From NCBI GenBank assembly GCA_002707335.2, contig PAMN02000027.1, positions 1 through 32,000 on the forward strand: a stretch of DNA of 32,000 nt, in the 5' to 3' direction. The position numbers and the translations under genes are program-made. Numbering within the stretch: the first letter of the stretch is position 1; every line of letters begins with the position of its first letter. Positions 1 through 32,000 of this stretch are shown here, piece by piece. The notes below the pieces were generated by a model. It saw nothing but the letters and a program-made list of their open reading frames with translations. It was not told the origin of the DNA and ran no database searches. This stretch comes from Methanobacteriota archaeon. Lineage in GTDB: Archaea; Thermoplasmatota; Poseidoniia; Poseidoniales; Poseidoniaceae.

Positions 1-46
1 AAATACAGGTCTTTTACAAAGATGGTAATTTGCATATAGCTGCTGA

Positions 47-373
47 TTGAAGATGTCTGATGTTCTTCTGATTGACGGCCTGTGTGGTTTATGCACTCGT
101 AGTGGCGCATTCTTACATAAGAGATTGCGAAAGAACCTAGAAATTTCAGAATTAGAATCTGAAAAGGGCAAACAAATTCTTGAAAGCCACAAAATAAACG
201 TTGATTCAGTTGTTCTTGTGCGTGGTGACAAAACATACATCAGATCTGCAGCCGCTATTCGTTGTCTATTGTATATGAAATGGAATTGGAGATGGATTTA
301 CCCATTTGCTTGGATAATTCCCCTTCCAATCAGAGACCTAGGTTACATAGTAATTTCCAAACTCCGAAAATAG
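47..373 (+). CDS. DCC-family thiol-disulfide oxidoreductase (DUF393)
   Basis: 108-aa ORF. The N-terminal LIDGLCGLCTRS matches the D-G-x-C-x-L-C hallmark of DUF393/DCC proteins, and the size is typical of the family. Confidence 0.65.
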   Translation: MKMSDVLLIDGLCGLCTRSGAFLHKRLRKNLEISELESEKGKQILESHKINVDSVVLVRGDKTYIRSAAAIRCLLYMKWNWRWIYPFAWIIPLPIRDLGYIVISKLRK

Positions 374-399
374 AATTTACTAAATCTTAAACTCTAATA

Positions 400-415
400 T
401 TTTTGTTTTATTTTT
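400..415 (+). terminator. Oligo-T tract (TTTTTGTTTTATTTTT) downstream of the DCC gene; candidate archaeal terminator
   Basis: Three consecutive T4-T5 runs begin 27 nt after the stop codon. Archaeal termination typically uses oligo-T signals. Confidence 0.35.
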
Positions 416-474
416 ATCAAAATCACGCTCAGTGTAGCGTTTTCGGGTTGGAAATCAATGATTTCACGATAGTT

Positions 475-488
475 TTAGGGACACCTAA
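475..488 (+). promoter_or_regulatory. Candidate operator site 1 (TTAGGGACACCTAA) immediately upstream of a TATA-like box
   Basis: 14-bp quasi-palindrome TTAGG-N4-CCTAA. One of five copies in the window, all intergenic and all in the same orientation relative to the downstream gene. Confidence 0.5.
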
Positions 489-490
489 AC

Positions 491-501
491 TTTATGTATA
501 T
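491..501 (+). promoter_or_regulatory. TATA-like box (TTTATGTATAT) for the 536.. operon
   Basis: AT-rich element about 40 nt upstream of the ATG at 536, bracketed by the two operator-like sites. Confidence 0.35.
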
Positions 502-508
502 CCGACTT

Positions 509-522
509 TTCGGGCGACCTAA
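509..522 (+). promoter_or_regulatory. Candidate operator site 2 (TTCGGGCGACCTAA), over the expected transcription start
   Basis: Has one mismatch to TTAGGG-N3-CCTAA. It starts exactly 34 bp after site 1 and ends 13 nt before the ATG at 536. Confidence 0.45.
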
Positions 523-535
523 ATCGAGATGATTA

Positions 536-1819
536 ATGATGAGTTTGAAAATAAAATCTATGCTAATGATGCTTTTATTGAGTTGCGCTGCTATGGCTGG
601 TTGCCTAGGCACTGACGACGAAGAAGAAAAGGATACAGAAGACCCTGCTGACGAAAAACCTGCTTGGTTAGACGCTTCAGATGCAGGCTATACCTATGCA
701 TCTGACGTTGACAACCACCGTTCTTTGATGAACGATCTGTGTGAAATCAAGGCTGCTGCAAGTTCTGACGGTGGATATGATTTTGCAGGAGCAAAGGCCA
801 TTTACACTGACGGTAAGAACGCTCCGAAAGACGATGGTTCCTACAGAACACTTGCAGGATTCGCTGCTGCAACTGGTAAGAACCACAATTATGATTCCTA
901 CTACGATATGAATGGATCCATTGGCGCACACATTATGGCTGCAATGGACGGTACTGGCGATTTCGATAACACCTCCGACACAGTAAGATACCAAGGTATC
1001 GCTAAACTAACAGTTAACATGGGAATGGTCGGATACACACTTCACGAACTAAACGCTGCAATCATTAAGGCAGAAGCCGGTGATTGGGGCACTGACAAGG
1101 CTCAACACGCATGGGACGAAGGATGGGCTTTCTTCCACGGACCTGATGAACACTATGGCTGTTCACCAGCTAAGGTAATGGAGAAGAGAGCAGCTGACTT
1201 CGGAACAGCAGACGCTGACGGAGTTGCAGCAACATTTGCAGCAACAGAGGCTGCTATGAATGCAGGATTGACTGCTCTACAAAATGAGAACATGCAAGGC
1301 GTAGTAGACGCTCGTGATGAAGTTCTAAAGAACCTAGTAATCGTTTACTCACAGGCTGTTCTAAAGTACACATCCAAGATGGACAGCAACACTACTGCTG
1401 AAAAGTACCAGGCTGAAGGATACGCCTTCTGGAAGGCTATCGAAGCATACGCTGCTCCACACATGCACGACGGTTGCTACAACATGGCAGTCGGACACAA
1501 GGTCATGATGATGGGAGAAATCGACGCATCTGCTTGTGACGCTTTCATCTGGACTAACGGTAACCAGGATCCTAATGGCACAAACGACACATGTTACAAC
1601 ACTGTAAACCACATGGTTTCCACTGATGCTACTGACGAAGCAGGCTGTGATGGATACAAATCCATGTACTACATGGACAATTATGCTGCTACAATGATGA
1701 ACAACGTACTAGATCTGACTGATGCTTCTCAACTAGGAACATCCTACGATGTTACAGCTTGGCTACAACCAGTTTGGGACCATTACGGAATCACCAGTTC
1801 AGATATCGGTTCAATGTGA
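536..1819 (+). CDS. Secreted acidic lipoprotein of unknown function, Met/His/Cys-rich (candidate metal-binding protein)
   Basis: 427-aa ORF with a signal peptide and lipobox (LLLSCAAMAGC followed by LGTDDEEEKD). Contains Met/His/Cys clusters (APHMHDGCYNMAVGHKVMMMGEIDASACD, SMYYMDNYAATMMNN) and a WDEGWAFFHG motif. It is the first gene behind the double operator. Confidence 0.8.
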   Translation: MMSLKIKSMLMMLLLSCAAMAGCLGTDDEEEKDTEDPADEKPAWLDASDAGYTYASDVDNHRSLMNDLCEIKAAASSDGGYDFAGAKAIYTDGKNAPKDDGSYRTLAGFAAATGKNHNYDSYYDMNGSIGAHIMAAMDGTGDFDNTSDTVRYQGIAKLTVNMGMVGYTLHELNAAIIKAEAGDWGTDKAQHAWDEGWAFFHGPDEHYGCSPAKVMEKRAADFGTADADGVAATFAATEAAMNAGLTALQNENMQGVVDARDEVLKNLVIVYSQAVLKYTSKMDSNTTAEKYQAEGYAFWKAIEAYAAPHMHDGCYNMAVGHKVMMMGEIDASACDAFIWTNGNQDPNGTNDTCYNTVNHMVSTDATDEAGCDGYKSMYYMDNYAATMMNNVLDLTDASQLGTSYDVTAWLQPVWDHYGITSSDIGSM

Positions 1820-1849
1820 GATTGTCCTCCTCACATAGCTCAAAATCTA

Positions 1850-1889
1850 GGGGTGGCTGGTTAAACGCCAACCACTAACCAGCCACCCC
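1850..1889 (+). other. GC-rich perfect hairpin: 14-bp stem GGGGTGGCTGGTTA / TAACCAGCCACCCC with a 12-nt loop
   Basis: Read directly from the sequence. It lies in the 86-nt spacer between the lipoprotein gene and the 777-aa gene. The GC content is conspicuous in an AT-rich genome. Confidence 0.6.
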
Positions 1890-1905
1890 ACTCGGAGCGA
1901 TTACC

Positions 1906-4239
1906 ATGAGATTGATTTGCCCACTTATTTGTGCGCTTTTCATGTTCACGATTATCCCTTTAGAGATAGCAATGGCAGATTCTAATGATGAAGGCAATTT
2001 GTTTAGTTTATACGGCAATTTGTACGATGAGGAAGGTAACCCTGCTGCAGAAACCTCAATGAAACTTGTTCCGAGAGGATCGATATGGGCAGATGGGGGT
2101 ACTTACTCAATAGAAAATATATCTGAAGGTGAATACACTGTAAGAGCCTATTTCATGAACAATGGGCATACGGTAGTATACCGAACAATATACATTGATT
2201 CAGATACAGAACTTGACTGGCAAGTAGGTAAAAACTGGGCCACTGGAAAGTTATACGACAATGCCGAACAATTAATCGAAAACCCAGATTTGACCAATGT
2301 CAAGTTAATAGAGACAAATGAATCTGAGACTACAGATAACGGGAGATTCTCCTTGGGCCCATATGAAATTGGTAATTACTACACATTAAGAGCTTATTAT
2401 GGAGATATTGATCATTCTACACAGTTTGTCCACTTCAAAATGCAGTCAGGTTCTGCGACTGAATTTGACATCAATGATTTTGAATTCTATCATGGTAAAA
2501 ATAGTCGATATGGTTTCGTAAAAGATTCAGCAGGTAATTCAATGCCAGGAGTGACCGTAAGCAACGGAGATCAAACTGTTACTACTAACTCAGATGGATT
2601 TTACCTGCTACAAAACCTAGAGATAGGTATTGAAAACAATTTTACATTTATGCATGGAGAAAACGAGGTTGCTCCGCCAATAACGGAAATAATCACATCT
2701 GGAGAAGGATGGATGAACAACACCGGCACGATTGAAATTAATCTACCAGGTAATGCATCATTTACTACACAGGTCCAGGTTATTGAAAAGAATAAACCAT
2801 TTTTGATAGAATGGAATGGCGGTGCCTATACAGAATCATATTCACTTTACAGGAATGGTATAATTACATACTCAGGTACGAAGAGTGAGTACTCATTCAC
2901 ACCTCAACAAACTGGAAATTTTGAATTTACATTAGTAGCTGAAAATAATAATGGCACAACTGAGACTTTCAAGACCCTAGTTCTGATGGTGCTCCCTGAA
3001 CAATCAAGTTCAGATTTGTGGGCAGTAGGTATGTATTGGAATTATACTGTTGATTACTTTCCTTCCAGTGATAATCAAAATATTACGATGACTGCGATTG
3101 GTAAAGAAACTGTTACGGACGCATTTGGCTTCGAAAGAGATTCATTTGTGATTAGAATGTCAGGATCACATTATGAGGATGAAGAAAAATCCTACAGATG
3201 GGTAGATACTCAAAATCTACTGTATCTGCGCACATATTGGGTCGATGACCCAGACTCATCGTCATATTTCCAAGAAGGCACTCTAGGATGGGATTTCACT
3301 GATGCTAATGGAAACAAAACTGATTTATTTTCATTAGAAAATGGGTCAAATCTCCATTTTAATAGAACCAATATCATAGGTGTTCCTGGTCATCCCAATG
3401 GATACGATGACACACAAAATTCCATCCAAGTAACTGACAATGTGGTTATCACTACTGCTGCAGGAACATTTTCTACAACATATATTTGTATTATCGATAA
3501 TAATGACGGAGTAAAATCATGGGAATTATGGTATAATGACACTGTAAGAAACTGGGTAAAGAAAATCGATCGGCTCCCAGGTTCTCATTCGGATTCCGTT
3601 GAAATGGAACTGACTTCATTTGTCGTTCCAGTTACACCTCAATTTATTACTGAAGATTCTAATATATCTACAAAGAATCATCTTATCGAATGGGCTTCCT
3701 TCCAGGGTGCCTCTTCATATGAACTTCTTCACAATGGAGAAGTCGTATATTCGGGTTCTAACACGTCTTTCGAAATCAGAAATAGCGAAGACGGAAGGTT
3801 TGTCTATCAAATCAATGCAATAATATCTCAAAATTACAAAATTACAGGAGACATTTTGACTCTAGATGTATTTTACATTCTACTTCCGCCTGTCTTGGAA
3901 ACGAATGTAGATACAATTACTGAAGGAGAGAAATTGAAGTTATCATGGAATCCTGTGGAGGATTCAATTTGGTATTCAGTAATTGTACAAAATGACGATA
4001 ATTCACCTGTGGAAGTGTACAACGGCTCTAAAACAGAATTTACTACATCTGACCTAGATGTTGGATTAAATAGAATTAGGATTAGTGCTGGATCTTCTGA
4101 TGGAAAAGTTTCTGAATTATCCGATTCGATATTCATCAAGGTAGAACCTGAAGAGGATTCTGGTTTACCATCAATTGGTATTTTGGCATCTATATTCTGC
4201 GTTTTAGCAGCGGCTTTTGTTCTAAAAAGAAATGATTGA
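1906..4239 (+). CDS. Anchored surface protein with carboxypeptidase-regulatory-like and FN3-like repeats and a C-terminal sorting signal
   Basis: 777-aa ORF with an N-terminal signal peptide. Three CarboxypepD_reg-like units (e.g. YGFVKDSAGNSMPGVTVSNGDQTVTTNSDGFYLLQNLEIG). Three FN3-like units (IEWNGGAYTESYSLYRNG..YSG, IEWASFQGASSYELLHNGEVVYSG, LSWNPVEDSIWYSVIV). C-terminus: EPEEDSGLPSIGILASIFCVLAAAFVLKRND. Confidence 0.8.
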   Translation: MRLICPLICALFMFTIIPLEIAMADSNDEGNLFSLYGNLYDEEGNPAAETSMKLVPRGSIWADGGTYSIENISEGEYTVRAYFMNNGHTVVYRTIYIDSDTELDWQVGKNWATGKLYDNAEQLIENPDLTNVKLIETNESETTDNGRFSLGPYEIGNYYTLRAYYGDIDHSTQFVHFKMQSGSATEFDINDFEFYHGKNSRYGFVKDSAGNSMPGVTVSNGDQTVTTNSDGFYLLQNLEIGIENNFTFMHGENEVAPPITEIITSGEGWMNNTGTIEINLPGNASFTTQVQVIEKNKPFLIEWNGGAYTESYSLYRNGIITYSGTKSEYSFTPQQTGNFEFTLVAENNNGTTETFKTLVLMVLPEQSSSDLWAVGMYWNYTVDYFPSSDNQNITMTAIGKETVTDAFGFERDSFVIRMSGSHYEDEEKSYRWVDTQNLLYLRTYWVDDPDSSSYFQEGTLGWDFTDANGNKTDLFSLENGSNLHFNRTNIIGVPGHPNGYDDTQNSIQVTDNVVITTAAGTFSTTYICIIDNNDGVKSWELWYNDTVRNWVKKIDRLPGSHSDSVEMELTSFVVPVTPQFITEDSNISTKNHLIEWASFQGASSYELLHNGEVVYSGSNTSFEIRNSEDGRFVYQINAIISQNYKITGDILTLDVFYILLPPVLETNVDTITEGEKLKLSWNPVEDSIWYSVIVQNDDNSPVEVYNGSKTEFTTSDLDVGLNRIRISAGSSDGKVSELSDSIFIKVEPEEDSGLPSIGILASIFCVLAAAFVLKRND

Positions 4240-4261
4240 GAGCGGTTTTTGAGAAGGTGAA

Positions 4262-5350
4262 GTGATGCGATACAAGGTTGTCATTTCGATTTTTCAAGCG
4301 ATTATAGTAATTGTGTGTGCAATTGGAATCTACAATTATGCATTAAAACAAAACACTGACGAAACAGGAGAAATAATTATCACAGATTCAAATGGAGTCA
4401 AACACTACTTTGATGAGCCGCCCAGTAGGGTTGCAATAACCAACACTTATGCAGGGACGGTAATGCGCATGCTAGACATAAACGAATCACACATTGTTGG
4501 TGTTTCTGGTGACTTTAGTGATGAAAAATTGTGGCCAGAGCTTTCAAAAAAACCTATGATTCAGCAATCGGCTCACTCAGAAATAGATTTTGAAGCTATA
4601 CTCGATTCAAGAGCCGACATATACATTGTATTTGCAAACAATGGGATGGTAGATACAGGGGGCATTAGAGAAAAATTAGAGCCTGTTGGTGTGAAAGTTG
4701 TTGCTCTTGATTTTTACAAATATGATTCATTGAGATATGAAATAGACGTTTTAGCAACAATGTTTGGAAAGGAAAACCAAAGAGACATTCTATTCAATGA
4801 GTTTGATGAAATTGAGTCGTTAGTAGAATCAAAGTTGGTATCTTTGGAAGATTCAAATCGACCACAAATAGTGATGGAACATCATGCTTCTCTGACTAGA
4901 GATCCTGTGGTTCTAACTGGAACATCTCAGTGGACAGATTTGATACAAAGGGCAGGAGGGATAAATGTGTTCGAGGATTTACCTGGACATACCACTCATG
5001 TTGACATGGAAGCAATTTTGGACAAAAATCCTGACATCTTGATGTTTGACGGAATTACATTTGACATAGGATACAACAGATATGATGATACTGGTACGAC
5101 TTGTGAGACTCACATGCAGCATATTGAGAGTAGATCAGGTTTCGAAGAATTAAACGCAATAAAGAATGATAAGATGTTAGTTCTTTCTGGTGAATTCGCA
5201 GGACCAATGATGATTCACGGACTACCAACATTAGCGAAATATCTTCATCCTGATTTATTCGAAGATGTCGATTCAGAATCATATTTGGATGCCTATTTCA
5301 CAAAATATCACGATGTAGAACGAATTGGCAAATTTGTTTGTACTACATAG
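4262..5350 (+). CDS. ABC transporter substrate-binding protein, Peripla_BP_2 class (Fe-siderophore/haem/cobalamin type), N-terminally membrane anchored
   Basis: 362-aa ORF. GGTGA Shine-Dalgarno-like element just upstream, GTG at 4262 and ATG at 4265. N-terminal TM. RVAITNTYAGTVMRMLD...VGVSG...IDFEAILDSRADIYIV follows the FhuD/BtuF/FecB family pattern. It sits directly upstream of FecCD permease and ATPase genes. Confidence 0.8.
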   Translation: MMRYKVVISIFQAIIVIVCAIGIYNYALKQNTDETGEIIITDSNGVKHYFDEPPSRVAITNTYAGTVMRMLDINESHIVGVSGDFSDEKLWPELSKKPMIQQSAHSEIDFEAILDSRADIYIVFANNGMVDTGGIREKLEPVGVKVVALDFYKYDSLRYEIDVLATMFGKENQRDILFNEFDEIESLVESKLVSLEDSNRPQIVMEHHASLTRDPVVLTGTSQWTDLIQRAGGINVFEDLPGHTTHVDMEAILDKNPDILMFDGITFDIGYNRYDDTGTTCETHMQHIESRSGFEELNAIKNDKMLVLSGEFAGPMMIHGLPTLAKYLHPDLFEDVDSESYLDAYFTKYHDVERIGKFVCTT

Positions 5351-6517
5351 GTGGTTGATCAAATGGATTCAATCTCCCTGCAACACGTTGAGAAAGGAAA
5401 ATATCAACTTTTAATAATTTTAGGACTTGCAGTTTTTACTTTGTTATCGGCTGTTTTCGCATTGGGTCTGGGTTCATCATCTAATCTTGACATGGTTACT
5501 AGTTGGAAAATTGTAATTTCTGATACAAAGAAATTTTTTCTCAATATTGATACCGTAGCTGATAATTTGTGGTACAATTTGACCGCTTGTATATCATCAT
5601 CTTCTTGTGAAGACCGGTCTCTTTTGCATGGAATAGAACGTGAAGGCACGAATATCCAAAATGCGATAATTTGGGACTGGAGGTTTCCAAGGATTCTGAC
5701 TGCAATAGTAGGAGGCATTGCCCTGGCTGTAGCTGGAGCATTGATGCAAGGATGTTTGGGCAACCCATTAGTTTCACCGTTAACACTGGGAGTTGCTTCA
5801 GGTGCAGCTCTTGGCGCTGCGTTTGCAATCGTTCTTGGTTTCACAATATTGTCTATTCCTGAACTCGCAATTGTTGCTAATGCATTCTTTTTCTCTCTGG
5901 TTGTTGTTACTATTATCATTCAGTTAGGTAAAATCCGTTCAATTAGCGCTGAATCATATATTCTTGTTGGTATTGCGATTACATTCATTTGCGGAGCTAT
6001 TGTGTCAACAATGCAATATTTTGCTACAGATGCTCAGTTATCCCAACTCGCACATTGGTCATTTGGAAGCCTATCTAGGCCTAGCGGTGGAAATGTAATA
6101 TTGATGGGTCTAATTCTGGCATCATTACTTCCAACCGCACTTAAATGGTCTTGGGACCTTAACACACTCTCAATGGGAGGTGATGAATTTGCTATATCCA
6201 CAGGAGTAAATCCAAGTAAAATCCGTAAAAATATTCTCATTGTTTCGGCTCTTATGACATCTATTGTGATTGCTTTCACAGGTTTGATTGGTTTCGTTGG
6301 ATTAGCAGCACCCCACATGAGTAGACTTATTGTGGGTAATGATTTTAGAAAATTAATTCCATGTTCGGGATTATTCGGTGCTTTTTTGATGATTTTTGCG
6401 GATACATTGGGTAGAACTCTTTTTGCTCCAATTGTAATTCCTGTGGGTGTTATGCTTTCGATAATAGGGGGTCCTTTTTTCATGTATTTATTGCTCAGGC
6501 GAGGTGGTCATCATTAA
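5351..6517 (+). CDS. FecCD/BtuC-family iron-chelate ABC permease
   Basis: 388-aa ORF. PRILTAIVGGIALAVAGALMQGCLGNPLVSPLTLGVASGAALGAA is the classic FecCD signature, and the protein is multi-TM. The true start may be the ATG at 5363, which has GGTGG 8 nt upstream. Confidence 0.9.
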   Translation: MVDQMDSISLQHVEKGKYQLLIILGLAVFTLLSAVFALGLGSSSNLDMVTSWKIVISDTKKFFLNIDTVADNLWYNLTACISSSSCEDRSLLHGIEREGTNIQNAIIWDWRFPRILTAIVGGIALAVAGALMQGCLGNPLVSPLTLGVASGAALGAAFAIVLGFTILSIPELAIVANAFFFSLVVVTIIIQLGKIRSISAESYILVGIAITFICGAIVSTMQYFATDAQLSQLAHWSFGSLSRPSGGNVILMGLILASLLPTALKWSWDLNTLSMGGDEFAISTGVNPSKIRKNILIVSALMTSIVIAFTGLIGFVGLAAPHMSRLIVGNDFRKLIPCSGLFGAFLMIFADTLGRTLFAPIVIPVGVMLSIIGGPFFMYLLLRRGGHH

Positions 6518-7325
6518 CAAAATCTTGGATGTGACAAACCTCAACTTTTCATGGGGGAGTAATGAAGTTTTGAAAGACATTAGTTTCTCTATGAAATCCA
6601 ATGAGGTTGTTGCGATATTGGGTATTAATGGTGCTGGAAAATCTACCCTAATCAAATGCCTAAATAGAATACTATCGCCAAAATCTGGAGATATACATAT
6701 TCGCCCTCATTGGAGTAATTTAAAAGAAACTAATCTAATCAATATCTCATCACTCGATCTTGTCGAGATATCAAAAACGATGTCATATGTACCACAAAAT
6801 GTTGCAACAAGTTTCCCCATGGATGTATTCGACGTAGTACTTCTTGGTCGCAAGCCACACCTAAGTTGGAGAATCAGTGATGAAGATAGAGACAAAGTTA
6901 GCGAAACTTTGAGGTATCTAAATCTAGAAGACTTTGCTTTTCGAAAGTTTAATCAGATATCAGGAGGAGAAAGACAAAGAGTAATTATTGCTAAGGCAAT
7001 TGCCCAAGATCCTAATTTGTTTTTATTTGATGAGCCAACAAGTGATTTAGATCTTAAAAATCAAATACAGATTATGAAATGTATAAGAAAAATAATCAAA
7101 GATAAAAACAATTCAAAATCTGCCTTAATTGCCATACATGACATAAATATAGCAGCAAAGTATTCAGATAAGATTCTCCTATTGAATAATGGTTCTATTA
7201 TGGCATATGGCCCGCCGTCTCAGGTCCTTACCGAGGAAAATATTGCAGAGGTATTTGGTGTAAAATGTTCCATTTCCTCAGTAGATAAGCATTATATTCG
7301 CGTTGATGTAGACGATGAAATCTAA
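6504..7325 (+). CDS. ABC transporter ATP-binding protein (FepC/BtuD-like)
   Basis: Walker A GINGAGKST, signature ISGGERQRV, Walker B LFLFDEPTSDLD. Overlaps the permease gene by 14 nt. Confidence 0.9.
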   Translation: MVIINKILDVTNLNFSWGSNEVLKDISFSMKSNEVVAILGINGAGKSTLIKCLNRILSPKSGDIHIRPHWSNLKETNLINISSLDLVEISKTMSYVPQNVATSFPMDVFDVVLLGRKPHLSWRISDEDRDKVSETLRYLNLEDFAFRKFNQISGGERQRVIIAKAIAQDPNLFLFDEPTSDLDLKNQIQIMKCIRKIIKDKNNSKSALIAIHDINIAAKYSDKILLLNNGSIMAYGPPSQVLTEENIAEVFGVKCSISSVDKHYIRVDVDDEI

Positions 7326-7345
7326 AAATAAATTAAAGTGATAAT

Positions 7346-8167
7346 ATGACAAAGAAAACGAGTGACTTATCAAGACATGGCGTACCTAAAGGAAAGAGAA
7401 GAGTACAACAAGAACTTCTTTACGACCCTGATATTCCAACGCCAACTCATGCAGAATATTCTATGACAATAGCTCACAAAAAGAATACTGCAACATTATG
7501 TACAATTTCGATAAACGAGGGAAACCATCCATATGGTTCGTTTGTTACATATGCAATGTATGAAGGAAATCCTATTTTCTTGATTAGCAAGTTAGCGGAA
7601 CATACTAAGAATCTCCGAGCAAATTCTAAATCATCATTATTGATTGCTGAAGGAGGCGATGAAAACCCACTTGCTTTAGGCCGCATAACCCTGGTAGGAA
7701 ACTGTACAAAACTTTCCAAAGAGGATAACCCAGAAGTAAAATCAATATTCTTGGAAGAGCATCCAAGCGCACGTTTTTATGTTGATTTCGAAGATTTTGA
7801 CTTTTATTGCTTAAATGTTGAAACTATTAGATACATAGGCGGTTTCGGTAGAATGTCTTGGGTAGACTCTGACAATTGGTTTAAATCTGAACCTGATCCA
7901 TTGGAGCCATATTCAAAAGATATTATCGAACATATGAACGATGATCATCGTGATGCAATGGTAATTCTCTGTCAGAAGATGAGTAAAGCCACCGATACGA
8001 CAGATGCAGTGATGGTGGCAATAGATCGTTATGGATTTGAAATGTCTGCGGTAACTGAAGATGGAGAACGTCCGATTCGTTTGGCATTTGATAACCAAGC
8101 CAGCAATTCAGAAGAGGCAAGAGTTGAGATAATAACCTTGGTCAAAAGAGCAAGAGCCTCCGAATGA
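7346..8167 (+). CDS. HugZ/COG0748-like haem-iron utilisation protein (PNPOx-like split barrel + DUF2470)
   Basis: 273-aa ORF. Split-barrel pattern: ATLCTISINEGNHPYGSFVTYAMYEGNPIFLISKLAEHTKNLRANSKSSLLI...RITLVG. C-terminal DUF2470-like segment: IIEHMNDDHRDAMVILCQ. It lies immediately after the FecBCD-type transporter. Confidence 0.7.
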   Translation: MTKKTSDLSRHGVPKGKRRVQQELLYDPDIPTPTHAEYSMTIAHKKNTATLCTISINEGNHPYGSFVTYAMYEGNPIFLISKLAEHTKNLRANSKSSLLIAEGGDENPLALGRITLVGNCTKLSKEDNPEVKSIFLEEHPSARFYVDFEDFDFYCLNVETIRYIGGFGRMSWVDSDNWFKSEPDPLEPYSKDIIEHMNDDHRDAMVILCQKMSKATDTTDAVMVAIDRYGFEMSAVTEDGERPIRLAFDNQASNSEEARVEIITLVKRARASE

Positions 8168-8199
8168 TGCAATTGTAAGGTTTTGAATACACGGAACGA

Positions 8200-8922
8200 G
8201 TGGGATTGTTGGGGGGACTTAATTTGTCAAGCAGCGAATTGATTCTCTCAGTTGAAAATCTAACAGTCGGTTACAATGAAGAGTTGATTTCGAAGATCAA
8301 CTTAGAAATAAATACGGGAGATGTAATTGCTGTTGTCGGACCTTCTGGTATAGGAAAAACAACGCTACTGAGGACTATTGCGGGATTGGTGAAACCAATT
8401 TCAGGAGACATTTTTTGTAAGGCTCCTAAAAGGGGAGGAATCGGTTACATCCCTCAAAAGTTAGGCCTAGTACGCCATACTAGTGTCTATCATAATGTGG
8501 ATTTGGGTGCTAGATCAGGCTCAAGATTTTTTTCTGAGCCAAAAACCTGGTTCAAAAGAAGAAGTGAAAGAGTAACGACAGCAGTCGAAAGAATGGGACT
8601 TTCAGATAAAATGAATGAGCCAGTAAGGCGTTTATCTGGTGGCCAGCAAAGAAGAGTTGCGACAGCGAGAACACTGGCTCAAAGACCAAAATTAATTCTT
8701 GCTGATGAGTTTTTAAGCGAACTGGATGAAGATAATATTTCAATTGTTCTAGATGCTGTAAAAGAATATATGGCTGCTAGCGAATCTGCAATGATTATTG
8801 TTGAACATAACATTCAGAGAGCAACCGAAATTTCTACTCGTCTACTTCAGATTAAAAATGGCGAATTAGTAGAGTACAATCCTTCAGAAATGAAATTTGA
8901 TCTAGATGGTGGTTTAATATGA
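8200..8922 (+). CDS. phnC: PhnC-like ABC transporter ATP-binding protein
   Basis: Walker A GPSGIGKTT, signature LSGGQQRRVATARTL. Atypical Walker B, ILADEFLSELD, with F where P is usual. The PhnC-like insertion between the Q-loop and the signature is present. The GTG start is uncertain. Confidence 0.75.
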   Translation: MGLLGGLNLSSSELILSVENLTVGYNEELISKINLEINTGDVIAVVGPSGIGKTTLLRTIAGLVKPISGDIFCKAPKRGGIGYIPQKLGLVRHTSVYHNVDLGARSGSRFFSEPKTWFKRRSERVTTAVERMGLSDKMNEPVRRLSGGQQRRVATARTLAQRPKLILADEFLSELDEDNISIVLDAVKEYMAASESAMIIVEHNIQRATEISTRLLQIKNGELVEYNPSEMKFDLDGGLI

Positions 8923-8931
8923 GGTGTTACA

Positions 8932-9837
8932 ATGAATAGAGCACTCAAAAAAATCATCTTCACAACGGTTACTCTTTCTGTGCTGTGCTATATCTTTCTT
9001 AATGATTTATTGCAAGGCGATTGGAGTGTTCTCTCTGCAAGTTGGGATAACCTAGAAACATTTTGGAATGAGTCTCTTTGGCCTCCAGAATGGAGTATGT
9101 TAGAAGCCAGGAAATACCCAGAGTGTGGATCAAGCATTGGGTTTTTCTGTTCCAAAGCCTACATTGGAATGCTTGAAACACTAAAAATGGCATTTGTTGC
9201 AACAATAATTGGGTTTACCATAGCAATATTTCTGTCTCCGTTTGCAGCAAAAAACCTCACATCTGCTTGGGTTTACATCCCAATGAGAATAATTCTAGCA
9301 GCAACTAGAAGTCTTCCAAGCATTATATGGGCTATAATCTTCGTAGTAATTGTAGGCCTAGGTCCTTTAGCTGGAGTACTAGCAATGACATTTTACACAG
9401 TAGGGTATCTAGGTAAATTGCAGTATGAAGAAATGGAAGGTGTTCAAAATAGCCCTCTCGAGGCTGCGAGGGCAATGGGGTTATCTCATCCAGAAATCGT
9501 AGCTAACGTTGTCATACCAGAATCAAGCAATAATTTACTTAGTCAACTGCTATTTATGTTTGAATACAATGTTAGACACGGTTCAATCCTTGGTTTAGTT
9601 GGAGCGGGAGGCATAGGATTTTATTTGCAATTCTACTTGAACTTCTTGATGTATAAACACGTTATGGCTTTCATCGTTGTTATTCTGGTGGTTGTAATAA
9701 TCATAGATTTGATGTCGATGTACATACGCTCATTCGTTACAGAAGATGGTGATGTAAAACGACCATCTTGGTCAACAATATTCTTATCTCCAAATCAAGC
9801 AAAGAAATACCATCATGGTAAATCGGAAGAAGAATGA
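8932..9837 (+). CDS. phnE: PhnE-like ABC transporter permease
   Basis: 301-aa multi-TM ORF. EAARAMGLSHPEIVANVVIPES...RHGSILGLVGAGGIGFYL matches the PhnE signature, including GAGGIG. GAGGTG Shine-Dalgarno-like element upstream. Confidence 0.8.
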   Translation: MNRALKKIIFTTVTLSVLCYIFLNDLLQGDWSVLSASWDNLETFWNESLWPPEWSMLEARKYPECGSSIGFFCSKAYIGMLETLKMAFVATIIGFTIAIFLSPFAAKNLTSAWVYIPMRIILAATRSLPSIIWAIIFVVIVGLGPLAGVLAMTFYTVGYLGKLQYEEMEGVQNSPLEAARAMGLSHPEIVANVVIPESSNNLLSQLLFMFEYNVRHGSILGLVGAGGIGFYLQFYLNFLMYKHVMAFIVVILVVVIIIDLMSMYIRSFVTEDGDVKRPSWSTIFLSPNQAKKYHHGKSEEE

Positions 9838-11048
9838 ATTTGGTTCAATTGATAAATTGTTCCAGCCCAACTGAATATCAGTAATTCATCATTTGTTCCT
9901 TTACCAAATCCTACTATCATGGTTCCAACATTGCCTACCTCTGATGTCGACCAATTGCCATCGATGTTTTTGATTGTCCACAATTGTCCACTGCAGAAAT
10001 CGCCATACAAGTAGCCATCTCGTAAAGGATTTGGCCCCCAATCCATCCAGAAACCCCCGATGATTGAGCAATGCCCTTCATGGTTATACTGTGCAACAGG
10101 ATCGGTAAATTTTGGATCAGGAGTAGACCTATTATCGTAACAACCTCCATTTCTATCAAGGTCATGGAATCCTTCCCTTTCAGACCAGCCAAAATTTGAA
10201 CTTTGCATTACCGGGATTACATTAACTTCCTCATAACATAACTGACCAACATCTGCTATCCAAAGATTACCTGTGGGATCTACATCGATTCTCCAAGGAT
10301 TTCTAAGACCATAGTGTAGTGTTTGGCTCAGATTTTGTGATTCTTCAACGGGCACTATACTTTCATTTTCATAATGAATCAATTGTATAGTACCAAGAGG
10401 CGAGGATGAATTTTGTCCGTGCTCGTGTGGGTCGAAGCTTCCCCCTCCATCTCCAAGACTCCATAAATACTGATTATTGCCTATGGACAATATATTTCCT
10501 CCATTGTGATTTCTATTCGATTTATTTACAGTTATTAGTACCTCTAATGTGTCGAGTTGAATCTTTTCATCTATCACTTTTGCATGTGCTAAAACTACAT
10601 TAGAATCCTCTGCGCTCTTACACGTATTGTTTTCGTTGTATACCAACAAAACCCTTCCTGTGTTTGCATAGTCTTCATCAAAATCCATCCCAAGTAGACC
10701 CTGTTCGTGGTGACATCTTGAAACGATACCTGACAGGTCACCAACAACATCTGACTGTACAGGAAGTTGTTGGCCTTCAGGCAGTGACCACTTCGTAATG
10801 ACTCCGTCCAAGTTTGCTATCCAAATTGAATCACTCAATGGGTCTTCTAATGTAATGATAGGAGTTGCATTCATGCTAGCGTAATATTCACAAACTAGAC
10901 CGGTTTCATTGGAAATATTACAATCGATTTCAACTTGCTCAGGCCAAATAAATCTTTTCTTTTCTTCCTCTTTTTCGTCTCCGAAGCATCCGGAAAGGAC
11001 GCTAGATAGCAAGAAAATAGCAATAAGATATGTACGAACTTTTTTCAT
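9813..11048 (-). CDS. PQQ-dependent sugar dehydrogenase-like (GSDH family) beta-propeller lipoprotein
   Basis: Contains NHNGGNILSIGNNQYLWSLGDGGGS, GLRNPWRIDVDPTGNLWIADVGQLCYEEVNVI and NFGWSEREG, which are the GSDH (PF07995-type) motifs. Signal and lipobox: LLSSVLSGC. I place the start at MKKVRTYL (11048), 1 nt after the upstream stop, rather than at the ORF-track start 11099. Confidence 0.8.
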   Translation of the reverse strand: MKKVRTYLIAIFLLSSVLSGCFGDEKEEEKKRFIWPEQVEIDCNISNETGLVCEYYASMNATPIITLEDPLSDSIWIANLDGVITKWSLPEGQQLPVQSDVVGDLSGIVSRCHHEQGLLGMDFDEDYANTGRVLLVYNENNTCKSAEDSNVVLAHAKVIDEKIQLDTLEVLITVNKSNRNHNGGNILSIGNNQYLWSLGDGGGSFDPHEHGQNSSSPLGTIQLIHYENESIVPVEESQNLSQTLHYGLRNPWRIDVDPTGNLWIADVGQLCYEEVNVIPVMQSSNFGWSEREGFHDLDRNGGCYDNRSTPDPKFTDPVAQYNHEGHCSIIGGFWMDWGPNPLRDGYLYGDFCSGQLWTIKNIDGNWSTSEVGNVGTMIVGFGKGTNDELLIFSWAGTIYQLNQIHSSSDLP

Positions 11049-11049
11049 T

Positions 11050-12129
11050 TCAATCGTATTTATCATTAAAGTAAGCGGTGATTCCAGGTACGTCCTCAAT
11101 CAGACTACCGTAGTTACCGAGGTGATCTTGCGTGTTAATGATAGTAATTCCAGGAGTACTCATTACATCCTGTAAAATTTCTACGTCATCTGAGTTAGAA
11201 CTCATATCAGAGAATGCATTCTGTATTGTTACAACCATTTCATCTGACATATAATCCGGATTGTACATAATTGGATGGCTTGGAGCCTTTCCAAATGTTG
11301 GCAGTGCGTAATAGTCGTTTACGTCCTTAAATTCACCTTCAAAGCACCAATCTTCATTGTCATCAGGGTCTTCATTGCCACAGTAATCTGGAACTGTAGG
11401 GTCCTTAGCGAAGGAAATGAAGTCTTTTCCACCCTCTGCTAAACAGCGAAGGGAACCTATGTACTTGTGATATTTTGTACCGCTATCTGGTATACTAGAA
11501 TCTTCATTGAAATGATTATACACAGTATCTGTCAAGGAACTGATATCATCTGGATCTCCGACAACTTCGATATAACCTCTGTCAATCATCCATCCCATCG
11601 GAAGTAGCATTCCTGAACTTCCTAATGCAGATGTGTGGCACGATGTTTTACCTTCCATCAAAGCGAATGGATCTGTTGAATTATCATCATCTTGGTCGGC
11701 CAATGCCATGTCTGAATCTTTGTGAACCCATGCGATCGCATTGTAGAATGGTCTTCCATCTTGCTTTTGTTCAGCACCTAAAACCTGTAAGTCGTGTGTT
11801 TGCCAACTGAGCCAAGCAGCACCGCCGTCAAGGAACCCAATATCGGCATGTCCAAATCTCAATGCTTCAATAGTTGCACCAGGACTTGATACGGGGTAAA
11901 TTTCAACGTCCATTCCGATAATTTCTGAAAGCCTATCTGCTAGCTCCTGTGGATTTTCTTCGGTATTCTGGTATTCTTCTTTTGTCTCGAATGCGATTGT
12001 TAAACAGTTGTCTGGGTCATCACATTTCTTGAATGTAACCATACTATCGTCTGTAAATAAACAGCCGGGCATTGCAGCAGATATAAAGAAAATCGTCACT
12101 AAAAACGGGAGGGTCAATTTGGCATTCAT
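11050..12129 (-). CDS. Lipoprotein substrate-binding protein of the PhnD/transferrin superfamily with a transferrin-like Fe-ligand set
   Basis: 359-aa ORF with signal and lipobox (FFISAAMPGC). Motifs ADIGFLDGG, PFYNAIAWVHKDS, GKTSCHTSALGSSGMLLPMG, KYIGSLRCLAEGGKDFISFAK and APSHPIM align by eye to the human serotransferrin N-lobe around Asp63, Tyr95, Thr120, Tyr188 and His249. A pipeline would probably label it a phosphate/phosphite/phosphonate ABC substrate-binding protein. Confidence 0.8.
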   Translation of the reverse strand: MNAKLTLPFLVTIFFISAAMPGCLFTDDSMVTFKKCDDPDNCLTIAFETKEEYQNTEENPQELADRLSEIIGMDVEIYPVSSPGATIEALRFGHADIGFLDGGAAWLSWQTHDLQVLGAEQKQDGRPFYNAIAWVHKDSDMALADQDDDNSTDPFALMEGKTSCHTSALGSSGMLLPMGWMIDRGYIEVVGDPDDISSLTDTVYNHFNEDSSIPDSGTKYHKYIGSLRCLAEGGKDFISFAKDPTVPDYCGNEDPDDNEDWCFEGEFKDVNDYYALPTFGKAPSHPIMYNPDYMSDEMVVTIQNAFSDMSSNSDDVEILQDVMSTPGITIINTQDHLGNYGSLIEDVPGITAYFNDKYD

Positions 12130-12139
12130 GGTATCACAA

Positions 12140-12153
12140 TTAGGCTGCCCTAA
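12140..12153 (-). promoter_or_regulatory. Candidate operator site (reads TTAGGGCAGCCTAA on the minus strand), 10 nt upstream of the ATG at 12129
   Basis: Same 14-bp motif as at 475/509, oriented with the downstream (minus-strand) gene. Confidence 0.5.
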
Positions 12154-12162
12154 AATAATCTG

Positions 12163-12173
12163 CTTAATATATT
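12163..12173 (-). promoter_or_regulatory. TATA-like box (AATATATTAAG on the minus strand) for the 12129.. operon
   Basis: AT-rich element bracketed by two operator-like sites, about 35-45 nt upstream of the ATG. Confidence 0.35.
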
Positions 12174-12187
12174 TTAGGCCGCCCTAA
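12174..12187 (-). promoter_or_regulatory. Candidate operator site (reads TTAGGGCGGCCTAA on the minus strand) abutting the TATA-like box
   Basis: Starts exactly 34 bp from the 12140 site, the same spacing as the 475/509 pair. Confidence 0.5.
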
Positions 12188-12231
12188 ATCAAACTGTAAT
12201 TCACTATTGAGTAAAGTATAAGTGGCGTTGT

Positions 12232-12245
12232 TTAGGGCAACCTAA
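12232..12245 (+). promoter_or_regulatory. Candidate operator site (TTAGGGCAACCTAA) upstream of the 892-aa gene
   Basis: Fifth copy of the motif, in plus orientation. It lies between an AAAGTATAA TATA-like element (about 12213-12221) and the start region at 12257/12272. Confidence 0.4.
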
Positions 12246-12256
12246 AAGTACAATCT

Positions 12257-14935
12257 TTGGAGGACTTCATTTTGGATGCAAACAAGTTATCGGTATTCAT
12301 CAGGAAATACCCTTTAGTCATAATCTTGGTTTTGTTAATCCTACCTTCATCGATAACAGTGCCCCATGTATTAATGACTCCAGATAATCCAAGTGGAGAA
12401 ATACCATTTCCTGAAAACATAAGCGTTGATTCAGAAGGTTTTGTTTTAATCGTTTTAGATGGGATTGGTGAAGATTATTTTCTCAACGAAGAATTGATGC
12501 CAGAGATAAATAAATACAGGGAATATTCTGCTACAGTCAAGATTAGAACTGGTCCACTTACCCTTTCAGCCACATGTATTAGCGAAATGATGACAGGAGT
12601 GCCAAACGCCCCCATCAATGGATTACGAAATTTCAATCTAGGCCACCCTGGGATGAATGACCCTTATCTGTTAGCAGCAAATGATCCAAGATACAATGTT
12701 GCTATGGTTGGAAGTTACGTGATGGGGAATATGTATCGAGATTTTTCAAATATTGATTTTGTAAATACTTTCAAAGGACATTCTGACTATTATGAAGGGG
12801 ATAAGGATACATTAGAAGTAGCCGCAGATTGGCTGAATAATTCGGATTACAACGTGATGGCTGTACATTTCTCAGGGCCAGATAAAGTCGGACACACATG
12901 GGGTGCAAACAGCCCGGAGTACAGAACTAAAATAACTGCTGTTGACCTACAAGTTGCAGAACTACTGGATTTAATTCCATCTCAATGGTCTGTAATCATA
13001 ACTGCTGACCACGGAATGACAGATATGGGAACTCATGGTTCCTCAGAAGAGATAACACGAGATGTTGCAGCAATTATTTCCGGCCCAAATATTGTTTCTA
13101 AATCTGAAAGTTCTGGGCACCAGAGAGACCTTTCTGCTATTGTTCCAGTAATATTGGGGTTACCATTTCCAATTCAACTCCATGGCAGAATACCATTGGA
13201 TATTCTGGATTATTCTGATAGTGAGAAGTCTGTGATTGAAAGCTGGAATTGGGACGCAGCATATCAAAGACAACTGTTTTTTGATAAGGAAAATGGAGTT
13301 GACAACCCTGACCTATCACAGGATGAGATAGATTGGGAATTAATCCCATCAGATGGAGATTTTTCGCGTGATAGTGACATTTTAATTTCGATATTTACCT
13401 GGATAATGATCGGTGTTTTTTTGATACTAGCATTGGGATTAAATCGAAATGAAATAAAATCAAATTGGAAAATATTTGCATCCTTCATAGCCATAATTTC
13501 ATTATTCATCCTGAGTCATGCCATGTTGAAATACTCAGCCATGATTCCGAGAGCAATTGGCGGCCTATGTGCTGTATGGCTAGTAGGCTGGTCGATGTCA
13601 AAAACAAATAGAAATGATCTCGAAACTAAAGGGGAAATATCTGATAGAATAGGTCAAATTTTGCACAAACCCTTGATTTGGTTTGGTTTGTCTTGTGTTA
13701 TCGGAATTATATTTTGGTCTCCTCTAATAGCAGTTGTAAGCACACTATTTGCGTATTCGATACTGTATTCATTGTATTGCGCATTTAACAAAAATGAGAA
13801 GCAATCTGACTATCCCACTTTTTGGCCTTGGATCATGGCTCTGTTGTGCATGACCTTTGGTAGCATTAGATTGTGGTACAGTTTAATTCCTTTCATGTTT
13901 ATTTTATCTGGGATGTTAATTGGATTCATAAAAACCAAAAAAACCAGCATTGAAAAAATGCCCATCGTGTGTATGCTGATGTTGACTTCATATGCTGTAT
14001 TTTTCGTTCATAAGAGGATATATGGAGTCAATTACATACTGGAAGCTGTTGAATCGGGTTGGCCAAATTCTATCGAGAATATTTTAATATCTTCAGTATT
14101 GCTTATTCTTAGTGCTATAATTTCTGTCACTGCACATTTTGGAGAGATTAAATCCGAGAAAACCGTCAAATTCTCAATATGGTTATTATTCGGATTACTT
14201 GTTTCATCTATTGAATCCTCATATTTAGATCTCGTATCAATAGCGCTTATTTTCTTCGCATTCGGCGCTGCTGTTTTCATACGAATTAAAGAACCTGAAT
14301 CAAAATTAGTCATTGAATACACGGTTGCAGCATTAGCGATGCAATTACTACTCACTTGGGGGGCATGGTCTACATTTGCAACACTGTTAATTTTAACATG
14401 CTCCGGAAAAATATGGGGCTTAATTAGTGATGAATTTAGACAATCAACTCATAATTACAATGCTAAACCATTTATCGCTGCTGCAGTTTTCCCTTGGGTC
14501 ATATGGGTTTTATGGTGGACTCTTTTAGGACAAGTAAACGGGTTACAAACATGCTTTGAAGGTATTTGTCCCCATCCAAGGGAATTAGATCCTGGTTCGA
14601 TTCTAGTAAGAGGAGGCTATGTTGGATTCAGAGAGGGGCCAAACCTATATTGGATGATATTTATGATTTCAAGTCCAATAATATTGACCTCGTTCATGTT
14701 AATGAAAAATTTACATAAAAACGGATTGGATATGTATCCTTACATATTATTCCAGGCTTTGGTAGTACTAGGTTGTATCAGTGTAATCGGATTTTCTCCA
14801 GAATATCCAAGGCTTGTATTTAGTCTAACTTGGAATATATTTTTCGCAATATTCCAAATTGTCTTAGCAACATCGGTGATTATTATGAATCGTTATTTTC
14901 CTGCAGGTTTAGAAAAACAGAACTATGTTTCGTAA
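12257..14935 (+). CDS. Membrane-embedded alkaline-phosphatase-superfamily enzyme, PigN/PigO-like (phosphoethanolamine-transferase / type I phosphodiesterase architecture)
   Basis: 892-aa ORF with an N-terminal TM. The catalytic domain has VLIVLDGIGEDYF, a GPLTLSATCISEMMTGV nucleophile region, HFSGPDKVGHTWG and ITADHGMTDMGTHG. About 500 aa of multi-pass TM follow. TTG start at 12257; an alternative TTG at 12272 sits behind GGAGG. Confidence 0.7.
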   Translation: MEDFILDANKLSVFIRKYPLVIILVLLILPSSITVPHVLMTPDNPSGEIPFPENISVDSEGFVLIVLDGIGEDYFLNEELMPEINKYREYSATVKIRTGPLTLSATCISEMMTGVPNAPINGLRNFNLGHPGMNDPYLLAANDPRYNVAMVGSYVMGNMYRDFSNIDFVNTFKGHSDYYEGDKDTLEVAADWLNNSDYNVMAVHFSGPDKVGHTWGANSPEYRTKITAVDLQVAELLDLIPSQWSVIITADHGMTDMGTHGSSEEITRDVAAIISGPNIVSKSESSGHQRDLSAIVPVILGLPFPIQLHGRIPLDILDYSDSEKSVIESWNWDAAYQRQLFFDKENGVDNPDLSQDEIDWELIPSDGDFSRDSDILISIFTWIMIGVFLILALGLNRNEIKSNWKIFASFIAIISLFILSHAMLKYSAMIPRAIGGLCAVWLVGWSMSKTNRNDLETKGEISDRIGQILHKPLIWFGLSCVIGIIFWSPLIAVVSTLFAYSILYSLYCAFNKNEKQSDYPTFWPWIMALLCMTFGSIRLWYSLIPFMFILSGMLIGFIKTKKTSIEKMPIVCMLMLTSYAVFFVHKRIYGVNYILEAVESGWPNSIENILISSVLLILSAIISVTAHFGEIKSEKTVKFSIWLLFGLLVSSIESSYLDLVSIALIFFAFGAAVFIRIKEPESKLVIEYTVAALAMQLLLTWGAWSTFATLLILTCSGKIWGLISDEFRQSTHNYNAKPFIAAAVFPWVIWVLWWTLLGQVNGLQTCFEGICPHPRELDPGSILVRGGYVGFREGPNLYWMIFMISSPIILTSFMLMKNLHKNGLDMYPYILFQALVVLGCISVIGFSPEYPRLVFSLTWNIFFAIFQIVLATSVIIMNRYFPAGLEKQNYVS

Positions 14936-14984
14936 TATATTGATCTTCAGTAACATTAACCAAGAACTAATTCAAAACGGATTA

Positions 14985-15824
14985 TTAGTTCCCGATGTGA
15001 GCAATGTATTGGTTGATGATTAACTCCTCAAATAAATCATCTTGAGCGGGGAATGCAGGTCTTGTTACGGATAGTATAGACAACTCTCCACCTATTGATG
15101 GAAATCCTACAACCAGAACAGTTCCTAGGGATGCTTTAATCCCATCTCTCTTTATTTCGAATCTTTTGACTGTGTATGTTGCTTCGCTGTAGACATATTC
15201 TCCTTCTGTTTCGGCTTCTTCCAGGAAAAATGATTCTGAATCTACATTGAATCCTGGTATTTCTTCATTCATCAGTTCGATTGATTGTCGCATTCTATCT
15301 TCATGCATTCCTAAAATTACAGCTAGATTTATTGAAGTACTGGATTGACCCCATATTGCAAATGTATGCGGGGCTCGTAAATTGACCAAACTAATTACTG
15401 CCCCATCATAAAAATAGGTATACTGTTCACTTGAAGGCCAATCAGAAGCATAGGGATTTTCAGTTGCGATAGGAGAACCCCATTCACTTGGAGCAGATGG
15501 CTCACTCACTGGATAAAATGCGAAGAGATTCATTACAAGGAATACCATACCTATCGCTATTATCCTAGTTTTTCGATGTTCAGCCCATTCACTTCTGGCT
15601 GCAGGACTGATTACTGATAATATAATTGCTAATGGTAAAATTACAAGGTATCCACCAGGTATAACCCACAATAGAATAATCGACATTGAAATGAATATCA
15701 TTCCATTTTTGTCAAATTCATTTTCTGTGTATTTTAGTATTCCAAATAAAGTAGCAACCATTGCAATGGTAGCTAGAATACTCCCTGACACACTTTGGGC
15801 TGGACAATCTACAGGATAAGTCAA
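14985..15824 (-). CDS. Membrane protein of unknown function (3-4 N-terminal TMs plus an extracytoplasmic domain)
   Basis: 279-aa ORF with a TTG start (uncertain). Hydrophobic segments include ILATIAMVATLFGIL, MIFISMSIILLWVIPGGYLVILPLAIILSVI and IIAIGMVFLVMNLFAFY. I recognise no family motif. Divergent from the ABC-2 pair. Confidence 0.55.
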   Translation of the reverse strand: MTYPVDCPAQSVSGSILATIAMVATLFGILKYTENEFDKNGMIFISMSIILLWVIPGGYLVILPLAIILSVISPAARSEWAEHRKTRIIAIGMVFLVMNLFAFYPVSEPSAPSEWGSPIATENPYASDWPSSEQYTYFYDGAVISLVNLRAPHTFAIWGQSSTSINLAVILGMHEDRMRQSIELMNEEIPGFNVDSESFFLEEAETEGEYVYSEATYTVKRFEIKRDGIKASLGTVLVVGFPSIGGELSILSVTRPAFPAQDDLFEELIINQYIAHIGN

Positions 15825-15882
15825 CCCCTAGTTTCTTCATTCTAGCGGCACTTTGTAAAGTATGAATGTATAGACCGTAGTA

Positions 15883-16689
15883 ATGGAGCCACTACTAAAA
15901 CTCACTAATGTGACGTGGCGACACAAAGTAAGAGATTTTTCAAGTTGGAAACCATGGGCTAAAAAAGACGGCGCTGGCATTTATCATGTTGACCTAGAAA
16001 TTAATCCAGGTACAATACTAGGTTTAGTTGGACCAAATGGTGCTGGAAAGACGACCTTAATCCGTTCAATCTGTGGATTGTATGCTTGTGAAGGTTTTAA
16101 CAAATCTGAAAATTATAGAAGAAAATTTGTTGGATATATGCCAGAACAAGTTCGTTGGGAAGGGCGATTATCAGTCAAGGATGCGATATCATCTATTGCT
16201 GAAATGAGGTCATCATATGTTGATGTAGACAAATTGATCGATACCGTTGGGCTTTCATCTAGATCGGATGACATATTAGACAACCTTTCACAAGGTATGA
16301 GACAAAGAATGTCATTAGCATGTGCATTGATGGGCAGTCCTGAAATTATTGTAATGGATGAACCACTAAATGGCTTAGACCCTCTTGCCCAAAGAGCGTT
16401 TACGAATTTAATGAGACAATTATCTTCCAAGGGAATTTCTATAGTAATATCTTCACATCAGGTTTCAGATTTAGAAGCATTAGCAGACAAAATAGCCCTC
16501 TTACATCATGGTCAAGTCTTGATCGATGGTACCTTGGAACATATTAGGAGTAAATTAAGACTAGATTCTGATTCAGATATTGTAGAAATGATATGTGCAG
16601 TAACTGGCATTCAACCTGATGAGATTTCACTTGACATCGCTAGAGATAGTATAATCCCTCTAAGAAAGCCAGGAGGGGAAGAAGAATGA
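15883..16689 (+). CDS. ABC-2-type transporter ATP-binding protein
   Basis: Walker A GPNGAGKTT, signature LSQGMRQRMSLACAL, Walker B IIVMDEPLNGLD. Confidence 0.9.
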   Translation: MEPLLKLTNVTWRHKVRDFSSWKPWAKKDGAGIYHVDLEINPGTILGLVGPNGAGKTTLIRSICGLYACEGFNKSENYRRKFVGYMPEQVRWEGRLSVKDAISSIAEMRSSYVDVDKLIDTVGLSSRSDDILDNLSQGMRQRMSLACALMGSPEIIVMDEPLNGLDPLAQRAFTNLMRQLSSKGISIVISSHQVSDLEALADKIALLHHGQVLIDGTLEHIRSKLRLDSDSDIVEMICAVTGIQPDEISLDIARDSIIPLRKPGGEEE

Positions 16690-17504
16690 GCGGAGCCAAT
16701 CTTGGATTGCTTATCCTGAAAGAGAGAATCTCAGCAACTAGAATGATGGTGATATGGCCGCTTCTTGCTATTTTTATTCTATTTTCAAGCTGGGGTCTTT
16801 CAGATCCAAAGGCAAATCTTCCCGCTGATATTGTTGTGGATTCAGCGTATGATGTGATGTTTACGTCAACCGCTTTCATTATATTTTCAGCAACATTAGG
16901 TGCAGTATTGATATCTTTTGATGGAATTAGTAGAGACCGAATTTCCGGAGTATTGGAAGTTAAATTATCCCAACCAATGAAAAGGTCAACCTATGCAAGA
17001 GCTCTAGTAATAGGCCACTGGGGCGCTATTTTTGTACCTGTTACTATTCTCAACATCATGAGTTTGATTGTAATCTGGTACAGGATGGGAGAATTACCAA
17101 CTATTGAAGAGGTCTTCATACACACATTAGGAACAGCCTTACTTTTACTATGGTATACCACAATACAACTACTTTCATCTTCCCTTGCCAAAGATATGGG
17201 TTCGTCAATTGCGATTGGAATAGGTGCCTGGATGCTATTCACATTACTCTGGCTCATCATTACAACTGTAGTTGCTGGATTAAGCGGAATTGGTGTAGAA
17301 AACCTTGATTCTCCGGAATATGTGAGAATAGAAGGGATAATGGATTTATTCTCACCAAACGGTGTATACCATCATCTACTAGAAATGCCGCTCGATGAAA
17401 TAGATAGAGGAATTTCACCTATTGCGATAGTCGCTTCCGCAATTGCTTGGAGTCTAATTCCATTACAACTCTTTATTATGAGAATTGAAAGGCTAAAACC
17501 ATAG
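16686..17504 (+). CDS. ABC-2 family permease (NosY-like)
   Basis: 272-aa six-TM-like ORF. Its start overlaps the ATPase stop (ATGA). Typical ABC-2 permease size and topology. Confidence 0.7.
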   Translation: MSGANLGLLILKERISATRMMVIWPLLAIFILFSSWGLSDPKANLPADIVVDSAYDVMFTSTAFIIFSATLGAVLISFDGISRDRISGVLEVKLSQPMKRSTYARALVIGHWGAIFVPVTILNIMSLIVIWYRMGELPTIEEVFIHTLGTALLLLWYTTIQLLSSSLAKDMGSSIAIGIGAWMLFTLLWLIITTVVAGLSGIGVENLDSPEYVRIEGIMDLFSPNGVYHHLLEMPLDEIDRGISPIAIVASAIAWSLIPLQLFIMRIERLKP

Positions 17505-17547
17505 TTTTAGAGTAACAAACAAAGAGGGGAACTAGGTAGGGGTTACT

Positions 17548-19452
17548 ATGAAAGGAAGAATGGTTGTATTATTTTTGGTGGCATTATTCGTTTTTTTGCC
17601 TTTGAATGGCGCAGTTACAGCTGAAGATTCAGGACGTCAAGTAGACGATGTTGATTGTTCAGGATATTCATTTGAAGATTTATTTGAATATGACAATGCA
17701 GTATTCATGTTTGAGATTTTAGACGATTGGGCTACATCTGATCTCTATGCAAACTCATGGGTTAATGAAAGCCGTGCTGCAACTGTAAGAGATAATCTTG
17801 ACAGTCTTTTCGATGGATTCCCAGGTGGTAACAATGACTGGATTTCAACTGACGAGAGAGAGGCTGTTAGAGAAATCGGTGCAAAATGTATTGCAGACAT
17901 GTACACTAGAATTGGTATTCGTGAAGGTACCCCTCATAGAGGAAGTATCAATTGGAACAATGCAACATTCGTGGAGGAAGGAATTGGTCTAGAAGAAGTT
18001 AACTTAGTCCCTGATGGTCATCCTGAAGAGAGATCTTGCTCGCAAAGATATGCATTCGCTAGTGCAGACTGTAGAGAGGTTCCAACAACGGCAACTAATA
18101 ACTTAGAAATCTCGATGTACGTAAAAGATGGTGAGACACACAATACAAGATTCAATCAATTGCCCAACTCTGGCCAGAGCGATTTTACTGTCTCTATGAA
18201 TGTAACAAACATGCCGATGGCGTCAATGGTCTTCACTTTCCCATTCGTTGATGGTTTGAGGCTGGCAAATTTCTCGATACAAGATGATGGAATCGAGAAC
18301 CCATCGGGGGCTACAATCGAAGAGATTTTCCTGCCCGATGGTTCAGTTAGAATCAGTGTAGGTATTTCCTATGAGATAGGTGTTGAAACTGCTATCAGGA
18401 ACATATTCATCGATATGACAACCCAACCTCCAGAATCTAATGATGTTCCTGTGTGGACTAATGAGGCTCCTGCAGATAACACCCTTATCCCAATTCTAAA
18501 TGATGGTAGCGAAACAGTTGCAATAAAGGGCGATATTATGGCAAACTGGGCATCCGATGACGATGCTTGGGGATTAGATTGTGTCTTCACAGAAGAGGGA
18601 TGGTCTAGCAGAATGGTTGGAAGTGATTTACAAGTCACACCAGGAAACAGTCAATCTGGAACTGCAGAATGTTCACCTGTTGACCCATACGGTGCATCAA
18701 GCAACACATCTCACACTTACAAATTTGGACAACCAGCAGATATTAGCGCTACAGCAGGAACCTACAGCGATTCGGTTGATATCAGTATCACGCCAAATAT
18801 GCTGACTCAAAACTTAGCAATGACGCTGGCTCCTAATCAAGGTGCATCCGATGGAGATTCAACTTCATTCAATATTGGTTCTACCCCAAGCACTCAGACA
18901 GTAAGCCTATCTGGAATAGGTCCGGGCTTATTCCACATACATGCGACAGCAGAAGCAGAAGGCATGCTAGATTGGGATGTAATCGTTAACCTAAATTTGG
19001 AAAAGAGAAACACCCCTCCAATTCTGATGGTTTATACTGTTGATGACGATATGTATGCAACATGGTCTGCAGATGGATACTCATTCACTCTGTCTGGCAA
19101 TGCATTCGATCCGGATGGAACTGTTGTAGAATTATCTGCTACAATGTGTGACGAAACCACTACAAGTTTCACATCAGAAGGTAGTGAGTGGGTAGTCAGC
19201 CTTTCAATCGCTAAGTGTGTCTCAATGGGGCTCACAGAAAGTTATGATGTTATTATCTCAGCAAAGGACGATGTTGGTGAATTTACAACAATGGACATTT
19301 TTGTTCCAAACCCAGATGCGGAAGATGAAGCCGAAGGAGAAACAGATACTACTGAGGCAGAGGAAGAAGCCGCAGGACTACCATCAGTCGGATTATTTGC
19401 ATCATTAATCAGCATACTTGCAGCTGCTATTATTCTGAGAAAAGATAACTGA
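17548..19452 (+). CDS. Secreted, anchored protein of unknown function with a C-terminal sorting signal
   Basis: 634-aa ORF with signal peptide MVVLFLVALFVFLPLNGAVTA. An Ig/cadherin-like segment lies near the C-terminus (SGNAFDPDGTVVEL). Acidic/Thr linker EAEGETDTTEAEEEAA, then GLPSVGLFASLISILAAAIILRKDN. Confidence 0.75.
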   Translation: MKGRMVVLFLVALFVFLPLNGAVTAEDSGRQVDDVDCSGYSFEDLFEYDNAVFMFEILDDWATSDLYANSWVNESRAATVRDNLDSLFDGFPGGNNDWISTDEREAVREIGAKCIADMYTRIGIREGTPHRGSINWNNATFVEEGIGLEEVNLVPDGHPEERSCSQRYAFASADCREVPTTATNNLEISMYVKDGETHNTRFNQLPNSGQSDFTVSMNVTNMPMASMVFTFPFVDGLRLANFSIQDDGIENPSGATIEEIFLPDGSVRISVGISYEIGVETAIRNIFIDMTTQPPESNDVPVWTNEAPADNTLIPILNDGSETVAIKGDIMANWASDDDAWGLDCVFTEEGWSSRMVGSDLQVTPGNSQSGTAECSPVDPYGASSNTSHTYKFGQPADISATAGTYSDSVDISITPNMLTQNLAMTLAPNQGASDGDSTSFNIGSTPSTQTVSLSGIGPGLFHIHATAEAEGMLDWDVIVNLNLEKRNTPPILMVYTVDDDMYATWSADGYSFTLSGNAFDPDGTVVELSATMCDETTTSFTSEGSEWVVSLSIAKCVSMGLTESYDVIISAKDDVGEFTTMDIFVPNPDAEDEAEGETDTTEAEEEAAGLPSVGLFASLISILAAAIILRKDN

Positions 19453-19454
19453 GT

Positions 19455-20333
19455 GTGTTTTTGATGTTCTCGGGCACTGTTGACAGGGTTAGCCATGAAG
19501 GTGGCTTGTTGGTTTCTTATACCGGCTCATGCCCTGCATTAGGTTCTGTAATGGTTGATTCAAATGATGAATATATCGGAAAGGTAGACGGTGTAATTGG
19601 TAACACAGATAGTTCCTTAGTCCACATTGCACACTTGGACAGGAAATCAAGAGCTGAAAAATTAGTTGGTATTACCGTTCTAATTAGAACCAAAAAACCC
19701 AACCAAAACAGAACATTCGATAGAAGAAACGATCGGGGAAACGATAGAAGAAGCGATCGTAGAAACGATAGAAGGCAATCCAATCAAATCTCAAATAGCA
19801 GAGATTGGGAATGTAAAAGTTGTGGAAATTCTAACTTTTCATTTAGAACGGAATGCAATCGATGCGGCGAACCAAAGAACAGTAGATCTGGGTCAGATAA
19901 TAGGCGCAGAGATGACAGACGAGGCGGTAACAGGCGAGGAGATAACCAACAAAGAAGGGATAATTATCGCAATGACAACCGACGTGGTGACAACAGGCGT
20001 GGCGACAATCGACAGAGAAGAGATAACTTCCGTGGAGACAGACGTAACGACAATCGACGTGATGATAATAGGCAAAGAAGAGATGACTATCGTGGTGACA
20101 ATAGGCGCGGCGATAGGAGTAGGGACAACAGGGAAAGAAATTCTCCGCCAAAGCGTGCTGGAGACTGGGATTGCCCAAGTTGTGGAAAATCCAATTTTGC
20201 AAATCGAACAGAATGTTTCAGTTGTGGAAAATCAAAAAGAGTAGGTGGTCCCAGACAAAGAGGCCATCACAGAAAACAAAAGAGTCCACCAGGTTTGCAT
20301 TCTGCAAGATACGGAAGGGGTTCGAGGGATTGA
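19455..20333 (+). CDS. Gar1-like (H/ACA RNP) beta-barrel core fused to two RanBP2-type zinc fingers and Arg/Asp/Asn-rich repeats
   Basis: The N-terminus, GTVDRVSHEGGLLVSYTGSCPALGSVMVDSNDEYIGKVDGVIGN, follows the archaeal Gar1 pattern (G-x-V..G-h-L-V....P-x-L-x-x-x-V-x-D....h-G-x-V-x-x-V-h-G). Two perfect W-x-C-x2-C-x3-N-x6-C-x2-C fingers: WECKSCGNSNFSFRTECNRC and WDCPSCGKSNFANRTECFSC. Probable start is the ATG at 19464 (MFSGTV). Confidence 0.65.
   Translation: MFLMFSGTVDRVSHEGGLLVSYTGSCPALGSVMVDSNDEYIGKVDGVIGNTDSSLVHIAHLDRKSRAEKLVGITVLIRTKKPNQNRTFDRRNDRGNDRRSDRRNDRRQSNQISNSRDWECKSCGNSNFSFRTECNRCGEPKNSRSGSDNRRRDDRRGGNRRGDNQQRRDNYRNDNRRGDNRRGDNRQRRDNFRGDRRNDNRRDDNRQRRDDYRGDNRRGDRSRDNRERNSPPKRAGDWDCPSCGKSNFANRTECFSCGKSKRVGGPRQRGHHRKQKSPPGLHSARYGRGSRD
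19890..20138 (+). repeat. In-frame degenerate tandem repeats encoding (D/N)NRRGDN(R/Q)QRRD(N/D)(Y/F)R-type units
   Basis: Three units of about 20 aa each: DDRRGGNRRGDNQQRRDNYRN, DNRRGDNRRGDNRQRRDNFRG and DRRNDNRRDDNRQRRDDYRG. They are visible in both the translation and the DNA. A shorter RND-rich stretch lies at 19710-19778. Confidence 0.8.
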
Positions 20334-20334
20334 A

Positions 20335-21366
20335 ATGAGTGCTGAAGGCCATTATCTGGACGCTATTGAAGCTGAAGAAAACGGTCAATTAGAAGATGCT
20401 CTTGAACATGCTAGAAAAACAGTGGAAGTTGATCCTTCTCACTCCAATGCATGGTGGATGATTGCTCAATTATTAGCTCCAGATGGTAAATATCCTGATA
20501 TCAATCAAGCGTCCAAGGCACTGGTTGCTTGTAACAAAGTAGTAGATTTAGATCCATCAAGAGTAGATGCTTGGGTAAAAGGTGGAAGATTGATGGTAGA
20601 TCATCTAGGACTCAATGAAGATGCTCTGCATTGGTGGCAAAAATGCAGAGAGGTTGCACCTTTTGAATCCGTTCCAATAGTAGAGCAAACCACTATTCTT
20701 TCCGATTTTGGATTGTATGAAGATGCACGAGACAGGCTAGGAGCTTTATTCAAAGAAGATTTAGATATTGCAAATTCTCAACTTGCAAAAATTTCACATC
20801 TTCACAGAACTTTGGAAATGTCTGCATCACAAGACCCTGATTCCCATTTTAAACCATGGAAAAAGAACCACCCTGGTTGGTCTTCTATTAAAATCCGTTC
20901 CAATAAGGCACCAATATCTGAAAATATGATTTTCATGATGACTACAATTCCAATATTGATGATGGAAGTTTTCGCTTCTCGGTCAATTTTTGGTGAGGGG
21001 TGGGCGGCTTTTTGCATGACAAGTATACTTATTCTTGTAACTGTAATCGTTGGTATGGCATTCACTCGAAAGATATACCACAGAGTCAATAAACCCGGAT
21101 TTAATTTACTAAGGGCTATTCAATTTGAGGCAAGTAGTGGAAAAGTAGTGATACCAAATGAAATAAGAGGCTCTAAACTCTACATGTTCCTATTTTCAAG
21201 GCATCCACCTGCTTTCCAACAAAGACTTGAAAAAATAATTGAGAGTAATAAAAAATTACCTAATAATTGGAAATTCAATTTCCCTGACTTCGAGTCACAT
21301 CTTGATGAGATTGGTGAAATCGAAGAAGATGTTGAAAACGAACCTGAATCATTCGAAGAAGAATGA
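20335..21366 (+). CDS. TPR-repeat membrane protein of unknown function
   Basis: I place the start at MSAEGHYL (20335), 1 nt after the upstream TGA, not at the ORF-track start 20245. TPR-like helices (LEDALEHARKTVEVDPSHSNAWWMIAQLL, ALVACNKVVDLDPSRVDAWVKGG). Two TMs (IFMMTTIPILMMEVF, AAFCMTSILILVTVIVGMAF). Acidic C-terminus. Confidence 0.65.
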   Translation: MSAEGHYLDAIEAEENGQLEDALEHARKTVEVDPSHSNAWWMIAQLLAPDGKYPDINQASKALVACNKVVDLDPSRVDAWVKGGRLMVDHLGLNEDALHWWQKCREVAPFESVPIVEQTTILSDFGLYEDARDRLGALFKEDLDIANSQLAKISHLHRTLEMSASQDPDSHFKPWKKNHPGWSSIKIRSNKAPISENMIFMMTTIPILMMEVFASRSIFGEGWAAFCMTSILILVTVIVGMAFTRKIYHRVNKPGFNLLRAIQFEASSGKVVIPNEIRGSKLYMFLFSRHPPAFQQRLEKIIESNKKLPNNWKFNFPDFESHLDEIGEIEEDVENEPESFEEE

Positions 21367-22638
21367 TCATGTCCCAGAAGTATAATCAGTAGAATACTTG
21401 ATTTGGTCTTCTGTAAGTTCATCTATTGAGAAACCTAGTGTTCCCAATTTAGTCAATGCGAGTTCTTGATCTTGTTCCATTGTAATATCGTATACTTTGG
21501 AATCTAGGTTTCGACCTTCTTTTGCTAATCTGCACAAAGACAAGAATTGGTTTGCAAAACTCATGTCCATAACCTCAGAAGGATGGCCTTCTGCAGCTGC
21601 AAGGTTGACCAAACGCCCGTCTGCCAATAGATACAATCTTCTTCCATCAGAAAGGGTATATTCTACATTATCAGGCCTGATTGTTCTTTCAGATACTGCT
21701 TTTTCTTTCAGGTCTACTATGTTAATTTCGCAATCATAATGTCCGGTATTCGAGATAATTGCTCCATCTTTCATCATATCGATATGCTTTCCAGTAATTA
21801 TATCCTTCATGCCTGTCGCTGTACAGAAAATATCTCCTAGTGGTGCTGCATCATCCATTTTCATAACTCTAAACCCTTCCATTACAGCTCTTAATGCTGG
21901 CAGAGGGTCTACCTCTGTGATTATGACATTTGCACCCATTCCTTTAGCCCTCATTGCCAAACCACTGCCACAGTGTCCATAGCCTGCTATGACGAATGTT
22001 TTTCCTGCTATCAAAACGCTGGTTGCTCTAAGAATCCCATCAATTGTTGATTGTCCAGTTCCGTATACGTTATCAAAATCCCACTTTGTAACTGCATCAT
22101 TAACAGCGATAACTGGGTAGTTTAGATGGCCTGAATCTGCCATTGCTCGCAGTCTGTGAACTCCTGTGGTTGTTTCTTCAGTTCCACCAATTACAGTTTC
22201 AGCATATTCTGATTTTTCGCCATGAACTCTGACGATTAAATCTGCACCATCATCCAAGGTAAGTGTTGGCTTAAATTCCAAGGTTTTGTCGATACACCAA
22301 TAGAAGTCTTCTCTGGATTGACCATGCCAAGCATGCACTGAGTATCCTTCTCTTGCTAGCCAAGCGGCAACGTCATCCTGTGTTGACAATGGATTGCATC
22401 CAGACCAGGAGATTTCTGCGCCTGCTGCCCTTATTGTTTCAATTAGTACTGCTGTTTCTTTGGTTACGTGTAGACATCCTGCCACTCGCATGCCTGCAAG
22501 AGGTTTTTCTTTCTCAGCTTGCTCTTTCAGTGCTGCAAGAACTGGCATCCTTGATCTTGCCCAATCTACTCTAAGAGCACCTTCGTCTGCGAGCCCGATG
22601 TCTGCGACTGTGTACAAATCACCCTTGTCCATAGTCAT
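21367..22638 (-). CDS. ahcY: Adenosylhomocysteinase (S-adenosyl-L-homocysteine hydrolase)
   Basis: Contains CLHVTKETAVLIETIRAAGAEISWSGCNPLSTQDD, GGTEETTTGVHRL, NDAVTKWDFDNVYGTGQS and the NAD-binding GYGHCGSGLAMRAKGMGANVIITEVDP. Start is ambiguous among 22659, 22638 and 22632. Confidence 0.95.
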   Translation of the reverse strand: MTMDKGDLYTVADIGLADEGALRVDWARSRMPVLAALKEQAEKEKPLAGMRVAGCLHVTKETAVLIETIRAAGAEISWSGCNPLSTQDDVAAWLAREGYSVHAWHGQSREDFYWCIDKTLEFKPTLTLDDGADLIVRVHGEKSEYAETVIGGTEETTTGVHRLRAMADSGHLNYPVIAVNDAVTKWDFDNVYGTGQSTIDGILRATSVLIAGKTFVIAGYGHCGSGLAMRAKGMGANVIITEVDPLPALRAVMEGFRVMKMDDAAPLGDIFCTATGMKDIITGKHIDMMKDGAIISNTGHYDCEINIVDLKEKAVSERTIRPDNVEYTLSDGRRLYLLADGRLVNLAAAEGHPSEVMDMSFANQFLSLCRLAKEGRNLDSKVYDITMEQDQELALTKLGTLGFSIDELTEDQIKYSTDYTSGT

Positions 22639-22673
22639 CGGCGGTAACAACCACCTCATATTTCAATCGGTTA

Positions 22674-22703
22674 ACAGATTCTGCCGTTACCGGCAGAACC
22701 TGT
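22674..22703 (-). other. Intergenic hairpin: TTCTGCCG-(4 nt loop)-CGGCAGAA core, with 4 further base pairs after one mismatch
   Basis: Read directly from the sequence. It lies in the 58-nt spacer between the giant-protein stop (22718) and the ahcY start. On the minus-strand RNA a U5 run precedes it. Confidence 0.5.
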
Positions 22704-22717
22704 GTCCCAAAAATTCA

Positions 22718-25700
22718 CTATTGCTGCCCTTGGAAGTGAGCGGCATATTGTTGGGCATAGGCCCGTGCCGTTTCTTCAGGGTAACCTTGAGCAATCAACT
22801 GCTGTACGTATTGTTCCATTGGATCCATTTGTGCAACTGCTCCGTAAGCATCAGCTCCTCCAGCCCAGCCAGTATCGCCTTGCATCATTTCATCTTCATC
22901 TCCACCTTTGAGAACAAAGAATAGTGTTAGTACAACAATCAATAGAAGCGCTCCACCGCCACCGAGATACAGAATCAAGTTATCGTCTCCGCCTGATTCT
23001 GCAGAATTATCAACTGGTGCTTTGTCTGGAATTCCATCACCATCAGAGTCTGTATATTCTCCTGACCATTCACATTCTTTTGTATCTGCATTCCAAATCC
23101 AATAAGCGTCTTGTTCTGCAACTAGTACTTCGTTACTCGGCAAATCTCCTTGACAAGCATCAAGTCTAATTTCTATCCAATAAACAATCGGCCATCTCTT
23201 GTCTTCTCCTTCGTATATCTTCAAGTAAATTTCCTTGTCATAAGTAGTATTGTTATACAAATCTGTAAGTGTTAGAGTTAGTTCGAATGAATCTCCATTT
23301 CCTAGAGGTAGACTCTTACGCCATTCACCAGACTTATTCAGGGTAAACTTCGATACAGCGGATGCATCAAATGAATCTCTATCTAGTGCTGCTTCGACAT
23401 AAACATCGCCTTGCTCAGCACCATCAAGGATATTACCTGATAATGTGATTGTGTCGTTAGAGTAGGTTGAACCATTCAAGTTCACGTCGATTTGAACGGT
23501 AGGCTCTTCGTCTCCAAATCCTTCAGGCACTACAGAGAAATACATTTTGTATCTCTCTGATAATTTATCTGCTTTGTCAATTACAACCAATTCAATTCGT
23601 ATTAGAGACTCGGTTTGACCACTAGGGTCGACTGTCACGTTACTGAATGTATAAGCCCATTTGCCATCGCTTGAACTAGGCATAATGAAACTGTGTGCTG
23701 GTGGAATAGATGTATCATCGTATTCTTTGTCAAAGAGTACTGTCCACTCATATGTTTCTATTCCATTTCCAGTAACTGCATCAGGATCGTTAGATTCACT
23801 AGCGTCAAAGTAAACCGTAAGTGAGCCTGTTTCATCCAAGTGAATTCGGTTTTGAGGCCAATCTACACCAGATGCTGTCTTTACTCCTTGACTTTCAATT
23901 CTCTCTGCATAGGAATCTCTCATCTCTATTTCCACGCTAGCAGTTGGAGGATCTGCGTCTGCCTTTGTATCGTCTGTCATTACTGTAGCAGATAGTACTC
24001 TGGAATGCCCCTCGTTGTCGTGTAGATACAATTTTACATTCCATGTAGCACCTTGCTGACAGTTAGTTGCGGATGAAAGATCTACCTTACAGAATGTAGT
24101 TGTTGGACTCATCAAATCTGTGTGAGATGTGCCACTAGCCATTGATGCTCCATTCCAATCAGTAGGTCCATCTAGAACCCAATCAGTTTCTAACGCAGAA
24201 GTAGATGTACTTGTGTATCCAAATGTTATCTCCGCGTTGCTCTTCATGTAGGTGTATGCATATCCACCAGTTGAAGGGTCAATAGAAGGTGTGTCCCCAT
24301 TAATGGTCAATTGTGTTCCATTTTGTGTAAATCCGTCAGGATATGGGGATACGTGATAGCCCAACATGTTACCTAATAGTGGGAATGTGGTGCTGTTGGC
24401 TCTTTCAGAAACACTTGCTACATCTATAGTTGTAACAATCATTCCGCCATCCAGGTAACTACAGACTCCAAGAACTGTGTCTTGTTGATCTACTTCTGAT
24501 TGAAGGATTCGTTGGAAGGAACCTCCTGATTCAGAGTAGCCACCACATGCACGAGGAACAGATGTTGCAGAAGCGCTCTTTGTGTTAATTATAGCTTCAG
24601 TTACAGTTCCAAATTGGTCAAACCCTTGGAATGCTGCCACATCGACTCCGTCCAAAATTGGATGGTATGGGTCAGCAACTTCCATGTTACTGTATGTTAT
24701 TCTATTGTTGGCATCTGCCTTAGGCTTGATGTCCATATCAAACGGCAACAAACTTTCACCGGTTGAAGAGGAATACTCGTAGTAATCAGTATCTCCTGAA
24801 AGGTGAACTTGAACAGTTCCACCAGAAGACATGAAATTCTTGAGTACCAATTGGTTAGAAGACTTGCCAATTACTTCATAGTAACCACGTCCACCTTCGT
24901 CTACTGGTTTAGCAGTGTTTGGATCTTGCCAAGGCATGATGACCTTATCGTAGTGAGAGATCCATCCAAGATCTAGGTATTCGTCCCAATCGTTGATGTC
25001 ATATTGAGTGTATGTCATTCCTAGGATTTGGATATCTTCCTTAATTGCAGAAACTCTTGTAGAATCTCCCGACAGTATTGCTACATCGATTTGGTCTGCA
25101 AATGCTGCGTGGAAGTATCGAACATTTCCAGATGTCTTTCCATCAGGTAATGTTGCATGGAAACTGATGTTGTACATGTGACCATCAGTCCATCCGTTCC
25201 ATGGGGTGAAAGACAGTCCTGTCTTTTCATTTGGAGCCAGAGTTTTACTTGGACCAGCGGTGGTAGTATGGACTTCAGTCCCGTCTGCCATGTCTACAAC
25301 TGTCATGTGGAATACATAATCACCTTGTAGAACTCCATTTGTTGCTGACAGTTCCCAGTCATGAGTTAGGGAAGAGTCAATTGGCAACATACAATCCATC
25401 ACTACATCTGATAAACAAGATATTTGATCAGGTTTTCCTAGAGTGATATCTACACTTTCCACCGAGAAGATTACTTGAGCAAGATTGTTTGCAACTGAGA
25501 CTTCTTCTGCTCCAAACCAGCTTGTTCCTGCTGTTGTGTTATCGAAAATTGATTCGATTTCAATCTTGTAAACTCCAGAATAGAATTCATGGTTTGCTAC
25601 TGGAATTGTTCTGTTTTCTTCAGCATCTAGGTCTTGAACTGTAGTAGTGTAAACCGCATCTTGGCTGAATGTGAACTCCTGTAAGGAAATATTGTCGAAT

Positions 25701-28700
25701 GCAACTCCTCGTACACCATCATTCTGTCCGTTGTGCCCATCGTCATTCGAACGGAATTCGAAGTTGATATCTACAACTGAACCTGCTAGGCTTAGACATT
25801 CATCAGTCCAGAAAGCAGAGTCTGGAGCGGTAGTATTGACAATGTACAAGTGAGTTAGATCAATACTTCTACTCTGTACGAGTCCATCTGAATTGAAGAA
25901 TACATTGTAGTTTCCTGAACCACCGTTTACGTTAGTAGGGTCGCCAATATATTCTATTTCAGTTGTATCGAGCGTAGTCTCGTTGACTGGGTCAATGAAA
26001 CCATTTTCATCCTCATCAACTATACAGAAACCATCTTCGTTGTAGTCAATCCATTGTCCGTAAATGACACCTTCATAATCGGTTCCATTATTGTTCCAAT
26101 CGGCTGTTATAGCAGCGTAATCATTAACAGAAGAGGTTGCACCTGACTGAGAAATTTCGAACCATGTCTCTGCGAAATACTCGAAGTTTAGAGCAACATA
26201 GTCGCCAGACATGCTTGTTAAGTCAATATCTGGAATTGTGAGTGTTTCGTTCTCCCAAACATCTCCAAAGCTGTTTGCTGTATCACAAGGATGTCCGAAC
26301 CAGTATGCGTAAGATCCGAATAAGGACTCTGCACAACTTGAATCATCTAAGATTCCACCGTTAGCGTTTCCGTCATCGACATATCGGAATCCAGAGGACC
26401 CACCTTCAAATGCTTCCCCACAAATCACTAGTGGCGTTCCACAGAAAACATCTGCTGGAATTGCGCTGTAAACTGTTGCTTCTATGTCAAATGTGACATT
26501 CGTGTTTCCAAGATGTTCAACTTTGACTTCGACAGGGAAATTACCCTCAGCGTAAAGGCTACCTGATTTGAATGATTCAATACCTACAACTGCAGGGTCA
26601 AAGATGTTGAATGCAGCGATATATCCAACAATATCGTCATTTGCAGGTTGCTCGTCTTGTCCATAATTCAAAACTGCGGAAATTCTGTATGTAGTACCAT
26701 TTTCGAAGTTAGCGGTGATTGAAGTTGTATAATCCTCGTTTGGTGCTAAGTTGTTCATGTTGATGTTAGATTGTTGGTTTTGTACATTTGATGTGAAACC
26801 AGTGGTCTGTTTCCAAATAGTTACGTTATCTATAGCGAAACCATCTCTTCCAGTCCATAACGTTTCATTAGCACCAACTGAGCCATCCCATCCAGATTTG
26901 AATCTGAAACGGATATCTACAATGTCTCCGGTAAAACTTGACAATTCAAATGCGCCAAGGTCTTCCTCAGTAAAGTTTGACCAACCGTAATATGTTCCAG
27001 GAATTGCACCACCATATCTGTAGATTGCTTCAGAGAATCCTGTATTTGCTTGTGATTCTCTACGGCCGTTGTCGTAACCTCCCCAATAACTGGTTTGTGA
27101 AGGACATTGTCCGTCGAAATATGCTTCGTTAGGACAGGATAGAGTAGTCCAACCATCATCTTCAGTGAAGATTTCGATGATTGCTGCATCATCCCAAATT
27201 TCTGCTAGAACTATACCATTTGCATCGCTTGTGTAAAGATCGGATATGCCGAGATGCCTGAACATTTCAATGCTCATCCATGCTCTGTCTGCGCCTGTCA
27301 AATCGACATCGTTCAGAACCAATCCTTCATCCCAATTTGGTTCATATCCAGACCATGTGTCTCCACTAGAGTTAGTTTTCATTACTCCAGACCACATAAA
27401 GTCTGTTGGGTTGTTACCATTCGCTGAGAAATTTGCATCGTTGTTTCCACCGTTAGTCTGACCCATACTGCTGTTTGCAGCTATCTCTTCATGCCAGTGA
27501 GATGGACCGTAGTAAGATTCTGTAGTCCAAGTACATCCTGAACCACATCCTGACCTGTCCTCTGGATTATCCCAATCCATAGCGTAAACAGTGGTATTGC
27601 TGGATAATGATTCATCAACTTCCTTGATTTCAACATCTAGAGTCGCTTGACCATTTAGAATGTCCATACCTGTGTTTGTTACTGTAACCTTGACTTCCCT
27701 TGATCCTTCTCCTAATGCGCCAATGTATGCATCTGTTGGAGATATTTCAATACTTGAAACAGCCAAATCCTTATTGTCCATTTCAATGACTACAATTCGG
27801 TCATATGCTCCATCCCAGCCAAAGTTATCGTCCCATGTGAATGAATCGTAAGAACCGTGACCGACAATCAAATCAGGAGCACTGTTAGCGCCACCGATTA
27901 CTTGCCCTACTGCAACAGTTGTTGGTCTCATAGCGCCAAAGTACTCCAGTGGATTCATGTGGCCACCATTTCCGTTAGAAAGAGTAACTTGAACACTTGT
28001 TGGAAGATTCAAGAAGTAATTGCTTGTTGTATCTCCTGTTGACGAGGTAGAGTTGGACTGCTTGAATTTAGCAGCGTGTACGAAATCAACCTCTCCATCA
28101 CCGTTTAATTCAGTTACAGTTACTTCCCAAGAGATGTATGGTCCAAAGTATACAGTTTTTGTATTTGCATAAGTGTGAGTTGTTGGATTCAATGTCGCAT
28201 ATGATACGTTTTCTGTATTTGCGTCATTCATTGCAACAACATCGATGAGACCGTCATTATCGAGATCTCCAATGTCAAACCCACCAAATTCGGGTCCTAG
28301 GGCATGAACGTGAACGCCATTTCCTCCCTGTTGTGTCCATTGAAGAACTGCTGGGAATGTGTTAGTTAAACAGTCGAATTCCACTACAGTAACGTTGTCT
28401 GACTTTCCAGGGTTTGTTGCTGCACCGGTAAGGTAGTCAACACCTTGGGAGCGAACTAGCCACATGTCTACATCGTCACATGAACCGCCGCTTAGCGGAT
28501 TTGCTTGGCTGGGTTCTCCCCAATCTCCTAGTTCTAGTTCTGTGTAAGAATTCTGTGTAGAGTCACCGAGTGAAGTGACTTGCCCTTGAGTTGATGAAGT
28601 GATAGGACCTCTGTAAGTGACAACTCTTTGTTGTTTTAGGTCTGCAAGCAATTCAAGAGTGACGATGTCATCATTTCCATCTCCATCCAAATCTGCAACT

Positions 28701-29230
28701 GCTAGATCCCACATCCAAACTACATCGTACTGCTCACCGATGGAGAAAGTGTCGACGTCACAGCCGTCGTTTTCTAGAATTGTTACGTTACCCAATTTGT
28801 TGACAACAACAGCGCCAGTTGAGTCTTGGCGCAGTGGAATGTTTCTAGCGTAGATAACGATGTCAATTGCGTTATCTCCGGTAAATTCACCGACTTCTAC
28901 TTGTTGAGTGTTAGAGTGATCTTCGTAATTTGCATCTGAACTTGGATTACCTGAAGTCCAAACATCTGATCTCTTTTGGAACTGTCCATTTTCGTTCCAC
29001 AGAATCGATATTTTTGTACTCCTGTCGTTAGCGGTGACGATGTCTAAGTCGCCATCACAATCGAAGTCACCAAGGGCGACATCGACAGGGTCTGTTTCAG
29101 TTGTGTATGACCTCGATGTTGAAGCCGATACTAGGTTAGCAGCAGTTGTTGAAAGCAACATTACCAGGACGAGAAGTAGTGCGTTTCCGCGTCCATCTTT
29201 GTTCAAAGTCTTCCATTGCATTGTTATCAC
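22718..29230 (-). CDS. Giant (2170 aa) type I membrane surface protein: FG-GAP/VCBS propeller, CARDB-, MAM/jelly-roll- and PKD-like domains, C-terminal TM and cytoplasmic tail
   Basis: Signal peptide ALLLVLVMLLSTTAANLVSAS. FG-GAP Ca-loop motifs: GDFDCDGDLDIVTAN, VADLDGDGNDDIVTL, IGDLDNDGLIDVVAMN, ELNGDGEVDFVHA. CARDB-like VKVTVTNTGMD. MAM-like ends GFAIDNVTIW and GVAFDNISLQ. PKD-like LTVYFDASESNDPD..YEWTV. TM ILYLGGGGALLLIVVLTLFFVL (about 22910-22975) followed by a 63-aa tail. Probable ATG start at 29221 (MQWKTL). Confidence 0.9.
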   Translation of the reverse strand: MITMQWKTLNKDGRGNALLLVLVMLLSTTAANLVSASTSRSYTTETDPVDVALGDFDCDGDLDIVTANDRSTKISILWNENGQFQKRSDVWTSGNPSSDANYEDHSNTQQVEVGEFTGDNAIDIVIYARNIPLRQDSTGAVVVNKLGNVTILENDGCDVDTFSIGEQYDVVWMWDLAVADLDGDGNDDIVTLELLADLKQQRVVTYRGPITSSTQGQVTSLGDSTQNSYTELELGDWGEPSQANPLSGGSCDDVDMWLVRSQGVDYLTGAATNPGKSDNVTVVEFDCLTNTFPAVLQWTQQGGNGVHVHALGPEFGGFDIGDLDNDGLIDVVAMNDANTENVSYATLNPTTHTYANTKTVYFGPYISWEVTVTELNGDGEVDFVHAAKFKQSNSTSSTGDTTSNYFLNLPTSVQVTLSNGNGGHMNPLEYFGAMRPTTVAVGQVIGGANSAPDLIVGHGSYDSFTWDDNFGWDGAYDRIVVIEMDNKDLAVSSIEISPTDAYIGALGEGSREVKVTVTNTGMDILNGQATLDVEIKEVDESLSSNTTVYAMDWDNPEDRSGCGSGCTWTTESYYGPSHWHEEIAANSSMGQTNGGNNDANFSANGNNPTDFMWSGVMKTNSSGDTWSGYEPNWDEGLVLNDVDLTGADRAWMSIEMFRHLGISDLYTSDANGIVLAEIWDDAAIIEIFTEDDGWTTLSCPNEAYFDGQCPSQTSYWGGYDNGRRESQANTGFSEAIYRYGGAIPGTYYGWSNFTEEDLGAFELSSFTGDIVDIRFRFKSGWDGSVGANETLWTGRDGFAIDNVTIWKQTTGFTSNVQNQQSNINMNNLAPNEDYTTSITANFENGTTYRISAVLNYGQDEQPANDDIVGYIAAFNIFDPAVVGIESFKSGSLYAEGNFPVEVKVEHLGNTNVTFDIEATVYSAIPADVFCGTPLVICGEAFEGGSSGFRYVDDGNANGGILDDSSCAESLFGSYAYWFGHPCDTANSFGDVWENETLTIPDIDLTSMSGDYVALNFEYFAETWFEISQSGATSSVNDYAAITADWNNNGTDYEGVIYGQWIDYNEDGFCIVDEDENGFIDPVNETTLDTTEIEYIGDPTNVNGGSGNYNVFFNSDGLVQSRSIDLTHLYIVNTTAPDSAFWTDECLSLAGSVVDINFEFRSNDDGHNGQNDGVRGVAFDNISLQEFTFSQDAVYTTTVQDLDAEENRTIPVANHEFYSGVYKIEIESIFDNTTAGTSWFGAEEVSVANNLAQVIFSVESVDITLGKPDQISCLSDVVMDCMLPIDSSLTHDWELSATNGVLQGDYVFHMTVVDMADGTEVHTTTAGPSKTLAPNEKTGLSFTPWNGWTDGHMYNISFHATLPDGKTSGNVRYFHAAFADQIDVAILSGDSTRVSAIKEDIQILGMTYTQYDINDWDEYLDLGWISHYDKVIMPWQDPNTAKPVDEGGRGYYEVIGKSSNQLVLKNFMSSGGTVQVHLSGDTDYYEYSSSTGESLLPFDMDIKPKADANNRITYSNMEVADPYHPILDGVDVAAFQGFDQFGTVTEAIINTKSASATSVPRACGGYSESGGSFQRILQSEVDQQDTVLGVCSYLDGGMIVTTIDVASVSERANSTTFPLLGNMLGYHVSPYPDGFTQNGTQLTINGDTPSIDPSTGGYAYTYMKSNAEITFGYTSTSTSALETDWVLDGPTDWNGASMASGTSHTDLMSPTTTFCKVDLSSATNCQQGATWNVKLYLHDNEGHSRVLSATVMTDDTKADADPPTASVEIEMRDSYAERIESQGVKTASGVDWPQNRIHLDETGSLTVYFDASESNDPDAVTGNGIETYEWTVLFDKEYDDTSIPPAHSFIMPSSSDGKWAYTFSNVTVDPSGQTESLIRIELVVIDKADKLSERYKMYFSVVPEGFGDEEPTVQIDVNLNGSTYSNDTITLSGNILDGAEQGDVYVEAALDRDSFDASAVSKFTLNKSGEWRKSLPLGNGDSFELTLTLTDLYNNTTYDKEIYLKIYEGEDKRWPIVYWIEIRLDACQGDLPSNEVLVAEQDAYWIWNADTKECEWSGEYTDSDGDGIPDKAPVDNSAESGGDDNLILYLGGGGALLLIVVLTLFFVLKGGDEDEMMQGDTGWAGGADAYGAVAQMDPMEQYVQQLIAQGYPEETARAYAQQYAAHFQGQQ

Positions 29231-29346
29231 TCATCTGTGCGACACCAACTACCACTTTAATTCCTTTGGGAAAGTGAGCGCTTAACAAAAAACTAAATGC
29301 CTCGCAGTGCATTGATTTAAGAAAAAATGAAGAAAAATTACAATTT

Positions 29347-29991
29347 CTACTTACTCGATAGCCAAGCCGGCGACGGACCCCATGCAATTTCCTCGCCACC
29401 GTGAATCTTTACTAGCTTTCCTTGTTTGAATAAAGATTCAAGATAAACCTCCAATTCAATTCCTTCTCTATCACCCAGGTAATCACTTGCAGCAAGTGCT
29501 ATCTCTTCAGTAACCAAGGCCGTCAAACCATGTTTTCTAACAGCGAGTCTGAGTAATTCCTTTAGCCATGCCTCAGCCATTGGATCAACTGAAGATATTC
29601 CCTGAGCAGGCATTGGTTCTTCAACCATTTCTAATTCTTCACGGAGACGTTCTGAACCAACCTTCTGAGGAGGTAAAATTCCAGTATCCGCTAACTTTGC
29701 CTGTAGATCTAATTCGCCGATTGGACGTCTTACTACAGGAATTCGGGAAGGGTCTGGCGCTGGACCCATATCTTTTGGAGGACTATTTTCTGCCGGTTCT
29801 TCGCCATTATCGAAATCATAACTTGAGAGATTAGTGCTATCAACAGCCAACGGCATCATCCAACCTACGTCTTCCATGCCTATTTCTTTGATTAGGGATT
29901 TTACCCATTGGTATTCACCCTCCAACAGAACATCAACATCATCGTCATCGCTTCGGAAGCGAAAACGAACATATCCTGACATATTCTGCAT
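29347..29991 (-). CDS. Hypothetical cytoplasmic protein (214 aa), acidic, with a Pro-rich central linker
   Basis: Clean ORF in the minus-strand gene string between aconitase and the giant gene. I recognise no motif. The C-terminal third is helical and winged-helix-like by eye (low confidence). Confidence 0.5.
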   Translation of the reverse strand: MQNMSGYVRFRFRSDDDDVDVLLEGEYQWVKSLIKEIGMEDVGWMMPLAVDSTNLSSYDFDNGEEPAENSPPKDMGPAPDPSRIPVVRRPIGELDLQAKLADTGILPPQKVGSERLREELEMVEEPMPAQGISSVDPMAEAWLKELLRLAVRKHGLTALVTEEIALAASDYLGDREGIELEVYLESLFKQGKLVKIHGGEEIAWGPSPAWLSSK

Positions 29992-30029
29992 GATACCATG
30001 CTGTTAGTTCAAGGGATATAATCCATCGG

Positions 30030-32000
30030 TTAATTTGCTAAGTTCCTCAAGACTGTGTGAAGGATTCCACCGTTTCTGTAATATTCTACTTCGACTGGTG
30101 TATCAAGTCTAACTGACGCTGTGAATTTAATCTTTGAGCCGTCTGATTTCGTTGCAGTTACCTCGATGTCCTGTAATGGCTGAACATCGTCAGTCACAGG
30201 TATTTCGAATGATTCAGTACCGTCAATACCTAACATGTCTGCACTTTCTCCTTCTTTGAAAGTTAAAGGGAGTACGCCCATTCCAACCAAATTAGATCTG
30301 TGAATCCTCTCAAAGGAGGTAGCAATTACGGCCTTAACTCCAAGTAAATAGGTCCCTTTTGCAGCCCAATCTCTGCTACTTCCTGTACCATATTGAGAAC
30401 CCGCCAAAACAATCATCGGACTACTGCTTGCCATTGCAGCGTTATAGACGAAAGTAACCTCTCCATTTTCATGATTGAGCGCATAACCACCTTCAGTTCC
30501 TGGTGCTAGCTGATTACGAACTCTCACGTTAGCAAAAGTACCCCTCATCATGATTTCGTGATTTCCTCTTCGACTTCCAAAAGAGTTGAAGTCGCCTTGA
30601 CTCACTCCTCTATCAGTTAGCCAAATACCAGCTGGGCCATCTGCTGGGAAAGCCCCGGCTGGAGAGATATGGTCAGTAGTAATAGAATCTCCAAGTTTCA
30701 ATAATACCTTGGCACTCTGTATCGATGAAATCGGTTCTGGAGTTTTTGACAATCCTTGGAAGAAGGATGGCAGCCTAATGTAAGTTGATTGTTCATCCCA
30801 CGGGTAAAGGGGGGATGCCTCGCTTGGAATTGAATCCCATCTCGGTTCTTGCATGACTGTTGAGTATCTTTCTCTGAACATTTCTGGAGTGATTTTAGCC
30901 ACTGCCTCGTTGAGTTGCTCAGCGCTAGGCCAAACATCGCTAAGCATTACTGGAGTGCCATCTTCTGAATGCCCTAATGGTTCAGTTGTTATATCGACAT
31001 CAAGGCTACCTGCAATCGCATAAGCAACTACCAATGGTGGGCTTGCAAGATAGGATGCCTTTACCTTTTGATGTACTCTACCTTCGAAATTTCGGTTGCC
31101 TGAGATTACTGAGCCTACGATTAGGTTTGCATCATCGATAGCAGCTTCAATGTCCTCTGGTATAGGTCCAGAATTACCGATACACGTAGTACAACCATAT
31201 CCTACATTGTTGAATCCTAATTCTGACAAATCCTTGTCAAGCCCATTGGCTTCGTAATATTCTGTAACTACTCTTGAACCAGGAGCCAATGAGGTTTTGA
31301 CCCACGGCTTAACGGTCAAACCTCTCTTCAGAGCATTTCTAGCAAGAAGACCTGCAGCAAGCATTACACCCGGATTCGAAGTGTTAGTGCAGGATGTAAT
31401 TGCAGCAATAACAACGTCGCCATGATTTAGGTCATAGTCACCTCCAACCATAGAAGAGTTCGATAAATCAGCCTCCGATAATCCATGCCCTTGATGACCT
31501 AATTCGTGAGTTAGTGATTCTCTGAAATGAGACGCCATATTTGACAGGTCGACCCTATCTTGCGGGCGCTTTGGACCTGCTAAAGCAGGCTGTACAGTTG
31601 AAAGGTCAAGTTCTAAAACAGCAGTATAACTCTTCTCTTCGTCTCCTTTGTCATACCACAAACCTTGGGCTTTACAGTATTCTTCTACAGCAACAACTTG
31701 GTCTTCTTCTCTACCTGACAATCGCATGTATGCGAGAGTGTTTTCATCTACGGGGAAGAAACCGCATGTTGCACCATATTCTGGCGCCATGTTTGCGATT
31801 GTCGCACGATCTGGCAAAGATAATTCTACCATTCCTGCACCAAAAAATTCTACAAATTTTCCAACTACTCCGTGCTCTCTGAGTAATTCAACTATCCTCA
31901 GAGTCATGTCTGTAGCAGTAACGCCAGGATTCAGTGAACCGTTTAATCTGAAACCAACAACGTCTGGCGCAAGCATGTAGATTGGTTGACCTAGCATTAC
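30030..32000 (-). CDS. acnA: Aconitate hydratase (aconitase A type), 5'-truncated by the window edge
   Basis: Contains PDRATIANMAPEYGATCGFFPVD, ITSCTNTSNP, GCTTCIGNSGP and SGNRNFEGR (Fe-S ligand Cys motifs), plus the C-terminal swivel domain GSSRDWAAKG. The reading frame stays open to position 32000. Confidence 0.95.
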   Translation of the reverse strand, partial: VMLGQPIYMLAPDVVGFRLNGSLNPGVTATDMTLRIVELLREHGVVGKFVEFFGAGMVELSLPDRATIANMAPEYGATCGFFPVDENTLAYMRLSGREEDQVVAVEEYCKAQGLWYDKGDEEKSYTAVLELDLSTVQPALAGPKRPQDRVDLSNMASHFRESLTHELGHQGHGLSEADLSNSSMVGGDYDLNHGDVVIAAITSCTNTSNPGVMLAAGLLARNALKRGLTVKPWVKTSLAPGSRVVTEYYEANGLDKDLSELGFNNVGYGCTTCIGNSGPIPEDIEAAIDDANLIVGSVISGNRNFEGRVHQKVKASYLASPPLVVAYAIAGSLDVDITTEPLGHSEDGTPVMLSDVWPSAEQLNEAVAKITPEMFRERYSTVMQEPRWDSIPSEASPLYPWDEQSTYIRLPSFFQGLSKTPEPISSIQSAKVLLKLGDSITTDHISPAGAFPADGPAGIWLTDRGVSQGDFNSFGSRRGNHEIMMRGTFANVRVRNQLAPGTEGGYALNHENGEVTFVYNAAMASSSPMIVLAGSQYGTGSSRDWAAKGTYLLGVKAVIATSFERIHRSNLVGMGVLPLTFKEGESADMLGIDGTESFEIPVTDDVQPLQDIEVTATKSDGSKIKFTASVRLDTPVEVEYYRNGGILHTVLRNLAN

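Follow-up and report, generated by a model that had tools for sequence, protein, structure and literature searches.

The closest described systems belong to the DtxR family of metal-dependent regulators. Bell and colleagues are said to have described in 1999 an autoregulated DtxR-family repressor, MDR1 of Archaeoglobus fulgidus, which reportedly acts through multiple operators around the start site, located downstream of the TATA box, and blocks the recruitment of RNA polymerase. Structures of IdeR bound to DNA show one monomer on each CCTAA repeat of the 19-bp iron box, with one dimer taking repeats 1 and 3; a single IdeR dimer can also occupy a 'half binding site', and the 14-bp sequence TTAGGNNNNCCTAA has been proposed as a redefined consensus (PMC8464063). 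The DtxR-family protein TroR of Haloferax volcanii has the ChIP-seq motif TTTAGGC-NNN-CCTAAA; in a siderophore promoter this motif occurs in tandem at a distance of about 30 bp, either copy alone sufficing for iron-dependent repression, and TroR repression at iron sufficiency is documented by ChIP-seq, RNA-seq and reporter assays (PMC10783522).

Palindromes of the same kind occur in the stretch of archaeal DNA considered here, a contig segment of 32,000 nt that we refer to as the window. Its host belongs to the Poseidoniales (Marine Group II), an order that ranks with the most abundant of surface-ocean archaea but is uncultured, so that its gene regulation is closed to direct tests. The literature that we searched yielded no link between Poseidoniales or Marine Group II and DtxR, FEA1, ISIP2a, FTR1 or phytotransferrin. 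We argue that the two palindromes in the first promoter of the window most likely act as operators of a dimeric, DtxR-family metalloregulator and mediate iron-responsive repression of an iron-uptake operon.

Candidate operators and genes in the window

The original prediction, which was made from the sequence alone, placed two palindromes on either side of a TATA-like box in the first promoter, and direct reading of the window agrees with it to the base. The first palindrome, TTAGGGACACCTAA, occupies positions 475-488 and the second, TTCGGGCGACCTAA, positions 509-522; 13 nt (523-535) separate the latter from the ATG at 536, and the TATA-like box (TTTATGTA at 491-498, or TTTATGTATAT at 491-501) lies between the two. 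Both sites extend by one base on each side into 16-mers, and the full unit is a 16-bp palindrome, TTTAGG-N4-CCTAAA. Three further sites, beyond the two predicted originally, bring the total for the window to five copies, which are confined to two promoter regions (474-523 and 12139-12246). The sites, designated O1 to O5 as candidate operators, and the promoter elements beside them are as follows.

474..489, unstranded: distal operator O1, TTTAGGGACACCTAAA, a 6-4-6 palindrome without mismatch, the right half of which overlaps the BRE position just upstream of the TATA-like box
491..498, plus strand: TATA-like box TTTATGTA, putative promoter element of the FEA1-like operon, assigned from conservation across 63 distal sites
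508..523, unstranded: proximal operator O2, TTTCGGGCGACCTAAA, whose left half deviates by a single A-to-C mismatch (TTTCGG), 34 bp downstream of O1
8209..8222, unstranded: possible decayed sixth site TTGGGGGGACTTAA, with 2 mismatches, immediately ahead of an in-frame TTG (8224) in the PhnC-like gene; low confidence
12139..12154, unstranded: operator O3, ATTAGGCTGCCCTAAA, proximal site of the minus-strand promoter, ending 9 nt before the start codon of the 11050..12129 gene
12163..12172, minus strand: TATA-like box ATATATTAAG (minus-strand reading), between O4 and O3
12173..12188, unstranded: operator O4, TTTAGGCCGCCCTAAA, distal site of the minus-strand promoter
12231..12246, unstranded: operator O5, TTTAGGGCAACCTAAA, 10 nt downstream of AAAGTATAAG (12213-12222) and preceding the gene for an 892-aa protein of the alkaline-phosphatase superfamily

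O3, O4 and O5 share the divergent intergenic region between the minus-strand gene at 11050..12129 and the gene at 12257..14935, and the minus-strand promoter, with the order O4, TATA-like box, O3, ATG and a 34-bp spacing, is built on the same plan as the promoter at 474-523. All five sites are intergenic. With up to one mismatch allowed, TTAGGNNNNCCTAA matches the window five times against an expectation of 0.72, a count reached by none of 100 shuffles, and for the 16-mer pattern 8 strand-hits compare with an expectation of 0.45. A degenerate stretch at 441-456, TTTCGGGTTGGAAATC, was not accepted as a site, its second half bearing no relation to CCTAA. A decayed operator apparently stands ahead of the PhnC-like gene, and a full operator is present at this position in 18 orthologous loci. 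The alkaline-phosphatase-superfamily gene behind O5 is apparently part of the regulon as well; its ortholog in one other locus (L014) likewise has a site.

Measured against the single-dimer definition TTAGG-N4-CCTAA, in which the pentamer centres are 9 bp apart, O1, O3, O4 and O5 are exact and O2 has one mismatch. The five spacers (GACA, GCGA, CTGC, CCGC and GCAA) include none that is TTAG-like, and the 19-bp iron box TTAGGTTAGSCTAACCTAA, with its four CCTAA repeats at a 5-bp offset, has no match in the window with up to 3 mismatches. Since the motif is matched by those of both the IdeR and the TroR papers, we regard the sites as canonical single-dimer DtxR-family operators. The link to DtxR and IdeR that the original prediction drew from the shared pentamers is upheld by this literature and by the co-located DtxR-family genes described below, but its view of the 4-nt spacing as a departure from the iron box is not, because the 19-bp box consists of two such 14-mers offset by 5 bp and the spacing is therefore canonical.

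The genes behind the two promoters are listed below, and the iron- or haem-type character that had been proposed for the eight-gene plus-strand string is borne out by Pfam and NCBIfam matches that include Fea1, Peripla_BP_2, FecCD and HugZ-like families.

536..1819, plus strand: first gene under putative control, an FEA1-related lipoprotein (Pfam Fea1, E = 2.5e-16; NCBIfam NF038033, 285.6 bits against a cut-off of 250)
1906..9837, plus strand: remaining seven genes of the string, encoding a 777-aa surface protein, Peripla_BP_2, FecCD, ABC ATPase, HugZ-like, PhnC-like ATPase and permease proteins
11050..12129, minus strand: gene under putative control, encoding a binding protein of periplasmic type with matches to the Phosphonate-bd family as well as to Transferrin

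FEA1 is a low-iron-inducible protein family, and homologs of the first gene are found in marine 'Euryarchaeota' MAGs. The HugZ-like protein, a haem oxygenase candidate, has CREG/PNPOx and DUF2470 domains. Gaps inside the plus-strand string are 0-32 nt, except for one of 86 nt after the first gene, and the eight genes appear to be co-transcribed from the 474-523 promoter. The 86-nt gap contains a conserved GC-rich hairpin, between the FEA1-like gene and the rest of the operon. The PhnC/PhnE-like ABC genes at 8200-9837 probably have the product of the minus-strand gene at 11050..12129 as their Fe(III) binding partner.

Conservation and enrichment of the motif

A scan of reference genomes provided 80 orthologous loci, which together with the window form a sample of 1.29 Mb that is 93% coding by a crude ORF call. 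Candidatus Poseidoniales (Marine Group II) account for nearly all of these loci, MAGs of Poseidonia and Thalassarchaeum among them, in accordance with the archaeal host proposed at the outset, and the FEA1-like orthologs span 47-93% protein identity. The motif lies within 250 nt of the start codon in 74 of the 80 orthologous promoters, where its loss would have spoken against the original prediction, and 56 of those 74 have two or more copies; the half-sites are invariant and the 4-nt spacer is freely variable. The predicted enrichment upstream of metal-uptake genes is likewise evident: the exact 14-mer occurs 167 times in the 1.29 Mb, and 155 of these occurrences fall in the 7% that is non-coding, compared with 0-9 occurrences, at most one of them non-coding, for each of 29 composition-matched control palindromes made by permuting the same pentamer. 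Spacers of 0 to 11 nt other than 4 give 0-2 matches each in the same sample. Neither chance nor base composition can account for these counts, given the controls and the spacer test.

The genes behind the sites are FEA1-like in 74 cases, followed by the transferrin/phosphonate-type binding protein (21 genes, the second commonest target), its PhnC-like ATPase (18) and a ZIP-domain protein (1), the others in the orthologous loci being mostly divergent neighbours of the main target families. One such neighbour of the FEA1-like gene, encoding ferrochelatase, was considered as a regulon member and rejected, with sites in one of the three upstream regions shown. The TTCGG variant at the proximal site is shared by six close relatives (L001, L002, L005, L006, L011 and L061).

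The layout first proposed for this promoter, in which one site adjoins the BRE/TATA region and the other covers the expected start, proves to be conserved across the order. In 63 distal sites, the four positions that lie 3-6 nt beyond CCTAAA are T, T, A and T in 63-71%, and the sequence that follows is A/T-rich; read in gene orientation, the distal site is followed after 2-3 nt by T-T-A-T, a feature that the proximal sites lack. Because a TATA-like box directly follows the distal site, its CCTAAA half occupies the BRE position. Start-to-start spacings fall into four classes, 19-21 bp (5 pairs), 32-34 bp (28 pairs, the commonest), 43-45 bp (25 pairs) and 54-59 bp (7 pairs), and the proximal site ends 0-15 nt ahead of the start codon. 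The 21 binding-protein genes with a site within 300 nt upstream show the same order of site, then TATA-like box. Conservation is what points to the TATA boxes and start-site positions; in the window, transcription is predicted to start at about position 521, inside the right half of O2 and about 30 nt after the TATA box begins.

The position of the CCTAAA half-site at the expected place of the BRE, together with the capacity of a palindrome to fold in RNA, could also be read as a sign that no regulator is involved, and that the palindromes are chance occurrences, a lineage-specific variant of the core promoter (BRE) or hairpins in a leader RNA. We find this scarcely credible, given an enrichment of about 20-fold or more over composition-matched controls that is specific to the 4-nt spacer. 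The motif is limited to few gene families, mostly of metal uptake, and is absent from 392 of 564 promoter-type gaps, even in loci that were picked around it; moreover, the half-sites are invariant in sequence, beyond what complementarity alone would demand. O1 would not be transcribed, since it lies upstream of the TATA box, which argues against a hairpin in particular. A search for RNA families gave no match in the region; the sole match, to Hammerhead_II, lies inside a coding region and was taken as chance (E = 0.47, far below the gathering score).

The reading of the palindromes as DtxR-family operators gains from a scan of metagenome contigs for two TTAGGN4CCTAA sites separated by 5-31 nt, which returned at least 120 loci (743 kb, GC from 0.27 to 0.77). 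Among the 120 loci listed the pair is intergenic in 117, and 28 DtxR-family genes are present, 23 of which start no more than 150 nt downstream of the sites. In the 125 genes flanking the pairs of these 120 loci, the Pfam families encountered most often are Fe_dep_repress (22), Fe_dep_repr_C (21) and FeoA (16), followed by Phosphonate-bd/Transferrin (9), FTR1 (7) and Nramp (7), and by Peripla_BP_2, Fea1 and TonB-type barrels with 4 each. From the contents of the listed loci we conclude that the motif alone picks out DtxR-family regulators and metal-uptake genes in nature.

It is conceivable that a factor of another family, for example of MarR, ArsR, Lrp or Fur type, binds the palindrome and that its likeness to DtxR operators is convergent. 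The window contains no regulator gene, DtxR binding is a prediction, and half-site centres one helical turn apart would suit many winged-helix dimers. We consider this very unlikely, because half-sites and spacing are identical to those of the single-dimer IdeR site and the TroR ChIP-seq motif, and because 23 of the 120 listed loci, for which the motif was the only criterion of choice, have a DtxR-family gene immediately after it. All 18 Poseidoniales contexts of DtxR-family genes that we describe below also have operators in the gene's own promoter region, and no other regulator family is enriched among the listed metagenome loci. Matches there to MarR, HTH_24 and LexA are probably secondary matches of the same DtxR winged-helix domains, as they are in the L183 protein introduced below.

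A candidate regulator and the metal that it may sense

Searches with phmmer, using DtxR and MntR queries against all ORFs at E <= 1, found no DtxR/MntR homolog in the window or in the 80 orthologous loci (the DtxR query had been checked against PDB), and we conclude that the regulator is not encoded near the FEA1 operon in these genomes. A 219-aa DtxR-family protein is, by contrast, encoded beside a Marine Group II-like gene in two low-GC loci of the metagenome scan, L161 and L183.

L183:2245-2901: candidate regulator gene, with DtxR-family domains PF01325, PF02742 and PF04023

In the L183 protein the N-terminal winged-helix DNA-binding domain PF01325 (Fe_dep_repress) scores 52.5 bits against a cut-off of 26, the metal-binding and dimerisation domain PF02742 (Fe_dep_repr_C) 59.4 bits against 27, and the C-terminal SH3-like domain PF04023 (FeoA, residues 150-217) 33.4 bits against 23. 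The protein has 240 database relatives, of which the 120 listed are 78-97% identical, and some relatives are named 'metal-dependent transcriptional regulator [Candidatus Poseidoniales archaeon]' by NCBI. The closest solved structure is 8pvt, a 'putative iron dependent repressor' (E = 7e-17), with MntR, DtxR and IdeR next in rank.

In 18 of 18 contexts, drawn from three lineages, the regulator gene stands head-to-head with an iron-uptake gene, the divergent partner being FTR1, a transferrin-like binding-protein/ABC operon or a surface-protein/Peripla_BP_2/FecCD operon. The sole exact operators in each regulator locus of about 10 kb are those in the gap of about 110 bp between the divergent genes, and the operator nearest the regulator gene abuts the regulator's own TATA-like box, which implies autoregulation. 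Genes shared between the regulator-bearing contigs and the window are only 44-65% identical, and these contigs therefore represent other lineages of Poseidoniales. From the conservation of operator and regulator across the order we infer that the regulator is also present in the window's own genome.

The metal to which this regulator responds can be approached through its ligands. Aligned with DtxR, the Poseidoniales regulator retains Met10, Cys102, Glu105 and His106, the ligands of the primary site; MntR has Asp and Glu at the columns occupied here by Met and Cys. It is the choice of Met/Cys or Asp/Glu at these two positions that sets selectivity for Fe versus Mn in DtxR and MntR. Of the ancillary-site residues, Glu83 is retained and position 98 is Ser or Ala. 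The column of position 79 holds Phe, and a His stands two residues before it, in a segment of uncertain alignment. In the recognition helix Glu takes the place of Gln43, which is also the case for most other operator-adjacent regulators.

The main rival to an iron-responsive repressor keeps the DtxR-family operators but has the regulator sense manganese (or zinc), in the manner of MntR or TroR. In its favour, the ancillary-site histidines appear not to be conserved, members of the family carry the JGI label 'DtxR family Mn-dependent transcriptional regulator', and the best NCBIfam match of the regulator is the model for manganese-responsive MntR of Thermococcales type. Among the metagenome loci listed the same paired operator also adjoins Nramp genes accompanied by short DtxR-like regulators, and since the operator is common to these regulators the DNA motif alone does not identify the metal. 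We nevertheless judge a manganese sensor to be unlikely. The primary site has the Met and Cys of DtxR and IdeR rather than the Asp and Glu of MntR; the regulon is made up of FEA1-like, FTR1, FecBCD-type, transferrin-like and HugZ-like genes, and no Nramp or Mn-ABC gene was seen beside the Poseidoniales sites. The NCBIfam name, moreover, does not transfer, because the score of 93 bits is far below the cut-off of 350.

Proposed regulation and comparison with known systems

Under iron-responsive repression, each site of 14-16 bp would take one dimer, as is the case for Haloferax TroR and the 'half binding site' of IdeR. With Fe2+ in sufficient supply, the regulator would carry metal and occupy both O1 and O2. 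At O1 (474-489), with the CCTAAA half lying over the BRE and abutting the TATA box, it would block TFB and TBP, and at O2 (508-523), where it would cover the predicted transcription start, it would block RNA polymerase. When iron is scarce the apo-protein would depart, and the operon encoding the FEA1-like lipoprotein, the FecBCD-type transporter and the HugZ-like protein would be transcribed. The same regulator may control the convergent operon of the transferrin-like binding protein through O3 and O4 and the alkaline-phosphatase-superfamily gene through O5 and, in other Poseidoniales, FTR1 and its own gene. What we infer in this scheme is that the regulator physically binds, which metal it senses, that it represses rather than activates and where transcription starts; repression is suggested by the way in which the sites flank the TATA box and cover the start region and by the Haloferax precedent, and metal specificity by the ligand set together with the content of the regulon.

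Taken more broadly, the data may point to an order-wide, autoregulated and iron-sensing DtxR-type regulon in Poseidoniales, with the homolog of algal FEA1/ISIP2a-type iron-assimilation proteins as its most consistent target, together with the transferrin-like binding protein and FTR1, a proposition for which we see the balance as about even. If it is correct, a simple switch, recognisable in the sequence, would govern phytoplankton-like acquisition of Fe(III) in these archaea, and the operator would define a set of marker genes for iron limitation of marine archaea in metatranscriptomes. Marine Group II would then have a sequence-readable circuit consisting of one operator, one regulator and a small iron-uptake regulon, and the archaeal DtxR/TroR paradigm would extend from haloarchaea to Thermoplasmatota, the mechanism itself not being new.

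[quoted passage not shown] The actinobacterial box, however, accommodates two overlapping dimers at a bacterial -10/-35 promoter, whereas the units here are separate single-dimer sites, 32-45 bp apart, around an archaeal TATA box. The proteins also differ in the change of Gln43 to Glu and in the ancillary-site histidines, which appear not to be conserved, and their sequence similarity is distant (E of about 1e-9 to 1e-11). MntR of Bacillus subtilis is related in fold family and in dimeric winged-helix binding and is among the better solved-structure matches (E of about 1e-11), but it differs in having Asp8 and Glu99 at the positions of the Met and Cys of the Poseidoniales protein, in the absence of a C-terminal FeoA-like domain and in its targets, which are genes of Mn uptake. 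With respect to A. fulgidus MDR1 as reported, the difference in operator placement is that one site here also overlaps the BRE position.

Haloferax TroR is similar in that its motif is nearly identical (TTTAGG(G)-NNN-CCTAAA here), that the sites are in tandem (34 bp apart here) and that they are found in promoters of iron-uptake genes. The two differ in host, haloarchaea in one case and open-ocean Thermoplasmatota in the other, and in placement, the sites here flanking the TATA box and coming within 0-15 nt of the start codon. Haloferax troR is described as constitutive, whereas the Poseidoniales regulator gene has operators in its own promoter region, and the Poseidoniales protein has an FeoA/SH3-like C-terminal domain of the kind reported in Haloferax for SirR (PMC10783522). 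The targets of Haloferax TroR are siderophore genes, as against the FEA1-like, FTR1 and transferrin-like genes found here. The mechanism is thus the single-dimer arrangement already known for TroR and IdeR, and it is in host group, targets and apparent autoregulation that the Poseidoniales system differs from that of Haloferax.

The FEA1-like lipoprotein and its flanking hairpins

The first gene of the plus-strand operon, conserved throughout the Poseidoniales, encodes an archaeal member of the FEA1 family, a family that is algal and low-iron-inducible.

536-1819, plus strand: archaeal FEA1-family homolog, scoring over the NCBIfam 'FEA1-related lipoprotein' cut-off
1850-1889: GC-rich inverted repeat GGGGTGGCTGGTTA-N12-TAACCAGCCACCCC, perfect over 14 bp, between the FEA1-like gene and the gene for the 777-aa surface protein

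The N-terminus of the protein is of the lipoprotein type, with an invariant AGC at residues 21-23, and a literature search found no paper linking Marine Group II to FEA1 or ISIP2a. Three contigs that carry the Poseidoniales FEA1-like gene together with the predicted operators are labelled as bacterial MAGs (L017, L066 and L075, under the names Verrucomicrobiales, Rhodobacteraceae and Dehalococcoidia); these are probably archaeal contigs that have been mis-binned.

The inverted repeat has counterparts in the orthologous loci, with stems of 13-17 bp whose sequence varies from lineage to lineage. When the 110 nt 3' of the FEA1-like stop codon were compared with shuffled versions in 65 orthologs drawn from L001-L080, 60 folded far better than the shuffles (z < -2). 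The hairpin probably acts either as a partial terminator between the two cistrons or as a stabiliser of the mRNA, and would so set FEA1 in excess over the transporter. A second, smaller structure lies at 400-443, 3' of the DCC1-like gene (47..373) and 5' of the operator region, where a T-rich run (approximately 400-418) is followed by the hairpin ACGCT-N6-AGCGT (425-440) and then TTT; this element probably marks the end of the DCC1-like transcript.

Transport and phosphoesterase genes

8209-8222: operator-like TTGGGGGGACTTAA, two mismatches, just 5' of an in-frame TTG at 8224 in the PhnC-like gene
11050-12129, minus strand: binding protein matching both the Phosphonate-bd and the Transferrin families of Pfam
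12257-14935, plus strand: alkaline-phosphatase-superfamily protein of 892 aa, with Phosphodiest/Metalloenzyme domains and an N-terminal membrane anchor
22718-29230, minus strand: 2170-aa protein with FG-GAP repeats

The likely ABC partners of the binding protein are encoded by the PhnC-like and PhnE-like genes (8200-9837, plus strand), the last in the convergent operon, which overlaps the binding-protein operon tail to tail by 25 nt (9813-9837). A full operator occupies the position equivalent to 8209-8222 in 18 orthologous loci, and the window's lineage appears to retain a decayed form of it; the GTG start listed at 8200 for the PhnC-like gene is probably too early.

An operator at 12231-12246 covers the predicted start site of the 892-aa gene, as does one in the ortholog at the Poseidoniales locus L014, which suggests that the protein may be an iron-regulated phosphoesterase. 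Its listed TTG start at 12257 overlaps GGAGG, and the in-frame TTG at 12272 is more likely to be the true start. The 2170-aa protein, which is unrelated to the operator finding, is of the giant surface type common in Marine Group II.

Regulator genes and the wider use of the operator

In the 18 Poseidoniales contexts of the 219-aa DtxR-family regulator (L201-L218), a DsrE-family gene overlaps or adjoins the regulator gene (0-4 nt), an arrangement suggesting that the two may share one transcript. Further downstream, at distances ranging from a few hundred nt up to 3.2 kb, lies a thioredoxin gene. One lineage also has a gene nearby for flavodoxin, a classic iron-sparing protein; no operator was seen ahead of the flavodoxin gene at these loci.

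The same paired operator precedes the genes of a separate family of short DtxR-like regulators (137-140 aa), which have the helix motif AAPSALEML and a Glu at the Met10 position.

Metagenome loci with short DtxR-like regulators: L090, L093, L107, L118, L145, L162, L181, L198

Among the genes flanking paired operators at the metagenome loci are at least seven Nramp genes, some of which apparently adjoin the short regulators. Other organisms therefore use this operator too, with regulators that are probably of the Mn type.

What the first reader, a model, noticed from the sequence alone, without database searches (positions are those of the whole stretch)
536..12129. Composite metal-acquisition supercluster: three uptake modules between two matching promoters
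Gene order between the two operator-bearing promoters is as follows. On the plus strand: Met/His/Cys-rich lipoprotein, 777-aa anchored surface protein, FecB-like binding protein, FecCD permease, ATPase, HugZ-like protein, PhnC-like ATPase, PhnE-like permease. Converging from the minus strand: the GSDH-like lipoprotein and the transferrin-like lipoprotein. The transporter whose binding protein looks like transferrin is split across the two strands. Its 3' ends overlap by 25 nt (9813-9837). As a unit, this combination of a surface protein, an unknown lipoprotein, a haem-type importer, a haem-degrading-type enzyme, a transferrin-like importer and a propeller dehydrogenase is not a described system that I recognise.
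Basis: inference. Interest (0 to 1): 0.7.

Follow-up and report, generated by a model that had tools for sequence, protein, structure and literature searches.

The report
Iron-uptake gene island with archaeal transferrin
A marine planktonic archaeon (Marine Group II) keeps a block of iron-scavenging genes behind a shared DNA switch of the iron-sensing type; one gene is a real relative of animal transferrin that serves a membrane pump, a gene that databases usually label as a phosphonate transporter.

Summary
All ten ORFs, their order, the 25-nt convergent overlap (9813-9837) and the matching promoter elements are present. The shared element is a palindrome, TTAGG-N4-CCTAA. It occurs five times in the window, only in the two intergenic regions. 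In 80 related Poseidoniales loci, 107 of its 112 exact copies lie upstream of five cluster genes. In other contigs the same tandem box precedes Nramp, FeoB, FTR1 and DtxR-family regulator genes. In seven related loci a DtxR-FeoA regulator is encoded divergently next to cluster genes. I therefore read it as a DtxR-type metal-repressor operator.

The "transferrin-like" lipoprotein is a true transferrin-family member. Its best solved relatives are ovotransferrin and lactoferrin (E 2e-18). Asp, Tyr, Tyr and His ligands and the anion Thr are invariant; the anion Arg is Gly here. In other loci it heads an SBP-PhnC-PhnE operon, often as a ~700-aa bilobal protein. The FecB/FecCD module is followed by a HOZ/MSMEG_6519-type haem-binding protein, and gene 1 is a FEA1-related lipoprotein.

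The block is intact in close relatives. It is shuffled but still clustered in others, and split into modules elsewhere. A third boxed promoter drives an 892-aa gene outside the given coordinates.

Best reading: a co-regulated iron-starvation island of separable modules. No metal binding was tested.

The parts
475..522 (+). g1 promoter. Distal box 475-488 (TTAGGGACACCTAA), TATA-like element 491-500 (TTTATGTATA) and proximal box 509-522 (TTCGGGCGACCTAA), 13 nt before the ATG at 536.
   Evidence: Both boxes, including the TTCGGG variant, are conserved in L203.
536..1819 (+). g1: FEA1-related lipoprotein (lipobox AGC). Mostly alpha-helical, with a Met/His/Cys-rich C-terminal part.
   Evidence: NF038033 scores 285.6 against cutoff 250; Pfam Fea1 E 2.5e-16. 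AF2 model pLDDT 80 is helical. No PDB fold match and no PDB sequence match. 775 homologues were found; the named ones are Euryarchaeota MAGs.
1850..1889 (+). 14-bp-stem hairpin between g1 and g2. Possibly a transcript-end or stability element that sets the g1:downstream ratio (inference).
   Evidence: -32.1 kcal/mol, z -5.7. Conserved in L003, L004 and L006, with paired substitutions in the stem relative to the window (T>C with A>G).
1906..4239 (+). g2: 777-aa surface protein with a signal peptide and a C-terminal membrane anchor. It has Ig-like/CarboxypepD_reg-like segments below Pfam thresholds. Function unknown; always next to g3.
   Evidence: No PDB sequence match. Adjacent to g3 in 17 of the 18 loci that have it. 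It has its own box in L028, L046 and L048, and a box lies between g2 and g10 in L021.
4262..7325 (+). g3-g5: type II ABC importer of the haem/siderophore/corrinoid class. g3 is a membrane-anchored Peripla_BP_2 binding protein, g4 a FecCD permease and g5 the ATPase.
   Evidence: The best solved relatives of g3 are iron/siderophore-type SBPs 9hrj and 6b2x, E 2e-15. The substrate is not resolved.
7346..8167 (+). g6: cytoplasmic HOZ-family split-barrel plus DUF2470 haem-binding (possibly haem-degrading) protein.
   Evidence: PDB 5bnc 'heme binding protein MSMEG_6519' E 5.7e-43; AtHOZ1 6m09 E 1.3e-30; PtHOZ1. Family described in PMC11602992. Below the HugZ equivalog cutoff (76 against 240).
8200..9837 (+). 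g7 and g8: PhnC-like ATPase and PhnE-type permease. These are the membrane part of the transporter served by g10.
   Evidence: TIGR01097 239 against 216.7; TIGR02315 156 against 266. The order g10-g7-g8 occurs on one strand in 29 loci and in L202.
9813..11048 (-). g9: GSDH-family six-bladed-propeller-type lipoprotein, tightly coupled to g10 (1-nt gap). Role unknown.
   Evidence: Pfam GSDH 67.8 against 25. Weak match to soluble quinoprotein glucose dehydrogenase. Follows g10 in 52 of 79 loci.
11050..12129 (-). g10: monolobal transferrin-family lipoprotein. It is the substrate-binding protein of the g7/g8 importer and is predicted to bind Fe(III).
   Evidence: Pfam Transferrin 57.6 against 20.3 and Phosphonate-bd 82.1 against 27. 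PDB best hits are ovotransferrin and lactoferrin, E 2e-18, with D101/Y129/T166/Y223/H285 aligned to Asp60/Tyr92/Thr117/Tyr191/His250. These residues are invariant in 23 homologues. AF2 pLDDT 84; the fold matches both PtxB/PhnD-type SBPs and transferrin lobes. E. coli PhnD gives only 36 bits.
12140..12187 (-). g10 promoter. Box 12174-12187, TATA-like element 12164-12173 (read on the - strand) and box 12140-12153, 10 nt before the ATG at 12129.
   Evidence: 86 of 112 exact boxes in 80 related loci lie within 400 bp upstream of g10.
12213..12245 (+). g11 promoter. TATA-like element 12213-12222 and box 12232-12245, 11 nt before the TTG at 12257.
   Evidence: Boxes upstream of g11 in L007, L020, L025 and L027.
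12257..14935 (+). g11: 892-aa membrane protein with an N-terminal alkaline-phosphatase-superfamily ectodomain and a polytopic C-terminal half. Co-conserved and boxed, but outside the finding's coordinates. Function unknown.
   Evidence: Pfam Phosphodiest and Metalloenzyme. Weak ENPP/iPGM matches. Present beside g10/g9 in 27 loci.

Best explanation
This is an iron-starvation island of a Marine Group II (Poseidoniaceae) archaeon. It is a set of separable iron-acquisition modules that sit together and share one repressor. Which steps are shown and which are inferred is marked below.

Regulation (inferred from conserved boxes and from regulator genes next to cluster genes in related loci). A DtxR-family metal-dependent repressor is encoded elsewhere in this genome. 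With metal bound, it occupies 14-bp palindromes (TTAGG-N4-CCTAA). At the g1 and g10 promoters the boxes flank the TATA element. At the g11 promoter one box lies between the TATA element and the start codon. Binding would block initiation. Low iron releases the repressor.

Products:
1. A FEA1-type lipoprotein on the cell surface. It is presumed to bind Fe(III), by homology to algal FEA1/ISIP2a.
2. A large anchored surface protein and a FecB/FecCD/ATPase importer, followed by a cytoplasmic HOZ-type haem-binding or haem-degrading protein. The most likely reading is haem uptake with release of its iron. A siderophore substrate is not excluded.
3. A lipid-anchored, single-lobe transferrin homologue. 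It is predicted to capture unchelated Fe(III) with the Asp/Tyr/Tyr/His site and hand it to a PhnC/PhnE-type ABC importer. The genetic link between binding protein and importer is shown. Iron binding is inferred. A GSDH-like propeller lipoprotein of unknown role is co-translated with it.
4. A membrane-bound alkaline-phosphatase-superfamily protein of unknown role.

The ten- or eleven-gene assembly is specific to one sub-lineage. Elsewhere the modules occur apart.
For: Organism: close homologues and 80 of 80 best loci are Poseidoniales.

Operator:
- Five boxes occur only in the two intergenic regions of the window.
- 112 exact boxes occur in 1.2 Mb of related loci. 86 lie upstream of g10, 7 of g1, 6 of g7, 4 of g11 and 4 of g2.
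- In unrelated contigs the tandem box lies upstream of Nramp with a divergent DtxR gene, of DtxR-FeoA regulator genes, of FeoB and of FTR1.
- A 219-aa DtxR-FeoA regulator is divergent from g10 (L049, L051, L056, L070), from g1 (L028) or from g2 (L046, L048), with the boxes in between.

Transferrin homologue:
- Pfam Transferrin is above threshold.
- PDB phmmer returns transferrins at E 2e-18, with all four metal ligands and the Thr aligned.
- These residues are invariant across 49-89% identity and conserved in most related lobes.
- A profile of the family reaches animal transferrins and melanotransferrins at about 1e-23 to 1e-28 in a library of 1.84 billion proteins.
- The E. coli PhnD match is weak and covers the N-terminal half only.

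Link to the importer: g10-g7-g8 operons in 29 loci and L202.

Iron context: flavodoxin follows that operon in 13 loci. FEA1 membership is met. The HOZ match is strong.

Cohesion: the block is intact while its flanks differ between the window (g0 on the left, g11 on the right) and relatives at ~90% identity (g12-g14 on the left, g0 on the right).
Against: - No binding, transport or expression data exist; everything rests on homology and context.
- The anion-anchoring Arg of transferrins is Gly170 in the window's clade and Lys in the sister clade. The site may therefore work differently or bind another ligand.
- Model coordinates could not be inspected, so the geometry of the four ligands was not checked.
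- g10 also matches the phosphonate-binding family, and its permease passes the PhnE equivalog cutoff.
- The closest solved relatives of the FecB-like protein are siderophore-type, not haem-type.
- DtxR-family repressors can sense Mn as well as Fe.
- No regulator gene is present in the window.
- The roles of g2, g9 and g11 are unknown.
Confidence: 0.68

Rival explanations
1. Juxtaposition of unrelated transporters. g3-g5 import cobalamin (BtuFCD-like). g10/g7/g8 import phosphonate, phosphite or phosphate (PhnDCE/PtxABC-like). g11 is a phosphoesterase. The locus would then concern vitamins and phosphorus, not metals.
For: - g4 and g5 score nearly as well against BtuC and corrinoid ATPase models as against iron models.
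- g10 hits Phosphonate-bd at 82 bits, and g8 passes the PhnE equivalog cutoff.
- Foldseek ranks PtxB and AioX first.
- g11 belongs to the alkaline-phosphatase superfamily.
- Source databases name g10 homologues as phosphate/phosphonate SBPs.
Against: - g10 is far below the PhnD cutoffs: TIGR03431 36 against 261, and TIGR01098 59 against 112. It gives only 36 bits to E. coli PhnD, while it carries the full transferrin metal-ligand set.
- The same operator serves FEA1, the FecBCD-type module and g10. Elsewhere that operator precedes Nramp, FeoB, FTR1 and DtxR genes.
- A haem-binding HOZ protein follows the importer.
- No C-P lyase or other phosphonate catabolism genes appear among the recurrent neighbours.
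- No cobalamin riboswitch was found.
Confidence: 0.08
2. The island is real and metal-regulated, but the metal is not iron. The regulator could be a Mn-sensing (or other divalent-metal-sensing) DtxR/MntR-type protein. The transferrin-like SBP, which lacks the carbonate-anchoring Arg, would then carry another metal.
For: - The same box precedes Nramp (Mn/Fe) genes.
- DtxR-family members include Mn sensors (established knowledge).
- The Arg is replaced by Gly.
- Transferrins bind many metals; the PDB hits include Ti, Bi and V complexes.
Against: - The box also precedes FeoB and FTR1, which are iron-specific.
- The regulator has the three-domain DtxR/IdeR-like architecture with an FeoA/SH3-like domain.
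- FEA1, the HOZ haem protein and neighbouring flavodoxin all point to iron.
- An Asp/Tyr/Tyr/His site is a hard-ligand site suited to Fe(III) (established knowledge).
Confidence: 0.12
3. One integrated machine. All ten or eleven proteins cooperate physically in a relay: surface capture by g2 and g1, hand-over to g10, and chemistry by g9. The cluster would then be an obligate unit.
For: The block stays intact while its flanks change. The genes remain neighbours after reshuffling in several lineages. The g10-g9 pair is very tightly conserved.
Against: - In L009-L016 the g10-g9 pair has no g7/g8-type importer genes (at 35% identity or more) within the ~10 kb searched.
- In 29 loci g10-g7-g8 occurs without g1-g6 and g9.
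- Thalassarchaeaceae-type loci use a different, unrelated surface protein next to g10.
- g7 and g2 have their own boxes in some genomes.
Confidence: 0.15

Closest known systems
Eukaryotic transferrins (serotransferrin, ovotransferrin, lactoferrin, melanotransferrin; Pfam PF00405)
   Same: Homologous at sequence level: E 2e-18 to ovotransferrin, and the Pfam hit is above threshold. The Asp/Tyr/Tyr/His ligands, the anion Thr and the two Cys of the SCHT...C pair are conserved, and the fold is a type II binding-protein fold. Relatives of the window protein are ~700-aa bilobal proteins like animal transferrins.
   Different: The window protein has a single lobe and is lipid-anchored. It lacks the carbonate-anchoring Arg (Gly170). 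It works with an ABC importer rather than with receptor-mediated endocytosis. It is archaeal.
PhnDCE / PtxABC phosphonate-phosphite ABC importers
   Same: Same transporter architecture, and homologous ATPase and permease: g8 passes the PhnE equivalog cutoff. The N-terminal half of g10 matches Phosphonate-bd, and Foldseek finds PtxB, AioX and PhnD.
   Different: g10 fails the PhnD equivalog and subfamily cutoffs and matches E. coli PhnD only weakly. It carries transferrin metal ligands. Its regulation and neighbours are iron-type, and no phosphonate catabolism genes are nearby.
FbpABC / FutABC ferric-ion ABC importers ('bacterial transferrin' FbpA)
   Same: It works like these (inference): a free or anchored binding protein with Tyr-rich ligation of Fe(III) feeds an ABC importer under iron-repressor control.
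   Different: FbpA and FutA belong to another SBP family. They use a different ligand set (His/Glu/Tyr/Tyr plus an anion; established knowledge) and resemble transferrin only by convergence. g10 is a true homologue of transferrin.
Algal FEA1 / diatom ISIP2a (phytotransferrin)
   Same: g1 matches Pfam Fea1 and passes NCBIfam 'FEA1-related lipoprotein'. It is extracellular and lies under an iron-type promoter, like the low-iron-induced algal proteins (PMC7676907).
   Different: g1 is a prokaryotic lipoprotein. No iron binding has been shown. The AF2 model is mainly helical with no solved-structure match, so it does not look like a transferrin or PBP fold.
Bacterial haem-uptake loci with HugZ/ChuZ/HutZ-type proteins (Hut/Chu/Phu, Isd)
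   Same: A surface protein, a cluster-A SBP, a FecCD permease, an ATPase and a cytoplasmic split-barrel haem protein lie in one string.
   Different: g6 belongs to the HOZ/MSMEG_6519 branch, with the barrel first and DUF2470 last, and fails the HugZ equivalog cutoff. g2 has no NEAT or other known haem-receptor domain. The closest solved relatives of g3 are siderophore-type.
DtxR/IdeR/MDR1 metal-dependent repressor regulons
   Same: Palindromic boxes overlap core promoter elements. A DtxR-family regulator lies next to target genes in related loci. The same box precedes Nramp, FeoB and FTR1.
   Different: The box is TTAGG-N4-CCTAA. It resembles the outer half-sites of the 19-bp IdeR/DtxR consensus (my recollection) but with a shorter spacer. 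The regulator carries a C-terminal FeoA-type domain and has not been characterised.

Membership tests
Transferrin family (PF00405) | Sequence match above the curated threshold | tested here: met
   57.6 bits against 20.3. The 60 best of 87 PDB matches listed are transferrin-family proteins; best E 2e-18.
Transferrin family (PF00405) | Four Fe(III) ligands Asp, Tyr, Tyr, His | tested here: met
   D101, Y129, Y223 and H285 align to ovotransferrin Asp60, Tyr92, Tyr191 and His250. Invariant in 23 homologues.
Transferrin family (PF00405) | Synergistic-anion anchors Thr and Arg at the helix N-terminus | tested here: not met
   The Thr is present (T166). The Arg121 position is Gly170 in the window clade and Lys in the sister clade.
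Transferrin family (PF00405) | Two-subdomain type II binding-protein fold | tested here: met
   AF2 pLDDT 84. Foldseek matches transferrin lobes at E about 1e-13 with 370-400 aligned columns.
Transferrin family (PF00405) | Bilobal architecture | tested here: not met
   The window protein has one lobe (359 aa). Orthologues of ~700 aa with two lobes occur in 18 related loci; in 10 of these both lobes carry all four sequence motifs.
Transferrin family (PF00405) | Reversible Fe(III) binding | not testable with these tools
   Needs protein chemistry.
PhnD/PtxB phosphonate-phosphite SBPs | Match to family models | tested here: inconclusive
   Pfam Phosphonate-bd 82.1 against 27, but residues 47-197 only. 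TIGR03431 36.4 against 261.1 and TIGR01098 59.4 against 112.05 both fail. E. coli PhnD gives 36 bits.
PhnD/PtxB phosphonate-phosphite SBPs | Operon with PhnC and PhnE | tested here: met
   g8 passes TIGR01097. g10-g7-g8 operons occur in relatives.
PhnD/PtxB phosphonate-phosphite SBPs | Association with phosphonate or phosphite catabolism genes | tested here: not met
   None among the recurrent neighbours that were annotated, in 80 loci.
DtxR-family regulon | Palindromic operator overlapping promoters of metal-uptake genes | tested here: met
   The same tandem box lies upstream of Nramp, FeoB, FTR1 and DtxR genes.
DtxR-family regulon | Cognate DtxR-family regulator | tested here: inconclusive
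   None in the window. A DtxR-FeoA gene is divergent from g10, g1 or g2 in seven related loci.
DtxR-family regulon | Metal-dependent DNA binding | not testable with these tools
   Needs EMSA or footprinting.
FEA1-related lipoprotein (NF038033 / PF07692) | Score above the equivalog cutoff and a lipobox | tested here: met
   285.6 against 250. Lipobox AGC, invariant G22-C23.
HugZ/HOZ haem-binding split-barrel family | Split barrel plus DUF2470, related to characterised haem binders | tested here: met
   Pfam CREG_beta-barrel 85 bits and DUF2470 66 bits. 5bnc E 5.7e-43 and 6m09 E 1.3e-30.
HugZ/HOZ haem-binding split-barrel family | HugZ equivalog (haem oxygenase proper) | tested here: not met
   TIGR04109 76 against 240, with the domain order permuted.
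Cluster-A SBP / FecCD type II importers | Peripla_BP_2 SBP, FecCD permease and ATPase in an operon | tested here: met
   The substrate (haem, siderophore or corrinoid) is not resolved.
PQQ-dependent soluble glucose/sorbosone dehydrogenases | GSDH propeller; PQQ and Ca sites | tested here: inconclusive
   Pfam GSDH 67.8 against 25, but TIGR03606 34 against 434. Cofactor residues were not examined.

The most novel reading that the evidence does not exclude
The g10 family would be a genuine prokaryotic transferrin: an Fe(III)-binding protein homologous to animal transferrin that still works as the receptor of a PhnCE-type ABC importer.

The family has one-lobe and independently duplicated two-lobe forms across Poseidoniales. 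Ligand-bearing relatives occur in Nitrosopumilus and Heimdallarchaeota MAGs.

In a rough, weakly supported NJ tree the archaeal proteins branch beside, and basal to, a clade of ichthyosporean and animal transferrins. This family (or its donor) could therefore mark the step from PhnD-type binding proteins to eukaryotic transferrin, with a transfer between marine archaea and early holozoans in one direction or the other.

It would also mean that the 'phosphonate transporters' annotated in the most abundant planktonic Euryarchaeota are iron importers.
Probability: 0.45. Interest if true: 0.88.

Novelty: new variant of a known kind. Interest (0 to 1): 0.72.

Why it matters
Marine Group II archaea are among the most abundant heterotrophs of the surface ocean. 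They are uncultured, and their iron nutrition is essentially unknown.

This locus gives a concrete, testable picture of it:
- a DtxR-type iron switch with a defined operator;
- a haem or siderophore route;
- a FEA1-type surface protein of the kind known from algae;
- an ABC importer whose receptor is a true transferrin homologue.

If g10 binds Fe(III), three things follow:
- The widespread annotation of these genes as phosphate/phosphonate transporters misassigns them in ocean metagenome and metatranscriptome studies of phosphorus and iron cycling.
- The operator and the g1 and g10 transcripts become markers of archaeal iron stress.
- The origin of transferrin becomes testable with real prokaryotic intermediates. 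So far that origin has only been linked to phosphonate-binding periplasmic proteins by phylogeny (McQuaid 2018, as summarised in PMC7676907). The intermediates would include bilobal archaeal forms and close relatives in ichthyosporeans, the unicellular kin of animals.

Tried and rejected
- Regulator inside the window: none among all larger ORFs, and no tblastn hit with the Poseidoniales DtxR-FeoA protein.
- Cobalamin or other riboswitch in 1-15500: only two sub-threshold chance hits.
- Extra degenerate boxes before g2 or g7 in the window: at two mismatches the count equals chance.
- g2 against the 665-aa surface protein that sits beside g10 in Thalassarchaeaceae-type loci: no detectable homology.
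- Model coordinates are not exposed, so the ligand geometry of g10 could not be measured.
- Literature: nine full-text searches found no paper on archaeal or prokaryotic transferrin homologues, on FEA1 in archaea, or on Poseidoniales iron uptake. McQuaid et al. 2018 is not held, so I could not check whether its phylogeny already included these sequences.
- First tree attempt timed out. The NJ tree that ran has low support for the deep nodes: archaeal monophyly 0.23, eukaryote clade 0.53. I use it only as a lead.
- A simple inversion of the block between the two promoters does not explain the different flanks in relatives; more than one rearrangement is needed.

Full report
**What is there**

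Throughout, g0-g14 number the ORFs in window order. g1-g10 are the ten genes of the finding. g0 (47-373) lies just upstream of g1. g11-g14 follow g10.

Profile searches confirm and sharpen the labels:

| Gene | Coordinates | Assignment |
|---|---|---|
| g1 | 536-1819 | FEA1-related lipoprotein (NF038033 285.6 bits, cutoff 250) |
| g2 | 1906-4239 | 777-aa anchored surface protein, only sub-threshold Ig-like signals |
| g3-g5 | 4262-7325 | Peripla_BP_2 binding protein, FecCD permease, ATPase |
| g6 | 7346-8167 | split barrel + DUF2470 |
| g7, g8 | 8200-9837 | PhnC-like ATPase; PhnE permease (TIGR01097 239 against 216.7) |
| g9 | 9813-11048, minus strand | GSDH-family lipoprotein |
| g10 | 11050-12129, minus strand | matches both Phosphonate-bd and Transferrin |

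The convergent 25-nt overlap of g8 and g9 is real. A comparable overlap occurs in a relative. g9 most likely starts at its Met18, just before the lipobox. That leaves 1 nt between the g10 stop and the g9 start. g1, g9 and g10 all carry a G-C lipobox followed by an acidic linker.

The organism is a Marine Group II archaeon. Close homologues of g1 and g10 come from Euryarchaeota/Poseidoniales MAGs, and the 80 best genomic loci are all Poseidoniales.

**The promoters**

Both intergenic regions carry the palindrome TTAGG-N4-CCTAA. With at most one mismatch it occurs five times in 32 kb, all in those two regions. Chance expectation is 0.72, and no shuffle of 100 reached five.

The layout is the same upstream of g1 and of g10: box, TATA-like element, box, then the start codon 10-13 nt further on. 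A fifth box (12232-12245) lies between a TATA-like element and the start of the + strand gene g11 (12257-14935). This is a third regulated promoter, outside the finding's coordinates.

The box is conserved across the order. In 80 Poseidoniales loci (1.2 Mb) there are 112 exact copies. 86 lie within 400 bp upstream of g10 orthologues, 7 upstream of g1, 6 of g7, 4 of g11 and 4 of g2.

**Which regulator**

I scanned metagenome contigs for the tandem box. I then annotated the flanking genes in contigs that lack the cluster. The box precedes:
- Nramp with a divergent DtxR-family gene;
- DtxR-FeoA fusion regulators, which suggests autoregulation;
- FeoB;
- FTR1.

In seven related loci a 219-aa DtxR-FeoA regulator is encoded divergently from g10, g1 or g2, with the boxes in the shared spacer. 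No regulator gene is in the window. The box is therefore best read as the operator of a DtxR-family metal-dependent repressor. Placing boxes on both sides of the TATA element is the classic way for an archaeal repressor to block initiation (inference).

**The transferrin-like protein**

This is the most striking part.
- Against all solved structures by sequence, the 60 best of 87 matches listed for g10 are transferrin-family proteins (ovotransferrin, lactoferrin, serotransferrin, melanotransferrin), with a best E of 2e-18.
- In those alignments D101, Y129, Y223 and H285 sit on ovotransferrin Asp60, Tyr92, Tyr191 and His250. T166 sits on the anion-binding Thr117. The Cys of SCHT and the Cys after the second Tyr are also kept.
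- The anion-anchoring Arg121 is Gly170.
- All these residues are invariant in 23 homologues of 49-89% identity. A sister clade has Lys at the Arg position.
- The AF2 model is confident (pLDDT 84). It matches both PtxB/AioX/PhnD-type binding proteins and transferrin lobes.
- E. coli PhnD aligns only weakly, and only over the N-terminal half (36 bits). The PhnD equivalog and subfamily cutoffs are missed by a wide margin.

So g10 is a member of the transferrin family in sequence and ligand set. It lies within the wider PhnD-type superfamily and lacks one defining residue.

**The split transporter is one system**

In 29 loci (Thalassarchaeaceae, MGIII and some Poseidoniaceae-labelled MAGs) the order is g10, g7, g8 on one strand. 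An independent archaeal contig shows the same order. In 13 of these loci a flavodoxin gene follows. Flavodoxin is the standard substitute for ferredoxin under iron shortage (established knowledge).

In 18 loci the orthologue is a single ~700-aa protein with two lobes. In 10 of these both lobes carry all four sequence motifs (LDGG, SCHT, YxxYG, APSHP). Some paralogues have a degenerate second lobe.

**Other modules**

*g6.* Its best solved relatives are the haem-binding protein MSMEG_6519 (E 5.7e-43) and the plant HOZ1 proteins. The HOZ family binds haem and either degrades or senses it. In prokaryotes it is often tied to iron assimilation (PMC11602992). g6 follows the FecB/FecCD/ATPase importer directly, here and in relatives. 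Haem is therefore the most likely substrate. However, the nearest solved relatives of g3 are siderophore-type binding proteins, so I leave this open.

*g1.* It passes the FEA1-related lipoprotein model. Its AF2 model (pLDDT 80) is mostly helical with a small Cys-rich C-terminal part, and it has no solved-structure counterpart. FEA1 and ISIP2a are low-iron-induced algal surface proteins, and ISIP2a is the diatom phytotransferrin (PMC7676907).

*g2, g9 and g11.* All three are co-conserved but functionally unassigned. g9 follows g10 in 52 of 79 loci.

**Is it a unit?**

- The same order as the window is found in L003, L004, L006 and L007 (the 10-kb flank stops within or just past g1) and in L203-L205 (flank stops within g10).
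- In more distant Poseidoniaceae and MGIII the genes are reshuffled yet remain neighbours: L017/18, L020, L026, L027, L028, L047, L066.
- In relatives of ~90% identity the block, with its boxes, is intact while the flanks differ. g12-g14 lie next to g1 in L203-L205. A g0 homologue lies next to g10 in L001-L004 and L007. In the window, g0 lies next to g1 and g11 next to g10.
- That pattern argues for selection on the neighbourhood.
- Equally, g10-g9 in L009-L016 has no g7/g8-type importer genes within the ~10 kb searched, and g10-g7-g8 in 29 loci occurs without g1-g6 and g9. In some genomes g7 and g2 have their own boxes.

I therefore read the locus as a co-regulated island of separable modules, not as an obligate ten-gene machine.

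**Rivals**

- *Cobalamin plus phosphonate.* This reading is contradicted by five results: the ligand set and weak PhnD similarity of g10; the shared iron-type operator; the haem protein; the absence of phosphonate catabolism genes among recurrent neighbours; and the absence of a riboswitch.
- *A metal other than iron.* This is possible, because DtxR-family proteins can sense Mn and the carbonate Arg is missing. FeoB, FTR1, FEA1, haem and flavodoxin all point to iron.

**Wider relatives**

A profile of the archaeal family, scored against 1.84 billion representative proteins, finds only 572 relatives.
- Outside the Poseidoniales-type proteins, the strongest are multi-lobe proteins of ichthyosporeans (Chromosphaera with 5 lobes, Creolimax, Amoebidium, Ichthyophonus, Sphaeroforma, Abeoforma) and of the green alga Bryopsis.
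- Next come animal transferrins and melanotransferrins at about 1e-23 to 1e-28.
- The Chromosphaera lobes are 26-30% identical to g10 and share even its C-terminal tail.
- Most of these lobes keep Asp/Tyr/Thr/Lys/Tyr/His.
- Single-lobe relatives with the same ligands come from Nitrosopumilus and Heimdallarchaeota MAGs.
- A rough NJ tree rooted on E. coli PhnD places those two first, then an archaeal group beside an ichthyosporean-plus-animal group. Support for the deep nodes is poor, 0.23-0.54.

This is a lead on the origin of transferrin, not a result.

**Novelty and limits**

Every component belongs to a known family, and the overall logic (repressor, binding protein, ABC importer) is a known kind. 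What I could not find described in nine literature searches is:
- a transferrin-family receptor on a PhnCE-type importer;
- its bilobal archaeal forms;
- its pairing with a FEA1-type protein under a DtxR operator.

I could not read McQuaid et al. 2018, which may have sampled such sequences. NCBI already names some members 'PhnD/SsuA/transferrin family'. Nothing here tests metal binding, transport or expression.

Noticed in passing
window 12213-14935: A third boxed promoter drives g11, an 892-aa membrane protein with an alkaline-phosphatase-superfamily ectodomain and a long polytopic C-terminal half. It is co-conserved beside g10/g9 in 27 loci but lies outside the finding's coordinates. Its function, and its link to iron, are unexplained.
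   Followed up: partly
window 1850-1889: A strong hairpin (14-bp stem, -32 kcal/mol, z -5.7) lies between g1 and g2. It is conserved in L003, L004 and L006, with paired substitutions in the stem relative to the window. It may set the ratio of g1 to downstream transcripts.
   Followed up: partly
L052, L054, L056-L059, L061-L064, L069, L074-L076, L079 (e.g. L062:9989-12103): Orthologues of g10 are single ~700-aa proteins with two transferrin-like lobes, the size and layout of animal transferrins. In 10 loci both lobes carry all four sequence motifs. They sit in an operon with PhnC- and PhnE-like genes. Some paralogues (P0242, P0243, P0246, P0249, P0251) have a degenerate second lobe.
   Followed up: partly
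P0244, P0257, P0265, P0270, P0284, P0292, P0296, P0255: The nearest non-archaeal relatives of g10 are multi-lobe (2 to 14 repeat) proteins of ichthyosporeans and of the green alga Bryopsis. They have Lys at the anion position and share the archaeal C-terminal tail. This suggests gene transfer between marine archaea and protists, direction unknown.
   Followed up: partly
P0332 (Nitrosopumilus MAGs), P0344 (Heimdallarchaeota MAGs): Single-lobe PhnD-family binding proteins from other marine archaea also carry the Asp/Tyr/Thr/Tyr/His set but lack the Cys pair. They are annotated as phosphate/phosphite/phosphonate SBPs.
   Followed up: no
L029:6499-6792, L031/L034/L035:6941-7213, L033:6892-7170, L038:3394-3750 (minus strand): A small (90-118 aa) Cys-rich zinc-ribbon protein with a basic Cys-rich tail lies just downstream of g11. 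In L029, L033 and L038 an exact operator box (core GGGCAACC or GGTCACCC) lies just upstream of it. It is not present in the window. It could be a metal-binding or regulatory protein.
   Followed up: partly
L060:7899-9896 (minus strand); also L116:152-2170, L119:326-2347, L140: In Thalassarchaeaceae-type loci a 665-680-aa surface protein is transcribed divergently from the boxed g10 promoter. It has a His-rich N-terminus (LHHHHE) and a C-terminal anchor. It has no Pfam match and no similarity to g2.
   Followed up: partly
L060:13029-13484 and 12 other loci; L001:3014-3730, L007:1516-1911, L063:17751-18359: A flavodoxin gene follows the g10-g7-g8 operon. Riboflavin biosynthesis genes (DHBP synthase, lumazine synthase, riboflavin synthase-like) recur nearby. 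This fits an iron-sparing response but could be plain synteny.
   Followed up: no
window 1-535 and 12130-17504, against L003 and L203-L205: The block from the g1 boxes to the g10 boxes is intact, but its neighbours differ between the window and ~90%-identical relatives. A DCC1-like g0 lies next to g1 here and next to g10 there. g12-g14 lie next to g11 here and next to g1 there. The breakpoints fall at the operator-bearing promoters, and a single inversion does not explain the difference.
   Followed up: partly
window 14985-17504; L061-L063, L073-L075, L079: g12 (a 279-aa membrane protein with no family) and an ABC-2-type exporter pair (g13, g14) stay next to g10 in both Poseidoniaceae and Thalassarchaeaceae. 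The conserved neighbourhood may therefore be larger than the finding.
   Followed up: no
L030, L031 (NZEQ01000030.1, NZEQ01000021.1): Two contigs carrying the archaeal g10-g9-g11 and g7-g8-g6-g5 genes are filed under a 'Verrucomicrobiales bacterium' MAG. This is probably a binning error.
   Followed up: no
L099:242-1018: An FTR1-type iron permease on a low-GC marine contig has a triple box. Its upstream neighbour is 91% identical over 46 aa to the Poseidoniales DtxR-FeoA regulator. The regulon in some relatives therefore also includes an FTR1 route.
   Followed up: no

Follow-up and report, generated by a model that had tools for sequence, protein, structure and literature searches.

Does a binding protein encoded beside a phosphonate-type transporter in a marine archaeon carry a phosphorus compound or iron, and what does it say about where transferrin came from? 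The question is raised by a gene for a substrate-binding protein (SBP) in a stretch of 32,000 nucleotides (the window) from a Marine Group II (MGII, Poseidoniales) archaeon. No archaea are more abundant than MGII in the surface ocean, where they rank among the most abundant microbes, and, to our knowledge, their iron acquisition is essentially undescribed. Transferrin has reportedly been proposed to derive from phosphonate-binding periplasmic proteins. Among eukaryotes it is essentially confined to the Holozoa (PMC11429873), and "transport of phosphonates" has been given as a core MGII trait (PMC6336850). The answer we favour, and judge likely, is that the SBP is a lipid-anchored, surface-exposed, single-lobe member of the transferrin lineage which would act as the Fe3+-capturing subunit of a DtxR-repressed PhnE/PhnC-type ABC importer.

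The gene and its product

11050-12129, minus strand: single-lobe transferrin-family substrate-binding lipoprotein (SBP), from PF00405, PF12974, PDB matches and the AF2 model

An earlier note, made from the DNA letters, had read this ORF as that of an archaeal lipoprotein. The ORF is real: it opens with ATG and encodes 359 amino acids, and the N-terminus MNAKLTLPFLVTIFFISAAMPGC carries a lipobox whose cysteine is Cys23, G22 and C23 being retained in at least 90% of 41 relatives. The protein is one lobe only and lacks the bilobal architecture of classical transferrins. Its putative Fe ligands are D101, Y129, Y223 and H285, its putative anion site combines T166 with G170-S171-S172-G173, and its Cys pairs include C164/C229 and C250/C262.

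Similarity to transferrins and to PhnD-like proteins

PF00405 (Transferrin) matches the SBP in two stretches at 57.6 bits (E 1.6e-15; gathering cut-off 20.3) and PF12974 (Phosphonate-bd), its top Pfam match, at 82.1 bits (cut-off 27). The profile comparison proposed in the earlier note therefore does not assign the protein to PF12974 alone, although the higher PF12974 score (82 vs 58 bits) counts against a transferrin or iron reading. The control P0252, a strong PF12974 protein, has no PF00405 match. TIGR01098, though the top NCBIfam match, stays below its curated cut-off (59.4 vs 112.05), and so does the PhnD equivalog TIGR03431 (36.4 vs 261.1). No FbpA/FutA family model occurs among the Pfam and NCBIfam matches of the SBP at E up to 1, and PF07692 (Fea1/ISIP2a) gives no match to it in the Pfam search.

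In a search of 177,635 PDB sequences, the best 60 matches of the SBP are all transferrins, lactoferrins or melanotransferrin (E down to 2.2e-18), which bears out its likening to a single transferrin lobe, and among these solved proteins the transferrins outrank PhnD, PtxB and HtxB. With archaea-free profiles, the SBP scores 178 bits for the eukaryotic transferrin lobes, compared with 148 for the PhnD-like set closest to it. At the level of sequence, the similarity to transferrins is far beyond chance.

The AF2 model of the SBP (pLDDT 84.6) shows the type II periplasmic-binding-protein fold of the vertebrate transferrins (serotransferrin, ovotransferrin, lactoferrin; PF00405), with about 20% identity over structure-based alignments. 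Foldseek matches it to melanotransferrin and the ovotransferrin N-lobe with E values of 3e-13 to 7e-13 and to transferrin lobes with a query-normalised TM-score (TMq) of up to 0.6; the top match is PtxB (5o2k, E 9e-14), on a par with the transferrins. When the model is combined with the textbook transferrin structure, each putative ligand would lie on the same secondary-structure element as its transferrin counterpart, two of them at the N-terminus of a helix and the other two on hinge strands. Compared with the vertebrate proteins, which are bilobal, secreted and taken up by receptor-mediated endocytosis, the SBP is a lipid-anchored lobe, genetically linked to an ABC importer, with only three Cys pairs (by count), a 14-residue acidic insertion (141-154) and a C-terminal helical extension.

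The ranking of PF12974, TIGR01098 and PtxB at the head of their respective searches speaks for another role, in which the SBP would be a functional PhnD/PtxB-type protein delivering phosphate, phosphite or phosphonate to PhnCE, its transferrin-like residues hydrogen-bonding the oxyanion. Proteins of this type (PhnD, PtxB, HtxB and AioX; PF12974) have the fold of the SBP and the same type of transporter partner (PhnE, PhnC), and picocyanobacterial PhnD1 is a proposed phosphate transporter of cells without phosphonate catabolism (PMC10284923). We nevertheless consider this role quite improbable. Both curated PhnD models are missed widely, and among GORG-Tropics single-cell genomes, in which 80% of the archaeal cells are MGII, no phosphonate-consuming archaea were found (bioRxiv 10.1101/2020.11.04.368217); phosphonate use is unlikely because MGII cells are without known phosphonate catabolism. 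The window likewise links none to the SBP: among its ORFs of at least 150 amino acids there is no Pfam family of C-P lyase, PhnWX, PhnYZ or PtxD, and unlike that of PhnD-type proteins the genetic context is of the iron type rather than the phosphorus type.

Ligand, anion and cysteine positions

Columns were matched by HMMER against ovotransferrin with our own count of human numbering, and also by hmmalign and MAFFT. D101 corresponds to transferrin (Tf) Asp63, Y129 to Tyr95, Y223 to Tyr188 and H285 to His249; C164-H165-T166 corresponds to Cys118-His119-Thr120 and C229 to Cys194, and G170 occupies the Arg124 column, from which the arginine is gone. HMMER and the numbering count thus return every residue pair of the earlier note (for D101, Y129, T166, Y223, H285 and C164/C229) and agree with its Gly/Ser reading of the Arg124 column. 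The SBP has in common with the vertebrate transferrins the Asp/Tyr/Tyr/His columns, the Ser-Cys-His-Thr motif with its anion-binding Thr, the anion site at a helix N-terminus and the Cys118-Cys194 counterparts. D101, Y129, C164, H165, T166, Y223, C229 and H285 are invariant across 41 relatives, down to 48% identity, and nearly all of the lobes examined from holozoans and animals keep the same residues. Two-lobe archaeal proteins (P0122 and P0123) have degenerate C-lobes in which these columns have decayed, as would be expected once selection is lifted.

The invariant C164 and C229 are predicted to form a disulfide, and none of the PhnD-like proteins examined has counterparts of them. Together with the SCHT motif and the C250/W261-C262 segment, these cysteines are transferrin-specific features which PhnD-like proteins lack and which argue against a phosphorus-carrying role for the SBP.

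The phosphonate-binding residues of E. coli PhnD, which we take to be Tyr47, Tyr93, Ser127, Thr128, Ser129, His157, Glu177 and Asp205 (residues of these types do stand at these positions of the E. coli protein), map position by position to Pro83, Tyr129, Gly170, Ser171, Ser172, Tyr223, Pro244 and His285, so that this residue set is not found in the SBP. Tyr93 nonetheless stands in the Tf Tyr95 column, and Ser127-Thr128-Ser129 and G170-S171-S172 are homologous pocket positions. For the PhnD/PtxB-type role, it can be said that Tyr129, Tyr223 and His285 sit at phosphonate-oxygen-binding positions of PhnD-family proteins; the loss of the Tyr47 position speaks against it. The earlier note held that classical PhnD proteins lack the transferrin residues, which is contradicted by PhnD Tyr93, by the Tyr, Tyr and His that P0252 carries in the ligand columns, and by the full Asp-Tyr-Tyr-His of five PF12974-dominated proteins (P0185, P0222, P0223, P0237 and P0255). 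As such proteins carry it too, the Asp-Tyr-Tyr-His set is no proof of iron binding, and alone it does not separate transferrins from all PhnD-like proteins.

In the anion site, T166 and the helix N-terminus are present (helix 171-183 in the AF2 model), and the basic residue of the Arg124 column is missing. This column holds Gly170 in all of the SBP subclade (34/34 sequences); it is Lys in the seven sequences of the paralog clade as well as in Teretosporea, while animals have either Lys or Arg there. The Gly-Ser-Ser-Gly turn of the SBP resembles the PhnD-like turn and not the Arg/Lys-Ser/Thr-Ala-Gly of transferrins, which counts against the iron reading and for the PhnD/PtxB-type one. With respect to the Lys-type paralogs, the Gly-type clade has exchanged Trp168 for Ala and Lys170 for Gly and has gained Lys/Arg at 222 or 224, plus at 281. 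It may be, and this is a guess, that the Lys/Arg beside Tyr223 (222 or 224) substitutes for the lost basic anion residue.

These exchanges, which would widen the anion pocket, and the basic residues gained lend themselves to a different cargo: iron as an organic Fe(III) chelate, or Fe3+ accompanied by a larger synergistic anion (such as an aldonate or another alpha-hydroxy-carboxylate), with a PQQ-type dehydrogenase making or processing the ligand, or another hard metal such as Mn. Transferrins are known to take other synergistic carboxylates, as in the oxalate-lactoferrin 1bka, which is among the Foldseek matches of the SBP. As for Mn, short DtxR-family proteins can be sensors of this metal, but tyrosinate-rich sites prefer Fe3+ to Mn2+. 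We hold such a cargo to be improbable, the proposal being drawn wholly from sequence.

Family and phylogeny

The SBP family is compact and comes from MGII and other Thermoplasmatota, to which nearly all named prokaryotic members belong; its relatives include Lys-type paralogs and tandem two-lobe forms (P0003, P0009, P0121, P0122 and P0123 in MGII). In trees built by a distance method (NJ) only, the archaeal family falls into one clade with the eukaryotic transferrin lobes, and PhnD-like proteins lie outside it; the bootstrap is 84% for 54 lobes and 278 columns and 99% for 49 lobes and 225 columns. The phylogeny suggested in the earlier note thus sets the SBP with the transferrins, a grouping at odds with a PhnD/PtxB-type role. 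Within the clade, the SBP belongs to a derived Gly-type subclade and the Lys-type paralogs are closer to transferrin. The earlier idea of an intermediate still attached to its ABC transporter is supported, but the SBP itself is a derived branch and not the one most like transferrin.

The closest eukaryotic relatives of the family are the multi-lobe transferrins of Teretosporea (Chromosphaera, Creolimax, Amoebidium, Ichthyophonus, Abeoforma and Corallochytrium), which are about 33% identical and whose lobes each score 100-140 bits with the archaeal profile. They have the ligand set of the SBP, and Amoebidium P0154 has the Cys-x-Trp-Cys segment (C250/W261-C262) of the archaeal proteins; their Lys-Ser-Ala-Gly anion turn is that of the archaeal Lys-type paralogs, whereas the SBP has Gly-Ser-Ser-Gly. 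Unlike the SBP, they are secreted, carry 2-5 tandem lobes and have no ABC partner.

Which way did the gene travel? We propose, tentatively and as a possibility that we would not yet call probable, that transferrin did not originate in eukaryotes but was already complete, as the iron subunit of a PhnCE-type importer, in archaea of the Thermoplasmatota or in their donors, having Asp-Tyr-Tyr-His, the Ser-Cys-His-Thr motif, a basic residue for the anion and the Cys118-Cys194 disulfide, that a single horizontal transfer then brought it to the holozoan stem, and that two-lobe forms arose independently in archaea and eukaryotes. The reverse transfer, in which an MGII ancestor took up a holozoan transferrin lobe and re-coupled it to a resident PhnCE, would leave the SBP no evolutionary intermediate at all. 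It could draw on the 11-32% support of the deep prokaryote/eukaryote branching order, on the prokaryote monophyly still seen in 20% of bootstraps, on the near restriction of the prokaryotic members to one phylum and on the habitat that MGII archaea share with marine eukaryotes. We find it unlikely, though, as the eukaryotes are monophyletic (87-92%) and the prokaryotes non-monophyletic in 80% of bootstraps, P0157 branches first in the best trees (the remainder forming a clade with 61% support), and profile scores grade smoothly from PhnD-like proteins through prokaryotic transferrin-like proteins and Teretosporea to animals. Moreover, the ancestral PhnD-type context (SBP, PhnC and PhnE) has persisted in every prokaryotic member examined, these members have a common DtxR-type operator layout across 35-40% identity, and the essentially Holozoa-only distribution of eukaryotic transferrin (PMC11429873) fits a gain by the holozoan stem.

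The transporter and the propeller partner

8200-8922, plus strand: PhnC-like ABC ATPase, likely energiser of the importer (PF00005; best NCBIfam match TIGR02315)
8932-9837, plus strand: PhnE-family ABC permease, predicted as the likely docking partner of the SBP (TIGR01097)
9813-11048, minus strand: co-operonic lipoprotein of 411 amino acids with a GSDH/HHIP-fold propeller (PF07995, 67.8 bits; AF2; Foldseek)

The PhnC/PhnE-like partners that the earlier note had placed at 8200-9837 are both present, and their orthologues adjoin the SBP gene in most MGII loci. PhnE exceeds the curated cut-off of TIGR01097 (239 vs 216.7 bits), a point for the PhnD/PtxB-type role, and PhnC stays under that of TIGR02315 phnC (156 vs 266 bits). 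Two observations weigh against the favoured reading: here PhnCE and the SBP-GSDH operon are convergent and form separate transcription units, and where a genome has a two-lobe paralog, it is this paralog that lies in the PhnCE operon. In distant relatives, SBP, PhnC and PhnE are found in one operon (L045, L046, L047 and L050).

The GSDH-like gene starts with ATG at 11048, 1 nt past the SBP stop codon, and its product carries the lipobox LSGC. The model (AF2 pLDDT 86.5) predicts a six-bladed beta-propeller of the PQQ-type soluble glucose/aldose dehydrogenase fold, with HHIP, sGDH 1qbi, Asd 2g8s and 3a9g as top Foldseek matches, and the propeller retains the family-typical invariant motifs RNHNGG, GDGG and GLRNPW. 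Among 39 related loci, the gene follows that of the SBP in all those that extend past it (37/37). This coupling, the motifs and the fold match to sGDH/Asd enzymes are what an organic chelate or a bulky anion as cargo would gain from the neighbourhood. The pairing is not specific to the Gly-type, however, since a GSDH gene also follows the Lys-type single-lobe SBP of L050, and both catalysis by the propeller and PQQ in MGII are only putative. With Fe3+ as the cargo, which we prefer, the propeller probably aids at the cell surface, for example by releasing iron from organic complexes.

Operators and the iron/haem island

12139-12154, palindrome: promoter-proximal operator ATTAGGCTGCCCTAAA of the SBP gene, lying between its TATA box and its SD/ATG
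12165-12174, minus strand: TATA-like box AAATATATTA of the SBP-GSDH promoter, from sequence reading, flanked by two operators
12173-12188, palindrome: distal operator TTTAGGCCGCCCTAAA of the SBP promoter, abutting its TATA box
12231-12246, palindrome: third operator copy TTTAGGGCAACCTAAA, which stands 10 nt before the start of gene 12257-14935, a divergent gene
474-523, palindromes: two operators, TTTAGGGACACCTAAA (474-489) and TTTCGGGCGACCTAAA (508-523), on either side of a TATA-like box that precedes the Fea1-like gene
536-1819, plus strand: Fea1/ISIP2a-family (phytotransferrin-family) protein (PF07692 Fea1, 60.2 bits, E 2.5e-16)
1906-8167, plus strand: rest of the iron/haem uptake operon, from profile matches, followed by PhnC and PhnE on the same strand
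1906-4239, plus strand: 777-amino-acid surface protein
4262-5350, plus strand: Peripla_BP_2 binding protein
5351-6517, plus strand: FecCD permease
6504-7325, plus strand: ABC ATPase of the iron/haem operon
7346-8167, plus strand: HugZ-like haem oxygenase with CREG beta-barrel and DUF2470
12257-14935, plus strand: 892-amino-acid membrane protein (PF01663, 58 bits; PF01676, 43 bits)

TAGG-N4-CCTA occurs four times in the 32 kb against 0.24 expected, and each copy stands at a promoter, whether of the Fea1-like operon, of the SBP operon or of gene 12257-14935. The pair at 474-523 matches the SBP promoter in motif and in layout, and this layout (O1-TATA-O2-SD-ATG) recurs in related loci; most MGII loci keep the distal operator ahead of their SBP gene. 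We infer that the palindrome is a DtxR-box-like operator, its binding protein being a prediction: DtxR-family genes lie beside the related operons of L046 and L047 and, in the MGIII locus L023, one adjoins the same palindrome motif. An operator common to the SBP and the Fea1-like/haem-uptake operon, and relatives adjoining DtxR-family metal repressors rather than phosphate regulators, both disfavour the PhnD/PtxB-type role. DtxR-family regulators can sense Mn rather than Fe, which counts against the iron reading.

The iron/haem uptake neighbourhood noticed earlier is confirmed by the haem-uptake, HugZ-like and Fea1-like genes, and with the shared operator and the DtxR-family genes of relatives the case for an iron context is stronger than the earlier note could make it. 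The gene order of the operon recurs in nine related loci (L003, L004, L006, L007, L031, L034-L036 and L049), and a related operon carries a flavodoxin. Its first gene, 536-1819, has 775 homologues, the named ones all being MGII "hypothetical" proteins, and its counterparts in L049 and L050 stand immediately before two-lobe transferrin-like genes. Diatom ISIP2a and Chlamydomonas FEA1 (PF07692), low-iron-induced surface proteins of Fe3+ capture in marine plankton, are proteins to which the SBP can be likened; ISIP2a is endocytosed, whereas the SBP is linked to an ABC importer, and the PF07692 signal belongs to the separate gene 536-1819 of the same island.

The product of gene 12257-14935 has a domain of the alkaline-phosphatase superfamily at its N-terminus and a C-terminal part that is long and hydrophobic; the gene's orthologue adjoins the cluster or sits inside it in most loci, and it appears to be under the same operator as the SBP operon. 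A conserved neighbour of this superfamily could hint at phosphorus, which would suit a PhnD/PtxB-type SBP and counts against the iron reading.

A proposed model for iron capture and import

In the model we propose, the two domains of the SBP would close around Fe3+, which would be held by Asp101, Tyr129, Tyr223 and His285, while Thr166 and the turn Ser171-Ser172-Gly173 would bind a synergistic oxyanion where the helix beginning at 171 has its N-terminus. Once loaded, the SBP would dock on the PhnE permease, and ATP hydrolysis by PhnC would drive the import of iron. A metal-dependent repressor of the DtxR family would silence the SBP-GSDH and Fea1-like/haem-uptake/PhnCE operons, and probably gene 12257-14935, by binding the TTTAGG-N4-CCTAAA palindromes that flank the TATA box and would cover the transcription start. 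We observe the homology, the conserved ligand columns, the fold, the grouping with transferrins, an operator in common and synteny both with PhnCE and with iron genes; that the ligand is Fe3+, which anion accompanies it, that the SBP docks on PhnE and which protein binds the operator are inferred.

The FbpA/FutA/IdiA proteins with FbpBC-type importers capture naked Fe3+ at Tyr-rich sites with a synergistic anion and are under iron-responsive repression. The SBP would work like these "bacterial transferrins", which are of a different sequence family: the ligands of Neisseria FbpA are His/Glu/Tyr/Tyr, unlike those of the SBP, its permease is FbpB and not PhnE, and its likeness to transferrin is one of fold only, whereas the SBP is a sequence-level relative.

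In conclusion, our observations suggest that a system annotated as phosphonate transport is really one of iron uptake. If so, the "phosphonate transporter" of MGII would be their main inorganic-iron importer, in a DtxR-type regulon that includes an archaeal Fea1 homologue, and reading the MGII PhnCDE-like system as a transferrin-type Fe3+ importer would alter how iron and phosphorus transporters are counted in meta-omic data; at least one large marine binding-protein survey omitted PF00405 from its family list (PMC11485210). To bioinorganic chemistry the family offers a ready series for studying what the synergistic-anion residue does, since it has natural variants of the Gly-type and the Lys-type as well as two-lobe proteins whose second lobe has decayed. 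The family bears on where transferrin came from: it would be a living prokaryotic link, with the iron site and disulfide of transferrin still genetically coupled to a PhnD-type transporter, which makes it directly testable in what order the events took place and whether a horizontal transfer was among them.

A transferrin-like lipoprotein of Marine Group II

The open reading frame that the earlier note had read, from the sequence alone, as a single transferrin lobe behind a lipobox proved to be real.

11050-12129, minus strand: transferrin-like substrate-binding protein (SBP), 359 amino acids, ATG start, N-terminus MNAKLTLPFLVTIFFISAAMPGC, a signal peptide ending in the lipobox

Gly22 and Cys23 of the lipobox are conserved in at least 90% of 41 aligned relatives. 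When the SBP was compared with all PDB sequences by phmmer, the best 60 matches were exclusively transferrins, lactoferrins and melanotransferrin (lowest E 2.2e-18); PhnD, PtxB and HtxB are present in the PDB set, yet fall outside these 60. The resemblance to transferrin is confirmed, far beyond chance. Both Pfam families set against each other in the earlier note are matched, PF12974 (Phosphonate-bd) with 82.1 bits and PF00405 (Transferrin) with 57.6 bits (gathering cut-off 20.3), and the curated PhnD-type models of NCBIfam are widely missed (59 vs 112 for TIGR01098, 36 vs 261 for TIGR03431). The residue equivalences first drawn by eye were each reproduced by HMMER alignment to ovotransferrin together with our own count of the human numbering, including the column of Arg124, where the SBP has, as was said, no arginine.

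Table. SBP residues, their counterparts in the human transferrin (Tf) N-lobe and E. coli PhnD, and their place in the structural model
Pro83: PhnD Tyr47
D101: Tf Asp63; immediately before helix 102-112
Y129: Tf Tyr95; PhnD Tyr93; at the start of strand 128-136
C164-H165-T166: Tf Cys118-His119-Thr120; T166 and the 170-173 turn before helix 171-183
G170: Tf Arg124
Gly170-Ser171-Ser172: PhnD Ser127-Thr128-Ser129
Y223: Tf Tyr188; PhnD His157; at the start of helix 222-233
C229: Tf Cys194
Pro244: PhnD Glu177
H285: Tf His249; PhnD Asp205; between strands 280-283 and 286-289

An AlphaFold2 model built from the 41-sequence alignment (mean pLDDT 84.6, pTM 0.77) was compared with the PDB by Foldseek. 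Apo-PtxB ranked first (E 9e-14), with the transferrin lobes nearly level (melanotransferrin 3e-13; ovotransferrin N-lobe 7e-13, query-normalised TM-score 0.58) and AioX next. Since these scores are essentially level, the fold alone does not decide between the transferrin and the PtxB-type families. In the model, the ligand and anion residues are placed on the same kinds of elements as in the textbook transferrin lobe.

The pocket in which E. coli PhnD binds phosphonate, whose residues we take to be Tyr47, Tyr93, Ser127, Thr128, Ser129, His157, Glu177 and Asp205 (all eight types agree with the sequence of that protein), and the iron/carbonate pocket of transferrin occupy homologous positions in the alignment with the SBP. 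The earlier note had held the Asp-Tyr-Tyr-His set to be missing from classical PhnD proteins, a view that is correct only in part. Tyr, Tyr and His are present in the strong PF12974 protein P0252, and several PF12974-dominated proteins (P0185, P0222, P0223, P0237 and P0255) carry Asp, Tyr, Thr, Gly-Ser-Ser-Gly, Tyr and His. Because such proteins have the same residues, the set alone is no proof of iron binding, and we rejected it as a marker of an iron site. What sets the transferrin-like clade apart is that the PhnD Tyr47 position is lost and that its members have the Ser-Cys-His-Thr motif, two cysteine pairs and an insertion before Tyr223. We infer the case for iron from the sum of homology, phylogeny and genomic context.

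Extent of the family and its subtypes

With each species represented by a single genome, a scan gave 39 loci encoding relatives of the SBP (59-92% identity), nearly all of them labelled Candidatus Poseidoniales or Poseidoniaceae (Marine Group II, MGII) or as generic euryarchaeotes, and one a Marine Group III (MGIII) single-cell genome. A MAG that bears the label Verrucomicrobiales (isolate ARS100) includes two contigs (NZEQ01000030.1 and NZEQ01000021.1) with an MGII-type cluster of SBP, glucose/sorbosone dehydrogenase-like (GSDH) and PhnE/PhnC genes at 59-62% identity; these contigs are probably archaeal and mis-binned. From these relatives, the window is assigned to an MGII archaeon. A word-indexed protein search gave 285 clusters, and all 120 of those listed carry precomputed PF00405 and PF12974 assignments; where the listed clusters have names, these are 'hypothetical', 'ABC-type phosphate/phosphonate transport system substrate-binding protein' or 'PhnD/SsuA/transferrin family substrate-binding protein'. 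The family is compact, since 1.84 billion cluster representatives, scanned exhaustively with HMMER, yielded only 243 clusters at E ≤ 0.001.

In the 41-member alignment, with identity down to 48%, D101, Y129, S163, C164, H165, T166, Y223, C229, H285, C250, W261 and C262 are invariant. The Gly-type subclade, to which the SBP belongs, comprises 34 of the 41 sequences and has the anion turn HT-S-A-L-G-S-S-G. The paralogous Lys-type subclade (about 50% identity) has HT-G-W-L-K-S-A-G, that is, a lysine in the Arg124 column followed by a transferrin-like Ser-Ala-Gly. Every Gly-type sequence (34/34) has Lys or Arg beside the ligand Tyr223, at position 222 in 31 and at 224 in 3, and position 222 of the Lys-type is Gly or Ser; from these alignments it is possible that the positive charge of the Gly-type was relocated from the Arg124 column to 222/224.

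Tandem two-lobe lipobox proteins of about 700 amino acids occur in MGII and Thermoplasmatota (P0003, P0009, P0121, P0122, P0123 and P0127), two of their genes lying at 5531-7663 of locus L049 and 9001-11136 of locus L050. They are an independent parallel to the bilobal animal transferrins and melanotransferrin. All ligands are present in both lobes of P0121; in P0122 and P0123 they are lost from the second lobe (e.g. Ala/His/Pro/Glu), a decay which parallels the degenerate lobes of melanotransferrin and shows that ligand residues vanish fast when not needed.

Relationship to eukaryotic transferrins

In the HMMER scan, the next-best representatives after the archaeal ones come from unicellular holozoans and have several lobes each (Chromosphaera, with five, Creolimax, Amoebidium, Ichthyophonus, Abeoforma and Corallochytrium), and animal proteins rank after them (amphioxus, a crinoid melanotransferrin-like protein, Ciona). 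According to an independent preprint (PMC11429873), transferrin is present in animals and Teretosporea and in essentially no other eukaryotes. The Amoebidium protein P0154 has a Cys-x-Trp-Cys segment in common with the archaeal proteins, and teretosporean lobes share Lys-Ser-Ala-Gly with the archaeal Lys-type. Against profiles built without any archaeal sequence, the SBP scores 178 bits with eukaryotic lobes and 148 bits with the nearest PhnD-like set (Teretosporea alone, 185 bits; animals alone, 73 bits), and its Lys-type relatives prefer the transferrin profile by 45-110 bits. The Pfam scores grade across proteins from transferrin-dominated to PF12974-dominated.

Table. Pfam scores (PF00405; PF12974, in bits) of the SBP, eukaryotic proteins and homologues
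Ciona: 587; 43
Amoebidium: 216; 92
P0141: 91; 97
P0119 (Lys-type): 70; 92
SBP: 58; 82
P0157: 55; 112
P0237: 43; 137
P0185: 22; 171
P0252: none; 210

Single lobes were placed in two neighbour-joining analyses, the first of 54 lobes and 278 columns (100 replicates) and the second of 49 lobes and 225 columns (200 replicates). In line with the transferrin lobe proposed earlier, the archaeal family and the other prokaryotic transferrin-like proteins group with the eukaryotic lobes to the exclusion of the PhnD-like proteins, with bootstrap values of 84% and 99%, respectively. The eukaryotes are monophyletic (87% and 92%), and the MGII group (81% and 83%) contains the nested Gly-type subclade (100% in both). 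Monophyly of the prokaryotic transferrin-like members was not recovered in the first analysis and reached 20% in the second, the order of the deep branches having 11-32% support. That the archaea acquired the gene from holozoans is rather unlikely in our view, and such a transfer would leave the reading of its function unaffected.

Two kinds of PhnD-like proteins have the Asp-Tyr-Tyr-His set and lack the transferrin cysteine pair: P0196 of Candidatus Heimdallarchaeota, whose branch adjoins that of the transferrin-like proteins (weakly supported, 36%), and the P0222/P0295 group (locus L042, 8001-9062). In an archaeal genome of 3 Mb, a relative of P0222 is encoded by a simple operon of SBP, ATPase and permease genes; the contigs of P0222 itself and of P0237 are short and gave no informative gene context. 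The ligand of these PhnD-like proteins could be a metal too.

Genomic neighbourhood

The PhnC/PhnE-like partners at 8200-9837 and the iron/haem surroundings noticed at first reading were recovered by profile search. They form one long plus-strand operon of eight genes (536-9837), on which the minus-strand SBP and propeller genes converge.

536-1819, plus strand: Fea1/ISIP2a-family (phytotransferrin) protein, PF07692, 60 bits, E 2.5e-16; first gene of the iron/haem operon
1906-4239, plus strand: 777-amino-acid surface protein
4262-5350, plus strand: Peripla_BP_2 binding protein (Pfam)
5351-6517, plus strand: FecCD permease (Pfam)
6504-7325, plus strand: ABC ATPase
7346-8167, plus strand: HugZ-like haem oxygenase (Pfam CREG_beta-barrel and DUF2470)
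8200-8922, plus strand: PhnC-like ATPase
8932-9837, plus strand: PhnE permease
9813-11048, minus strand: propeller lipoprotein (GSDH), beginning 1 nt past the SBP stop codon

The Fea1-like protein has 775 homologues, and those that bear a name are without exception 'hypothetical' proteins of MGII; no sequence relative was found for it among solved structures. Between its gene and the next (about 1850-1889, plus strand) lies an inverted repeat with perfectly matched 14-bp arms around a 12-nt loop, GGGGTGGCTGGTTA...TAACCAGCCACCCC, which could be an intra-operon terminator or stabiliser separating the Fea1-like gene from the transporter genes. The diatom phytotransferrin gene cluster includes a CREG-like protein, pTF.CREG1 (PMC7972479); its parallel with the HugZ-like protein may be due to chance and go no further than a shared fold.

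The gene orders are recurrent. PhnE and PhnC are adjacent to the SBP gene or within a few kb of it in most of the 39 loci, and haem-uptake genes adjoin the cluster in many. In L049, a single strand carries Fea1-like, two-lobe transferrin-like, 785-amino-acid protein, Peripla_BP_2, FecCD, ATPase, flavodoxin, HugZ-like, PhnC and PhnE genes. In L050, one unit consists of Fea1-like, two-lobe transferrin-like, PhnC and PhnE genes and a second of a Lys-type single-lobe gene with a propeller gene; in both loci the Fea1-like gene directly precedes the two-lobe gene. The distant loci L045, L046 and L047 (29-35% identity) have a single-lobe gene, PhnC and PhnE in one operon. Across these gene orders, transferrin-like SBPs and PhnCE thus stay together as a stable unit throughout the prokaryotic clade.

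The propeller gene follows the SBP gene in 37 of the 37 loci that extend past it. Its product has a PQQ-type glucose/sorbosone dehydrogenase fold (PF07995), an assignment taken from the model (pLDDT 86.5; best Foldseek matches HHIP, sGDH, E. coli Asd and Pyrobaculum PQQ sugar dehydrogenase), the sequence itself matching the PDB weakly. That the SBP binds an iron-organic complex or another metal, acting together with this enzyme, seems to us improbable. A partner specific to the Gly-type, supplying a bulky synergistic anion, was also considered, and its strict specificity is ruled out by the Lys-type pair of L050.

Elsewhere in the window, the conserved cluster neighbour at 12257-14935 (plus strand) encodes an 892-amino-acid protein whose N-terminal domain belongs to the alkaline-phosphatase superfamily (PF01663, PF01676) and whose C-terminal region is long and hydrophobic, an architecture reminiscent of PIG-N-type ethanolamine-phosphate transferases. 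Two further genes are unrelated to the SBP: 19455-20333 (plus strand; 292 amino acids, with a pair of zinc-ribbon motifs of the RanBP type, PF00641, 60 bits, a family more familiar from eukaryotes) and 22718-29230 (minus strand; a 2170-amino-acid FG-GAP-repeat surface protein).

A common operator and, in relatives, DtxR-family genes

The 16-bp palindrome TTTAGG-N4-CCTAAA, which resembles a DtxR/IdeR box, marks three promoters in the window.

12139-12154 and 12173-12188: pair upstream of the SBP gene, flanking a TATA-like box
12231-12246: single copy at the start of the divergent gene that begins at 12257, directly ahead of it
474-489 and 508-523: pair upstream of the Fea1-like gene, in the same layout as at the SBP promoter

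The core TAGG-N4-CCTA occurs 4 times in the 32 kb against 0.24 expected, a number reached by no shuffle, and all 4 copies lie within these promoters. In most MGII loci the order upstream of the SBP gene is operator, TATA, operator, a GTGAT Shine-Dalgarno-like element and ATG; the distant operons L045 and L046 have a GC-rich variant, TTTCG-N6-CGAAA. No DtxR-family gene was found within the 32-kb window. Such a gene lies directly upstream of the operon in L046 and L047 (PF01325, PF02742 or both; in L047 also a FeoA-type domain), and in the MGIII locus L023 one (15095-15454) is divergent from a Fea1-like gene, with three palindrome copies between the two (15500-15580). One of these copies, AGGCTAACCTAA, agrees with the right-hand portion of what we take to be the IdeR/DtxR box. 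These arrangements place the SBP gene in a metal-responsive regulon, most likely iron-responsive, with the Fea1-like/haem-uptake operon, the palindrome being the putative binding site of the regulator and, recurring across MGII and MGIII loci, the probable mark of an archaeal iron regulon.

A model for iron capture

In the model we propose, the lipid-anchored SBP would capture Fe3+ at the cell surface, together with an oxyanion, at its transferrin-type site, and the loaded protein would hand the Fe3+ to PhnE/PhnC. When iron is sufficient, the expression of the SBP would be repressed by a DtxR-family protein. We hold this reading to be the probable one. That the SBP binds a phosphorus oxyanion appears quite doubtful: phosphate is a formal alternative, one paper having proposed picocyanobacterial PhnD1 as a phosphate transporter (PMC10284923), but it would leave unexplained both the DtxR neighbours and the operator that the SBP gene has in common with iron genes. 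Phosphonate is an unlikely ligand; a comparative study counts 'transport of phosphonates' among the core traits of Marine Group II (PMC6336850), a tropical single-cell genome survey, where Marine Group II made up 80% of archaeal cells, reported no phosphonate-consuming archaea (10.1101/2020.11.04.368217), and no phosphonate catabolic genes were found in the window.

Part of this picture is already known. Automated annotation tags the family with PF00405, the generic NCBI name includes transferrin, and the descent of transferrins from PhnD-like proteins is a published idea. In the literature covered (McQuaid et al. 2018, Nature 555:534, lies outside it), we found no paper on a transferrin-family protein of archaea or on its pairing with an ABC importer, its two-lobe forms or its regulon, and PF00405 is absent from the family list of a large marine binding-protein survey (PMC11485210).

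In conclusion, what is new relative to the literature found is an archaeal transferrin-family protein, with its ABC pairing, its two-lobe forms and its probable regulon, for which a function in Fe3+ capture is predicted from sequence. One island of the genome carries relatives of both eukaryotic iron-capture families, transferrin and Fea1/ISIP2a.

Follow-up and report, generated by a model that had tools for sequence, protein, structure and literature searches.

Five short inverted repeats in an iron-acquisition island of an uncultured marine archaeon are, in all likelihood, operators for an iron-sensing repressor of the DtxR/IdeR family, resembling TroR of haloarchaea, which would control the uptake genes of the island. 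The repeats lie within a stretch of 32,000 nucleotides that was analysed as a whole and is referred to here as the window. Poseidoniales are uncultured and among the most abundant archaea of the surface ocean. The window is Poseidoniales (Marine Group II, MGII) DNA and forms part of the Tara Oceans metagenome contig ERR594335 k127_724759 (42.7 kb); its proteins have homologues in metagenome-assembled and single-cell genomes of 'Euryarchaeota archaeon', Candidatus Poseidoniales and Marine Group II.

Pfam and NCBIfam assignments identify the block between the two clusters of sites as the iron-acquisition island (Table 1). Its eight plus-strand genes appear, from the short gaps between them, to form one operon, the exception to the short gaps being an 86-bp interval with a hairpin 3' of gene 1. 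The minus-strand pair of binding-protein and beta-propeller genes (SBP-GSDH) is kept in all close relatives.

Table 1. Candidate operators, putative promoter elements and genes of the window, numbered from its first nucleotide.
Feature	Position	Strand	Basis or remark
Candidate distal operator, FEA1-like operon, T-TTAGGGACACCTAA-A	474..489 (14-mer 475-488)	+	FEA1 promoters of relatives carry pairs; position-weight matrix
Putative TATA box TTTATGTA, between the two FEA1-operon sites	491..498	+	read from the sequence
Candidate proximal operator, FEA1-like operon, T-TTCGGGCGACCTAA-A	508..523 (14-mer 509-522)	+	34 bp from distal site; over predicted TSS
Eight same-strand genes, iron-uptake block	536..9837	+	Pfam and NCBIfam
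Gene 1: FEA1-related lipoprotein	536-1819	+	NCBIfam NF038033 (FEA1_rel_lipo), 285.6 bits, cut-off 250
Gene 2: 777-aa surface protein	within 536..9837	+	same-strand gene of the block
Gene 3: Peripla_BP_2 binding protein	within 536..9837	+	Pfam/NCBIfam
Gene 4: FecCD permease	within 536..9837	+	Pfam/NCBIfam
Gene 5: ABC ATPase	within 536..9837	+	Pfam/NCBIfam
Gene 6: HugZ-like haem oxygenase	within 536..9837	+	CREG/PNPOx and DUF2470 domains
Gene 7: PhnC-like ATPase	8200/8224-8922	+	Pfam/NCBIfam
Gene 8: PhnE-like permease	8932-9837	+	Pfam/NCBIfam
Minus-strand gene pair	9813..12129	-	Pfam, NCBIfam
PQQ-dehydrogenase-like beta-propeller protein, after the binding protein	9813-11099	-	Pfam, NCBIfam
Transferrin/PhnD-like substrate-binding protein	11050-12129	-	Pfam, NCBIfam
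Candidate proximal operator, binding-protein promoter, TTAGGGCAGCCTAA	12139..12154 (14-mer 12140-12153)	-	covers predicted TSS
Putative TATA box ATATATTA, binding-protein promoter	12165..12172	-	predicted
Candidate distal operator, binding-protein promoter, T-TTAGGGCGGCCTAA-A	12173..12188 (14-mer 12174-12187)	-	abuts putative TATA box
Putative TATA box AAAGTATAA, 892-aa gene promoter	12213..12221	+	10 nt before the site; element kept in L008-L011 and L014
Candidate single operator, 892-aa gene, T-TTAGGGCAACCTAA-A	12231..12246 (14-mer 12232-12245)	+	over predicted TSS
892-aa membrane-anchored phosphodiesterase/alkaline-phosphatase-superfamily enzyme	12272..14935	+	Pfam, NCBIfam; divergent from minus-strand pair

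The five sites, which an earlier note on this DNA had placed at 475, 509, 12140, 12174 and 12232, are all present there and share the form TT[A/C]GGG-NNN-CCTAA. A search for TTAGGGNNNCCTAA with at most one mismatch gave nine strand-matches, all at these five places and none elsewhere in the 32 kb; 100 shuffles of the window gave 0.22 matches on average and never more than 2. The palindromic core TTAGGNNNNCCTAA is exact in four of the five, the fifth differing by a single A-to-C change, and the resulting TTCGG half-site was found again in relatives. The spacers between the half-sites are GACA, GCGA, GCAG, GCGG and GCAA, and position 6 is G in the direction of the gene at every site. Both pairs in the window are separated by exactly 34 bp from start to start. 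On the minus strand, the proximal site ends 10 nt before the ATG at 12129, as that note had read it, with an SD-like GTGAT in between. Allowing two mismatches to the palindromic core returned only scattered intragenic matches in the window and no further convincing site.

The sites are clearly functional; they are non-random and deeply conserved in front of iron-uptake genes. Conservation was assessed in 80 loci carrying homologues of the binding protein (47-92% identity), taken from one genome per species across MGIIa, MGIIb and MGIII. In the 1.2 Mb of these Poseidoniales and MGIII loci, 112 copies of the exact core (TTAGGN4CCTAA) were counted where 1.3 would be expected; 90 of them are found no more than 220 bp upstream of the transferrin-like binding-protein gene. 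Sites with no more than one mismatch are present in 66 of 78 unique binding-protein upstream regions: 33 regions hold one site, 26 two and 7 three. Across Poseidoniales, a site or site pair precedes the orthologues of the transferrin-like binding protein, the FEA1-like lipoprotein and the 892-aa enzyme, with pairs found at the FEA1 promoters of relatives. The earlier note had named, as the outcome that would speak against its proposal, relatives that keep the genes and lose the sites; this was examined, and the sites proved to be conserved. Its further proposal that one regulon frames the whole block is supported by the same retention of sites before the orthologues of the three genes.

A position-weight matrix of 106 orthologous sites defines the full motif as a 16-bp palindrome, T-TTAGG-N4-CCTAA-A. 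Of 66 first sites, 64 have the T before the core and all 66 the A after it; of 40 later sites, 38 have the T and 29 the A. Sequence outside T(0) and A(15) is unconserved. The earlier claim that the motif is directional and not a pure palindrome finds no support in that form, given that the conserved core is perfectly palindromic over 16 bp. Position 6 is G in 56 of the 106 orthologous sites (53%) and the mirror position has the equivalent base in 28 (26%), a skew that is a real but mild bias laid over a perfect palindrome and not a directional element.

The architecture is looser than the window alone implies. Successive sites in the orthologous promoters are separated by 33 bp (11 cases), 34 bp (8), 35-36 bp (3), 43-46 bp (10) or 15 bp (5); three outliers are 58-89 bp apart. 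A spacing of 33 or 34 bp is found in relatives with 78-89% identity in the binding protein, and one of 43-46 bp in other clades; there are also tandem sites at 15 bp. The proximal site is found at the same position in L008-L011 and L015 (binding proteins 78-89% identical) and is often missing elsewhere, for example in L013, L014 and L016-L025; the two-site layout is thus not essential. The best-conserved element is the distal site of the binding-protein promoter, which accounts for the 66 of 78 regions. The exact 34-bp spacing that had been emphasised therefore stands for both pairs in the window and gives way to 33 or 34, 43-46 and 15 bp among relatives, and 33 of the 78 promoters have only one site.

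The sites lie beside or over putative core-promoter elements. In the 66 site-bearing regions, the first upstream site is directly followed by an A/T-rich, TATA-like element with the consensus cTTTATATA, which begins 2 nt past the distal site. When this box is taken as TATA and the transcription start site (TSS) is set about 25 bp downstream, the predicted TSSs are ~520 (FEA1 operon), ~12142 on the minus strand (binding-protein operon) and ~12243 (892-aa gene), and all three fall inside the proximal (or single) site. Short leaders with GTGAT- or GGAGGA-type ribosome-binding sites follow the predicted TSSs, and the spacing from the putative TATA boxes to the start codons fits an archaeal core promoter. 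The BRE, the element recognised by TFB, adjoins the TATA box on its upstream side, and the right half of the distal site, CCTAAA, would occupy this position. The other promoters of the window gave no clear general BRE/TATA consensus.

The fifth site faces the 892-aa gene, as had been noted, and a single site is also kept before its orthologues. In L008-L011 and L014, the orthologues are 64-70% identical, another gene lies between them and the binding-protein gene, and the layout runs AAAGTATAA(A/G), 8-10 nt, site, ribosome-binding site and start codon. The gene has its own TATA-abutting site in L027 and L034, and it sits inside the binding-protein operon in L018, L024, L025, L033 and L039. The 892-aa gene, which either keeps its site or sits in the binding-protein operon, is therefore a stable member of the regulon.

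The binding protein had also been assigned to the PhnC/PhnE-like partners encoded on the other strand, and this assignment is borne out by other genomes, since binding protein, ATPase and permease form a single operon in MGIII and in many other relatives. The PhnC-like ATPase gene has a genuine site of its own in distant relatives; such an operator is absent before this gene in the window and in the closest relatives, so that co-regulation in the window would proceed through read-through from the 475/509 promoter or through an uncharacterised internal promoter. A candidate sixth site before the ATPase gene (8209-8222, TTGGGGGGACTTAA) has two mismatches and is probably a ribosome-binding site; it was rejected as an operator because the closest relatives show only a GGGGGAG/GGAGGGA ribosome-binding site at this place.

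The closest described system is that of the DtxR-family regulator TroR of Haloferax volcanii. Its ChIP-seq motif is TTTAGGC-NNN-CCTAAAANAN, often in multiple copies; at the siderophore operon, two copies with a spacing of ~30 bp enclose the TATA box (PMC10783522). TroR represses iron uptake under iron-replete conditions, regulation is lost when both copies are mutated, and TroR also activates dpsA (PMC10783522). It further represses idr, the gene of another DtxR-family regulator (PMC10783522; Martinez-Pastor et al., NAR 2023). The motif found here, tTTAGGG-NNN-CCTAAa, is nearly identical to that of TroR; tandem copies likewise surround a TATA box, a putative one in this case, with 34 bp in the window and pairs 33-36 or 43-46 bp apart in relatives. 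In both systems the targets serve iron uptake and A-rich sequence follows the motif, and the repression of idr parallels the occurrence of sites beside DtxR genes in MGIII. The systems differ in host, a haloarchaeon in one case and uncultured planktonic Poseidoniales, known here from sequence alone, in the other; in position 6, which prefers C in TroR and G here; and in their cargo, which is siderophore biosynthesis for TroR and FEA1-like, transferrin-like, HugZ and NPP-type proteins here. According to PMC10783522, archaeal DtxR-family regulons and their palindromic motifs were reconstructed by comparative genomics in 26 species of Euryarchaeota, Crenarchaeota and Korarchaeota (Leyn and Rodionov, J Bacteriol 2015). 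A literature search returned nothing linking Poseidoniales to a DtxR-type iron regulon.

The geometry of the individual site agrees with that of a single repressor dimer. A structural study of IdeR on DNA showed that each subunit reads one CCTAA pentamer, that the pentamers contacted by one dimer are repeats 1 and 3 of the 19-bp box, corresponding to TTAGG-N4-CCTAA, and that a half box is bound as a single dimer, as shown at the nuo promoter; the 14-bp TTAGGNNNNCCTAA was proposed as the redefined IdeR/DtxR family consensus (PMC8464063). The sites described here match this one-dimer iron-box consensus and are located at iron-acquisition promoters. They share with the actinobacterial IdeR/DtxR box the inverted repeat of the CCTAA pentamer with its 4-bp spacer and, on the reading favoured here, an iron-dependent repressor placed over a promoter. 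The actinobacterial 19-bp box (TTAGGTTAGSCTAACCTAA), in contrast, consists of two overlapping palindromes offset by 5 bp, and isolated 14/16-mers are found here. The classical two-dimer form of that box, with four CCTAA repeats, does not describe the sites: their spacers are not TTAG/CTAA, and the lack of conservation in the flanks beyond T(0) and A(15) argues that they are not of the 19-bp type. The promoters also differ, being of the sigma-70 type in actinobacteria and of the predicted archaeal TATA/BRE type here, and the recognition helix of the MGIII regulator discussed below reads KPASVTEM, which is MntR-like, as against SGPTVSQT of the IdeR type. The Fur box is a 19-bp A/T-rich palindrome resembling GATAATGATAATCATTATC. 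On inspection, it shows no resemblance to the G/C-containing TTAGGG...CCTAA sites.

The mechanism proposed for the sites is derived from their layout and from the way in which TroR, IdeR and other archaeal repressors act. MDR1 of Archaeoglobus fulgidus, like other archaeal repressors that occlude the promoter, is a metal-dependent member of the DtxR family whose operators lie at or downstream of the TATA box and whose binding blocks recruitment of the polymerase. We infer the identity of the regulator in the clade of the window, its iron signal and its repressing effect. Each 16-bp palindrome would fit one repressor dimer. Under iron sufficiency, an Fe2+-loaded dimer on the TATA-abutting distal site would cover the BRE and block TFB/TBP, and, where there is a second site 33-34 bp downstream over the predicted TSS and promoter-opening region, a dimer on it would block recruitment of the polymerase. 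When iron is scarce, the repressor would leave the DNA and three units would be transcribed, namely the FEA1-like/haem/siderophore-type uptake operon, the transferrin-like binding-protein operon and the 892-aa ectoenzyme gene.

Such a mechanism is unsurprising, as the same motif, tandem layout and regulator family are characterised in haloarchaea and actinobacteria; what is new is most likely the presence of a DtxR/IdeR (TroR-like) iron-box system in this uncultured lineage. The 16-bp operator offers a way of listing, from sequence only, the genes switched on under iron limitation, including FEA1/phytotransferrin-like and transferrin-like binding proteins, haem uptake and degradation, and unexpected enzymes. 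It can thereby help in interpreting ocean metatranscriptomes, its interest lying mainly in marine microbial ecology.

A link to a DtxR-family regulator is seen in MGIII. In seven MGIII loci, the sites adjoin a gene for a 219-aa protein with Fe_dep_repress, Fe_dep_repr_C and FeoA domains, which is divergent from a binding-protein gene, an FEA1-like gene or a gene for a protein like the 777-aa one. The shared intergenic region holds three sites in most of these loci and one in L053 and L055; where three are present, one lies between two back-to-back TATA-like boxes. On further contigs, the same 219-aa regulator is divergent from the binding-protein operon or from an FTR1 iron permease. Alignment with DtxR indicates that the primary-site ligands Met10, Cys102, Glu105 and His106 are kept and the ancillary-site ligands are not. 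The best solved relatives of the MGIII regulator are the putative iron-dependent repressor 8pvt, MntR, DtxR and IdeR. Among NCBIfam models it is closest to those of MntR and falls below every curated cut-off, so that its metal specificity is judged from the ligand pattern, the target genes and the type of motif.

Metagenome contigs were scanned for two sites 32-45 bp apart, which gave at least 120 loci with a GC content of 0.31 to 0.75 from many biomes. Among the 120 matches listed, the spacing peaks at 33-36, 39 and 43-44 bp, and in 31 the start of a DtxR-family ORF is no more than 200 bp from the pair; others of the matches listed have the pair before FEA1-like and binding-protein genes. The site pair is thus a widespread operator layout of archaeal DtxR-family regulators, and its frequent position directly before the regulator's own gene suggests that the regulator may regulate itself.

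The corresponding gene in MGII was sought in about 20-40 kb per MGIIa/MGIIb genome. The window and the adjoining 8 kb contained no DtxR-family gene, and none of the MGIIa/MGIIb loci had one within 10 kb of the gene for the binding protein; when every ORF of the window and of 100 loci was compared with DtxR and MntR by phmmer, MGIII-type genes alone were recovered. The best 120 homologues of the MGIII regulator reach down to 67% identity; P0219 (69%), the only one whose contigs were examined, lies on MGIII-like contigs. The full-length relatives that came next in a search of 50% clusters were P0244 and P0247, the latter a rare singleton; among the ten closest full-length relatives checked, there was no abundant marine cluster of the kind expected of an MGII orthologue.

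In a bolder reading, conceivable though unlikely, MGII would run its whole iron-starvation response through this one operator without a close orthologue of the MGIII or haloarchaeal regulator, the right half of the distal site would double as BRE, and the conserved regulon members that have no known part in iron uptake would hint at undescribed iron-acquisition chemistry. The sensor of Marine Group II would then be divergent or replaced; repressor and TFB would compete for the same bases, with the half-site turned into a canonical CGAAA BRE in one clade; and the most abundant planktonic archaea would possess an iron-acquisition chemistry that has so far gone undescribed. The members pointing in this direction are the 892-aa NPP/alkaline-phosphatase-type ectoenzyme, the PQQ-dehydrogenase-like beta-propeller protein and the 777-aa surface protein.

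It is improbable that the operators of Marine Group II proper are bound by a non-DtxR or very distant regulator that took over the motif or converged on it. Such a regulator would account for the lack of a DtxR gene in every MGIIa/MGIIb locus examined and of an MGII-like abundant cluster among the ten relatives checked. It would also agree with a scan of viral contigs for the pair, which gave 60 loci, none Poseidoniales-like and none with a DtxR gene. Many of these resemble bacterial phage promoters with the palindrome on either side; since bacterial-type promoters on phage contigs can be framed by the pair, at 34 bp, in the absence of a neighbouring DtxR gene, the motif alone is not diagnostic. 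Against this, regulators are often unlinked to their targets and only ~20 kb per genome was covered, and the 16-bp motif is identical in MGIII, where the DtxR gene is adjacent, and in MGII, which argues for the same DNA-binding specificity.

A DtxR-family protein that senses manganese or zinc, in the manner of MntR/TroR-type regulators, or that activates at some promoters, is given little credence. The MntR models are the best NCBIfam matches of the MGIII regulator, the ancillary-site ligands of DtxR are not conserved in it, and activation has a precedent in the effect of Haloferax TroR on dpsA (PMC10783522). The targets, however, are specific to iron (FEA1-like, transferrin-like, haem oxygenase and FecCD), the primary metal site is of the Met/Cys type of DtxR and not of the Asp/Glu type of MntR, and sites over the predicted BRE and TSS positions fit repression. 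The manganese-linked haloarchaeal paralogue SirR, moreover, recognises a different motif, TTTwGAnnnnTCwAAA (PMC10783522).

That the repeats are non-regulatory, being core-promoter sequence (BRE/initiator) of strong promoters or a small dispersed repeat, is extremely improbable: the distal copy does overlap the BRE position, and one clade does replace its right half by the canonical BRE-like CGAAA, but the motif is missing from the other promoters of the window, is also found 3' of the TATA box and in tandem at 15 bp, and is restricted to iron genes and DtxR genes, and a perfect palindrome is typical of the sites of dimeric regulators.

Two features of gene content and annotation may be added. 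Judged by comparison with relatives, the start codon of the 892-aa ORF is likely the TTG at 12272, which follows GGAGGA (12260-12265), in preference to the TTG at 12257. To the right of the window lie genes for aconitase, a prolyl isomerase and POR.

In the window and at loci from other genomes (L008-L011, L014, L018, L024, L025, L027, L032-L034 and L039), the iron regulon consistently includes the membrane-anchored enzyme of the NPP/alkaline-phosphatase superfamily (887/892 aa), whose gene either carries its own TTAGG-N4-CCTAA site or is placed within the binding-protein operon. The PQQ-dehydrogenase-like protein encoded after the transferrin/PhnD-like binding protein is likewise constant in the regulon. 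Neither of these two proteins has an evident part in iron uptake.

The site also precedes genes of other kinds. A small cysteine-rich protein of 92-118 aa carries a zinc ribbon (CxxCG...CPxCG) at its N terminus and the motif CSGSC...KSKCC at its C terminus. One exact site and an adjoining variant site lie immediately 5' of its gene, and within the regulon the protein could bind metal or act as a regulator. In Thalassarchaeaceae-type contigs, a site pair with 43-44 bp spacing lies immediately 5' of homologues of the window's cluster encoding a 634-aa protein, a RanBP zinc-ribbon protein and a TPR protein (MGIIb-type loci L135, L138, L157, L183, L195, L203 and L205). Often FEA1 or the binding protein is encoded divergently to this cluster, which in these contigs may belong to the regulon. 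The cluster of the window has no site.

Around the DtxR-family gene of Marine Group III, the divergent 5' neighbour is one of three iron genes, encoding the binding protein, FTR1 or the FEA1-like protein. Directly after the DtxR-family gene comes a DsrE-like gene, with stop and start codons overlapping or abutting, followed in L088-L097 by a thioredoxin gene.

Coordinates of the features discussed
Feature	Sequence	Positions
NPP/alkaline-phosphatase-superfamily enzyme	window	12272-14935
634-aa/RanBP zinc-ribbon/TPR protein cluster	window	17548-21366
FEA1-like/777-aa intergenic region	window	1820-1905
Hairpin	window	1849-1888
Candidate internal promoter	window	8165-8195
Cysteine-rich protein locus	L026	~1400-1513
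Cysteine-rich protein locus	L036	~6700-6815
Cysteine-rich protein locus	L040	~7100-7193
Cysteine-rich protein locus	L045	~3700-3792
MGIII DtxR-family gene region	L088-L097	3001-4415
MGIII DtxR-family gene region	L077	8865-9882
MGIII DtxR-family gene region	L035	16448-17463

The site itself varies among loci. In one clade, a Poseidonia-like group, asymmetric sites of the form TTAGGG-NNN-ACGAA-A stand 5' of the binding-protein gene (L029, L037, L038, L040-L043, L045 and L046), with CGAAA, a canonical archaeal BRE-like element, in place of the right half-site; variant sites were also noted at L031, L033, L039 and L054. TTCGG/CCGAA half-sites, as in window site 509, were found repeatedly at orthologous positions. 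For IdeR, binding is abolished by the T-to-G change equivalent to this half-site.

Pairs of the TTAGGC..GCCTAA palindrome, spaced by exactly 34 bp, are also present on many phage contigs of IMG/VR (among others L229, L234, L239, L246, L250, L255, L257, L266 and L273), where they bracket an apparent bacterial -35/-10 promoter, with no DtxR gene nearby. They may represent an unrelated phage repressor-operator system sharing the same palindrome.

Two elements within the island may modulate its expression. Close relatives (L009-L011, L014) conserve the nucleotide sequence of TTGTAAGGTTTTGAATACACG, which lies in the terminal part of the HugZ-like gene, shortly 5' of the gene for the PhnC-like ATPase, and may be an internal promoter driving the ATPase/permease pair. 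Between the FEA1-like and 777-aa genes, the arms GGGGTGGCTGGTT...AACCAGCCACCCC form a perfect hairpin with a 14-bp stem (free energy -38.2 kcal/mol; z = -6.7 versus shuffles), which may act as an intra-operon attenuator or RNA-stabilising element setting the level of the first gene relative to the others.

What the first reader, a model, noticed from the sequence alone, without database searches (positions are those of the whole stretch)
19455..20333. Gar1-like core fused to two RNA-type RanBP2 zinc fingers and RDN-rich repeats: a eukaryote-like architecture
The first 80 aa or so follow the archaeal Gar1 beta-barrel pattern. Downstream lie two fingers matching W-x-C-x2-C-x3-N-x6-C-x2-C exactly (nt 19806-19865 and 20166-20225). 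Both carry the N-F-x-x-R-T-x-C signature that I associate with the ssRNA-binding ZRANB2 subclass (cf. NFARRTSCNRCG). The fingers frame about 83 aa of degenerate repeats rich in Arg, Asp and Asn (DNRRGDNRQRRDNFR-like). Archaeal Gar1 proteins are normally short with at most a Lys-rich tail. Eukaryotic Gar1 is flanked by Gly/Arg-rich domains, and the repeat-ZnF(RanBP2)-repeat arrangement is the FUS/EWS/TAF15 layout. RanBP2 fingers are predominantly eukaryotic. The low-complexity Arg/Asp region could mediate RNA binding or condensate-like behaviour around the H/ACA pseudouridylation machinery.
Basis: partly seen in the sequence, partly recalled or inferred. Interest (0 to 1): 0.75.

Follow-up and report, generated by a model that had tools for sequence, protein, structure and literature searches.

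The report
Archaeal Gar1 with RNA-type zinc fingers
The pseudouridylation-complex protein Gar1 of the abundant marine group II archaea carries a previously undescribed tail of disordered arginine-rich linkers and FUS/ZRANB2-like zinc fingers, which probably adds RNA binding much as the arginine/glycine-rich tails of eukaryotic Gar1 do.

Summary
The gene (most likely 19464..20333, 289 aa) encodes three folded modules separated by predicted-disordered Arg/Asp/Asn-rich linkers.

The N-terminal 80 aa are a Gar1 barrel. This is sub-threshold for Pfam (19 bits against a cut-off of 29.3). Fold search settles it: the top 13 PDB hits are all Gar1 (TM 0.76/0.85, rmsd 1.4-1.9 A). A family profile also supports it (Pyrococcus Gar1 E = 1.2e-5).

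Both fingers pass Pfam's RanBP2 threshold. Their closest solved relatives are the RNA-bound FUS and ZRANB2 fingers, and the published RNA-contact positions are almost invariant across the family.

This is not a one-off. 203 species-representative genomes carry it, all of the 80 listed being marine group II (Poseidoniales) except one apparently mis-binned MAG, and always in the same gene neighbourhood. Finger number ranges from 0 to 5. Divergent orthologues at the same locus have plain basic tails or RGG tails instead.

Databases call these proteins "hypothetical", "zinc finger protein" or occasionally "Gar1". I found no paper on the fusion.

The best reading is the lineage's Gar1 orthologue with an added single-stranded-RNA-binding tail. 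Not tested: whether a second, canonical gar1 exists in these genomes, and any binding to RNA or Cbf5.

The parts
19464..20333 (+). Coding sequence of the Gar1-zinc-finger protein (289 aa plus stop). The mechanical ORF starts at a GTG at 19455.
   Evidence: ORF listed. P0001 is 99% identical and has 289 aa. Relatives start MF.G. The upstream stop is at 19450-19452 and the downstream ATG at 20335.
19464..19703 (+). Gar1 beta-barrel core (aa 1-80).
   Evidence: AF2 pLDDT 87 for the domain alone and about 90 in the full-length model. Foldseek against PDB: 2ey4_D E = 1.1e-4, 2hvy_B TM 0.76/0.86 with rmsd 1.4 A, then yeast, human and insect Gar1. The A2 profile matches 2hvy_B at E = 1.2e-5 and yeast 3u28_C at 0.014. 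Pfam PF04410 gives only 19.2-19.4 bits against a cut-off of 29.3.
19704..19796 (+). Linker 1 (aa 81-111): Arg/Asp/Asn-rich (DRRN-type repeats), predicted disordered.
   Evidence: pLDDT below 50 for residues 81-111. TRF finds a 12/24-nt repeat at 19718-19774. Composition R10 D5 N6.
19797..19886 (+). RanBP2-type zinc finger 1 (aa 112-141; strict motif at nt 19806-19865). It carries the full ZRANB2/FET-type RNA-contact signature: D4, N14, F17, F19, R20, N24.
   Evidence: PF00641 32.5 bits against a cut-off of 27. phmmer to ZRANB2 F2 2k1p gives E = 1.5e-5. pLDDT 79-90. Contact positions from PMC6384913 and family frequencies.
19887..20138 (+). Linker 2 (aa 142-225): 84-aa polyampholyte of RRGDN-type pentapeptide repeats, with net charge +13, 7 RG, 1 RGG and three regularly spaced aromatics. 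Predicted disordered.
   Evidence: pLDDT below 50 for residues 142-225. 15-nt repeats at 19895-19946 and 19973-20013. Composition.
20139..20243 (+). RanBP2-type zinc finger 2 (aa 226-260; strict motif at nt 20166-20225). D4, F17 and R20 are kept, but positions 14, 19 and 24 are K, N and F.
   Evidence: PF00641 44.3 bits. Matches ZNF265 1n0z at E = 4.9e-5 and RBM10 2mxv at 1.4e-4. pLDDT 84-89. The last finger shows K14 and F24 in 31% of the family.
20235..20318 (+). Conserved C-terminal motif KRVGGPxxxGHHRKxKxPPxLHSA[KR]YGR within an otherwise disordered basic tail.
   Evidence: The same motif occurs in loci L001-L036. The other clade has a related '...RKARGKxxGHAHNRxP...DD'. Its function is unknown.
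17548..19452 (+). Upstream co-directional gene: a 634-aa protein with no Pfam match. Its stop lies 11 nt before the Gar1 ATG. It is part of the conserved neighbourhood.
   Evidence: Present upstream in 74 of 80 loci, and also in the divergent loci L081-L084.
20335..21366 (+). Downstream co-directional gene: a TPR-containing protein. Its ATG lies 1 nt after the Gar1 stop. It is part of the conserved neighbourhood.
   Evidence: TPR hits. Present downstream in 58 of 80 loci, and in L081 and L084. Sequence.

Best explanation
This is the Gar1 subunit of the H/ACA pseudouridylation ribonucleoprotein as it exists in marine group II archaea (Poseidoniales).

The N-terminal barrel would dock on the pseudouridine synthase Cbf5, as in Pyrococcus and eukaryotes. 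The lineage has added a long, flexible, net-positive Arg/Asp/Asn(/Gly)-rich tail to the C-terminus. That tail carries one to five (here two) C4 zinc fingers of the ZRANB2/FUS single-stranded-RNA-binding type and ends in a short conserved GHH...PP motif.

The tail most likely supplies extra, multivalent, low-affinity contacts with single-stranded RNA. Each finger would read a G-rich triplet and the Arg-rich linkers would bind the backbone. This would help the RNP capture, hold or release its rRNA/tRNA substrates or its guide RNA. The role would be analogous to that of the GAR (RGG) domains flanking eukaryotic Gar1.

Shown here: the fold, the domain identities, conservation of the RNA-contact residues, predicted disorder, and order-wide orthology and synteny. 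Inferred: Cbf5 binding, RNA binding and its specificity, and any effect on pseudouridylation.
For: Gar1 identity:
- The AF2 model is confident (pLDDT 87).
- The top 13 PDB fold matches are all Gar1 from solved H/ACA RNPs (archaeal TM 0.76/0.85, rmsd 1.4-1.9 A, 24-26% identity).
- The broad family profile matches Pyrococcus Gar1 at E = 1.2e-5 and yeast Gar1 at 0.014. It shares the P-x-L/F...[IV]GKVDx[IV]xG motif.
- 25 of 32 members hit PF04410 at E < 0.01, with no rival family.
- JGI's pipeline names some members 'rRNA processing protein Gar1'.

Orthology:
- One locus per genome in 203 species representatives, with invariant neighbours.
- Divergent forms at the same locus are a barrel plus a plain basic tail, like canonical archaeal Gar1 (P0184, P0188), or a barrel plus an RGG tail (P0198).

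Fingers:
- Both are above the Pfam cut-off.
- The best solved relatives are the RNA-bound FUS and ZRANB2 fingers.
- Contact positions D4, aromatic-17 and R20 are 99-100% conserved. N14 and N24 are 99-100% conserved in first and middle fingers. Position 19 is aromatic, as in FUS/EWS, where this does not change specificity (PMC6384913).

Tail:
- Linkers have pLDDT below 50 and net charge +13.
- Finger-plus-linker units duplicate in tandem (adjacent internal fingers are 80% identical on average, and 29% of pairs are at least 90% identical).
Against: - The query and every relative tested score below the curated Gar1 thresholds: Pfam 16-22 bits against 29.3, NCBIfam about 20 bits against more than 100.
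- I could not scan a whole Poseidoniales genome, so a second, canonical gar1 is not excluded. Nor was the presence of Cbf5, Nop10 or H/ACA guide RNAs in these genomes checked.
- Finger 2 has lost three of the six RNA-contact residues.
- Nothing in the neighbourhood relates to RNA modification. The neighbours are an ABC transporter, an unannotated 634-aa protein, a TPR protein and AdoHcyase, and no RNA family is detected in the window.
- No binding data exist.
Confidence: 0.75

Rival explanations
1. A Gar1-like paralogue. The barrel has been recruited into a free-standing RNA-binding protein or chaperone that works outside the H/ACA RNP, while a separate canonical Gar1 serves Cbf5. Eukaryotic Naf1 is a precedent for re-using the Gar1 fold.
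For: Sequence scores are sub-threshold for every curated Gar1 model. The family is sharply isolated, with only 119 of 1.84 billion representatives matching the barrel profile. The whole-genome check for a second gar1 was not possible.
Against: Fold matches to true Gar1 (TM 0.70-0.77) are clearly better than to Naf1 (TM 0.59-0.64). The Gar1 hallmark motif is kept. Finger-less orthologues at the same locus look like ordinary archaeal Gar1 with a basic tail. No second Gar1-like family surfaced in any search.
Confidence: 0.13
2. The fingers are protein-binding modules, as in Nup153/RanBP2 (Ran) or Npl4/TAB2 (ubiquitin). They might dock a ubiquitin-like modifier or another RNP protein rather than RNA.
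For: RanBP2 fingers are functionally split between protein and RNA binders (PMC8034646 abstract; PMC6384913). Finger 2 has lost N14, R19 and N24. A conserved C-terminal motif hints at a protein partner.
Against: The consensus finger scores 10^3 to 10^6 times better in E-value against the RNA-bound fingers (FUS 3.7e-7, ZRANB2 5.8e-7) than against Nup153 (5.7e-4), RanBP2 (0.25) or TAB2 (0.64). D4, aromatic-17 and R20 are 99-100% conserved. The context is an RNP protein with an Arg-rich tail.
Confidence: 0.08
3. An artefact: a chimeric assembly, eukaryotic contamination, or a spurious ORF created by repetitive DNA.
For: The repeats generate long ORFs in other frames (19822..20244 +, 19843..20202 -). 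Many public contigs break inside this gene.
Against: The same reading frame, barrel, fingers and C-terminal motif recur in 203 species-representative genomes with identical flanking genes. These include a 2.06-Mb chromosome (L057) and a 1.53-Mb contig (L001).
Confidence: 0.01

Closest known systems
Archaeal Gar1 (Pyrococcus furiosus; PDB 2EY4, 2HVY, 3MQK)
   Same: Same small beta-barrel (TM 0.76/0.85, rmsd 1.4-1.9 A, 24-26% identity). Same P-x-L...G-x-V-x-x-V-x-G motif. A basic tail follows the barrel.
   Different: The Pyrococcus protein is 104 aa with a short Lys-rich tail. This one adds about 210 aa of disordered Arg/Asp/Asn-rich linkers, two zinc fingers and a conserved C-terminal motif. 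Its sequence is too divergent to pass the curated Gar1 thresholds.
Eukaryotic Gar1/GAR1 (yeast 3U28, human telomerase and snoRNP structures)
   Same: Gar1 core flanked by arginine-rich, low-complexity, presumably RNA-binding regions. Shares the GKVDE/GKVDx motif. Some relatives (P0198 and many Poseidoniaceae) have true RGG-rich tails, with up to 19 RGG.
   Different: Eukaryotic GAR domains flank both sides, are Gly/Arg-rich and contain no zinc finger. Here the extension is C-terminal only, is Arg/Asp/Asn-rich in this protein (one RGG), and is punctuated by fingers.
ZRANB2 (ZNF265) zinc fingers
   Same: Same finger motif and the same RNA-contact residues. The protein has two fingers in tandem. 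phmmer E = 1.5e-5 for finger 1 and 5.8e-7 for the family consensus.
   Different: ZRANB2 is a eukaryotic splicing factor with an SR-like tail. Position 19 is Arg in ZRANB2 but Phe here. There is no Gar1 domain in ZRANB2.
FUS/EWS/TAF15 (FET) C-terminal RGG-ZnF-RGG module
   Same: This is the best solved match for the consensus finger (FUS 6g99, E = 3.7e-7). Position 19 is aromatic as in FUS/EWS. The finger is embedded between arginine-rich disordered regions.
   Different: There is no SYGQ prion-like domain and no RRM. The finger has C-x2-C rather than C-x4-C. The linkers are Asp/Asn-rich rather than Gly-rich. It is not a family member, only a similar layout.
Naf1 (Gar1-fold assembly factor)
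   Same: Same barrel fold class.
   Different: A weaker structural match (TM about 0.6, rmsd 3.1-3.4 A). Naf1 is eukaryotic and lacks fingers.
Sulfolobus ArnA N-terminal zinc finger
   Same: A published archaeal protein said to carry a RanBP2-type finger (PMC6509490).
   Different: It has a single finger fused to an FHA domain in a motility regulator. There is no RNA-type signature or Gar1 link reported.

Membership tests
Gar1 (PF04410 / COG3277, H/ACA RNP subunit) | Gar1-type small beta-barrel fold | tested here: met
   AF2 pLDDT 87. The Foldseek top 13 PDB hits are all Gar1, TM 0.70-0.77, rmsd 1.4-2.3 A.
Gar1 (PF04410 / COG3277, H/ACA RNP subunit) | Score above the curated family thresholds | tested here: not met
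   Pfam 19.2-19.4 bits against 29.3. NCBIfam Gar1 equivalogs at most 21 bits against cut-offs of 103-139. Divergent orthologues score 16-22 bits.
Gar1 (PF04410 / COG3277, H/ACA RNP subunit) | Significant profile-level sequence homology to experimentally solved Gar1, including the hallmark motif | tested here: met
   A2 profile: 2hvy_B E = 1.2e-5, 3u28_C E = 0.014, top five hits all Gar1. 25 of 32 members hit PF04410 at E < 0.01 with no rival family.
Gar1 (PF04410 / COG3277, H/ACA RNP subunit) | Binds the catalytic domain and thumb loop of Cbf5 within an H/ACA RNP | not testable with these tools
   No complex prediction or binding assay is available here.
Gar1 (PF04410 / COG3277, H/ACA RNP subunit) | It is the genome's only Gar1 (orthologue, not paralogue) | tested here: inconclusive
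   Single conserved locus in 203 species representatives. Finger-less orthologues resemble canonical Gar1.
RanBP2-type zinc finger (PF00641) | W-x-C-x2-4-C-x3-N-x6-C-x2-C motif and a score above the Pfam threshold | tested here: met
   Both fingers match exactly. Scores are 32.5 and 44.3 bits against 27.
RanBP2-type zinc finger (PF00641) | Compact fold of two beta-hairpins around one zinc ion | tested here: inconclusive
   AF2 gives pLDDT 79-90 with short strand pairs at both fingers. Zinc binding cannot be tested here.
ssRNA-binding RanBP2 subclass (ZRANB2 / FET / RBM5-10 type) | RNA-contact residues D4, N14, aromatic-17, R19 (or an aromatic, as in FUS/EWS), R20, N24 | tested here: met
   Finger 1 has D, N, F, F, R, N. 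Family frequencies are 93-100% in first and middle fingers. Positions are taken from PMC6384913. Finger 2 keeps only D4, F17 and R20.
ssRNA-binding RanBP2 subclass (ZRANB2 / FET / RBM5-10 type) | Binds GGU/GGN single-stranded RNA | not testable with these tools
   Needs SELEX, EMSA or BLI.
GAR / RGG domain (as in eukaryotic Gar1, fibrillarin) | Gly/Arg-rich region with many RGG/RG repeats | tested here: not met
   The query's two linkers and C-terminal tail hold 10 RG but only 1 RGG, and linker 2 is 11% Gly with 21% Asp and 17% Asn. Some relatives do meet it (up to 19 RGG; P0198).
FET proteins (FUS/EWS/TAF15) | N-terminal SYGQ-rich domain plus an RRM alongside RGG-ZnF-RGG | tested here: not met
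   No RRM or other domain is detected. The N-terminus is a Gar1 barrel.

The most novel reading that the evidence does not exclude
The finger-and-linker tail makes the H/ACA RNPs of marine group II archaea multivalent RNA-binding scaffolds that cluster ribosome-biogenesis machinery into a condensate, a nucleolus-like body in an archaeon. Alternatively or additionally, these fingers record an exchange in either direction between planktonic archaea and eukaryotes of the FET/ZRANB2-type RNA-binding finger, which would mean this 'eukaryotic' RNA-recognition module has a prokaryotic history.
Probability: 0.12. Interest if true: 0.8.

Novelty: new variant of a known kind. Interest (0 to 1): 0.55.

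Why it matters
Gar1 is a universal archaeal and eukaryotic RNP subunit. Its arginine-rich RNA-binding tails have been regarded as a eukaryotic elaboration.

Here an entire order of archaea, among the most abundant in the surface ocean, has independently given Gar1 a long disordered arginine-rich tail. That tail is studded with zinc fingers whose closest solved relatives are those of human FUS and ZRANB2.

This matters in four ways:
- It gives a natural prokaryotic test case for what such tails do for H/ACA RNPs.
- It extends the RNA-type RanBP2 finger firmly into archaea.
- It offers a tractable system with variable finger number (0-5) for studying multivalency and disorder in an archaeal RNP.
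- It explains why annotation pipelines miss Gar1 in these genomes: the barrel scores below curated thresholds, so the protein is named only by its fingers.

Tried and rejected
- Single-sequence Pfam, NCBIfam and PDB searches for Gar1 were too weak to decide. A broader family profile and a fold search were needed.
- I considered spending a large protein search on canonical Gar1.
- A scan of the 1.16 Mb of Poseidoniales DNA in hand found no other finger-bearing gene. All of those loci cover the same region, so this says little about the rest of the genome.
- A viral-contig scan for the finger found nothing.
- Rfam and tRNA scans of the window found nothing, so there is no adjacent H/ACA guide RNA.
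- The apparently short 93-aa 'canonical' form (P0181) is probably a frameshifted copy of a 151-aa protein. An adjacent 59-aa ORF and a 151-aa cluster mate point to this.
- MAGs with two copies were considered as evidence for paralogues. I rejected this because both copies have identical flanks, which indicates strain mixtures.
- I considered reading the C-terminal motif as a PY-NLS-like signal, but dropped it because there is no P-Y and archaea have no karyopherins.
- Literature searches for Gar1 or RanBP2 together with marine group II, Poseidoniales or archaea returned no description of the fusion.
Full report
OBSERVATION.
The ORF 19455..20333 (+) is real. The upstream gene stops at 19450-19452. 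An ATG at 19464 opens the conserved MFSG... start, and a 99%-identical database protein (P0001) has 289 aa. The stop is at 20331-20333, and the next gene's ATG follows at 20335. I therefore take 19464..20333 as the coding sequence.

The region between them is an 84-aa stretch of 32 Arg, 18 Asp, 14 Asn and 9 Gly with net charge +13. It is built on 15-nt (pentapeptide RRGDN-like) repeats. A 12/24-nt repeat array encodes the shorter linker before finger 1.

DOMAIN IDENTITIES: FINGERS.
Pfam's RanBP2 finger model scores 60.2 bits for the protein, and 32.5 and 44.3 bits for each finger alone, against a cut-off of 27.

DOMAIN IDENTITIES: GAR1 BARREL.
- The Gar1 claim is weak on single-sequence evidence. 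PF04410 gives 19.2 bits against 29.3, and the NCBIfam Gar1 equivalogs give about 20 bits against cut-offs above 100.
- I built a profile of the N-terminal domain from 21 relatives (A1). Even this matched Pyrococcus Gar1 only at E = 0.075.
- The fold test was decisive. AlphaFold2 on A1 gave a confident all-beta barrel (pLDDT 87). Foldseek against the PDB returned Gar1 for the top 13 hits. Archaeal Cbf5-Nop10-Gar1 complexes came first (2ey4_D E = 1.1e-4; 2hvy_B TM 0.76/0.86, rmsd 1.4 A, 24% identity). Yeast, human telomerase and insect Gar1 followed. Naf1 and unrelated barrels scored clearly lower.
- A broader profile that included divergent relatives (A2) made the sequence evidence significant too. 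Pyrococcus Gar1 scored E = 1.2e-5 and yeast Gar1 0.014, and the top five hits were all Gar1. The residue-level alignment shares the P-x-L/F...[IV]GKVDx[IV]xG motif.
- 25 of 32 family members hit PF04410 at E < 0.01 with no competing family. None of the members tested on its own reaches the curated threshold.

FOLDED AND DISORDERED REGIONS.
A full-length AlphaFold2 model shows three confident modules. The barrel (1-80) has pLDDT about 90, finger 1 (112-141) has 79-90 and finger 2 (226-260) has 84-89. The linkers (81-111 and 142-225) and the tail (261-289) are below 50, consistent with intrinsic disorder.

WHAT KIND OF FINGER.
- The published RNA-contact positions of ZRANB2 finger 2, in the numbering of PMC6384913, include D4, the stacking aromatic at 17, R19 and R20. 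N14 and N24 are my own mapping of the remaining side-chain contacts onto that numbering.
- That paper also notes that Trp at position 19 in FUS and EWS does not alter specificity.
- I tabulated every finger in the family (149 first fingers, 63 middle, 133 last). D4 is 100%. N14 is 99-100% in first and middle fingers and 66% in last fingers. Aromatic-17 is 100%. Position 19 is Phe or Trp in 90-100% of first and middle fingers. R20 is 99-100%. N24 is 99-100% in first and middle fingers and 66% in last fingers.
- The family consensus is [NG]DW[DE]CPKCNNSNF[AS]FRTECNRCG[EA]P[KR].
- Its best solved matches are FUS (6g99, E = 3.7e-7), ZRANB2 finger 2 (2k1p/3g9y, 5.8e-7), ZNF265 finger 1, TAF15 and RBM10. 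The protein-binding fingers score far worse: Nup153 5.7e-4, RanBP2 0.25 and TAB2 0.64.
- In this protein, finger 1 has the full signature (D, N, F, F, R, N). Finger 2 keeps D4, F17 and R20 but has K14, N19 and F24. About a third of last fingers share this pattern.

DISTRIBUTION AND ORTHOLOGY.
- The protein has 308 relatives at E <= 1e-3 in the large protein collection. Of the 120 listed, 119 carry the same barrel followed by one to five fingers; the exception, P0114, is a 192-aa protein from a 1.2-kb contig with the barrel but no finger.
- Where they are named, NCBI calls them 'hypothetical protein' or 'zinc finger protein' of Candidatus Poseidoniales or Poseidoniaceae. JGI calls a few 'rRNA processing protein Gar1'.
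- A scan of one genome per species found the barrel in 203 species representatives. All 80 listed are Poseidoniales MAGs or single-cell genomes, apart from one contig binned as Salinimicrobium. They include the 2.06-Mb MG-II chromosome CM001443.1 (L057), and L001 at 82% identity on a 1.53-Mb contig.
- Genes that my parser recovered with a stop codon carry mostly 2 to 4 fingers; over all 78 parsed loci, truncated ones included, the counts were 38 with two, 19 with three, 8 with four, 5 with one and 8 with none. Many contigs end inside the gene, as expected for repetitive DNA.
- The neighbourhood is essentially invariant: ABC ATPase, ABC permease, a roughly 630-aa protein with no Pfam match, this gene, a TPR protein, then AdoHcyase and a giant FG-GAP protein on the other strand.
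- Three MAGs with two copies have the same flanks around both, so they are strain mixtures and not paralogues.

DIVERGENT ORTHOLOGUES.
- An exhaustive HMM search of 1.84 billion representatives with the barrel profile found only 119 proteins.
- The weaker tier consists of divergent relatives from marine Thermoplasmatota and Thalassarchaeaceae MAGs.
- They sit at the same locus. The upstream protein is 26-31% identical. The downstream TPR protein is 31-33% identical. AdoHcyase and the giant protein are also there.
- Their tails vary. Some are plain basic tails without fingers (P0184, P0188). One is a true RGG tail without fingers (P0198). One has a single degenerate finger (P0212). Others have variant fingers with a C-x4-C second knuckle (P0196, P0199, P0201), or two to three canonical fingers.
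- Fingers are therefore gained, lost and duplicated within one orthologous gene lineage. Adjacent internal fingers are 80% identical on average, and 29% of pairs are at least 90% identical.

MECHANISM.
The best-supported reading is that this is the lineage's Gar1. Its barrel docks on Cbf5 as in the solved complexes. Its tail adds multivalent single-stranded-RNA binding through the fingers and the Arg-rich disordered linkers. This role would be analogous to the GAR domains of eukaryotic Gar1.

Fold, domain identity, residue conservation, disorder prediction and orthology are shown. Cbf5 binding, RNA binding and any effect on pseudouridylation are inferred.

The main open point is whether these genomes also hold a canonical Gar1. 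I could not scan a whole genome, and the structure libraries that list organisms were unavailable. Three observations argue for orthology. The finger-less orthologues look like ordinary archaeal Gar1. The locus is single-copy across the order. The structural match to Gar1 is better than to Naf1.

COMPARISON AND NOVELTY.
- The barrel is a Gar1 by fold and profile, but not by curated thresholds.
- The fingers are bona fide PF00641 members of the RNA-binding subclass.
- In this protein the linker is not a GAR domain in the strict sense (one RGG), although many relatives have RGG-rich tails (median 3 RGG, maximum 19).
- The protein is not a FET family member, because it has no RRM and no SYGQ domain. 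It only shares the disordered-Arg/finger/disordered-Arg layout.
- One archaeal protein, Sulfolobus ArnA, has been described as carrying a RanBP2-type finger (PMC6509490).
- No paper in the searchable library links Gar1 or RanBP2 fingers with marine group II archaea.
- I rate this a new variant of a known kind. It is widespread in databases under uninformative names and apparently undescribed.

CONTEXT.
The window holds no RNA family or tRNA. The neighbouring genes are transporters, surface proteins and metabolic enzymes. The conserved gene order therefore gives no functional clue.

Noticed in passing
window 20235-20318 (aa 258-285): A conserved short motif sits at the extreme C-terminus: KRVGGPxxxGHHRKxKxPPxLHSA[KR]YGR. 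It recurs almost unchanged in loci L001-L036. The other Poseidoniaceae clade has a related '...RKARGKxxGHAHNRxP...DD'. The rest of the tail evolves freely. It is a candidate docking motif with an unknown partner.
   Followed up: partly
L007, L029, L040, L042-L044, L048, L049, L052, L055, L058-L061, L063, L068, L071, L075, L076, L078; L062, L064, L065: About a quarter of public contigs end inside this gene, and some copies contain runs of N. The repetitive linker DNA breaks assemblies, so many database entries are truncated or labelled partial.
   Followed up: partly
window 15883-21366 and loci L001-L084: A tightly packed co-directional cluster (ABC ATPase, ABC-2 permease, a 634-aa protein with no Pfam match, Gar1-ZnF, TPR protein) is conserved across the whole order and in divergent relatives, with stop and start codons nearly touching. 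Why Gar1 travels with these genes is unexplained.
   Followed up: partly
P0196, P0199, P0200, P0201, P0211 (divergent orthologues): A variant finger, GDW.CPKC.NHN[YF]A.K..CNRS.C, has four residues rather than two between the last two cysteines. My strict motif does not count it. In P0211 it co-occurs with canonical fingers.
   Followed up: no
L081 8001-8458: The 93-aa 'short Gar1' P0181 is followed by an overlapping 59-aa ORF, and its cluster mate P0233 has 151 aa. This is probably a frameshift in a polished long-read assembly rather than a genuinely short form.
   Followed up: partly
L038 (CAXRAI010000013.1): A contig binned as Salinimicrobium sp. (a bacterium) carries the archaeal gene with full Poseidoniales synteny. 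It is almost certainly a binning error.
   Followed up: no
L010/L018 (MED870), L017/L020 (SP3054), L023/L034 (SP143): Three MAGs hold two copies of the locus with identical flanking genes but, in two of the three MAGs, different finger numbers (2 vs 3 in MED870; 3 vs 3 in SP143; 2 vs 2 in SP3054). These look like strain mixtures, and the MED870 pair suggests that finger number varies between close strains.
   Followed up: partly
window 22718-29230 (-): A 2170-aa protein with FG-GAP-like repeats and a C-terminal transmembrane segment is conserved next to the locus in 48 of 80 genomes at 49-88% identity.
   Followed up: no
window 536-9837: A probable iron or haem uptake cluster: Fea1-like low-iron-inducible protein, periplasmic binding protein, FecCD permease, ABC ATPase and a CREG/DUF2470 (haem-utilisation-like) protein. 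Further along lies a phosphonate/transferrin-type binding protein (11050-12129, -).
   Followed up: no
window 19822-20244 (+) and 19843-20202 (-): Long alternative-frame ORFs (140 and 119 aa) overlap the linker. They are by-products of the repeat composition and not genes.
   Followed up: no
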